Below are positions 1 to 32,000 of a stretch of 32,000 nucleotides of DNA, in pieces. This stretch comes from Inmirania thermothiophila (lineage in GTDB: Bacteria; Pseudomonadota; Gammaproteobacteria; DSM-100275). The stretch lies in assembly GCF_003751635.1 (NCBI RefSeq), contig NZ_RJVI01000001.1, positions 504,726 to 536,725 of the forward strand. Reading direction: 5' to 3'. Numbering within the stretch: the stretch's first letter is position 1; each line of letters opens with the position of its first letter. Made by a program: the position numbers and the translations under genes. The notes under the pieces are model-generated. The model searched no databases. It worked only from the letters and a program-made list of their open reading frames with translations, and had not been told where the DNA came from.

Positions 1-3
1 GGC

Positions 4-525
4 ATGGAGCGGCTCCTGCTCCTGCGCCACGCCAAGTCCGACCGCGCCGGCTGGCGCGGCGACGACCGCTCGCGCCCCCTCAACGCGCGCGGGCGCCGCG
101 ACGCCCCGCGCATGGGGCGCTGGATGGCGGCCCAGGGGCTGCGCCCGGACTGGATCGTGGCCTCGCCCGCGCGGCGGGTGGAGGAGACCGTGCGGGCGGT
201 GCTCGCCGAGCTGGGCATCGACCCGGCGACGGTGGTGTGGGAGCCGGCGGCCTATCTCGCCCCCGGCAGCGCGCTGCTGGCGCTGCTCGCCGCGGTCCCG
301 GGCGAGGCGCGCACGGTGCTCCTCGCCGGCCACAACCCGGGGCTCGAGGAGCTCCTGCGGGGCTTGGCCCCCGAGGAGGCGGCGGCGCTGCCCGGGGACA
401 AGCTCCTGCCCACCTGCACCCTCGCCGTGCTCGCCCCGGCGCCCTCGCCGCCGGGCACGCCCCCGCGGCGGGCCCGCCTCCTGCGACGGGTGCGCCCGCG
501 GGACCTGCCGGAGACCCTCCCGTGA
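4..525 (+). CDS. sixA: SixA-like phosphohistidine phosphatase (histidine phosphatase superfamily), 173 aa
   Basis: ORF track 4..525. It has the N-terminal catalytic 'LLLLRHAKS' RH motif, 'RPLNARGRRDA', and a second His motif 'LLAGHNPGLEEL'. The ~170 aa size fits SixA. Confidence 0.75.
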   Translation: MERLLLLRHAKSDRAGWRGDDRSRPLNARGRRDAPRMGRWMAAQGLRPDWIVASPARRVEETVRAVLAELGIDPATVVWEPAAYLAPGSALLALLAAVPGEARTVLLAGHNPGLEELLRGLAPEEAAALPGDKLLPTCTLAVLAPAPSPPGTPPRRARLLRRVRPRDLPETLP

Positions 526-977
526 GCGGGCCGCCGCGCGAGGCCGGCGCGCTGGAGGCCTTCCTCCACCGCGCCATCCCCGCGAGCGCGGCCCTCGGCA
601 TCCGCGTCGAGGCGAGCGACGCCGCCGCGGTGCGCCTCGCCGCGCCCCTCGCCCCCAACGTCAACGACAAGGGCACCGCGTTCGCGGGCAGCCTCTACGC
701 GGTGGCCGTCCTCTGCGGCTGGGTGGCGGCCTCGCACGCCGCCGCCGAGGCCGGGCGGCCCGCCGCCCCGGTGGTCATCGCCGAGGCCCGCGTGCGCTAC
801 CTGCGTCCGGCGCGCGCCGACCTCGTCGCCGCGTGCGCGCGGCCGGACGCCGCCGCCGTGGCGGCGCTGGCGGAGCGCCTGGCCGCCGGGCGGCGCGGCC
901 GCCTCGCCCTCGACGTGACGGTGGAGAGCGCCGGCGAGGCCGTGCTCGCCCTCGCCGGCCGCTACGTGGCGGGCTGA
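522..977 (+). CDS. Hotdog-fold thioesterase-like protein (YiiD C-terminal domain-like), ~151 aa
   Basis: An in-frame GTG at 522 overlaps the sixA stop (GTGA). Only the C-terminal part of ORF 237..977 looks protein-like ('AIPASAALGIRVE...NDKGTAFAGSLYAVAVLCGW...IAEARVRYLRPA'). The upstream part is Arg/Gly/Pro junk overlapping sixA. Confidence 0.55.
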   Translation: MSGPPREAGALEAFLHRAIPASAALGIRVEASDAAAVRLAAPLAPNVNDKGTAFAGSLYAVAVLCGWVAASHAAAEAGRPAAPVVIAEARVRYLRPARADLVAACARPDAAAVAALAERLAAGRRGRLALDVTVESAGEAVLALAGRYVAG

Positions 978-1038
978 GCGCGGCGCCCGCTGGGGCGCGC
1001 CGAGGGGGGTGGTGTACACTGGCTAGGTTCACTCGGTT

Positions 1039-2175
1039 ATGGGCCCATCCATGCGGCTTATCGATGCCTACCGCGCGCGTCTGGACCGCCTCGGCTTCGA
1101 GGCCGACGTGGCGCAGCTGCAGGCCGTGCGGCACCTGGAGCGGGTGGGACGGGCGCTGCTGGCGGCGCCGCCGCGGCAGGCGGGGGGCCTGCTCGGCCAG
1201 GCGGTGGCCGGACTGCGCGGCCTGGGGTTGCCGCTGCCGGCCCGGCGGGCGCAGCCGCCGGTGCGGGGTCTCTACCTGTGGGGCGGCACCGGGCGCGGCA
1301 AGACCTGGCTCATGGACCTCTTCTTCGAGCACCTGCCGCTGCCGGCGAAGCGGCGGGTGCACTTCCACCACCTGATGCGGGAGGTGCACGGGCGGCTCGA
1401 GGCCCTGCGCGGCACCGCGGATCCGCTGGAGGCGGTGGCCGAGGACATCGCCGCCGAGGCGCGGCTGCTCTGCATCGACGAGTTCTTCGTCGAGGACATC
1501 GGCGACGCCATGATCCTCGCGGGGCTGCTGCGGGGCCTCTTCGGCCGCGGGGTGACGCTGGTGGCCACCTCCAACACGGCGCCGCGGGCGCTCTACCGCA
1601 ACGGGCTGCAGCGCGACCGCTTCCTGCCCGCCATCGATCTGCTGGAGGCGCACACGGAGGTGCTCCACCTCGACGGCGGCATCGATTACCGCTTCCGCGC
1701 CCTGGAGCGGGCGGAGATCTACCACTTCCCGCTGGACGAGGGCGCGGAGGCGGCCCTGCGCCGGGCCTTCGCCGAGCTCGCAGGCCCCGGCGCCGGGGCG
1801 CCGCGCACGCTGCAGATCAACGGCCGCGCCCTGCCGGCCCTGCGGGTGGCCGACGGCGTGGCCTGGTTCGGCTTCGCCGCCCTGTGCGAGGGGCCGCGCG
1901 CGCAGGCCGACTACATCGAGCTCGCCCGCTGCTATCACACGGTGCTGGTGAGCGGCGTGCGCGTGCTGGGGGAGGACGACGAGGACGTGGCCCGCCGCTT
2001 CATCGGGCTGGTGGACGAGCTCTACGACCGCGGCGTCAAGCTCGTCTGCTCGGCGGCGGCGCCGCCCCAGGGGCTCTACCGCGGCCGTGCGTTGGCCTTC
2101 GAGTTCCGCCGCACCGCGAGCCGTCTCACCGAGATGCAGACCCATGCCTACCTCGCGCGGCCCCACCGCCCCTGA
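1039..2175 (+). CDS. zapE: ZapE/AFG1-family ATPase (cell division factor ZapE), 378 aa
   Basis: Walker A 'WGGTGRGKTWLMD' and Walker B 'LLCIDEFFVEDIGDAMIL' are present, followed by 'ATSNTAP..LY.NGLQRDRFLPAI', which is typical of AFG1/ZapE. An alternative start exists at ATG 1051. Confidence 0.85.
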   Translation: MGPSMRLIDAYRARLDRLGFEADVAQLQAVRHLERVGRALLAAPPRQAGGLLGQAVAGLRGLGLPLPARRAQPPVRGLYLWGGTGRGKTWLMDLFFEHLPLPAKRRVHFHHLMREVHGRLEALRGTADPLEAVAEDIAAEARLLCIDEFFVEDIGDAMILAGLLRGLFGRGVTLVATSNTAPRALYRNGLQRDRFLPAIDLLEAHTEVLHLDGGIDYRFRALERAEIYHFPLDEGAEAALRRAFAELAGPGAGAPRTLQINGRALPALRVADGVAWFGFAALCEGPRAQADYIELARCYHTVLVSGVRVLGEDDEDVARRFIGLVDELYDRGVKLVCSAAAPPQGLYRGRALAFEFRRTASRLTEMQTHAYLARPHRP

Positions 2176-2956
2176 ACCGCCGGTCTGGTTCCTGAGCCAC
2201 GGGGCGCCCACGGCGCTGTACGAGCGCGACGGCGTGGCCGGGTTTTGGGCCTCGCTGCCGGGGCGGCTCGTCGCGCCGCCGCGGGCCCTGCTGTGCGTGA
2301 GCGCCCACTGGTGCACGGCCCACCCGGCCATCGCCGGGGCGGGTGCCCGCCCTGGGGTGCTGCACGACTTCGCCGGCTTTGCGCCTGCGCTCTACGAGGA
2401 GGACTGGGCGGCGGGCGGCGACGACGCCTGCCTCGAGGCCCTGGCGCAGGCCCTCGCGGCTGCGGGCATCCCCTATGAGCGGGTGCCGCACAGGCCCTAC
2501 GACCACGGCGTCTGGGTGCCGCTCAAGGCCGCCTGGCTCGAGCCGCCCATGCCGGTGCTGCAGCTTTCCGTGTGCCCGCCGCGCGACGGCGCCTTCCACC
2601 TCGCCCTGGGGCGGGCGCTGCGGCCGCTGCGCGGGGCGGGCTGGCTCCTCGTCGCCAGCGGCGGCATCGTGCACAATCTCGCGGCGCTGCGCTGGGACGC
2701 GCCGGAGGCGGCGCCGGAACCCTGGGCGGAGGCCTTTGTCCATGCGGTGGAGGCGGCCCTCGCGGCGGGGGATCTCGAGGCCCTGGCCGAGCCCCGGGCC
2801 CTGCCCGGCGGGCGCCGGGCGCACCCGAGCGTCGAGCACTACCTGCCGCTGCTCGTGGCCGCCGGGGCGGCGGGCGGGCCGATGGCGGCCCTCTACCGGG
2901 GCTGGCGCCACGGCAGCCTCGCCCTGCACGCCTACGGGACCGACGCCGTCAGGTGA
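2144..2956 (+). CDS. ygiD: Class III extradiol ring-cleavage dioxygenase, 4,5-DOPA dioxygenase (YgiD)-like, 270 aa
   Basis: An internal ATG at 2144 lies in ORF 2087..2956. 'PVWFLSHGAPT', 'YDHGVWVPL' and 'ASGGIVHNL' match LigB/YgiD-family motifs. The gene overlaps the zapE 3' end by 32 nt, and no alternative start codon lies before the conserved 'FLSHG'. Confidence 0.8.
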   Translation: MPTSRGPTAPEPPVWFLSHGAPTALYERDGVAGFWASLPGRLVAPPRALLCVSAHWCTAHPAIAGAGARPGVLHDFAGFAPALYEEDWAAGGDDACLEALAQALAAAGIPYERVPHRPYDHGVWVPLKAAWLEPPMPVLQLSVCPPRDGAFHLALGRALRPLRGAGWLLVASGGIVHNLAALRWDAPEAAPEPWAEAFVHAVEAALAAGDLEALAEPRALPGGRRAHPSVEHYLPLLVAAGAAGGPMAALYRGWRHGSLALHAYGTDAVR

Positions 2957-3041
2957 GCAGCGCGACCACGGCCGCGCCGAGGCCGAGGCAGATGGCGCAG
3001 GCGAGGGCGAGCTTCAGGGCCAGCAGCAGACGCGGATGCAT
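2949..3041 (-). CDS. Candidate small hydrophobic peptide, 30 aa (MHPRLLLALKLALACAICLGLGAAVVALLT)
   Basis: This is the tail of ORF 2949..3665(-), starting at ATG 3041. GGAG sits 7 nt upstream (minus strand 'cGGAGtgcccccATG'). GC3 bias is strong: all but 2 codons end in G/C. It encodes a single predicted TM helix and almost exactly fills the ygiD-ppsR intergenic gap. There is no homology evidence. Confidence 0.25.
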   Translation of the reverse strand: MHPRLLLALKLALACAICLGLGAAVVALLT

Positions 3042-3053
3042 GGGGGCACTCCG

Positions 3054-3899
3054 ATGGCGCAGGGCACAGAGGCAAGGCCGACGCCGCGGCCCGTTTTCTT
3101 CGTCTCGGACCGCACCGGCATCACCGCCGAGACCCTCGGCCACAGCCTCCTCAGCCAGTTCGAGGGGGTCGACTTCCAGCCGCGCACGATCCCCTTCGTG
3201 GACACGGTGGAGAAGGCCCGTGCCGCGGCCGCCGAGATCGACCGCGCGGCCGCGGCGAGCGGGGTGCGCCCGCTCGTCTTCTCCACCCTGGTGGACGCCG
3301 AGATCCGCCGCACCGTGGCGGCGAGCCGCGGCGTCTGCTTCGACTTCTTCGACGCCTTCATCGGGCCGCTCGAGCGCGAGTTCGCCACCCGCTCCAGCCA
3401 CACCATCGGGCGCACCCACGGCCTCGTGGACCTGCAGGCCTACCAGGCCCGCATCGAGGCCGTCAACTACGCCTTGACCCACGACGACGGCCTGGGGACC
3501 GGCGGCTACGACCGCGCCGACCTCATCCTGACCGGGGTCTCGCGCAGCGGCAAGACCCCCACCTCGCTCTATCTCGCCATGCACTTCGGCGTGCGCGCGG
3601 CCAACTACCCCCTCACCGAGGAGGACCTGGAGCAGGCGCGGCTGCCCGAGGAGCTCGCGCCCCACCGCGACCGCATCTACGGCCTCACCATCGATCCCGA
3701 GCGGCTCGCGCAGATCCGCGCCGAGCGCCGCCCCGGCAGCCGCTACGCCTCCCTCGAGCAGTGCCGGCGCGAGATCCGCCAGGTGGAGCGGCTCTACCGC
3801 ATGGAAGGCATCCCGGCCTTCGACACCTCGCGAAGCTCCATCGAGGAGATCGCCACCGCCGTCATCGAGCGCGCCGGCATCCGCCGGCGGCTGTTCTGA
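3054..3899 (+). CDS. ppsR: Phosphoenolpyruvate synthase regulatory protein (PEP synthase kinase/pyrophosphorylase, DUF299), 281 aa
   Basis: An internal ATG at 3054 lies in ORF 2343..3899, with GGGGG 8 nt upstream. 'FFVSDRTGITAETLGH', P-loop 'GVSRSGKTPTSLYLAMHFGVRAANYP', 'GLTIDPERLAQIRAERRPGSRYASLEQCR' and 'SIEEIATAVIE' are nearly collinear with E. coli PpsR. Confidence 0.9.
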   Translation: MAQGTEARPTPRPVFFVSDRTGITAETLGHSLLSQFEGVDFQPRTIPFVDTVEKARAAAAEIDRAAAASGVRPLVFSTLVDAEIRRTVAASRGVCFDFFDAFIGPLEREFATRSSHTIGRTHGLVDLQAYQARIEAVNYALTHDDGLGTGGYDRADLILTGVSRSGKTPTSLYLAMHFGVRAANYPLTEEDLEQARLPEELAPHRDRIYGLTIDPERLAQIRAERRPGSRYASLEQCRREIRQVERLYRMEGIPAFDTSRSSIEEIATAVIERAGIRRRLF

Positions 3900-3912
3900 G
3901 GCGCAAGAAAGA

Positions 3913-3934
3913 GGGCGGGGCCGAGGCCCCGCCC
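3913..3934 (-). terminator. GC-rich hairpin; rho-independent terminator for the lipoprotein gene, possibly bidirectional
   Basis: gggcggggcc-ga-ggccccgccc is a perfect inverted repeat, effectively an 8-bp stem with a 6-nt loop. On the minus strand it is followed by TCTTTCTT (revcomp of aagaaaga, 3905..3912). It sits between the convergent ppsR (+) and lipoprotein (-) genes. Confidence 0.55.
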
Positions 3935-3966
3935 GCGGCGCCCGTGGCGGCGTCGCCGCCGCGGGG

Positions 3967-5916
3967 CTACTGGACGTGGATGTAGGTGGACTTCCACTGG
4001 TTGCCGGCGTCGCGGAACTGCACCGCCAGGTGCCATGCTCCGTCGGCGATGGTCAAGCCGGAGGTGTCGAGGGTGACGCTCTGCTGCGACGCGGGCACGG
4101 TCGTGGTGACCTTCGAACTACCGCTCGAACTACCGCTCCAGAGCTTGACGCGGACCTTGTCCACGCCCCTCGCGCCCTCCGGCAGGGTCCAGGAGACCGT
4201 GAGCGCGGTGCCCGGTGTCCACGCGGCGAGCTCTTGGGGCGTGGGGCTGACGATCCGGGCGAAGTCCTCTTGCGAAAGGCTCGCGGGAAGGACGCCCGTG
4301 AGATCGACGGTCACCGTCTCGCCGACGGGGTTGCCGATGCAGGCGTCGCTCGTGTCGTCATATCCGTCATGGAACGAGACCGTCCACTCCGCGTCGGGCG
4401 CGACAGGCGTCGTGCCTTCGTCCACCGCGATGTCGAAATAGGTCTCGTCGTAGACCCCGCTCCACGGGCTGTGCAGGGACCAGGTGGCGGGATCGAAGTC
4501 GCCGAAGAGCTCCTCGACGGACGGATTGTCCTCGACGGACGGATTGTCGTCGTCGTTGGCGTGCCTGCGGACCACGCCGGGGCCTTGGAGCTGGACGCAT
4601 CGGATGCGCTGGGATGGGTCGCGTGCCGGCGCACGCACGTCGATCTCGACCTCGTTCTCGAACCACTCCTCGACTTTGGGGGAATCGCCCGGGGTGATGG
4701 AGCGGTGCCACTCCGGTGCGGGGTAGGCGCCGGAGACGTAGGCCTCGCGCTGGTTGCCGATGACCTTCCAGCCGTCGGCTTCCTTGCGCAGACGTATCTG
4801 CACCCGGATCGTGTCCTCGTCATCCTTGAGGACGAGGACGAGCTCCGCCTCGTCCGCCGGCGTTCCCTCGCGGTAGAAGTCCTCGTGGTAGGCGGCGACG
4901 TTCCAGGCGACGATCCGGGCCTGGTGCGGCGTCCCGCCGGGGGGCTGGATGACGTCGTAGAAGAGGCGCTGCTTGACCCCCAGGGCCATGCTGCTGTCGG
5001 CGTCCTCGGGCGTGGTCTCGCCGCTGTTCCACGGGGCGCCGTCGTGCAGGAAGAGGTCCTTGTCCACGTGTGCGTCCGGCCCCGGATCGGTCACCGCCGT
5101 CGCACCGGTGAGCCATGCGTTGAAGGCGTCGACCACCGTCCCGATGGCCTCGATGTCCGCCGGGGTCAGGCCAGGGAGGCTGCCGCCGCCGTCGAACGCC
5201 GGCGTGTCGTCGTGCCGTGCGAAGTCGTCGGTCGCGATGAGCGTGCCGTCCACCAGCTCGATCACGGCCCGGCGAGCCGTGCCGTCCACCTGGACGTCGA
5301 GCAGGTCCAGGACTGCGTCGAGGCCGCTGTGGTCGGCGGTGAAGGCGGCTTTGCGGAGGTCGTCCACGGAGATGCCGAGGGCGTCGAAAAGCGGCTGGAG
5401 CAGGCTCAGGACGCCCTCTTCGGCGGCCTCGATGCCGGTCTCGACCGTTGCGGCCCGGTTCGTCCACTCGTCCCAGACGCTGTCCGGGGCGTCGCCTGCG
5501 GCGTTGCCCAGGATCAGGTCCGTGAGGGGCGTGACGTTGATGGTGCCGCCGATGTCGTCGGCGGTGGCCACCGAGTGCCACTGGCCGCACTTTCCGCCCG
5601 CGCAGCCGAAGGCCTGCAGGGCGATGGGCGGCTCCATGCCGCTGACGTCGAGGGTGTAGCCGCCGTCGTCCCCGATGTCCGCGTAGGCCATCTGGCCGTT
5701 GCGGTCCTTGGCGCGCACGACGCCGTCGATGGGTGCGCCTGCGGCGGCGGTGCCGCTCAGGCTGGCGGCTGCGACGGAGCCGCTGCCGCCGCCCCCTCCC
5801 CCTCCATCTGCGGTGGAGCCGCCGCCTCCGCCGCAGCCGGCCAGGGCCAGGGCCACGGCCGCGGCGAGGGCACGGAGGCGCAGTCGGGGTGTCGCATCGG
5901 GGGGCGTTCGCTGCAT
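3967..5916 (-). CDS. Secreted lipoprotein of unknown function, 649 aa, with N-terminal Gly-rich linker and beta-sandwich-like domains
   Basis: The signal peptide carries a lipobox ('LRALAAAVALALAGC'), and GGGAG lies ~10 nt upstream of the ATG. After a poly-Gly linker comes a CarboxypepD_reg-like segment ('GAPIDGVVRAKDRNGQMAYADIGDDGGYTLDV'). The C-terminus looks Ig/FN3-like ('LTVSWTLPEGARGVDKVRVKLW...'). GC is visibly lower (~65-68% in sampled 60-mers) than in the flanking genes (~75%). Confidence 0.8.
   Translation of the reverse strand: MQRTPPDATPRLRLRALAAAVALALAGCGGGGGSTADGGGGGGGSGSVAAASLSGTAAAGAPIDGVVRAKDRNGQMAYADIGDDGGYTLDVSGMEPPIALQAFGCAGGKCGQWHSVATADDIGGTINVTPLTDLILGNAAGDAPDSVWDEWTNRAATVETGIEAAEEGVLSLLQPLFDALGISVDDLRKAAFTADHSGLDAVLDLLDVQVDGTARRAVIELVDGTLIATDDFARHDDTPAFDGGGSLPGLTPADIEAIGTVVDAFNAWLTGATAVTDPGPDAHVDKDLFLHDGAPWNSGETTPEDADSSMALGVKQRLFYDVIQPPGGTPHQARIVAWNVAAYHEDFYREGTPADEAELVLVLKDDEDTIRVQIRLRKEADGWKVIGNQREAYVSGAYPAPEWHRSITPGDSPKVEEWFENEVEIDVRAPARDPSQRIRCVQLQGPGVVRRHANDDDNPSVEDNPSVEELFGDFDPATWSLHSPWSGVYDETYFDIAVDEGTTPVAPDAEWTVSFHDGYDDTSDACIGNPVGETVTVDLTGVLPASLSQEDFARIVSPTPQELAAWTPGTALTVSWTLPEGARGVDKVRVKLWSGSSSGSSKVTTTVPASQQSVTLDTSGLTIADGAWHLAVQFRDAGNQWKSTYIHVQ
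4114..4137. repeat. Perfect 12-bp tandem duplication (cgaactaccgct x2) inside the lipoprotein gene
   Basis: Read directly from the sequence: 4114..4125 equals 4126..4137. It is in frame and encodes SGSS-SGSS. Confidence 0.95.
4513..4548. repeat. Perfect 18-bp tandem duplication (ctcgacggacggattgtc x2) inside the lipoprotein gene
   Basis: Read directly from the sequence: 4513..4530 equals 4531..4548. It is in frame and encodes the tandem hexapeptides NPSVED-NPSVEE. Confidence 0.95.
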
Positions 5917-6152
5917 GGTGTGGATCTCCCTTTCACACGCGGTTCGGCAGGATGCAGGGCACGACGCGCCCGTTTCCCGGACACGCCCCTGCCCGTATCC
6001 CGTTTACGGCGGCCCCCGCCGGAACTGGATAGGAAGATGCCACTGGAGCGTGTAAGAACAGGCCTACAGCGCGGGCGCCGCGGTTCCCCGGGTGGCGCGA
6101 GGGGCGCCGATCGCGCATCATCCCGCAGGGATCGGGAGGGACCGGTTCGGGC

Positions 6153-6968
6153 ATGCGAAGGACCGTCTTCTTCATCTCGGGGCGCACGGGGATCACGGCG
6201 GAGACGCTGGGGCACGGGTTGCTGTCGCAGTTCGAGGGCATGGAGTTCGAGCAGGTGCCGCTGCCCTACGTGGACACGCCGGAGCGGGCGGTGGCGGCCT
6301 GCCGGCGCATCGACGCCGCGGCCGAGCGCGACGGTGTGCCGCCCATCGTCTTCAGCGCCCTCGCCGATCCCGTCATCCGCGACCGCGTGCGCCGCGCCCG
6401 CGGCGTGTTCTTCGACGTCTTCGACACCTTCATCCGCCCGCTGGAGCGCGAGCTGGGGGTGCGCGCGCTCTCCGCCCCCGGCCGCTCCCACGGGCTCGTG
6501 GACTATCAGGCCTACATGGCGCGGGTGGACGCCATCAACTACGTCCAGATGGGCGACGAGGCCGACCCGCGCCACCTCGATCGGGCCGACGTGGTCCTGC
6601 TCGGGGTCTCGCGCAGCGGCAAGACGCCGGCCTGCGTCTACCTGGCGCTGCAGTTCGGGATCCGCGCCGCCAACCGCACCCTCACCGAGGCCGAGCTCGA
6701 GGCGCAGCGCCTGCCGGCGGGGCTGGAGCCGTACCGCGACCGGCTCTTCGGGCTCACCGTCCGCCCCGAGCGGCTGGCGGAGATCCGCGCCGGGCGCGCG
6801 CCGGGCTCGCCCTACGCCGATGCCGAGCGCTGCCGGCGCGAGGTGGAGGCGGCCGAGACCCTGTTCTGCAACGAGGGCATCCCCTGCCTCGACGTCACCT
6901 GCATGTCGGTGGAGGAGATCGCCTCCACCGTGATCGAGGCCCGCGGCCTGCGGCGGCGGCTCTACTGA
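6153..6968 (+). CDS. Second PpsR/DUF299-family bifunctional kinase/pyrophosphorylase paralog, 271 aa
   Basis: 'FFISGRTGITAETLGHGLLSQFEG', P-loop 'GVSRSGKTPACVYLALQFGIRAAN', 'GLTVRPERLAEIRAGR' and 'SVEEIASTVIE' are present. By eye it is roughly half identical to the copy at 3054..3899 and less like E. coli PpsR. GGGAGGGA lies ~12 nt upstream. Confidence 0.9.
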   Translation: MRRTVFFISGRTGITAETLGHGLLSQFEGMEFEQVPLPYVDTPERAVAACRRIDAAAERDGVPPIVFSALADPVIRDRVRRARGVFFDVFDTFIRPLERELGVRALSAPGRSHGLVDYQAYMARVDAINYVQMGDEADPRHLDRADVVLLGVSRSGKTPACVYLALQFGIRAANRTLTEAELEAQRLPAGLEPYRDRLFGLTVRPERLAEIRAGRAPGSPYADAERCRREVEAAETLFCNEGIPCLDVTCMSVEEIASTVIEARGLRRRLY

Positions 6969-6969
6969 C

Positions 6970-7880
<911 letters not shown>

Positions 7881-7881
<1 letters not shown>

Positions 7882-8657
7882 TGGACTGGGGGCTGCCGAG
7901 GCCGGGCCGGGGGGCGCTCGCGGTGTGGCGGCGCAACCTCCTCGTCTGGCGCAAGCTCATGGGGGCGAGCCTCACCATCAACTTCGGTGAACCCTTCCTC
8001 TATCTGCTGGGCCTCGGCTACGGGCTCGGCTTCTTCATCGGCGACATGGCCGGGATGCCCTATCTCACGTTCCTCGCCACCGGCGTGGTGGCGGCCTCGG
8101 CGATGCAGACGGCGACCTTCGAGGGGATGTACTCGGTGTTCACGCGCATGGTGCCGCAGCGCACCTACGAGGCCATGCTGGCCGCGCCGCTCACCGTGGA
8201 CGACATCCTCGCCGGCGAGCTGCTGTGGTGCGCGAGCAAGGGGCTGCTGAGCGGGGTGGCGATCCTGGTGGTGGCCGCGGCCCTGGGGGCGGTGGGCGGG
8301 TGGGGCGCGCTGTGGGTGATCCCGGTGGTGTTCGTGGTGGGGCTCTGCTTCGCCGGGCCGGCGCTGGTGATGAGCGCGCTCTCGCCCAACTACGACTTCT
8401 TCGTCTACTACCAGACGCTGGGTCTCACACCCATGTTCATCCTGTGCGGGGTCTTCTACCCGGTGGACACCCTGCCGCCGGCGGTGCAGACCGCGGTGCA
8501 GGTGCTGCCCCTGACCCATGCGGTGGCGCTGGTGCGGCCCCTGGTGGCGGGGCTGGCGGTGGACGACGTGGGGTTGCACCTCGCGGTGCTCCTCGCCTAC
8601 GCGGCCGCGGGCTACTACCTCGCCGTGGTCCTCGTGCGCCGCCGCCTGCTCGTGTGA
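7881..8657 (+). CDS. ABC-2 family transporter permease (NodJ-like), 258 aa
   Basis: An internal ATG at 7881 in ORF 7572..8657 overlaps the ATPase stop (TGATG). The protein is polytopic and hydrophobic ('INFGEPFLYLLGLGYGLGFFIG...', 'VLPLTHAVALVRPL'), which is typical ABC-2 topology. Confidence 0.85.
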
Positions 8658-8661
8658 GCGC

Positions 8662-9264
8662 TCAGGCCGAGGCGATGCGTCGCGCCAGCCGCGCGTGCAG
8701 CGGGCTCGAGCGCGGGAAGTGGGCGAGCAGGAAGGCCATCTGGTCGGCCAGCACGCGCCGGCCCTGGAGGTAGACGTACTCGGCGTGGGTCGGGGTGAAG
8801 GGCACGGCGAGCAGCGTCATCCCCGCCTCCTCGGGGGTGCGTCCCGCCTTGTGGGTGTTGCAGCGTCTGCAGGCGGTGACGACGTTGTTCCAGCTGTCGG
8901 CGCCGCCGCGGCTGATGGGGGTGACGTGGTCGCGGGAGAGCTCCGCGGCCGGGAAGCGCCCGCCGCAGTAGAGGCAGAGGTAGGCGTCGCGCTTGAACAG
9001 GGCGCGGTTGTTGAGGGGCGGGACGTGATCGCGCCAGGCCCGCTCGCGCGGGTGGCCGTGGGTGGCGATGATGGAGCTGACCTCGATGAGGCTGCGCCGG
9101 CCGCTGCGGGCGTTGATGCCGCCGCGGATGCGGTAGAGCAGGGTGCCGCAGCTGTAGGCCACCTGGCCCAGATGGTAGAGCCGTACCGCCTCGCGATAGT
9201 CCACCCACTCCAGGGGCATCCCGGAGGGATCGGTCCGCAGCACCTGCTGGGCAAGGTCCGCCAT
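8662..9264 (-). CDS. HNH endonuclease with an uncharacterised ~100-aa N-terminal domain, 200 aa
   Basis: HNH/Zn motif: 'CLYCGGRF...SRDHVTPISRGGADSWNNVVTACRRCNTHK'. I prefer the start at ATG 9264 (MADLAQQ) over 9288, because an extended -10-like element (9275..9283) lies between the two ATGs. Confidence 0.8.
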   Translation of the reverse strand: MADLAQQVLRTDPSGMPLEWVDYREAVRLYHLGQVAYSCGTLLYRIRGGINARSGRRSLIEVSSIIATHGHPRERAWRDHVPPLNNRALFKRDAYLCLYCGGRFPAAELSRDHVTPISRGGADSWNNVVTACRRCNTHKAGRTPEEAGMTLLAVPFTPTHAEYVYLQGRRVLADQMAFLLAHFPRSSPLHARLARRIASA

Positions 9265-9274
9265 GCCGCCACCC

Positions 9275-9283
9275 AATCTAGCA
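9275..9283 (-). promoter_or_regulatory. Extended -10-like element TGcTAGATT upstream of the HNH gene
   Basis: The minus strand reads cgTGcTAGATTgggtggcggcATG. The same TGCTA-type motif recurs upstream of two other minus-strand genes and one plus-strand gene in this window. Confidence 0.35.
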
Positions 9284-9307
9284 CGCATGCGCCCGCGCGC
9301 GCATGCG
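9284..9307 (-). terminator. Hairpin downstream of dsrC (9-bp stem, 6-nt loop); possible terminator or processing site
   Basis: cgcatgcgc-ccgcgc-gcgcatgcg is a perfect inverted repeat between the dsrC stop (9366) and the HNH start. No U-tract follows on the minus strand. Confidence 0.3.
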
Positions 9308-9365
9308 GGTCCGATAATCCTTGGGCAGCGCCGGCGGCGCGAGGTTCGCGCCGCAGGGTGCGGGC

Positions 9366-9698
9366 TCAGACGCAGCCGGTGGGCTTGGGCAGCCCCGCGA
9401 TGCGGCAGGCCTGCTTGGCCGGCCCGTAGGGGAACAGGCCGTAGAGATAGCGGCTGTTGCCCTTCTCGGGGCCGTAGGTCTTGGCGAAAGACTTCTGCAG
9501 CTGGCGCACGTTGGGCACGGTGCCGGTCTCCTCGTAGCCTTGGCGCAGGAAGCGGATCACCTCCCAGTGGGCCTCGGTCAGCTTCAGCCCCTCGCGCTCG
9601 GCGAGGGCCTCGGCCAGGGACTCGCTCCAGTCCGAAAGGTTGCGCAGATAGCCCTCGGCGTCGGTCTCGATGCGGCGCCCGTCGATCTCGAACTCCAT
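9366..9698 (-). CDS. dsrC: DsrC-family sulfur-relay protein (DsrC/TusE), 110 aa
   Basis: The protein is DsrC/TusE-like over its full length. The C-terminal arm 'AKQACRIAGLPKPTGCV' carries both conserved cysteines (Cys-X10-Cys-Val), the DsrC signature; TusE has only the last Cys. A strong SD (GAGGAGG) precedes the ATG. Confidence 0.85.
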   Translation of the reverse strand: MEFEIDGRRIETDAEGYLRNLSDWSESLAEALAEREGLKLTEAHWEVIRFLRQGYEETGTVPNVRQLQKSFAKTYGPEKGNSRYLYGLFPYGPAKQACRIAGLPKPTGCV

Positions 9699-9756
9699 GC
9701 CGGCGTTCCTCCTCGCTGCGGGATCCCCCCGGCGCGGTACCGGGGTCTCGGGACGG

Positions 9757-9762
9757 AAGCTA
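9757..9762 (-). promoter_or_regulatory. Candidate -10 hexamer TAGCTT for dsrC
   Basis: The minus strand reads ggatTTAGCTTcc. Its upstream edge lies 29.5 bp from the centre of the TTGA-N6-TCAA box, which puts the box at about -41.5. Confidence 0.3.
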
Positions 9763-9784
9763 AATCCGAGCGCCCAGCCAGGAA

Positions 9785-9798
9785 TTGACCCAGGTCAA
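9785..9798. promoter_or_regulatory. CRP/FNR-family (FNR/FixK/Dnr-type) box TTGACccagGTCAA
   Basis: A perfect 5-4-5 palindrome matches the TTGA-N6-TCAA core. It lies in the 167-bp divergent region between dsrC (-) and the RNA ligase gene (+), and no -35 hexamer is evident for either flanking -10. Confidence 0.5.
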
Positions 9799-9822
9799 GC
9801 GGGAGCGGCATCCACCCCCCGC

Positions 9823-9828
9823 TATACT
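9823..9828 (+). promoter_or_regulatory. Candidate -10 hexamer TATACT for the RNA ligase gene
   Basis: This is a near-consensus -10, 38 nt upstream of ATG 9866. GAAGGAG (SD) lies between the two. The FNR-type box centre is 31.5 bp upstream of the hexamer. Confidence 0.4.
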
Positions 9829-9865
9829 CCACCGGGGATAGGCGAAGCCGCGAAGGAGCGGGCGC

Positions 9866-10969
9866 ATGGCAGGGAGCGGGATGGCCGCGCTGCGCGAGGC
9901 CGCGGGCGCGGCGGGCAAGCTCGCCGCCGAGGAGCACGAGGGGCTGCGCTACGAGCGCCTCGTGGACGACTGGCACGGGCTCGCCCGCGGCACGGTCTTC
10001 GCCGCCGGCATCGTGATCCCGGGCTATCCTCCCATCCCGCGCATCCTCCGCCTCGCCACGGGCCTTGCCGAGCGCTTCCCGGGCCCCTTCCGCGTGGAGG
10101 AGAAGATCGACGGCTACAACGTGCGCTACGCCCTCGTGGAGGGGCGGCTCCTCGGCTTCAGCCGCGGCGGCTTCGTCTGCCCCTTCGCCACCGACCGCGG
10201 GCCGGAGCTCTTCGACCCGGCGGTGCTGGAGGAGGCCCCGTCGCGGGTGCTCTGCGCCGAGCTCGCAGGCCCCGGCAATCCCTACAACATCGGCCGGCCT
10301 CCGGATCCGGTCGCGGACGTGGCCCTCTACGCCTTCGATCTGCTCGCCACGGACGGTTCCGGCTTCCTGCCCGCCGGGGAGCTGGATGCGCTGGCCGCGG
10401 CGGGGGCGGTGCGCCGCGCCCGCCTCCTCGGCCGGCACACCGCGGCGGACGTCGCCGCGCTGCGGACCCTGCTGCACCGGCTCGATGCGGAGCGCCGCGA
10501 GGGGGTGGTCTTCAAGGAGGACGGACCCCAGGGGCGGCGCGCCAAGTACACCACGGCGCGGGTGACGGTGGACGACCTGCGGGTGACGGGGGCGGAGCTC
10601 CTGGACCTGCCGCCGTGGTACTTCACGGGACGGCTGCTGCGGCTTGCGCTCTTCGTCGACGAGGAGGGGCTGCCGCGGGAGCGGCTCGCCGCCGAGATGG
10701 GGACGGCGCTGCTCGAGGGGATGCTGGATGCGGTGGCGCAGGTGCGCGACCACGGCCGCGTCGAGCACGCCTTCCGCTGCCGCTTCCGCGCGCGGGCCAA
10801 TGCCGAGCGCTTCGCGGCCATGTTGCGCGGGCGCGCCGCGGTGCAGGTTCTCGTCGACGGCATCGAGCCCGACGCCGAGGGCTACCACGTCCTGCGCTTC
10901 CGGCGCGTCTACCCGGCCATGACCGGGCTGCTCGCCAACGTCCTGCGCGGCGGCGCCATCGAGGACTGA
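9866..10969 (+). CDS. ATP-dependent RNA ligase, archaeal Pab1020/Rnl3-like family, 367 aa
   Basis: Covalent nucleotidyltransferase motifs are present: I 'RVEEKIDGYNVR' (Lys80, codon 10103..10105), 'GFSRGGFVCPF', III-like 'VLCAELAGPGNPY', IV 'EGVVFKE' and V 'AKYTT'. Length and motif order match the Pab1020 family. Confidence 0.8.
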   Translation: MAGSGMAALREAAGAAGKLAAEEHEGLRYERLVDDWHGLARGTVFAAGIVIPGYPPIPRILRLATGLAERFPGPFRVEEKIDGYNVRYALVEGRLLGFSRGGFVCPFATDRGPELFDPAVLEEAPSRVLCAELAGPGNPYNIGRPPDPVADVALYAFDLLATDGSGFLPAGELDALAAAGAVRRARLLGRHTAADVAALRTLLHRLDAERREGVVFKEDGPQGRRAKYTTARVTVDDLRVTGAELLDLPPWYFTGRLLRLALFVDEEGLPRERLAAEMGTALLEGMLDAVAQVRDHGRVEHAFRCRFRARANAERFAAMLRGRAAVQVLVDGIEPDAEGYHVLRFRRVYPAMTGLLANVLRGGAIED

Positions 10970-10977
10970 ACGCGGCC

Positions 10978-11568
10978 TCAGGGCGCGAAGTGCTCGATCC
11001 GGTTCTCGAGGATGCGGCGGAAGTGGCGCGGGTCGATGATCTTGACCCCGAGGCGGTCGGCCCAGCGCAGCAGGCCCTCGTCCGCCGAGACCACCACTCC
11101 GTCCACCTCGTAGGCGAGCAGGAGCACGTCGGCGTCCTCGCGGCTGTCGACGATGCCCTTGCGCAGGGCCTCGCGGTAGCGCTCGCGCAGGTGGTGCATG
11201 AGGCGCTCGGCGTCGCCCGCATCGACGCTCCGCCCGGCCAGGCGCATGTGCTCCTCGGCGATGCGCAGGCCGCGGTTGATGCGCTCGCGCACCTCCTCGA
11301 TGAACTCGTAGAGGATCTCGCTCGGCAGCTGCATGCCGAAGCGGCGCGGCGAACGGATGTAGACCACGGTCTCGAAGTCGGCGGCCACCTCGGCGAGGTC
11401 GCGCATGCGCCCGAGCTCCTCGTAGACCGAGATCGGCATGTAGAAGCGGGCGTGGGCGCGGGGGGCGAGCGCGACGAAGGCGGTGATGGCCCCGTGCGGC
11501 TCGTCGGCGAACTGCGCGTAGACGTCGGGGTTGGTGAACAGGCTGGTGTCGAGGACGTAGCTCTCCAT
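10978..11568 (-). CDS. PIN-domain protein of the 'RNA ligase partner, MJ_0950' family, 196 aa
   Basis: '[14 protein letters not shown]' supplies the PIN N-terminal Asp, followed by acidic residues in 'VYEELG' and 'VVSADEGLL'. I prefer the start at ATG 11568 (SD AAGGCGGAG upstream), because the upstream ATG at 11601 lies inside a -10-like hexamer. Confidence 0.75.
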
Positions 11569-11596
11569 CGCCGCCGCTCCGCCTTCGCCTGGGGCG

Positions 11597-11605
11597 AGCA
11601 TAGCA
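11597..11605 (-). promoter_or_regulatory. Extended -10-like element TGcTATGCT upstream of the PIN partner gene
   Basis: The minus strand reads cgTGcTATGCTcgcc. It gives a ~25-nt leader to ATG 11568 that includes an SD. Confidence 0.35.
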
Positions 11606-11627
11606 CGGCGCAGGCGGGCGCCGCGGC

Positions 11628-11636
11628 TGCTAGGAT
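11628..11636 (+). promoter_or_regulatory. Extended -10-like element TGcTAGGAT exactly 6 nt before ATG 11643 (possible leaderless start); AGGA could instead be an SD
   Basis: The plus strand reads gcTGcTAGGATggccccATG. Confidence 0.3.
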
Positions 11637-11642
11637 GGCCCC

Positions 11643-12427
11643 ATGTGCCTGATCCTCGTCGCCCACCGCGCCCACCCGCGCTGGCCCCTCGTCATCGCCG
11701 CCAACCGCGACGAGTTCCGCGACCGCCCGGCGGCGCCGGCGGCATGGTGGCGCGAGGACGCGCGGGTGCTCGCCGGGCGCGACCTCGCCGCCGGCGGGAC
11801 CTGGCTGGGGGTGCGCCGCGACGGGCGCTGGGCCGCGGTGACCAACGTCCGCGAGGGCCGGCGCGGGCGGCATCCGCGCTCGCGCGGCGAACTCGTCGCC
11901 CGCTACCTCCTCGGCGATGCGCCGCCGCGGGCCTTCCTCGCCGAGGCCCTCGCCGGGGGGGCGGCCTACGGCGGCTTCAACCTGCTCGTGGCCACCCCCG
12001 ACGAGGTCCTCTACGGCTCCAACCGCGGCCACGGCATCCACGCCCTCGCCCCGGGGGTGCACGGCCTCAGCAACGGCCGCCTCGACGCCCCCTGGCCCAA
12101 GGTGCGCAGGGGGCGGGAGGGCCTGCGGGCGCTGCTTGCGGGCGAGGGCCCGCGGGTCGAGGCGCTGATGGCGCTGCTTGCCGACCGTCGCGAGGCGCCC
12201 CCGGAGGCGCTGCCGGATACCGGCGTCGGCCCCGAACGGGAGCGGCGGCTTTCACCGCTCTTCATCGTCGGCGCCGACTACGGCACGCGCTGCTCCACGG
12301 TCCTGGTGGTGGACCGGGAGGGGCGGGCCTGCCTCGTGGAGCGCACCTGGGACGGCCGCGGCGAGGCGGTGGGCGAGTGCCGCCACGAGTTCGAGATCCC
12401 GGCCTTTGCTGCGGGGGAGGAGGTGTC

Positions 12428-12431
<4 letters not shown>
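11643..12431 (+). CDS. NRDE-family protein (DUF833, TANGO2-like), 262 aa
   Basis: N-terminal 'MCLIL' (Cys2), the eponymous 'AANRDEF', and 'GGTWLG' are present. Confidence 0.85.
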
Positions 12432-13648
<1,217 letters not shown>

Positions 13649-13652
13649 GCCC

Positions 13653-14852
13653 CTACTCGCCGCGCAGGGCCTCCACCGGGTCGAGGCGGGCGGCGCGCCG
13701 CGCCGGCCACACGCCGGCGGCGAGGCCGATGGCGAGGGCGGTGGCGGCGGCCGCGGCGAGATAGCCCCAGGGCACGTGCACCGGCAGCCCCGGCAGCAGC
13801 CGCGCCGCCGAGAGCGCGAGGAGCAGCCCGCCGGCGATGCCGGCGGCGGCCCCGGCGAGGGCCACCGCGGCGGCCTCGCCGAGAAAGAGGGCGAGGATCT
13901 GGCCGCGCCTCGCGCCCAAGGCACGCAGCAGTCCCACCTCGGCGGTGCGCTCGGCGACCCCGATGGTCATGATGGTGAGGATGCCGACGCCGCCGACGAG
14001 GAGGGAGATGGCGCCGAGGGCTGCGACCGCAAGCTGCAGCACCTCGAGGACCGAGCCCAGGACCTCGAGCATCTGCGTCTGGGTCACGAGGGTGAAGTCC
14101 TCGCCCCCGTGCCGTGCCAGGAGCAGGCGGCGCACCGCCGCCGTGACCCGCTCCACGGCCAGCTCCGGCCGGTAGAGGAGATCCACCTCCATCAGGCCCT
14201 CGCGATCGAACATGGCGAGGGCCCGCCCCACCGGGATGTAGACCGCATCGTCGAGGTCGAAGCCGAGGAACTGCCCCTTGGGCGCCATGACCCCGACGAC
14301 GCGGTAGCGCTCGCCGCCGATGCGCACGCGCCGCCCGAGGGGGTTGACCGCCGGGAAGAGGGCCGCGCGCACGCGGGCCCCGAGGACCGCGAAGGGGCGC
14401 GCCCGCCGGGGGGGATCCGCGGGCAGGAAGCGGCCTGCGGCGACGGCGAAGCGCCACACCGCGGGCAGGTCGGCGTCGGCCCCGAAGACGAGCACCCGCC
14501 GCGAGCGCCCACCCGCCTCCACCGCCGCGTTGCCCTGCACGAAGGGCACCGCCGCCGCCACCTCCGGCAGCCGCTCCAGCGCCTCGGCGTCCTCCAGGGT
14601 GAGGGGCCGCACCGTGTTGATCACGGCCCCGGAGATGCCCAGGGTCGTGGTGCGCCCCGGCACCACCGCCACGAGATGGGTGCCGAACTGGGTGAACTCG
14701 GCCAGGACGTAGCGGCGCAGGCCCTCCCCGAGGCTGGTCAGGACCACCACCGCCGCCACCCCCACGGCGATGCCGAGGGCGGTGAGGAGGCTGCGCGCGC
14801 GCCAGGCCCGCAGGCTGCCGGCGACGAGGGCGACGGCGTCGGCGGCGCGCAC
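13653..14852 (-). CDS. ABC transporter permease, FtsX/MacB-type (copy 2), 399 aa
   Basis: The MacB_PCD-like periplasmic domain sits between TM1 and TM2. The C-terminal FtsX region includes '[21 protein letters not shown]'. It is paralogous to the upstream permease. Confidence 0.85.
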
Positions 14853-14855
14853 CGC

Positions 14856-16052
14856 TCAGCGCCCCGCCAGCGCCGCCACCGGGTCGAGGCGGGCGGCGCG
14901 CCGCGCCGGCAGCAGCCCGAGGCCGGCCCCGGCGGCGAGGGCGGTGGCCGGGCCCGCCACGGCCGCCCACGCCGGCACCGCCAGCGGCAGCGACGGCAGC
15001 AGCCGCGCCAGCACCCAGCCGCCCAGGTGGCCGAGGGCGAGGCCGGCGAGGGCGCCGGCGAGGCTGAGCAGCGCGGCCTCGGCGAGAAACAGGGCGAGCA
15101 CCGTGCGCCGCCGCGCCCCCAGGGCGAGCAGGAGGCCGATCTCGGCACGGCGCTGGGCCACCGCCACCAGCATCACGTTCATGGTGAGGATGCCGGCGAC
15201 GAGCAGGCTCACGGCGGCGATGGCGGCGACCACCCGGGTGAGGAGGGCGAGGATGCGGTCGAAGGTGGCCACCACGGCGTCCTGGGTGATCACGGTGACG
15301 TCCAGGGTGCCGTGGCGGCGCCCGATCAGGCCCTCGATGGCCCGGCGCGCCGGCGCCAGGGCGGCGCGGTCGCGGGCCTCGGCGAGGATGCGGAAGAGCC
15401 CGCTGCGATCGAAGAGCGCCTGCGCATAGGCCACCGGCACCAGCACCACCTCGTCGAAGTCGAGGCCGAGGCTCCGCCCCTCCGGCGCGAGGATGCCGAT
15501 CACCCGGCAGCGGCGCTCACCGAGGCGCAGCCAGCGCCCCACCGCGCGCGTGCCGGGATAGAGCTCGCGCGCCAGCGTCGCGCCGAGGACGCACACCGGG
15601 CGTGCCGCCGTGCCGGGGGGAAGGAAGCGCCCGGCGGCGAGGCGCAGGCGCCGGATCGGCCGCATCTCGGCGGTGGTGCCCACCACCGTGGCCTCGCGCT
15701 CGCGCCCGCCCGCCGCCGCCGGGGCCGAGCCCACCACCACCGGCGCCACCCGCCGCACCGGCGGCAGCCGCGCCACCGCGGCGGCGTCGGCGAGGGTGAG
15801 CTCGCGCGGGGTCTCGGCGATGAGCGGCGGCGGCCCGCCCACGGTCTCGCTGCGCCCGGGCAGGACCACCACCAGGTGGGTGCCGAGCGCGGTGAAGCGA
15901 TCCACCACGAAGCGGCGGGTCCCCTCGCCGAGGGCGGCGAGGAGCACCACCGCCGCGACCCCGACGGCGGTGGCGGCGAGGGTGAGGAGGCTGCGGCGGC
16001 GGTGGCCGCGCAGGGCGGCGGCGGCCCAGGCGAGGACGTCCGCCGCCCTCAC
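14856..16052 (-). CDS. ABC transporter permease, FtsX/MacB-type (copy 1), 398 aa
   Basis: The GTG start at 16052 overlaps the ATPase stop (GTGA). FtsX motif region: '[21 protein letters not shown]'. Confidence 0.85.
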
Positions 16053-16723
16053 CGCCGGCGGTCCTCCACGATGCGCCCGTCCTCGAGCCGGATCAGGCGC
16101 GGGGCGCGCCCGCCGATGGCGGGGTCGTGGGTGACCACCACGAGGGTGAGGCCCTCGCCGTGGAGCCGCTCGAGCAGCGCCAGGACCTCGCGCCCGGTGG
16201 CGCGGTCGAGGTTGCCGGTGGGCTCGTCGGCGAGCAGCAGCGCCGGGCGCAGGATGGTGGCGCGGGCGATGGCGACGCGCTGGCGCTGCCCGCCCGAGAG
16301 CTCGTCCGGGCGGTGGGCGGCGCGGTGGGCGAGGCCGACGCCGGCGAGCGCCTCGGCCACGCGCCGGCGCCGCGCCGCCGGTGCGACGCCGGCCAGCACC
16401 AGGGGCAGGGCGACGTTGTCGGCGGCGCTCAGCCGCGGCACCAGGTGGAAGAACTGGAAGACGAAGCCGATGCGGCGCAGGCGCAGGGCGGCGCGGGCGT
16501 CGTCGTCGAGGCCGCCGACGTCGGCCCCGTCGAGGAGGTAGCGGCCGGCACTCGGGCGATCCAGCAGGCCCAGGATGTGCAGCAGCGTCGACTTGCCCGA
16601 GCCCGACGGCCCCATGATGGCGACGTATTCGCCGGCCTCGACGGCGAGGTCGACCCCGCGCAGGGCGTGCACCGGCTCGCCGCCGACCCGGAAGGTGCGG
16701 CTCACGCCCTCGAGGCGGATCAT
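16049..16723 (-). CDS. ABC transporter ATP-binding protein (MacB/LolD-like), 224 aa
   Basis: An internal ATG at 16723 lies in ORF 16049..17797. Walker A 'GPSGSGKST', Q-loop 'FVFQFF', signature '[14 protein letters not shown]', Walker B '[12 protein letters not shown]' and 'VTHD' are present. Confidence 0.9.
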
Positions 16724-17871
16724 CGCGGCCCGCGCGGGCGCACGGCGACGCCGTCGCCGAGCCCCTCCTGGCCGGGCCGGTGGACGATGCGCTCGCCCTC
16801 GCGCAGACCCTCCAGCACCTCCACCCAGGCCCAGTTGCCGAGGCCGATGCGCACCTCGCGCGCGCGCAGGACGCCCGCGGCCTCGTCGAAGACCAGCACC
16901 CGTCGCCCCTCGAGCACCGCCTCGGCGGGGATGCGCAGCACCCCTTCGCGGCGGGCGCGCACGATCTCCACGTCGGCGCTGTAGCCGGGCAGCAGCCCCG
17001 TCCGGTCCTCCAGCGCCACCTCCACCTCCACCGTGCGGGCCTGCCGTTCGCGGTCGAGGACGTAGGGGGCGATGCGACGCACGCGCCCCGGGATGGTCCG
17101 TCCCGGGAAGGCGTCGAGGGTCACCCGCACCGGCATGTCCAGGGCGACCCCGGCCGCATCCACCTCGTCGATGGGGGCGCTGACGTAGAGGTCGCCGTCG
17201 TCGATGAGGTCCACCGCCGGCGGGGTCGGCACCCCCGGCGGCGACGGGGTGACGTACTCGCCGAGCGCGGCGTTGATCTCGGCCACGACACCGGCGAAGG
17301 GGGCGCGCAGCCGGGTCCGCTCGAGCTCGGCCTCGGCCACCGCGATGCGCGCCTCGGCGACGCGGGCGCCGGCCTCGGCGGCGCGGCAGGCGGCCTCGGC
17401 GGCACGGGCCTCGCCCGCGGCCCGTTCCGCCACCTCCTCGGCGACGAGCCCCTGCGCGTGCAGGCGCAGCTGGCGGTCGGCCTCGCGGCGGGCGGTGGCG
17501 GCGCGGCTGCAGGCCTCCTCGGCGCGGGCGCGGGCGGCCTCGGCCTCGCGGCGGGCGAGGGCGAGGCGGGCGGCGAGATCGTCGTTGCGCAGCTCGAGGA
17601 GCAGCGCGCCGGCCGCCACCCGCTCGCCCTCGCGCACGAGGAGCCGCGCCACCTGCCCGCCCACGGGCGGGGCGAGGCGCGCGCGGCGCACCGCCTCCAC
17701 GGTGCCGGCGCGGGTGTTGGCCACCGTCGCCTCCACCACGCCGCGGCCGACGCGCACCAGCTCCACCGCGGGCGGCACCGGCCGCGCCTGCCACCACAGC
17801 GCCGCCGCCGCCCCGGCGAGGAGCAGCAGCGCGAGGAGGCGGCGCGGGGCATGCGACCCGGTCCCTTCCAT
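16720..17871 (-). CDS. Efflux periplasmic adaptor (HlyD/MFP family), 383 aa
   Basis: An internal ATG at 17871 lies in ORF 16720..18726, with SD GAGGGAGAAG upstream. The protein has a signal-anchor, a lipoyl-like '[23 protein letters not shown]', an Ala/Arg coiled-coil hairpin and 'LRAPFAGVV'. Its stop overlaps the ATPase start (ATGA). Confidence 0.85.
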
Positions 17872-17899
17872 GCGGGCTTCTCCCTCGTCGGACCGGGGC

Positions 17900-17905
17900 A
17901 TGATA
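17900..17905 (-). promoter_or_regulatory. Candidate -10 hexamer TATCAT for the adaptor-ATPase-permease operon
   Basis: The minus strand reads ggcTATCATgccccggtccgacGAGGGAGaagcccgcATG. Confidence 0.3.
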
Positions 17906-17964
17906 GCCTGCCGTCCGCGCGCTACCATCACGGCCTCGCCAGGGCCTCGTCGCGGAGGGCAGCC

Positions 17965-18489
17965 ATGAGCGGACAGGACCGCGCCTTCGTTCCCGTGCGC
18001 ATCGCCGTGCTCACGGTCTCGGACACCCGCACCGAGGAGACCGACACCTCCGGCCGCACCCTCGTGGAGCGGCTGCAGGCGGCGGGCCACCTCCTCGCCG
18101 AGCGGCGCATCGTCCCGGACGACATCTACCGCATCCGCGCCGTGGTGGCGGCCTGGATCGCCGACCCGGAGGTGGACGCGGTGATCACCACCGGCGGCAC
18201 TGGGGTCACCGGCCGCGACGGCACGCCGGAGGCGGTGGCGCCGCTGCTGGACAAGACCCTGGAGGGCTTCGGCGAGCTCTTCCGCGCCGTCTCCCTGCAG
18301 GAGATCGGCACCGCCGCGCTGCAGTCGCGCTGCCTCGCCGGGGTCGCCAACGGCACCTGGGTCTTCTGCCTGCCGGGCTCGTCCGGGGCCTGCCGCACCG
18401 CCTGGGACCGCATCCTGCGCGAGCAGCTCGACGCGCGCACGCGGCCGTGCAACTTCGTCGAGCTGATGCCGCGGCTGCGCGAGCGGTAA
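17965..18489 (+). CDS. moaB: Molybdenum cofactor biosynthesis protein B, 174 aa
   Basis: An internal ATG at 17965 lies in ORF 16780..18489, with SD GGAGGG upstream. '[10 protein letters not shown]', '[18 protein letters not shown]' and 'LPGSSGAC' are MoaB/MogA-fold motifs. Confidence 0.85.
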
Positions 18490-18544
18490 GACCCGGGGCG
18501 CGCGGGCGGTCTTCCTCGGGAGACCCCTGCCGGGAGGCGCGTCC

Positions 18545-19666
18545 ATGCGCCGGATCCTCTGCACCCTGCTGCTGCCGCTGCTCGCCGCCGCGGCGCCGCC
18601 TGCTGGCGCCCTCGAGGCCGATCCCGCCCTCATCGCCGCCTGGCCGCGCACCGACTTCGCGCGCCGCCGCATCGACCTCGGCGAGATCCTGCCGGGCGGG
18701 CCGCCCAAGGACGGGATCCCGGCCATCGACCGGCCGCGCTTCGAGGCCGTGGCCGAGGCCGCCTCCTGGCTCGAGCGCGAGGAGCCGGTGATCGCCCTCG
18801 TGATCGGGGGCGAGGCGCGGGCCTATCCGCTGCAGGTCCTCATCTGGCACGAGATCGTCAACGACACCGTCGCCGGCGTCCCCGTGGCGGTGACCTTCTG
18901 CCCCCTGTGCAACGCCTCCATCGTCTTCGACCGCCGCGTCGGGGGGGAGGTGCTGGACTTCGGCACCACGGGGCTGCTGCGGCGCAGCGACCTGGTCATG
19001 TACGACCGCCAGAGCGAGAGCTGGTGGCAGCAGCTCACCGGCGAGGCCATCGTGGGCCGCTACACCGGCGCCGTGCTGCGCCAGCTCCCGTCCGCCGTGG
19101 TGGCCTTCGCCGACTTCGCCGCCGCCCACCCCCGGGGGCGGGTGCTGTCGCGGCGCACCGGCTTCCGCCGCCCCTACGGCCGCAACCCCTACCGCGGCTA
19201 CGACCGCATCGGCAACCAGCCGTTCCTGCTGCGCGACCCGGCCGATCCGCGCCTGCCGGCGATGGAGCGGGTGCTCGCGGTCAGCCTCGGCGGCGTGCAC
19301 CGCCTCTACCCGGAGCGGGTCCTGCGCGAGCGGGCCGTGATCGAGGACGAGGTGGGCGGCGAGCCGGTGGTGATCTTCGCCGGGCGCAGCGCGCGCTCGG
19401 CCCTCGACGCCGAGGCGATCGCCCGCGCCCGGGCGGTGCCGGTGGCGGCGGCGTATTCCGCCCGCCTCGGCGGGCGGCGGCTGCACTTCGAGGCCGTCGG
19501 CCCCGGGCGCTACCGCGACCGCGAGACCACAAGCCTCTGGGACCTCTTCGGCCGCGCCGTCGCAGGGCCGCTGGCGGGACGGCGCCTTGCGCCGGCGCCG
19601 GGCGGCGTGCACTTCGCCTTCGCCTGGCTCGCCTTCTACCCCGAGAGCGAGATCTACGGCCGCTGA
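18545..19666 (+). CDS. DUF3179 domain-containing secreted protein, 373 aa
   Basis: It has a signal peptide ('[15 protein letters not shown]') and the DUF3179 hallmark '[36 protein letters not shown]'. Confidence 0.8.
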
Positions 19667-19688
19667 GGGGCGCCGCGGCCCGGGGCTG

Positions 19689-19697
19689 TGGCAGAAT
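19689..19697 (+). promoter_or_regulatory. Extended -10-like element TGgCAGAAT upstream of the SDR-like gene
   Basis: The plus strand reads ctgTGgCAGAATggcc, 37 nt before ATG 19734. GGGGGAGG (SD) lies in between. Confidence 0.3.
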
Positions 19698-19733
19698 GGC
19701 CCGGCCAGGGCAGAGGCAACCGGGGGAGGCGCG

Positions 19734-20534
19734 ATGAGGCGGTTTCTCGTCATCGGGGCGACGGGCGTGGCCGGGGGGGCCGCGATCCGCGCGGTGCGGC
19801 GGTTCTTCGGCGAGGAGGCCGAGGTCACGGGGGTCTGGTACGGCCGGCCGGGCAGCGTCGAGGCGGTGGAGGGCGTCGACCGGCTGGTCTTCGGCGACGC
19901 CGCCGAGCCGCAGACCCTGGAGGCGGTGGCCCGCGAGGCCGGCGAGCGCTTCGACTGGTGCTTCTTCGCCACCGCGATGGGCGAGGTGGGGTTCCCGATC
20001 CGGGAGGCGACCCCGGAGCAGATCGCGCAGTCCAACCGGCTCTCCTTCGATCCGCTGCCGCGCATCGAGCAGCGCTTCGAGGTGGGCACCCTGGTCGCCT
20101 ACTCGACCTTCTTCACCCTGCGCCACCAGCGCATCACCTACGGCGCCATGGGCCACTCCAAGCACGCCATCGAGCAGTGGGCGGTCCAGCCCGGGCGGAG
20201 CCGTCACCTGGTGATCCGCGCCGGCGCCTTCCGCTCGGCCTCGAGCCAGGCCATCAAGCTGCTGGTGCGGCGCCGCGCAAGGCAGCTCGCGCAGGCGGAG
20301 GATCCGCTGCTGCGCAGCTACTTCGAGGGGACGAGCCCGGCCGAGGCGGTGGAGCGGCTGGAGCGGGCGGTGCTCGAGGAGGAGCGGGCCACCTACGGCG
20401 ACACCGGCACCGACGCCGCCGCCCTCGAGGCGGCGCACGTGCACCTCTTCAACGGCGTGCACGGACCTTTCGTCAACGTCTGCGGCCGCCGCATCTGGGA
20501 GAGCGCCGAGCCGCAGCCCCTGCCCACGGAGTGA
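19734..20534 (+). CDS. Rossmann-fold NAD(P)-binding oxidoreductase, FabI-like (Tyr-x6-Lys), function unknown, 266 aa
   Basis: An internal ATG at 19734 lies in ORF 19587..20534. It has the N-terminal 'VIGATGVAGGA' dinucleotide-binding motif. 'YGAMGHSKHAIE' aligns with the enoyl-ACP reductase FabI motif 'YNVMGLAKASLE' (Y-x6-K). The rest of the protein is divergent. Confidence 0.5.
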   Translation: MRRFLVIGATGVAGGAAIRAVRRFFGEEAEVTGVWYGRPGSVEAVEGVDRLVFGDAAEPQTLEAVAREAGERFDWCFFATAMGEVGFPIREATPEQIAQSNRLSFDPLPRIEQRFEVGTLVAYSTFFTLRHQRITYGAMGHSKHAIEQWAVQPGRSRHLVIRAGAFRSASSQAIKLLVRRRARQLAQAEDPLLRSYFEGTSPAEAVERLERAVLEEERATYGDTGTDAAALEAAHVHLFNGVHGPFVNVCGRRIWESAEPQPLPTE

Positions 20535-20542
20535 GGGCGGCG

Positions 20543-21004
20543 GTGCTCTCGCGCCTGCGGCGCATCTTCGTCCCGGAGGAGGCCGCGGCCGAGGGGCTCG
20601 ATGCCGAGCGGCGGCTGCGTCTTGCCGCCGCCGTGCTGCTTGCCGAGACGGCGCGGGCCGACCTCGACATCGCCGAGGCGGAGCGGCGGGCGCTCGCCGC
20701 CCTGGTGGCACGCACCTTCGGGCTCGACGCCGGCGAGGCCGCGGCCCTGGTGGAGGAGGCCGTGGCCGCGGCGGAGAGTGCGGTCTCGCTCTACGAGCAC
20801 ACCGCCCTGGTGAACGCGCACTGGAGCCCGCAGGAGCGGGCGCGCCTGATCGGCCTCATGTGGCGGGTGGCCTACGCCGACGGGCGCATCGACCGCTACG
20901 AGGAGCACATCATCCGCCGCGTCGCCGAGCTGCTGCACGTGCCCCACGCGGCCTTCATCCAGGCCAAGCTGGAGGCAGCGGGGGAGGGGCCCGCAGGCGG
21001 CTGA
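20543..21004 (+). CDS. TerB-family (tellurite resistance TerB-like) protein, ~153 aa
   Basis: The C-terminal part of ORF 19688..21004, 'RLIGLMWRVAYADGRIDRYEEHIIRRVAELLHV', is typical of the TerB fold. I chose the GTG 20543 start (MLSRLRRIF, with GAGGG 5 nt upstream). An alternative GTG at 20531 overlaps the upstream stop. Confidence 0.7.
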   Translation: MLSRLRRIFVPEEAAAEGLDAERRLRLAAAVLLAETARADLDIAEAERRALAALVARTFGLDAGEAAALVEEAVAAAESAVSLYEHTALVNAHWSPQERARLIGLMWRVAYADGRIDRYEEHIIRRVAELLHVPHAAFIQAKLEAAGEGPAGG

Positions 21005-21030
21005 GGGCGGCGGCTCCGCGGCCGCCGCCC
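21005..21030 (+). terminator. GC hairpin terminator between convergent terB-like and HU-like genes
   Basis: gggcggcggc-tccgcg-gccgccgccc forms a perfect 10-bp stem. On the plus strand it is followed by a moderately T-rich cggctcacTTCTTTg. Confidence 0.5.
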
Positions 21031-21034
21031 CGGC

Positions 21035-21472
21035 TCACTTCTTTGCGAGCGCGTCCTTCAGCGCCTTGAGGGCGGTGAGGCGGATCACGTTCTGGGCCGG
21101 CCTCGCGGGGATCTGGATCGGCTCGCCGGTGCGCGGGTTGCGCCCCGTGCGCGCCTTGGTCGCCGGCCGGCGCACGCGGCGGATGCGCACGCCCGTCTCG
21201 GGGATGGTGAACTCGCCCGAGCCGCGCGGCTTCATGTGGCGGTGGATGAGGCTGGCCAGGCTCTCGAACACGGCGCCCACCTGCGCGCGGGTCAGGCCCG
21301 TCTCCTCGGCGATGGCCGCGATCACCTGGGCCTTGGTCTGCTTCTCGGCGATGGCGCCGGTGGCGGGCTTGCGGGGGGCGGCCTTCGCGGCGGCGGCTCG
21401 GGTCCGGCGGAGCGCAGGGGTCTTCTTCGTGCTCGCGGCGCTGCGGGTGGTCGTCTTCTTCTTCGCGGCCAT
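21035..21472 (-). CDS. HU/IHF-family DNA-binding protein with ~40-aa Lys/Ala/Thr/Arg-rich N-terminal tail, 145 aa
   Basis: An internal ATG at 21472 lies in ORF 21035..21556. The HU core is 'LTRAQVGAVFESLASLI...GEFTIPETG...ARTGRNPRTGEPIQIPA'. The N-terminal tail is 'MAAKKKTTTRSAASTKKTPALRRTRAAAAKAAPRKP'. Confidence 0.85.
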   Translation of the reverse strand: MAAKKKTTTRSAASTKKTPALRRTRAAAAKAAPRKPATGAIAEKQTKAQVIAAIAEETGLTRAQVGAVFESLASLIHRHMKPRGSGEFTIPETGVRIRRVRRPATKARTGRNPRTGEPIQIPARPAQNVIRLTALKALKDALAKK

Positions 21473-21546
21473 GGGCTGCTCCCTTGGTGGTGTCGTGGGC
21501 TCTGCACGGAGCCTGCTGCGATGCGGCTCACGTTTTTTTGGCGCTA

Positions 21547-21573
21547 AACATAGCACATTGCAGGGCGGGTCAA
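21547..21573 (-). promoter_or_regulatory. Sigma70-type promoter for the HU-like gene: -35 TTGACC (21568..21573), 15-nt spacer, extended -10 TGcTATGTT (21547..21555)
   Basis: The minus strand reads gTTGACCcgccctgcaatgTGcTATGTTtagcgccaaaaaaacg. The -35 overlaps the ggt stop codon. This is the AT-richest short stretch in the window. Confidence 0.5.
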
Positions 21574-23120
21574 CGGCGTCTGCGCGCGCGCACGATGCGG
21601 CCCACGCCGCCGCGGCGGGGATCGCCGTGGGCGGCGAGGCGGCCGCGGTCGCAAAGGACCGCGTGCACTCCGCCGAAGAAGAGGTTGCGCTCGGCCCACA
21701 GGCGCAGCGCCCCGGCGCCCTCGAGGGCCGCCACGGCCTCCGGGTCGTAGCCCGCCTCGAGGTCGATGCGGCCGCCCTCGCAGTGCATGCGCGGGGCGTC
21801 CACGGCCGCCGCGAGGGACATCCGATGGTCGACCAGGTTGACCGCGAACTGCAGAAGCGCCGAGCGGATCCGGTTCGAGCCGCCGGAGCCGAAGGCGACG
21901 ACGGTCCCGTCTCGGGCGAGCAGGCTCGGCGCCATCATCGAGCCCATGCGCCGGTCGGTGGGCCAGCGGTGGAAGCCGCCGGGGTTGAGATCCTCCTCGC
22001 CCAGCATGTTGTTGAGCATGATCCCGGTGCCCGGCACCACGTGGCCGCAGCCCTCGCCGTTGGTGACGGTGAGGGCGGCGAGGTTGCCCTCGGCGTCGGC
22101 GATGCTCACGTGGGTGGTGCCCCGCCGGGCCTGGGGTGCGGCGAGGGCGTCGGCGAGCAGGGCCTCGGCGTCGGCGCCGTGACGCCGCCGCCGGGCGTCG
22201 GCGGCGGCCAGCGCCGCCTGCAGACGCAGGGCCTCGGCGCGGCTGCCGAAGGGCGCGGGCGGGGTGCGCGCAAGATGCGCCAAGGCGCCGGCGACGAGGG
22301 CGCCGCCGCAGGATGGCGGCGGGTTGGTGTGGAGGCGGGCGTCGCGGTAGGCGAGCGTGAGGGGTGTGCGGCGCACGACGCGGTAGGCGGCGAGGTCCTC
22401 GGCCTGCAGATGGCCGCCGGCCTCGGCCGAGAGCGCGGCGATGCGGCGGGCGATCTCGCCGCGGTAGAACAGCCCCTCGCCCTCGCGCACCAGCGCCTCC
22501 AGGGTGTCGGCGAGCGCCGGCATGCGCAGCAGCTCGCCGCGGCGGGGAAGGCGCGGCGGCTGCGCCCGCGGATGGGCGAAGACCGCGCGCGCACCCGGCG
22601 TGGCCAGATAGATTACGCCGACGATGTCGAAGACGTAGGCCTGGAAGGCGTTCAGGCGCACGCCGCGGCGCGCCAGTGCGAGGGCGGGCTCGGCCAGCCT
22701 CGCCAGCGGCAGGCGCGCGAGATCGCGGTGGATGGCGAACAGCCCCGCCACCGTGCCCGGGGTGGCGGCGGCGCCGAGGCCGATGTGGAACTCCTGGGTG
22801 GTGGTGCCGAAGTCGGCGACGATGGGATGGAAGTCCACCTCGTGCGCGGGGCGCCGGCGCCGCGGGGTGTGGACGAAGAAGTCGTAGAGCACGGGCGGGC
22901 GGCGCGCCGGGGCGGCGAGAAGATAGCCGCCGCCGCCGAGGGAGGCGAGCACCGGTTCGGCCACGCAGGCGGCCAGGTGCGCCGCGATCGCGGCGTCGAA
23001 GGCGTTGCCGCCGGCGCGCAGCGCCTCGACGGCGGCCTCGGCTGTGGCCGGGTGGCCGGCGGCGACGGCACCCAGCGGCGGGCGGCGTGGCGGCATCGCG
23101 GGTGCGTCCCCCGGGGGCAT
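21570..23120 (-). CDS. ggt: Gamma-glutamyltransferase family protein (no obvious signal peptide), 516 aa
   Basis: 'RRGTTHVSIADAEGNLAALTVTNGEGCGHVVPGTGIMLNNMLGEEDLNP' contains the autoprocessing Thr and GGT motifs. An alternative start at ATG 23096 (M9) is possible. Confidence 0.85.
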   Translation of the reverse strand: MPPGDAPAMPPRRPPLGAVAAGHPATAEAAVEALRAGGNAFDAAIAAHLAACVAEPVLASLGGGGYLLAAPARRPPVLYDFFVHTPRRRRPAHEVDFHPIVADFGTTTQEFHIGLGAAATPGTVAGLFAIHRDLARLPLARLAEPALALARRGVRLNAFQAYVFDIVGVIYLATPGARAVFAHPRAQPPRLPRRGELLRMPALADTLEALVREGEGLFYRGEIARRIAALSAEAGGHLQAEDLAAYRVVRRTPLTLAYRDARLHTNPPPSCGGALVAGALAHLARTPPAPFGSRAEALRLQAALAAADARRRRHGADAEALLADALAAPQARRGTTHVSIADAEGNLAALTVTNGEGCGHVVPGTGIMLNNMLGEEDLNPGGFHRWPTDRRMGSMMAPSLLARDGTVVAFGSGGSNRIRSALLQFAVNLVDHRMSLAAAVDAPRMHCEGGRIDLEAGYDPEAVAALEGAGALRLWAERNLFFGGVHAVLCDRGRLAAHGDPRRGGVGRIVRARRRR

Positions 23121-23121
23121 G

Positions 23122-23147
23122 CCCTACAATCGGCCTCGATTGTAGGG
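23122..23147. promoter_or_regulatory. Perfect 11-4-11 palindrome CCCTACAATCG-gcct-CGATTGTAGGG; candidate operator and/or overlapping divergent -10 elements
   Basis: Read directly from the sequence. It occupies half of the 50-bp ggt / multidomain-gene divergent region. TACAAT occurs on the plus strand (23125..23130) and on the minus strand (23139..23144). Confidence 0.5.
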
Positions 23148-23170
23148 GACGGCGGCGGCGGGTGCGACGG

Positions 23171-26100
23171 ATGAGCGGCCGGGCGTCCCCTTCCCCCGGG
23201 AGCAGGAGCGTGGCCGGAGAGTCCCGGATCGACGAGCGGCTGCTGGGCGAGCTGGTGCCGGTGAACGGCCTTTCGGCGGGCAGCCGCCGCCAGCTCGCGG
23301 AGAAGGCCGAGCTCCTCGCGCTCGCCCCGGGCGACGTCCTCTTCCGCCGCGGCGAGCGCGACGGCCGCACCCTCTACCTCCTCGAGGGCGAGATCGAGCT
23401 CACCGACGGCCGCGGCGGCCGGGTGCAGGTGCGCGCGGGCACCGCCACCGCCCGCCACCCCCTCGCCCAGCATCAGCCGCGCCAGGTCACCGCCACCGCC
23501 CGCACGCCGGCGCGGGTGCTGGCGGTGGAGACGGCGCTGCTGGACATGCTCCTCACCTGGGATCAGTCGCCCGACCACCAGTACGAGGTGGAGGAGATCG
23601 CCGAGGACGACGGCGACTGGATGACGCGGATGCTGCAGAACCGCGTCTTCCTCAAGCTGCCGCCGGCCAACATCCAGCAGATCATCATGCGCATGGAGGA
23701 CGTGCGCGTGCGCGCCGGCGACGTGGTGGTCCGCCAGGGGGAGGAGGGCGACTACTACTACTACATCCGCAAGGGGCGGGCGGTGGTCCTGCGCAGGCCC
23801 TCGCCCGGCGCCCCCGAGGTGCGCCTGGCCGAGCTCGGCGAGGGCGACGGCTTCGGCGAGGAGGCGCTCGTCGCCGACGAGCGGCGCAACGCCACCGTGC
23901 GCATGCTCACCGACGGCCACCTCATGCGCCTGGCCAAGAAGGACTTCGTCCAGCTCATCCGCGATCCGCTGCAGAACGCGGTGGACTACTACAAGGGCGA
24001 GTCCATCGTCGCCTCCGGCGGGGCGTGGCTCGACGTGCGCCTGCCCGACGAGCACGCCAACGCCCACATCGCGGGCAGCATCAACATCCCCCTCCCGGCG
24101 CTGCGGCTGCAGCTCTCGAGGCTCCAGCGCGGGCGCCCGTACGTGATCTACTGCGACACCGGCCGCCGCAGTGCGGTGGCCGCCTTCATCCTCAGCGAGA
24201 AGGGCTACGAGGCCCATGTCCTCGCCGGCGGCCTCCAGGCCCTGCCACCGGAGGTGTTCCTGAGCAGCGCCCGTCCGCACGAGGAAGGGCCGGTGGTCAA
24301 GCCGCAGGCCGCGGCCGCGCCGCGGGCGGCGGACGAGGCGGCGGAGGCGTTGCGGCGGCGGGCCGAGGAGGAGGCCGGGCGGGTGCTCGCCGAGGCCCGG
24401 CGGGCGGCCGAGGAGGAGGCGCGCCGGCTCCTCGAGGAGGCGCGCCGGGCGATGGAGGAGGTGCGGGCCGAGCAGGCCCGCGCGAGGGCGGAGGCCGAGC
24501 GGCTCGCGCAGCTCAAGGAGACCCTCGAGGGGGAGCGGCGCGCCCTCGAGGAAGCGGCCGCCGCGCACACGGCCGCGCGCGACGCCGCGCTGACCGAGGC
24601 GCGGGCGGAGGCCGAGCGGCTGCGCCGGCGCCACGACGAGATGGAGGCCGCCTGGGTGGCCTCGCAGCAGGAGGTGGCCCGCCTCGAGGAGGAGCTGGCG
24701 CGGCTGCGGGAGGCGCGGGCGCAGGCCGCCTCCGACATGGACCGCGCGCGGCGCGAGGCGGACGAGGCGCGCCGCGGGCAGGAGGAGGCCGCGGCGGCGC
24801 TGCGCCGGCGCGCCGACGAGGCGGAGGCGGCGCGGCGCGAGCTCGAGGCGCTGCGGGAGCGGCTCGAGGCCGTCGAGGCCGAGCGCGAGCGTCTCGCGGC
24901 CGAGGCCGGGGAGCTTCGGTCGGCGACCGAGCTGGAGGAGGCGCTGCGGGAGGCGGAGGCCGCGCGCGCGCGGGCCGAGCAGCGCGCCGCCGAGCTGGAG
25001 CGCTCGCTCGACGAGCAGCAGGCCGAGGTGCGGCGGCTCGCCGCCGAGCTCGCCGCCGCCACCGACCGCATCCACGAGCTGGAGGTGGAGAAGGAGGAGC
25101 TCTGGCGGGCGCGCAAGGAGGCCGAGCAGGAGGTGGCGCAGGCCCGGCGTGAGGCGGTGGAGGTGATCCAGCGCGCCCACCAGGAGGCCGAGGCCCTCAA
25201 GCGCGAGCTCAAGGCCGCGCGCAGCGAGGCCGAGGAGGAGATCCGCCGCCGCCTGGAGGCGGAGACCAGCCGGCTGCAGGCGCAGCTGCGCTCGCAGGTC
25301 CGCGCCGCCGAGCGCCGAGGGGCCGCGGCGGCCCGCACACCCGGACGCCGCAGGGTGGCGGCGGCGCTGGCGGTGGCGGTGACGGCGGCGGTGGCGGCGG
25401 CGGTGGCGGCGGGTGCCCTGTGGGCCTGGCGCGCGGGGCTCGTGCGCCTGCCGGATGCGGCCGACGTGGCGGCACCGCCGGCGCCGCCGGCGGAGGAGCC
25501 GGGCCGCGCCGGCCCGCAGCCTGCGCCGGAGCCGCGGCCGGCGGCCCGGGCGGCGCCGGCCCCGCCGCGGAGCGCTCCGCCGGCCGAGGCGCGGGCACGC
25601 CCCGGCCGGCGTTTCCGCGACCCGCTGCGCAACGGCGGGCTCGGGCCCGAGATGGTGGAGATCCCCGGCGGCCGCTTCGTCATGGGCAGCGGCGAGGACG
25701 AGCCCTACCTCAACGAGCGCCCGGCGCACGAGGTGCGCCTGGCCGCCTTCGCCGTCGGCCGCACCGAGGTCACCTTCGAGGACTACGACCGCTTCGCCCA
25801 GGCCACGGGGCGGCCGCTGCCGGACGACGAGGGCTGGGGCCGCGGGCGTCAGCCCGTGATCAACGTCTCGTGGGAGGATGCCGCGGCCTATGCGGCGTGG
25901 CTCTCGCAGGAGACCGGCCACGTCTACCGCCTGCCCAGCGAGGCGCAGTGGGAGTATGCGGCCCGCGCCGGCACCGGCGGCATCTACTGGTGGGGCAGCT
26001 TCATCGGGGTCGGCAACGCCAACTGCTTCAACTGCGGCAATCCCTTCGACGGCGCCCGCCCGGTGGCGGTGGGAAGCTTCCCGGCCAACCCCTTCGGCCT

Positions 26101-26332
26101 GCACGACACCGCCGGGAATGTGGCCGAGTGGGTGCAGGACTGCTATCACCCGAGCTACGAGGGGGCGCCTGCGGACGGGCGGCCCTGGGAGGAGCCGGGG
26201 TGCGCGGAGCGGGTCGTGCGCGGGGGCTCCTTCACCAGCGCCGCCAAGAACCTGCGCGTGACCGTGCGCGAGCGCTTCGCGCCCGACGTGCGGGCGGAGA
26301 ACATCGGCTTCCGGCTCGTGCGCCTGCGCTGA
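23171..26332 (+). CDS. Multidomain membrane protein, 1053 aa: degenerate cNMP-binding-like + canonical cNMP-binding + rhodanese + ~330-aa coiled coil + 1 TM + Pro-rich linker + FGE-sulfatase (SUMF1/PvdO-like) domain
   Basis: An internal ATG at 23171 lies in ORF 22364..26332. Approximate domains: cNMP-like 1 at nt 23240..23554; cNMP 2 at nt 23642..23965 (PBC 'GFGEEALVADERRNATV'); rhodanese at nt 24017..24241 (active-site loop 'YCDTGRRS', Cys328 codon 24152..24154); E/A/R-rich coiled coil at nt ~24323..25315; TM '[25 protein letters not shown]' at nt 25355..25429, preceded by RRR; Pro-rich linker at nt ~25448..25615; FGE-sulfatase at nt 25646..26329 ('RPAHEV', 'VSWEDAAAYAAWL', 'YRLPSEAQWEYAARAG', 'GLHDTAGNVAEW', 'RVVRGGSF', 'GFRLV'). 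Confidence 0.85.
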   Translation: MSGRASPSPGSRSVAGESRIDERLLGELVPVNGLSAGSRRQLAEKAELLALAPGDVLFRRGERDGRTLYLLEGEIELTDGRGGRVQVRAGTATARHPLAQHQPRQVTATARTPARVLAVETALLDMLLTWDQSPDHQYEVEEIAEDDGDWMTRMLQNRVFLKLPPANIQQIIMRMEDVRVRAGDVVVRQGEEGDYYYYIRKGRAVVLRRPSPGAPEVRLAELGEGDGFGEEALVADERRNATVRMLTDGHLMRLAKKDFVQLIRDPLQNAVDYYKGESIVASGGAWLDVRLPDEHANAHIAGSINIPLPALRLQLSRLQRGRPYVIYCDTGRRSAVAAFILSEKGYEAHVLAGGLQALPPEVFLSSARPHEEGPVVKPQAAAAPRAADEAAEALRRRAEEEAGRVLAEARRAAEEEARRLLEEARRAMEEVRAEQARARAEAERLAQLKETLEGERRALEEAAAAHTAARDAALTEARAEAERLRRRHDEMEAAWVASQQEVARLEEELARLREARAQAASDMDRARREADEARRGQEEAAAALRRRADEAEAARRELEALRERLEAVEAERERLAAEAGELRSATELEEALREAEAARARAEQRAAELERSLDEQQAEVRRLAAELAAATDRIHELEVEKEELWRARKEAEQEVAQARREAVEVIQRAHQEAEALKRELKAARSEAEEEIRRRLEAETSRLQAQLRSQVRAAERRGAAAARTPGRRRVAAALAVAVTAAVAAAVAAGALWAWRAGLVRLPDAADVAAPPAPPAEEPGRAGPQPAPEPRPAARAAPAPPRSAPPAEARARPGRRFRDPLRNGGLGPEMVEIPGGRFVMGSGEDEPYLNERPAHEVRLAAFAVGRTEVTFEDYDRFAQATGRPLPDDEGWGRGRQPVINVSWEDAAAYAAWLSQETGHVYRLPSEAQWEYAARAGTGGIYWWGSFIGVGNANCFNCGNPFDGARPVAVGSFPANPFGLHDTAGNVAEWVQDCYHPSYEGAPADGRPWEEPGCAERVVRGGSFTSAAKNLRVTVRERFAPDVRAENIGFRLVRLR

Positions 26333-26333
26333 G

Positions 26334-27206
26334 ATGGCGCGCGGGCCGATCCTCGTCGTGGGCAACGTGGTGGTGGACCTCGTCCTCGAGGTGGCGCCGC
26401 TGCCGCGCCCGGACGAGGAGGTGCGGGCGGATGGGGCCTGGCTCGACGTGGGCGGCAACGGCGCCAACGTCGCCCGCGTCCTCGCCGCCCTCGGCCGCGA
26501 GGTGGCGCTGGCGGCGGTGCTGCCGGGGCCGCCCTGGGAGGGGCTGGTGCGCGGGGCGCTGGCCGGGGTGGAGCTCGCGCACGCGCTGGCGGCACCCGGT
26601 CAGGCGCTGTCGGCGGTGCTCCTCGACCGCGGCGCCGGTACCCGCACCATCGTCCACCACCGCGCCCTGCCCGAATACCCCGCCGAGGCCCTCGCCGCGC
26701 TGGCCGGCCCCCGGTGGGGGTGGGCCCACATCGAGGCCCGCGACGGCCGCATCCAGGCGGGCCTTGTGGCGGGGCTGCGCGAGGCCGGGGTGGCGGTCTC
26801 GGTGGAGGTGGAGAAGGAGCGGCCGGGGCTCGAGGCGCTGCTCGCCGAGGCGGCGGTGGCGGTCTTCTCGCGCCCCTTCGCGGAGGGCCGCGGCGCGCGC
26901 GGGCCGGAGGATGCCGCGGCCCGCCTCGCGGGGCTCGCCCCGGGCGCGGTGGTGGTGGCGACCTGGGGGGCGGAGGGCTGCGCGGTGCGGCTCGCCGACG
27001 GCCGCGTGGTGCGGGTGGCGGGGGAGCCGGTGGCGGGTCCCGCCGACACCCTCGGCGCCGGCGACGTCTTCCAGGCCGGGCTCGTGGCCGCGCTGGCGCG
27101 GGGCGCGGACGCGGTGACGGCGGCGCGGGAAGGGGCGGCGCTCGCCGCGCGGCGCTGCCGCACGCGCGGCCTCGGCCGCTTCGTCGCCGCCCTGCGGGCC
27201 CGCTAG
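26334..27206 (+). CDS. PfkB-family carbohydrate/ribokinase-like kinase, 290 aa
   Basis: 'ILVVGNVVVDLVL', 'GGNGANVA' and the anion-hole/ATP motif 'DTLGAGDVFQAG' are present. It starts 1 nt after the upstream stop. Confidence 0.8.
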   Translation: MARGPILVVGNVVVDLVLEVAPLPRPDEEVRADGAWLDVGGNGANVARVLAALGREVALAAVLPGPPWEGLVRGALAGVELAHALAAPGQALSAVLLDRGAGTRTIVHHRALPEYPAEALAALAGPRWGWAHIEARDGRIQAGLVAGLREAGVAVSVEVEKERPGLEALLAEAAVAVFSRPFAEGRGARGPEDAAARLAGLAPGAVVVATWGAEGCAVRLADGRVVRVAGEPVAGPADTLGAGDVFQAGLVAALARGADAVTAAREGAALAARRCRTRGLGRFVAALRAR

Positions 27207-27209
27207 AAT
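27204..27209 (+). promoter_or_regulatory. Candidate -10 hexamer TAGAAT exactly 6 nt before ATG 27216 (possible leaderless transcript / internal promoter)
   Basis: The sequence reads cgcTAGAATcgtcccATG. No purine-rich SD precedes the ATG, and the hexamer includes the PfkB stop codon TAG. Confidence 0.35.
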
Positions 27210-27215
27210 CGTCCC

Positions 27216-27983
27216 ATGCCCGCCTCTGCCTCGCCCCTGCGTGCCGCCGCCATCGAGGTCCGCGGCCTGACCAAGCGCTACGGCGACGTGGTGGCCGTCG
27301 ACGGGGTCGGCTTCGGCATCGCGCACGGTACGGTGTGCGCGCTGCTCGGCGGCAACGGCGCGGGCAAGACCACGACCCTGGCGATGCTGCTCGGGCTGCT
27401 CGAGCCGAGCGCCGGCGAGGTGCGGGTGCTGGGCGCGGACATGCGCCGCGAGCGCCACCGCGTGCTGTCGCGGATGAACTTCTCCTCGCCCTACGTGGAC
27501 CTGCCCCAGCGGCTGACGGTGCGGGAGAATCTCACCGTCTTCGGCCATCTCTACGGGCTCGCGGACGTGCGCCGCCGCATCGAGGAGCTGGCGGAGCTGT
27601 TCGATCTCGGCCCGCTGCTGCATCGGCCCCACGGGACGCTCTCGGCCGGCCAGCGCACGCGGGTGGGGCTGGCCAAGGCGCTGCTGAACCGGCCCGAGGT
27701 GCTGCTCCTGGACGAGCCCACGGCCTCGCTCGACCCGGACACGGCGGACCGCCTGCGCGGGCTGCTGCTCCAGTACCGGCGCGAGAGCGGGGCGACGATC
27801 CTGCTCGCCTCCCACAACATGCCGGAGGTGGAGCGGCTGTGCGACCAGGTGCTGATGATGCGCGCCGGGAGCATCGTCGACCGCGGCACGCCGCGCGAGC
27901 TGCTGGCCCGCTACGGGCGGCGCGACCTCGAGGAGGTCTTCCTCGACATCGCCCGCGGCAGGCGCGCGGAGGCGGTGCCGTGA
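27216..27983 (+). CDS. ABC transporter ATP-binding protein (ABC-2 exporter type), 255 aa
   Basis: Walker A 'GGNGAGKTTT', signature variant 'LSAGQRTRV', Walker B 'VLLLDEPTASLD' and 'ASHNMPEVE' are present. Confidence 0.9.
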   Translation: MPASASPLRAAAIEVRGLTKRYGDVVAVDGVGFGIAHGTVCALLGGNGAGKTTTLAMLLGLLEPSAGEVRVLGADMRRERHRVLSRMNFSSPYVDLPQRLTVRENLTVFGHLYGLADVRRRIEELAELFDLGPLLHRPHGTLSAGQRTRVGLAKALLNRPEVLLLDEPTASLDPDTADRLRGLLLQYRRESGATILLASHNMPEVERLCDQVLMMRAGSIVDRGTPRELLARYGRRDLEEVFLDIARGRRAEAVP

Positions 27984-28780
27984 GGGGGTCGCCGGCGCGC
28001 CGGGTGGCCGCCATGGTGCTGCGCTACCTCTACCTCATGCGCCGCTCCTGGCCGCGGCTGCTCGAGCTCGCCTACTGGCCGACGGTGCAGATGGTGCTGT
28101 GGGGCTTCATCACCCGCTTCCTGCTCACCAACAGCACCTGGCTGGTGCAGGCGGCGGGGGCGCTGATCGCGGCGGTGCTGCTCTGGGAGGTGCTCTTCCG
28201 CGGCCAGCTCGGCGTCTCCCTCGCCTTCATGGAGGAGATGCACTCGCGCAATCTGGGCCACCTCTTCGTCAGCCCCCTGCGCCCGCAGGAGCTGGTGGCG
28301 GCCTTCCTCGTCATCAGCCTCGTGCGCACCTTGATCGGCGTCGGCACCGCGGCGCTGCTGGCCATCCCCCTCTACCACTACTCGATCTTCTCCATGGGGC
28401 CGGCCCTGGTGGCCTTCTTCGCCTGCCTCCTGGTGATGGGCTGGGCCATCGGCCTGATGGTCTCCGCCCTCGTGCTGCGCTACGGCCTCGGCGCCGAGAG
28501 CATGGCCTGGGTGGCCATCTTCGCGGTCGCCCCGGTGAGCGGGATCTACTACCCCGTCTCGGTGCTTCCCGAGTGGCTGCGTCCGGTGGCCTGGGTGCTG
28601 CCCTCGAGCCACGTCTTCGAGGGGATGCGTGCGCTGCTGTTCGAGGCCCGCTTCGACGCCGGCCTCATGGGCACGGCGCTCCTCCTCGACGCCCTCTGGC
28701 TCGCCCTCGGCGCGGGCCTCTTCCTCGCCGCCTTCCGCGTCGCCCGCCGCGACGGGCTGCTGCTGCGTGTGGGAGAATAG
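27980..28780 (+). CDS. ABC-2 family transporter permease, ~266 aa
   Basis: GTG 27980 overlaps the ATPase stop (GTGA), and an alternative ATG lies at 28013. The protein is polytopic and hydrophobic ('YWPTVQMVLWGFIT', 'VAPVSGIYYPVSVLPEWL', 'LPSSHVFEGMR'). Confidence 0.8.
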   Translation: MRGSPARRVAAMVLRYLYLMRRSWPRLLELAYWPTVQMVLWGFITRFLLTNSTWLVQAAGALIAAVLLWEVLFRGQLGVSLAFMEEMHSRNLGHLFVSPLRPQELVAAFLVISLVRTLIGVGTAALLAIPLYHYSIFSMGPALVAFFACLLVMGWAIGLMVSALVLRYGLGAESMAWVAIFAVAPVSGIYYPVSVLPEWLRPVAWVLPSSHVFEGMRALLFEARFDAGLMGTALLLDALWLALGAGLFLAAFRVARRDGLLLRVGE

Positions 28781-28815
28781 GCGCGGGAGACGTCTCGTTG
28801 CACGGGAGAGGATCG

Positions 28816-29337
28816 ATGCAGCGGATGCGTTGCTTGGCGCTCATGCTCGGTCTCGCGGCCGCGGGCGCGGCATGGGCGGGACCCTACGAGGACGGGGTGG
28901 CTGCCTTCACGCGCGGCGACTACCAACGCGCCTTCGCCCTCTTCAAGCCGCTGGCCGACGCGGGGGATGCGCGGGCGCAGGTGCGGCTCGGCATCATGTA
29001 CTTCAACGGCCAGGGGGTGGCGGAGGACGAGGGCGAGGCCCTGCGCTGGTTCCGCAGCGCCGCCGAGGCCGGGGACGCCGACGGCGCCTTCCGGCTGGGC
29101 TATCTCTACGCCTACGGCTACGCCGAGCCCGAGGAGGGCACCGCGCAGGAGGCGGCGGCGCGCTGGTATCGGCGGGCGGCCGAGCAGGGCCACGCCGATG
29201 CGGCCTTCCAGCTCGGGCTCCTCTATCTCACGGGCAGCGGCATCGACAAGGACCCCGAGGAGGGCATGCGCTGGATCCGCCGCGCCGCCGAGGCCGGCCT
29301 CAAGGAGGCGCGGGACTTCGTCGGCGACTACCGGTAG
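28816..29337 (+). CDS. Sel1-repeat (SLR/TPR-like) periplasmic protein, 173 aa
   Basis: An internal ATG at 28816 has SD GGGAGAGGA upstream. The signal peptide is '[16 protein letters not shown]'. It is followed by 3-4 Sel1 repeats ('[33 protein letters not shown]', '[33 protein letters not shown]'). Confidence 0.85.
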
Positions 29338-30022
29338 CCGGCGCCCGGGGCGGCGAGGCCAGGCGGTGGGCCTGCCGCGTGGTCTCGGGCAGGCGGTAGC
29401 GCGGGGCGCAGCGCAGCACCCAGTCCACCGCGCTGGCGAGCGAGATCCGGTGACCGATGGAGACATAGAGGGGGCGCACGCCGTCGCGCGTGCGGACCAC
29501 GGCGCCGATCACCTCCTCGCCCTCGGTGAGGGGGACCCAGGCGCCGCGCCGGGGCGGGAGCGGGCCGTGCGTCCCCACGAGGCGCGACTTGGCGACGCCG
29601 ATCGCGGGCAGGTCCAGGACGAGGCCCAGGTGGCAGGCGAGGCCGAAGCGGCGGGGGTGCGCAAGCCCCTGGCCGTCGCAGAGGACGAGATGCGGCCACT
29701 GCCGCAGCGCCGCCATCGCCTCCAGCACCGCGGGTATCTCGCGGAAGGACAGCAGCCCCGGGACGTAGGGGAAGGTGGTGGGCCGGCGCGCGAGCGCCTG
29801 ATCCACCGGCTCCAGCCCGGGCCAGGACAGCACCGCCACCGCGGCGCGGGTGACGCCACCGGCCGCCTCGAAGCCGACGTCGATGCCGGCGACGAGGCGG
29901 ATCTCGCCGAGGCGGTCCTCGCGCACCACCCGTGGCGCGAGCGCCCGCTGGATGGCCGCCGCCTCGGCGGGATCGACGTCCCAGTCATGGAGGGGGCGGA
30001 TGCGCCGGCGCTGCGACGGCAC
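29300..30022 (-). CDS. nfi: Endonuclease V (deoxyinosine 3' endonuclease), 240 aa
   Basis: It starts at GTG 30022. 'IAGIDVGFE', '[13 protein letters not shown]', '[18 protein letters not shown]', 'IGVAKS' and '[10 protein letters not shown]' are collinear with E. coli Nfi. The 3' end overlaps the Sel1 gene by 38 bp (convergent). Confidence 0.85.
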
Positions 30023-30039
30023 GGGTCCTCGCCGCGGCC

Positions 30040-31092
30040 TCAGGGGCAGGGGTTGGGGTGGCGGCGGTGGATGGCCTCGATGCCCTCCAGGACCTCGGGG
30101 GGCAGGACGAGGTCCTCCGCGCCCAGGTTCTCCTCCAGCTGCGCCAGGGTCGTGGCGCCGATGATGGCGGCGGTGACGAAGGGCCGCGACAGCACGTAGG
30201 CGAGGGCCATCTGCGCCGGCGAGAGGCCGTGCTCGCGGGCGAGGGCCACGTAGGCGCGGGTGGCGGCCTCGCCCTCCGGGGTGCTGTAGCGGGTGTAGCG
30301 GGCGCGGTCCTCGAACAGGGTCAGGCGCGCCCCCGGCGGACGGGCGCCGTCGAGGTACTTGCCCGTGAGCACGCCGAAGGCGAGCGGCGAGTAGGCGAGC
30401 AGACCCACCCCCTCGCGGTGGGCGATCTCCGCGAGCCCCACCTCGAAGCTGCGGTTGAGCAGGCTGTAGGGGTTCTGGATCGAGACGATGCGGGGAAGCC
30501 CGAGCCGCTCGGCGGCGCGCAGGTAGCGCATGACGCCCCAGGGGGTCTCGTTGGAGACGCCGACCCAGCGGACCTTGCCGGCGCGGACCAGCTCCTCCAG
30601 CGCGGCCAGGGTCTCCTCGATGGGGGTCTCGTCCGCGTCGGGCGCGTGCTCGTAGCCGAGGCGGCCGAAGAAGTTGGTGTGGCGGTCGGGCCAGTGGAGC
30701 TGGTAGAGGTCCACGTGGTCGGTGCCCAGGCGGCGCAGGCTGTCGTCGATGGCGCGGTGGATGTGGCTGCGGGTCAGGCGCGGGCTGCCGTCGCGGATCC
30801 AGGGCAGCCAGTCGGCCCGGCCGCTGACCTTGGTCGCGAGCACGATGCGCCCGCGCATGCCGGGGCGGCGGTGCAGCCAGCTGCCGATGATGGCCTCGGT
30901 GCGGCCCTGGGTCTCGGCCGCCGGCGGGATGGGGTACATCTCGGCGGTGTCGATGAGGTTGACGCCGGCATCCACGGCGCGGTCGAGCTGGGCGTGGGCC
31001 TCGGCCTCGCTGTTCTGCTCGCCGAAGGTCATGGTCCCGAGCGCGATGCGCCCGACGCGGATGCCGGTCTCGCCCAGGGGGCGCAGTTCCAT
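30040..31092 (-). CDS. NADP(H)-dependent aldo-keto reductase (Tas-like), 350 aa
   Basis: An internal ATG at 31092 lies in ORF 30040..31728, with SD GAGGAGG upstream. 'LGTMTFG', 'IDTAEMY', 'DLYQLHWPD', 'GVSNETPWG' and '[10 protein letters not shown]' are AKR signatures. Confidence 0.9.
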
Positions 31093-31164
31093 CGGGGTCC
31101 TCCTCGGCCTTGCGGTGATGCCCGGCGGGCCGTCCGGCCGCCTCGGGGACCCCAGTGTAGCGCA

Positions 31165-31188
31165 GCCGCCCCCGCTGCCGGGGGCGGC
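31165..31188 (-). terminator. GC hairpin downstream of phosphoribulokinase (10-bp stem, 4-nt loop)
   Basis: gccgcccccg-ctgc-cgggggcggc is a perfect inverted repeat. On the minus strand it is followed by tgcgcTACACTgggg, a possible -10 for the AKR gene, with no U-tract. Confidence 0.4.
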
Positions 31189-31196
31189 CGCCCGCG

Positions 31197-32000
31197 TCAG
31201 AGCTCGCGCCGGCGCCGCTCCATCATCTCGTGGATGATGGGGGTGAGGATGATCTCCATCGCCAGGCCCATCTTGCCGCCGGGGACGACGATCGTGTTGC
31301 GCCGCGACATGAAGGAGTCGTGGAGCATCGCCAGCAGGTACGGGAAGTCGATCCCGAACTTCTTCGGGTCGCGGAAGCGGATCACCACGAAGCTCTCGTC
31401 CGGCGTGGGGATGTCGCGGGCGATGAAGGGGTTCGAGGTGTCCACTGTGGGCACGCGCTGGAAGTTGATGTCGGTGCGCGAGAACTGCGGCGTGATGTAG
31501 TGCACGTAGTCGTGCATCCGCCGCAGGATGGTGTCGGTGACCGCCTCCGGCGAGTAGCCGCGGCTCTTGCAGTCGCGGTGGATCTTCTGGATCCACTCCA
31601 GGTTGACCACCGGGACCACACCGATGAGCAGGTCCACCCACTGCGCGACGTTGACCTCGTCGGTGACCACGCCGCCGTGCAGGCCCTCGTAGAACAGCAG
31701 GTCGCTGCCCTCGGGGATGGGCTCCCACGGGGTGAAGGTGCCGGGCGGCTGGCCCCAGGGGGCGGCCTCCTCCTCGTTGTGGAGATAGTAGCGGCGCTGG
31801 CCGGTGCCGGTCTCGCTGTACTGGCGGAACAGCTCCTCGAGCTTGTCGAGGATGTTGGCGGCAGGGCCGAAGTGGCTGAACGGGATGCCCTTCCGCTCGG
31901 CCTCCTTGACCTTCTCCCGCATCTCGTTGCGGTCGTAGCGGTGGAAGCTGTCGCCCTCGATCACCACCGCGTCGATGCCCTCGCGGTAGAAGATGTGCTC
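31197..32000 (-). CDS. prkB: Phosphoribulokinase (partial; N-terminus lies beyond the window end)
   Basis: '[31 protein letters not shown]...[18 protein letters not shown]...LFYEGLHGG...[11 protein letters not shown]...RGYS.EAV' is typical of bacterial class I PRK (CbbP/PrkB). The reading frame stays open to position 32000. Confidence 0.9.

Follow-up and report, generated by a model that had tools for sequence, protein, structure and literature searches.

A chromosomal gene pair for a HARP-family nuclease and an Rnl3-type RNA ligase in Inmirania thermothiophila

[quoted passage not shown] The genes were located in a stretch of 32,000 nucleotides (the window), and both proteins were 100% identical to annotated I. 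thermothiophila proteins. The identity of the two genes and their membership of the known HARP-Rnl3 pair are practically beyond doubt. As a whole, the locus is very probably best explained as the chromosomal HARP-Rnl3 pair of this organism, one case of a published conserved two-gene module. The system is already known: HARP-Rnl3 linkage was described by Seshadri and Gopalan (mBio 2025; PMC12153264), and the very same convergent pair is catalogued in their Table S1, which lists I. thermothiophila DSM 100275 with HARP 1, ligase YES, co-localised Yes and Convergent. The Inmirania locus adds nothing to what is already catalogued there for about 127 bacterial pairs with co-localised genes (PMC12153264).

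The positions of both open reading frames, their tail-to-tail layout and the 8-bp spacing were present in the sequence as originally predicted. The features of the locus are the following.

9866..10969, plus strand: Rnl3 RNA ligase, 367 aa (open reading frame, profiles and structure matches)
10978..11568, minus strand: HARP (PIN_5), 196 aa (open reading frame, profiles and structure matches)
10970..10977, no strand: spacer of 8 bp between the two convergent stops (sequence)
9785..9798, no strand: palindrome TTGACCCAGGTCAA, CRP/FNR-family-like, candidate regulator site (sequence)
9823..9828, plus strand: TATACT, candidate -10 hexamer for the ligase (sequence)
11597..11605, minus strand: TGcTATGCT, candidate extended -10 for HARP (sequence)

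Both genes of the pair have divergent neighbours. A dsrC-like gene is separated from the ligase gene by an intergenic region of 167 bp, and a TANGO2/NRDE gene begins 74 bp upstream of HARP.

The Rnl3-type ligase

The original prediction had assigned the 367-aa protein to the Pab1020/Rnl3-type RNA ligases on the basis of several motifs and Lys80. All of these were present: EEKIDGYN at residues 78-85 with K80, GFSRGGFVCPF at 97-107, LCAELAGPGNPY at 129-140, EGVVFKE at 212-218 and AKYTT at 226-230. The profile search agreed with the assignment, with a TIGR01209 score of 265.7 bits (cut-off 136.9) that covered profile positions 14-375 of 375. The protein also passed the Pfam models RNA_ligase (PF09414) and Lig_C (PF18330), the latter over residues 245-363 with 65.3 bits (cut-off 25). 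The Lig_C match represents the Pab1020-type dimerisation/C-terminal region, which separates Rnl3 from Rnl1, Rnl2 and Rnl5. The nucleotidyltransferase residues comprise K80 of motif I, R100 and G102 within SRGG of motif Ia, E132 of motif III, F157-D158 of motif IIIa, E212-G213 and K217 of motif IV and K227 of motif V; all were invariant in an alignment of 18 homologues.

End-to-end matches were obtained with Aquifex 3qwu (1.5e-79), Pab1020 2vug (5.9e-61), PpaRnl 8uce and MthRnl 5d1o. With these enzymes (MthRnl also as 5d1p) the Inmirania ligase shares all motifs and the catalytic lysine, K80 being aligned with the lysine of the KVDG motif in Pab1020 and 3qwu. The domain order is that of the known Rnl3s, i.e. 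N-terminal, nucleotidyltransferase, dimerisation and C-terminal, and residues 16-367 align with residues 16-370 of 3qwu. Compared with the known Rnl3s, the Inmirania ligase is bacterial and of high G+C. Apart from the identical entry 'RNA ligase [Inmirania thermothiophila]' (100%), the closest relatives were gammaproteobacterial proteins of 44-51% identity from Sediminicurvatus, Alkalispirillum, Thioalkalivibrio and Halorhodospira.

Some database names point in another direction. The UniRef/JGI name of the protein is 'putative ATP-dependent DNA ligase', the PDB entries 3qwu and 8uce bear DNA-ligase names, and Rnl3s adenylylate single-stranded DNA in vitro, which MthRnl also circularises. A DNA ligase is nevertheless extremely improbable: the protein passed TIGR01209, RNA_ligase and Lig_C and matched no DNA-ligase family at E <= 0.01, while the protein in 8uce is PpaRnl, a characterised RNA ligase, and the literature treats 3qwu as an Rnl3. 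By family, the 367-aa protein is an Rnl3/Pab1020-type ATP-dependent RNA ligase, for which catalysis is predicted from its residues. [quoted passage not shown]

The HARP-family nuclease

The neighbouring protein had been recognised as an MJ_0950 'RNA ligase partner', and the profiles bore this out with 222.9 bits against TIGR03875 (cut-off 95.3), 289.1 bits against NF003344 (cut-off 241) and 217.3 bits against Pfam PIN_5 PF08745 (cut-off 27). For the ligase as for this protein, the scores exceed the curated cut-offs widely, well past anything that chance would give. The original prediction's statement that no function is established for the partner is outdated, as PDB matches and mutagenesis identify the family as HARP, an RNA-free RNase P. 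The Inmirania protein matched seven distinct PDB sequences titled 'RNA-free ribonuclease P' with E values from 1e-70 to 2e-42. Its likeness to the solved HARPs, among them Aq880 of Aquifex aeolicus (7f3e, 8kd9) and the HARP of Halorhodospira halophila (7og5), extends over the full length with about 60% identity (8kd9/7f3e/8ssf/7og5, E about 1e-70). Residues 1-193 of 196 align with residues 1-190 of 190 in Aq880, including the C-terminal helix that HARPs require to form tetramers and higher oligomers of up to 12 subunits. A three-residue insertion in a loop (residues 113-121) distinguishes the Inmirania protein from Aq880. The catalytic aspartates of Aq880 have been mapped by mutagenesis, and all four are indispensable. 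They are D7, D138, D142 and D160 (D161 in the published numbering), and they align with D7, D141, D145 and D163 of the Inmirania protein. The four positions were invariant in an alignment of 30 HARPs. The 196-aa 'RNA ligase partner' is thus a HARP, a member of the protein-only RNase P family, and its RNase P activity is predicted.

A longer open reading frame in the HARP frame extends to 11601. Homology and the 196-aa NCBI protein (100% identity and coverage) place the start at 11568. The candidate element TGcTATGCT overlaps the alternative ATG at 11601, in agreement with 11568 as the true start.

Known HARPs differ in their physiological standing. In A. aeolicus, Aq880 is the one RNase P present (PMC12153264), whereas gammaproteobacterial HARPs live beside an RNA-based RNase P and cleave pre-tRNA weakly in vitro. 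Recombinant HARPs of three other gammaproteobacteria cleaved pre-tRNA weakly or not at all at 37 °C and failed to rescue E. coli from RNase P depletion; in the thermophile T. indicus, HARP has robust RNase P activity. The Inmirania HARP might itself be the chief or even the sole RNase P in its host, with rnpA and rnpB lost as in the Aquificaceae and the ligase incidental. I. thermothiophila originates from a hydrothermal vent, the identity of its HARP to the active Aquificales enzymes (58-63%) is on a par with that to gammaproteobacterial ones, and the only robustly active HARP from a bacterium with both RNase P types stems from a thermophile. However, in a 2019 survey all ten HARP-bearing gammaproteobacterial genera also encoded the RNA-based enzyme, and we regard a sole RNase P as very unlikely.

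HARP is classed in the VapC group, within the PIN_5 cluster (PMC12153264), and shares the PIN metallonuclease fold and four acidic residues with the VapBC toxins. A toxin-antidote module, as entertained in the original prediction, would cast HARP as a VapC-like PIN toxin cutting tRNA or other RNA and the ligase as the enzyme that reseals the target. The adjacency of the genes and their compatible end chemistries suit this reading. HARPs nevertheless differ from VapBC toxins in being non-toxic in E. coli, in forming large oligomers and in their RNase P role. The Aquifex and T. indicus HARPs rescue RNase P-depleted E. coli rather than kill it, five bacterial HARPs have been expressed in E. coli without the ligase, and the Aquifex enzyme serves as the only RNase P of its host. 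A T. kodakarensis ligase knockout grows normally, and the ligase is missing from 11% of HARP-positive genomes (PMC12153264). VapBC systems have a small antitoxin gene upstream in the same operon; the Inmirania HARP, in its convergent layout, has neither, and the sole gene in close linkage with it is that of the convergent 367-aa ligase. The PADLOC defence models gave no match for the ligase or HARP at E <= 0.001. Taken together, the rescue of E. coli and the PADLOC result disfavour a toxin-antidote module, which we consider highly improbable.

Linkage and layout in bacterial genomes

In the published survey a ligase was present in 665 of 751 HARP-positive genomes, and every ligase-positive genome contained HARP (PMC12153264). 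Pairs were counted as co-localised when the genes lay within 5 kb, typically in convergent orientation. This was the case for 127 of 164 pairs in bacteria versus 163 of 501 in archaea, so that linkage is tighter in bacteria and two thirds of the archaeal pairs are unlinked (PMC12153264). The original prediction described the locus as an archaeal pair in a proteobacterium. The conserved pairing stands, but the restriction to archaea does not, given the 164 bacterial genomes and their tighter linkage. The Inmirania pair agrees with the published pairs in its families and its convergent orientation, and its distance is well under 5 kb. Nothing of substance sets it apart; only its 8-bp gap deviates from the usual overlap.

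A co-occurrence check was made on 80 bacterial HARP loci from a genome scan, of which 75 had enough flank; the set did not include the Inmirania genome. The ligase adjoined HARP in 56 loci (56/80, or 56/75 with enough flank) and was absent within the flank in 19 of the 75 informative loci. All 56 linked pairs were convergent. In 48 of them the 3' ends of the two open reading frames overlapped, by 4-42 bp, whereas the Inmirania frames lie 8 bp apart. An identical -27/-30 overlap recurred in Aquificota, Gammaproteobacteria and Tectomicrobia. The small addition made here is that an overlap of the two 3' ends is the usual state, with equal lengths in different phyla. The overlap and its recurring lengths point to inheritance as a single unit. 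A pair inherited and transferred tail to tail necessarily has transcripts with overlapping 3' ends, and the recurring overlap points to unavoidable antisense transcription. Co-expression is not implied, since the genes are convergent and form no operon.

When eight neighbouring genes from the window were compared with the 80 loci by tblastn, no third conserved gene emerged; the matches were limited to ABC ATPase paralogues of a generic kind and a single DsrC match. The pairwise distances of HARP and ligase were strongly correlated (r = 0.95; 0 of 2000 permutations as high). This correlation was not counted as proof of coupling because a common species history yields the same signal.

Possible joint role and the gene junction

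Two questions are open in the field: what makes some prokaryotes retain a protein-only RNase P beside the RNA-based enzyme, and why HARP is tied to an RNA-circularising ligase. As a cultured thermophilic gammaproteobacterium with the pair, I. thermothiophila could serve as a test organism. By the enzymology of its family, HARP would remove the 5' leader of pre-tRNA and leave a 5'-phosphate and a 3'-OH. The Rnl3 homodimer would adenylylate itself on a lysine, transfer the AMP to a 5'-phosphate RNA end and seal this end to a 3'-OH. Rnl3 favours circularisation, as sealing takes place mostly within one molecule. Since HARP leaves a 5'-phosphate and a 3'-OH, the nuclease would produce exactly the end chemistry that the ligase requires. 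Chemically, a putative coupled role, in which one enzyme cuts and the other seals or circularises, is plausible. Most tRNA processing in this bacterium probably falls to the classical RNA-based RNase P, and the pair may have an accessory part in RNA processing or repair under hot or otherwise harsh conditions. On this view, HARP could create a 5'-phosphate end on a structured RNA (pre-tRNA or another substrate), and Rnl3 could seal or circularise RNA ends.

Direct functional coupling of the two enzymes in this way is a tentative reading. In archaea, C/D box sRNAs are in vivo substrates of Rnl3 and the proposed substrates of the pair, and they are absent from bacteria (PMC12153264). The original prediction's idea of cutting and resealing or circularising RNA is reasonable, but it was already in print: the HARP-ligase link was offered as a hypothesis by its authors, who cannot exclude independent roles (PMC12153264). 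Under such independent roles, HARP would serve as a sturdy reserve RNase P and Rnl3 would repair RNA ends or circularise RNA in general, both useful under extreme conditions and acquired together without a common substrate. This is a serious possibility, although short of probable. The genes are convergent and not co-transcribed, and they are unlinked in two thirds of the archaeal pairs and in about a quarter of the bacterial HARP loci. Knockout of HARP in two archaea, or of the ligase in T. kodakarensis, caused no growth defect (PMC12153264). Against independent roles stands the presence of HARP in all ligase-positive genomes. The abutting or overlapping tail-to-tail adjacency is moreover kept across several phyla although the flanking genes all differ, which argues for selection on the linkage.

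The junction and the flanks of the pair were searched for regulatory elements. The 8-bp spacer is too short for a terminator, and the fold of 10920-11030 was no better than that of shuffled sequences (z = -0.5), i.e. no significant hairpin spans the junction. A promoter and terminator scan of 9300..12000 returned no sigma-70-like and no terminator-like site. At gathering thresholds, Rfam gave no match over the whole 32-kb window, rnpB included. An rnpB gene was not expected there, and the window is uninformative on its presence in the genome. When positions 9300-16600 were searched at E <= 1, the only matches were two to plant microRNAs, both sub-threshold, and these were taken as chance.

The original prediction had given each gene a promoter of its own, an FNR-type box with TATACT for the ligase and an extended -10 for the PIN gene, and had proposed that the two are regulated independently. 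The sequences exist, but with no sigma-70-like site in the scan the promoter function of TATACT, TGcTATGCT and the palindrome is unsupported. The palindrome TTGACCCAGGTCAA is perfect and the sole match in the window, where 0.07 matches were expected at up to one mismatch. It is placed in the intergenic region of the divergent dsrC-like and ligase genes. Among 51 related loci, searched over 300 bp upstream of the ligase, it was absent in 50 and weakly matched in one. The FNR-like box is accordingly not part of the module, and independent regulation by way of this box finds no backing. TGcTATGCT precedes the HARP start codon, ATG at 11568, by about 29 bp. TATACT is found 38 bp upstream of the ligase ATG and about 33 bp from the palindrome centre, a spacing compatible with a candidate activator-dependent promoter.

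The tail-to-tail layout, nearly universal and with overlapping 3' ends, might also be functional in itself. The overlapping antisense mRNAs of nuclease and ligase would then toggle between cutting and sealing. In bacteria, without C/D box sRNAs, a non-tRNA substrate would be converted into circular or resealed RNAs at high temperature, and in an Inmirania variant the ligase would be redox-switched. We consider this unlikely. The redox-switched variant takes its basis from the 8-bp gap between the open reading frames and the CRP/FNR-like palindrome upstream of the ligase.

Identity of the ligase and its partner

[quoted passage not shown] Both predicted open reading frames were present:

9866..10969, + strand: ligase gene, 367 aa
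10970..10977: spacer between both stop codons, 8 bp
10978..11568, − strand: PIN gene (HARP), 196 aa

Upstream, the PIN reading frame stays open as far as an ATG at 11601. The start was placed at 11568, since all relatives share homology from MESYVLDTS onward and the database entry comprises 196 aa.

By its sequence, the 367-aa protein belongs to the Rnl3 ligases. In a profile search it scored 265.7 bits against NCBIfam TIGR01209 (RNA ligase, Pab1020 family; cut-off 136.9), and it contains the Pfam domains RNA_ligase and Lig_C, the Pab1020 C-terminal region. Solved Rnl3 structures aligned with it end to end, namely those from Aquifex (3qwu, 1.5e-79) and of Pab1020 (2vug, 5.9e-61) as well as PpaRnl (8uce) and MthRnl (5d1o). 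The name 'DNA ligase' on some matching PDB entries is a depositor label only; 8uce denotes an RNA ligase characterised from Palaeococcus pacificus, and the literature counts 3qwu as Rnl3. All motifs on which the original prediction had based its Pab1020/Rnl3 assignment were recovered (EEKIDGYN with Lys80, GFSRGGFVCPF, LCAELAGPGNPY, EGVVFKE and AKYTT). In an alignment of 18 ligase homologues the catalytic residues E78, E79, K80, G83, N85, R100, G102, E132, F157, D158, E212, G213, K217 and K227 were invariant. A database 'RNA ligase' of Inmirania thermothiophila is 100% identical to the protein.

HARP is a homolog of the Aquifex RNase P. The 196-aa protein, placed by the prediction in the 'RNA ligase partner' family, indeed passed TIGR03875 of that name, the equivalog model NF003344 and Pfam PIN_5. 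A PDB sequence search returned seven distinct 'RNA-free ribonuclease P' sequences (E 1e-70 to 2e-42), and residues 1-193 of 196 align to Aq880, the HARP of Aquifex aeolicus, with ~60% identity. The aspartates D7, D138, D142 and D161 (paper's numbering), reported as indispensable for Aq880 activity, correspond to D7, D141, D145 and D163, which are invariant across 30 HARPs. On these sequence grounds the protein is a HARP, and it is 100% identical to the Inmirania thermothiophila entry 'RNA ligase partner protein' / 'RNA-free ribonuclease P'. The view of a partner without established function is thus out of date.

Occurrence and arrangement of the gene pair

More than 1 million genomes were mined by Seshadri and Gopalan (mBio 2025, PMC12153264), who found HARP in 573 archaeal and 178 bacterial genomes, the Rnl3 ligase in 665 of these 751, and HARP in all ligase-positive genomes. 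Their Table S1 has a row for Inmirania thermothiophila DSM 100275 (hydrothermal vents, GC 74.26, HARP 1, ligase YES, Yes, Convergent), so the present locus is itself one of the published pairs. The original observation and family calls were correct, while their biological interpretation is outdated: the partner is a HARP, and the pair of this organism is already published. No paper with an experimental test of the HARP-Rnl3 link was found in the later literature.

A scan with the HARP alignment, restricted to one genome per species, yielded 80 bacterial loci, mostly from Aquificota and Gammaproteobacteria, with one each from Tectomicrobia and Acidobacteria. The ligase was sought there by tblastn with the window ligase as query. 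It lay directly downstream of HARP in 56 of the 80 loci and was convergent in all 56; at 19 loci no ligase was detected in the available flank, and in five the downstream flank was too short to judge.

Spacing of HARP and ligase frames in the 56 ligase-containing loci
ORF overlap of 4-42 bp, mostly 4, 27 or 30 bp: 48 loci
stop-to-stop gap of 3-14 bp: 6 loci
larger stop-to-stop gap, 187 and 791 bp: 2 loci

Overlaps were confirmed in the ORF listings of two loci, 4 bp in L018 (10579-10582) and 42 bp in L003 (10568-10609). In contrast to most related loci, the window pair has an 8-bp gap, a minor, less common, non-overlapping variant. Overlaps of 27 and 30 bp recur in Aquificota, Gammaproteobacteria and Tectomicrobia, and the tail-to-tail unit thus appears to have been inherited or transferred as a block. 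This 3' overlap of both frames, conserved across phyla, is the sole increment of the present analysis; it implies an obligatory antisense overlap of the HARP and ligase transcripts. The transcripts of the window pair must likewise run into each other at the 3' ends, as 8 bp leave no room for a terminator.

Pairwise distances of HARP and ligase were correlated (r = 0.95, reached in 0 of 2000 permutations), which fits co-inheritance, although shared species history also gives such a correlation. The nearest named ligase relatives are gammaproteobacterial (Sediminicurvatus, Alkalispirillum, Thioalkalivibrio and Halorhodospira, 44-51% identity), and the G+C content of the pair resembles the remainder of the very G+C-rich window (68-82% per kilobase). 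Neither points to a recent archaeal acquisition.

The two widely spaced pairs, both gammaproteobacterial, are split by 791 bp in L005 (10574-11364) and 187 bp in L061 (10580-10766). The L005 gap contains an extra 206-aa ORF (10498..11118, +) resembling a hypothetical membrane protein. Within the set of loci, L005 also holds the closest ligase relative (50% identity).

Putative joint function

Cleavage of the RNase P type yields 5'-phosphate and 3'-OH ends, and HARP products would consequently bear the ends needed by Rnl3. This ligase joins 5'-phosphate to 3'-OH via lysine-AMP and RNA-adenylate intermediates and prefers intramolecular sealing, which results in circular RNA. As a metal-dependent PIN nuclease, HARP cleaves the 5' leaders off pre-tRNAs; its oligomers comprise up to 12 subunits. 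Two findings speak against a simple tRNA role in the gammaproteobacterial lineage: the HARPs of three other gammaproteobacteria showed weak or no activity on pre-tRNA at 37 °C and did not complement E. coli, and the RNA-based enzyme was kept in all HARP-containing gammaproteobacterial genera of a 2019 survey. Since Inmirania comes from a hydrothermal vent, its HARP might show higher activity at the temperature at which the organism grows. A toxin-antidote module is disfavoured, as HARPs are non-toxic in E. coli, where two rescue RNase P depletion, and a ligase knockout in T. kodakarensis was neutral. Moreover, the two genes are not arranged as an operon that includes a small antitoxin gene, and PADLOC gave no match for ligase or HARP. 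We infer that the HARP-Rnl3 pair may serve under harsh conditions as an accessory module that processes and seals RNA ends.

Upstream regions and neighbouring genes

Across the 80 related loci, none of the other window neighbours, which also include ABC transporter components, was conserved beside the pair. Sites and genes flanking it are:

8662-9288, − strand: stand-alone HNH endonuclease, 208 aa
9366-9698, − strand: DsrC-like protein (PF04358, 153.7 bits; C-terminus PKPTGCV with cysteine), divergent from the ligase gene
9785-9798: palindrome TTGACCCAGGTCAA
9823-9828: TATACT, after the palindrome
upstream of HARP, − strand: TGcTATGCT
11643-12431, + strand: TANGO2/NRDE-family protein (229.5 bits), divergent from HARP
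12431-13648, + strand: alpha/beta-hydrolase fused to an OsmC-like domain

An FNR-type box was predicted to let the ligase be controlled independently of HARP. The palindrome, TATACT and TGcTATGCT exist, and the palindrome is unique in the window (0.07 chance matches expected at ≤1 mismatch). A consensus scan of 9300..12000 found neither a sigma-70-type promoter nor a terminator, the HARP-ligase junction showed no significant secondary structure, and of 51 related loci, 50 lack a similar box ahead of the ligase. Furthermore, the palindrome sits in the 167-bp intergenic region common to the ligase and the divergent dsrC-like gene, and the candidate box could equally regulate the latter, a sulfur-metabolism gene. 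Independent FNR-type control is thus speculative.

The HNH endonuclease gave weak PADLOC matches to PtuB-type proteins (best E 6e-8) in the HNH motif region only, and no partner ATPase adjoins it. ARAGORN reported an 83-nt tRNA-Arg (TCG) at 16319-16401 (+), inside a long minus-strand ORF (16049..17797); Rfam returned no tRNA match for this segment at gathering score or E ≤ 1. In DNA of 78% G+C, this tRNA call is probably a false positive.

Follow-up and report, generated by a model that had tools for sequence, protein, structure and literature searches.

We propose, at a probability of about 0.4, that a multidomain protein encoded in the 32-kb stretch of Inmirania thermothiophila DNA analysed here (the window) is a dimeric, inner-membrane-anchored tether with a cNMP-gated rhodanese head; everything in this proposal beyond the anatomy we infer. 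The anatomy itself is in line with the original prediction, as every domain that it listed, from two cNMP-binding (CNB) barrels through a rhodanese, a heptad-like stretch, a transmembrane (TM) helix and a Pro-rich linker to a C-terminal FGE-sulfatase-like domain, was found in that order by Pfam, AF2, motif and composition checks (Table 1). Most likely, the C-terminal domain is a non-catalytic, lectin-fold periplasmic domain that positions or clusters the protein.

Table 1. Features of the gene, its protein product and its flanks in the window (residues counted from ATG 23171)
Feature	Residues	Position (nt)	Strand	Evidence or context
Perfect 11-bp inverted repeat CCCTACAATCG-gcct-CGATTGTAGGG		23122..23147		Short divergent intergenic region
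Whole CDS		23171..26332	+	ORF, GC3 frame, 100% identical NCBI protein
CNB-A	~20-135	23228..23575	+	Pfam second stretch, AF2 strands 47-120, Foldseek, invariant columns
CNB-B, canonical	~150-268	23618..23974	+	PF00027 at 178-264
Rhodanese	~273-365	23987..24265	+	PF00581 at 286-357
Proline-free A/E/R/L-rich helical rod	385-723	24323..25339	+	Composition, Pro positions, periodicity
Single TM helix	~729-753	25355..25429	+	Kyte-Doolittle maximum 2.4; preceded by RRR
Pro/Ala-rich periplasmic linker	~754-825	25430..25645	+	Composition
PvdO-like FGE-fold (C-type-lectin-like) domain	826-1051	25646..26323	+	PF03781, AF2, Foldseek
PfkB-family kinase gene		26334..27206	+	PF00294; begins 2 nt past stop codon

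The gene and its family

Translation of the window gives a stop-free frame of 1053 codons from ATG 23171, and the corresponding NCBI protein from I. thermothiophila is identical over its 1040 aa, which begin at GTG 23210. This GTG is probably the true start: NCBI calls it, a GGGAG Shine-Dalgarno sequence lies 7 nt ahead of it, and it agrees with the N-terminus of the family. Codon-position GC (GC3 ~0.98, GC2 ~0.5) supports coding on the + strand from ~23160 to 26332, with the GC3 frame signal unbroken across the CDS; upstream, 21570-23120 is a minus-strand GGT gene rather than an overlapping + frame. The very high GC content (~75%) yields long spurious ORFs in other frames, which lends some colour to an assembly or frameshift artefact fusing two or more genes, though we found no evidence in support of one. 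Against it stand the continuous frame signal, the identical protein in the NCBI annotation and, above all, the homologues: the CNB-CNB-rhodanese-rod-TM-FGE architecture recurs in 156 of the 251 sequences collected, these 156 being independent sequences from NCBI, JGI, ENA and Logan assemblies, within a chromosomal neighbourhood that is itself conserved, and all three Pfam domains occur together in more than 110 homologous clusters. An artefact, which these homologues refute, has next to no probability, and the fusion is genuine, as had been supposed.

The architecture is not rare and belongs to a large, vertically inherited gammaproteobacterial family. Its CNB-CNB-rhodanese N-terminus, strongly conserved, is a module in its own right: 13 of the 251 sequences (L001 and others) consist of it alone, at ~350 aa, elsewhere it is joined to a soluble rod that ends in a different conserved tail, and at one locus (L082) a stand-alone paralogue and the fused gene are ~7 kb apart. 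At E <= 1e-30, the module family numbers 1391 representatives. The suggestion that the domain combination was undescribed agrees with our full-text searches, which turned up no account of the architecture, of the combination itself or of related proteins; its occurrence, however, is common. The bacterial protein family is real and widely conserved. Residues 14-377, the N-terminal module, matched nothing in a phage collection and, in plasmids, only a rhodanese at 20% coverage, and no PADLOC defence model matched the window protein, the PfkB kinase or the HU-like neighbour.

Anatomy from head to ectodomain

The Pfam cNMP_binding profile covers two stretches of the head, the better one in CNB-B (178-264), which scores 95 bits in total against a cut-off of 27.5. 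In CNB-B, the phosphate-binding cassette (PBC; GFGEEALVADERRNATV, residues 227-243, nt 23849-23899) aligns with the 'FGEAAL..RSATI' of PKG/PKA, and F228, G229, E230, R239, N240 and A241 are invariant in 44 homologues. With its beta-barrel, Gly-Glu and phosphate-binding Arg, CNB-B is a cNMP-binding domain with an intact cassette, as first read, and is predicted to bind cAMP or cGMP. The preceding barrel had been called degenerate. It is indeed present, lacks the Gly-Glu of the PBC and shows weak internal similarity to CNB-B, but it is more than degenerate: it is a true CNB fold, because residues 1-377, modelled with AF2 (pLDDT 85.5), match the tandem-CNB regulators PKG and PKA-R (Foldseek, E 4e-20), and it has family-invariant residues of its own, P97, P103 and R104 ('QPRQ'). 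The protein thus resembles the PKA regulatory subunit and PKG in having two consecutive CNB folds, the second with a canonical FGE..AL....R.A cassette, but it differs from them in the CNB-A cassette and in containing no kinase or inhibitor sequence; its output is instead a rhodanese, fused straight after the CNB-B C-helix (256-267) in the AF2 model. The pTM of the head, 0.52, leaves the CNB-rhodanese interface unfixed, and the window holds no cyclase gene.

The rhodanese scores 52 bits with PF00581 (cut-off 22.2) and matches the PspE/GlpE models of NCBIfam, with PspE (2JTQ) as the closest solved rhodanese. Its active-site loop, CDTGRRS (C328 to S334, nt 24152-24172), occurs in nearly all of 120 homologues, and C328 is invariant. 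Both the fold and a catalytic Cys opening a six-residue loop place it among the rhodaneses, consistent with the catalytic-type loop noted at the outset, and sulfurtransferase activity is predicted. That loop length is seen in the sulfurtransferases PspE and RhdA, whose motifs read CNAGRQS and CQTHHRS, respectively. Whereas PspE, GlpE and RhdA are single-domain proteins, the present domain sits in a multidomain protein behind two CNBs.

Behind the head, an uninterrupted heptad-like stretch of ~330 residues had been proposed; it spans 339 residues without a Pro (A 27%, E 22%, R 19%, L 9%) and has a hydrophobic 3.5-residue (2/7) periodicity of z = 10.2 against shuffles, with z = 11-18 in homologues and weak matches to SMC coils in NCBIfam. 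By its sustained heptad periodicity and absence of helix breakers, this rod is predicted to be a two-stranded coiled coil ~50 nm long (339 aa x 0.148 nm), in keeping with the tens of nm originally suggested. It is also the least conserved part of the protein: among homologues its sequence is almost unconserved, its length runs from 356 to 1009 aa (median ~805) and it carries a median of 11 prolines, the exception being an A.RLR.EAE motif kept ~90 residues ahead of the TM helix in most members.

The TM helix has the family consensus R.G...GL..GL..G...AG...W, which contains small-xxx-small, dimerisation-type motifs. An N-in/C-out topology, which would place the FGE-like domain in the periplasm as predicted, is supported by sequence statistics, namely a K+R content higher ahead of the helix than behind it in 81 of 94 homologues and the position of the only four Cys outside the rhodanese, all of them invariant and in the C-terminal domain. 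The linker that follows has a Pro content of ~25% (family median 17%) and varies between 12 and 179 aa in the family.

PF03781 (FGE-sulfatase) matches the ectodomain over positions 3-255 of its 255 (E 1.8e-60), and an AF2 model (pLDDT 93, pTM 0.91) resembles PvdO (Foldseek, TM 0.85) more closely than FGE structures (0.71-0.77); PvdO (5HHA) is also a phmmer match (8e-39, 37% identity). The claim of a complete FGE-sulfatase/SUMF1-PvdO-like domain thus stands for the fold and fails for the FGE catalytic loop. In the 6MUJ/2Q17 alignment, GGSYLCHDSYCNRYRV lies opposite GGSFT---SAAKNLRV, so that the window domain has lost both Cys and three residues, and the family consensus at this position is RGGSYxSPxxxLR. 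The Cu(I)-binding active-site Cys pair of FGE (..LCHDSYC.. in S. coelicolor FGE) is therefore absent; no His of the domain (853, 917, 978, 993) falls in an invariant column. Conservation of the catalytic Cys pair and metal ligands, raised as a point to check, was accordingly not found, and we reject identity with FGE, given the deleted Cu-binding pair and the shortened catalytic loop. An EgtB-like identity is rejected as well: without an invariant His there is no conserved 3-His iron site, Pfam finds no DinB domain in the protein, and the EgtB/OvoA/SenA sulfoxide synthase models of NCBIfam reach 73 and 66 bits against cut-offs of 360 and 420. NCBI's name for the protein includes 'nonheme iron enzyme'.

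With 48-67% identity, the ectodomain is conserved to the same degree as the head, and its invariant Cys are the family-specific C952-x-x-C955 (nt 26024-26035), C991 and C1011. It is like PvdO in being a periplasmic FGE fold without the catalytic Cys pair, with C991/C1011 equivalent to PvdO C224/C244, whereas the invariant CxxC is absent from PvdO, itself a small soluble protein from pvd clusters and not, as here, an ectodomain at the C-terminus of a 1040-aa membrane protein. It is not a PvdO equivalog, as it scores 169.9 bits with NF051459 (cut-off 500), forms the C-terminal domain of a TM protein and has no pvd genes nearby; neither the window nor eight related loci contain pyoverdine genes (pvdM/N/P). 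Nor is it a DGR variable protein: 25568-26332 has no VR/TR repeat partner in the window beyond low-complexity GC-rich matches, no reverse transcriptase occurs among the scanned neighbours, and the domain is conserved, not hypervariable.

Related ectodomains (35-54% identity) sit behind a TM helix on PP2C (L027, L015), Hanks kinase (L018, L025) and nSTAND1 (L017) proteins; a further relative is found C-terminally on a 6xTIR protein (L011). The closest, L012, L015 and L027, are 47-54% identical, keep the CxxC and score 320-340 bits with the ectodomain HMM, against 384 for the window protein. The layout of TM helix, Pro-rich linker and C-terminal FGE-like domain with A-x-C-x-x-C is common to the window protein, L015, L025 and L027; in L012, domain and motif are there too, but the translated ORF shows no recognisable TM helix. 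Since its kin sit on such signalling proteins, we take the ectodomain for a module reused for binding or sensing outside the cytoplasm, consistent with the described syntax of FGS domains, which are always C-terminal and serve as ligand-binding/sensor modules (PMC7159879; PMC10907252), and with the T6SS immunity protein Tsi3, a non-enzymatic FGE-like binder (bioRxiv 10.1101/2021.05.21.445229). FGS-bearing Ser/Thr kinases, PP2C phosphatases and STAND NTPases have an identical layout from TM helix to C-terminus; the window protein differs from them in its cytoplasmic part, where a very long coiled coil carries a tandem-CNB-rhodanese head, and in lacking DGR diversification and any defence-system match.

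The tether and competing readings

As we envisage the tether, the rod would form a parallel coiled-coil homodimer, ~50 nm long here and up to ~150 nm in relatives, that serves as a spacer and not as a signal wire. The periplasmic lectin-fold domain, steadied by two Cys pairs, would bind a conserved envelope or periplasmic ligand and thereby fix or cluster the protein at defined sites, just as the same ectodomain appears to position kinases, PP2C phosphatases and STAND NTPases. In the cytoplasm, cAMP or cGMP would occupy the CNB-B PBC and shift the CNB-B C-terminal helix; because this helix runs straight into the rhodanese, the shift may expose or occlude the persulfide site at Cys328, and the second messenger would thus switch the rhodanese, in its sulfur transfer or its capture of a partner, at a set distance from the membrane. 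Such a tether is supported by the modularity of the N-terminal module, the near-invariant PBC and CDTGRRS, the variable rod and the dimerisation-type motifs of the TM helix, while the deleted FGE catalytic loop, the lack of an invariant His and the reuse on signalling proteins speak for the ectodomain as a binder. Weighing against it, the ectodomain is no less conserved than the head, its invariant CxxC may point to redox or metal chemistry instead of passive binding, the nearest relative of the ectodomain, PvdO, is genetically an oxidation factor, and the rod could fold as a hairpin, bringing the head beside the membrane; the unsettled CNB-rhodanese interface, the lack of a cyclase gene in the window and neighbours that suggest no pathway count against it too.

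PodJ (Caulobacter) and FimV/HubP (Pseudomonas/Vibrio) are bitopic inner-membrane polar organisers that bind the envelope through a periplasmic domain and recruit signalling proteins through a long cytoplasmic region, and FimV is linked to cAMP signalling. Like them, the window protein has one TM helix between a cytoplasmic coiled coil and a periplasmic binding domain, which here is FGE-like and unlike their LysM or peptidoglycan-binding domains. It could hence be a pure scaffold or landmark, anchored to the envelope by its periplasmic domain, whose rod and head recruit clients in a cAMP-dependent manner, with the rhodanese as a docking surface that carries no sulfur, and the shared topology, the long and variable rod and a conserved housekeeping neighbourhood, which together with the absence from phages and plasmids (N-terminal module query) and from PADLOC matches suggests a core cell-biology role, are all consistent with this. 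Yet a docking-only rhodanese would not be expected to retain its catalytic Cys and CDTGRRS across more than 100 clusters at ~40% overall identity, and Pfam and NCBIfam show no similarity to PodJ, FimV or HubP domains, so that we regard this reading as rather unlikely. Improbable to a somewhat greater degree is a membrane-tethered periplasmic redox enzyme, in which the PvdO-like CxxC domain oxidises or reduces a substrate in the periplasm while the cytoplasmic part regulates its abundance or position. The closest relative, PvdO, is required for dihydropyoverdine oxidation, in which it is genetically an oxidation factor (PMC6206403), and the domain is highly conserved with four invariant Cys, including the CxxC that PvdO lacks; however, purified PvdO has no cofactor and no activity (PMC6206403), the NCBIfam score and the absence of pyoverdine genes separate the two proteins, the loop of FGE's catalytic residues is shortened, and an ectodomain that recurs on kinases, phosphatases and STAND NTPases looks like a sensor and not like an enzyme.

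A classical transmembrane receptor, which would pass a periplasmic ligand signal along the coiled coil to cNMP binding or the rhodanese, or work inside-out, would profit from the heptad helix that is continuous from head to membrane and from the A.RLR.EAE motif. We nevertheless hold it to be very unlikely, as allosteric signalling through the rod, part of the original prediction, sits badly with a rod that is the least conserved part of the protein and varies nearly three-fold in length; the prolines of homologue rods, the stand-alone paralogues of the N-terminal module without rod or membrane anchor, and the flexible linker between TM helix and ectodomain point the same way. The structural tether, named there as the alternative, fits better.

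It is a long shot, too, that the family is a device by which Gammaproteobacteria that oxidise sulfur couple second-messenger signals to the movement of sulfur, via CxxC sensing, a stalk and a cAMP-gated persulfide rhodanese. If so, the periplasmic CxxC domain would sense or capture a redox-active, sulfur- or metal-containing envelope species and so cluster the protein, the stalk would set the cytoplasmic depth at which the rhodanese exchanges sulfane sulfur with TusA/DsrE/Dsr-type relay proteins, and the stand-alone and soluble-rod paralogues would represent this switch without its tether.

Genomic neighbourhood

The conserved neighbours (HU-like, TerB, PfkB, Rieske and ABC-2) suggest no pathway. 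The PfkB-family gene, which has only sub-threshold NCBIfam matches, is the next gene downstream both in the window and in five of eight related loci; no terminator-like site was found between the two genes, which are probably co-transcribed, and a functional link is putative. The inverted repeat upstream, a candidate operator, has no second copy in the window, and 100 shuffles gave 0 chance matches; in 88 related loci it is not conserved.

The gene and its family

The window has a G+C content of ~75% and long ORFs in every frame, yet codon-position GC decides which frame is coding: from ~23160 to 26332 the plus frame of the target gene shows a GC3 of ~0.98 and a GC2 of ~0.5, and the sequence upstream of it is coding on the minus strand. 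The translation is 100% identical to a 1040-aa Inmirania thermothiophila protein at NCBI, named 'SUMF1/EgtB/PvdO family nonheme iron enzyme'. Since the NCBI start, GTG 23210, has GGGAG 7 nt upstream and gives an N-terminus equal in length to that of homologues, the protein probably comprises 1040 rather than 1053 aa; residue numbers used here follow the 1053-aa numbering.

Pfam matches, AlphaFold2 models and composition together bear out the domain order of the original prediction: two cyclic-nucleotide-binding domains (CNB-A and CNB-B) and a rhodanese domain, which form the head or N-module, followed by a rod, a TM helix, a Pro-rich linker and an FGE-like domain. A first protein search identified >110 clusters with all three Pfam domains (1100-1830 aa), whose sources are for the most part uncultured Gammaproteobacteria, among them Thiogranum and samples from hydrothermal vents. 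In 156 of 251 collected sequences the N-module is combined with the FGE-like domain. These homologues rule out the frameshift or fusion artefact that had been considered. Nor is the combination an isolated oddity, as the stalked family is widespread in Gammaproteobacteria and the N-module belongs to a larger family still: phmmer found 1391 proteins with this module at E <= 1e-30 among 1.84 billion representatives (50% identity).

A full-text literature search found no description of this architecture, of the CNB-rhodanese module or of related proteins. The parts are all known domain types, and with its TM helix, its linker and an FGE-like domain at the C-terminus the protein is laid out like a known, barely studied kind of signaling protein. 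The N-module query found no match in a phage collection and just an unrelated rhodanese among plasmids, and the full protein matched none of the PADLOC defence models, on which grounds a defence system or mobile element was rejected.

Features of the window, related loci and homologous proteins discussed in the text
Feature	Locus or sequence	Coordinates (strand)	Remarks
Target gene	window	23171-26332 (+)	
gamma-glutamyltranspeptidase (GGT) coding region	window	21570-23120 (-)	upstream of target
Perfect 11-bp inverted repeat	window	23122-23147	
HU/IHF-like gene	window	21035-21556 (-)	
266-aa ORF	window	19734-20534 (+)	between DUF3179 and TerB
ABC_tran + ABC-2 permease pairs	window	6970-8657; 27216-28780	linked by repeat D3
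PpsR-type kinase/pyrophosphorylase genes	window	3036-3899; 6153-6968	~72% nt identity, repeats D1/D4
678-aa ORF	window	3970-6003 (-)	between PpsR-type paralogues
HNH endonuclease (-), Pab1020-type RNA ligase (+), PIN_5 ribonuclease (-), TANGO2-family protein (+)	window	8662-12431	
Common neighborhood	nine loci incl. window		TerB, divergent HU-like gene, target gene, PfkB (6/9), Rieske (6/9)
Farther along neighborhood			ABC-2 transporter, DUF6763, DjlA
Stand-alone CNB-rhodanese paralogue	L082	19163-19268 onward	351 aa
Soluble-rod class	P0143, P0190, P0163, P0117 + ~25 others		
PP2C phosphatases with FGE-like ectodomain	L027; L015	5044-7116; 8765-10720	
Hanks-type kinases with FGE-like ectodomain	L018; L025	8537-10744; 9026-10948	
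nSTAND1 NTPase with FGE-like ectodomain	L017	1902-4136	
Six-TIR protein, repetitive coil, FGE-like domain	L011 (Candidatus Parabeggiatoa)	881-7042	2054 aa
Short coiled coils only, then FGE-like ectodomain	L007, L008, L010		

Head, rod and membrane segment

Pfam placed cNMP_binding in two stretches of the protein (best 178-264) and Rhodanese at residues 286-357. An AlphaFold2 model of residues 1-377, built from a 44-sequence alignment (pLDDT 85.5, pTM 0.52), shows two CNB barrels and then a rhodanese domain, into which the C-helix of CNB-B (256-267) continues directly. In the PDB this model best matches PKG and PKA-R, at their tandem CNB regions (E ~1e-20 to 1e-18); comparison with the structure database found no solved structure with the N-module architecture. 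As originally predicted, the phosphate-binding cassette of the second barrel is intact: it is canonical, can be aligned to PKG FGEAAL..RSATI, and its F228, G229, E230, R239, N240 and A241 are invariant among homologues. The first barrel had been called degenerate, and it does lack the Gly-Glu, but it keeps the CNB fold and has invariant residues of its own (P97, P103, R104), so that it reads as conserved rather than decayed. The catalytic-type Cys loop noticed in the rhodanese domain, C328-D-T-G-R-R-S, proved nearly constant across 120 homologues; at six residues it has the sulfurtransferase length, and PspE is the nearest rhodanese with a solved structure.

The best 150 of the 1391 N-module matches all align across the whole module, which is almost always N-terminal. 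Proteins of ~350 aa consist of the N-module alone (L001, L002, L004-L006, L009 and other loci), and in L082 one such paralogue lies ~7 kb downstream of a fused 1755-aa gene of the same genome, adjoining DUF6763. Further proteins of ~800-1100 aa combine the N-module with a rod, lack the TM helix and end in a conserved motif, ..ANQxAHLERIKxRAxAARxAAKAHNQALIDELAAxLR. Their rods are long E/R/A-rich helices of weaker heptad periodicity, and members of this soluble-rod class occur at full length on contigs as long as 305 kb. The C-terminal motif had no match in 123 FGE-class sequences and was rejected as a hidden feature of that class. Because the N-module occurs alone, on soluble rods or fused, it is autonomous, the head being the constant functional unit and the C-terminal end an interchangeable address.

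Proline is absent from residues 385-723 (A 27%, E 22%, R 19%, L 9%), and their hydrophobic periodicity at 2/7 lies 10 SD over shuffles, a value that reaches 11-18 SD in homologue rods of less extreme composition. The best reading of this region is a predicted coiled coil ~50 nm long. With only ~45% charged residues, 15% hydrophobic residues plus 27% Ala, and a strong 3.5-residue periodicity, a single alpha-helix is disfavored, although part of the rod may still be one. The ~330-residue heptad rod of the original prediction, tens of nm long, stands as a predicted structure, but not as the likely path of a signal. Across 94 homologues, rod length ranges from 356 to 1009 aa (median ~805), the Inmirania rod being the shortest.

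The one hydrophobic segment (~729-753) follows RRR and is present in all 94 homologues, with K+R more numerous before than after it in 81 and fewer in two; these sequence statistics point to an N-in/C-out topology. A Pro-rich spacer (25% Pro) joins it to the FGE-like domain. The protein has five Cys, all invariant, namely C328 in the head and C952, C955, C991 and C1011 within the C-terminal domain, a distribution in keeping with a putative cytoplasmic head and with disulfides in a domain that would be periplasmic.

The PvdO-like ectodomain

The C-terminal domain is a full-length FGE-sulfatase match in Pfam (PF03781-type; 826-1051, E 1.8e-60) and was modeled with confidence by AlphaFold2 (pLDDT 93, pTM 0.91). 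In extent it is the complete FGE domain that had been predicted, but it is neither an FGE nor EgtB nor PvdO. When the catalytic loop of S. coelicolor FGE, GGSYLCHDSYCNRYRV, is aligned with the corresponding GGSFT---SAAKNLRV, both copper-binding Cys are absent, and FGE identity was rejected. Profile search found no DinB domain in the protein and the invariant columns of the ectodomain include no His; the domain is therefore not EgtB- or OvoA-like. PvdO is the closest structure (TM 0.85, 37% identity; phmmer 8e-39), and its C224 and C244 match C991 and C1011; membership was rejected, as the PvdO equivalog score of 170 bits falls short of the cut-off (500) and no pyoverdine genes were found near the target. 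Purified PvdO itself showed neither cofactor nor activity (PMC6206403), and the T6SS immunity protein Tsi3 is a documented non-enzymatic FGE-like binder (bioRxiv 10.1101/2021.05.21.445229). A family-specific invariant motif, A-N-C-F-x-C-G, occupies the loop that reads 'ANIWQG' in FGEs. Names given in databases are generic, and the 'nonheme iron enzyme' in the NCBI name is not supported by the sequence. Unlike DGR targets, the ectodomain is conserved (48-67% identity) and no VR/TR pair for it was found in the window, so a DGR target was rejected and any ligand should be conserved as well.

Relatives of the ectodomain were taken from a profile search of genome contigs. Among the matches listed, many of them FGE-only, they share 35-54% identity, and the closest retain the CxxC and score almost as high with the domain HMM as family members; each, among these same matches, is C-terminal on a differing cytoplasmic part, most after a TM helix and Pro-rich linker. 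On the PP2C, Hanks-type and nSTAND1 proteins, from other Gammaproteobacteria, the domain is mostly of the CxxC type, a putative shared sensor module. [quoted passage not shown] In the six-TIR protein, one TIR domain also matches a ThsB-like model, the coil is highly repetitive ('EREKAKQAQATAEEQTRLAEQER') and the FGE-like domain lacks the CxxC.

Mechanistic readings and genomic setting

Our tentative reading, with a probability of roughly 0.4, is that of a tethered effector. The coil, together with small-xxx-small motifs in the TM helix, would hold a parallel dimer together, the periplasmic lectin-fold domain would set the position or clustering of the protein through a ligand, and the rhodanese thus presented would be gated at Cys328, the presumed site of sulfur transfer, by cNMP binding to CNB-B. 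We favor tethering because three facts oppose signal passage through the rod, and with it a true transmembrane receptor, which is very unlikely: no region of the protein is less conserved or varies more in length than the rod, the Pro-rich linker outside the membrane is flexible, and in paralogues the head does without any anchor. A pure scaffold resembling PodJ or FimV is unlikely, and a tethered PvdO-like redox enzyme based on the CxxC is rather improbable. An assembly artefact can practically be discounted, given the same architecture in homologues. A persulfide relay that is gated by cAMP, addressed to the envelope and peculiar to sulfur oxidizers is a highly doubtful reading of the protein.

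To our knowledge, few bacterial cAMP or cGMP effectors beyond CRP-type transcription factors have been characterized. If the tethered-effector reading is true, the family would add a non-transcriptional one, in which a 50-150 nm stalk fixes the place of an enzyme-type output, the rhodanese. Although sulfur-oxidizing and sediment Gammaproteobacteria conserve the stalked form within a housekeeping neighborhood, it is labeled solely with the NCBI name; its characterization would fix that annotation, would assign the first function to FGE-like ectodomains of the CxxC subtype, which kinases, phosphatases and STAND NTPases have in common, and could show how second messengers link to sulfur metabolism.

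Neither the neighbors common to the nine loci and those farther along, nor the GspA/B-like and S8 peptidase genes also seen across loci, suggest a pathway, and synteny was rejected as a functional clue; the neighborhood looks like a vertically inherited housekeeping block. The HU/IHF-like gene is divergently linked to the target gene in eight of the nine loci, and in the window it has an N-terminal extension of ~70 residues (HU domain 74-170 of 173) or a miscalled start codon. The 266-aa ORF, for which neither Pfam nor NCBIfam gave a match, has a strong coding signal, and at the equivalent position L081 carries a gene of 263 aa for which no Pfam match is recorded. The inverted repeat, CCCTACAATCG gcct CGATTGTAGGG, is relatively AT-rich for this genome, occurs once in the window and lies in the ~50-90 bp that separate the target gene from the divergent GGT gene; missing from 88 related loci, it was rejected as a conserved operator and may be a species-specific one. 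Of the two ABC_tran + ABC-2 pairs, the second belongs to the conserved neighborhood. The 678-aa ORF has good GC3 and no Pfam match, and the gene cluster from HNH endonuclease to TANGO2-family protein may be an RNA-repair or stress island.
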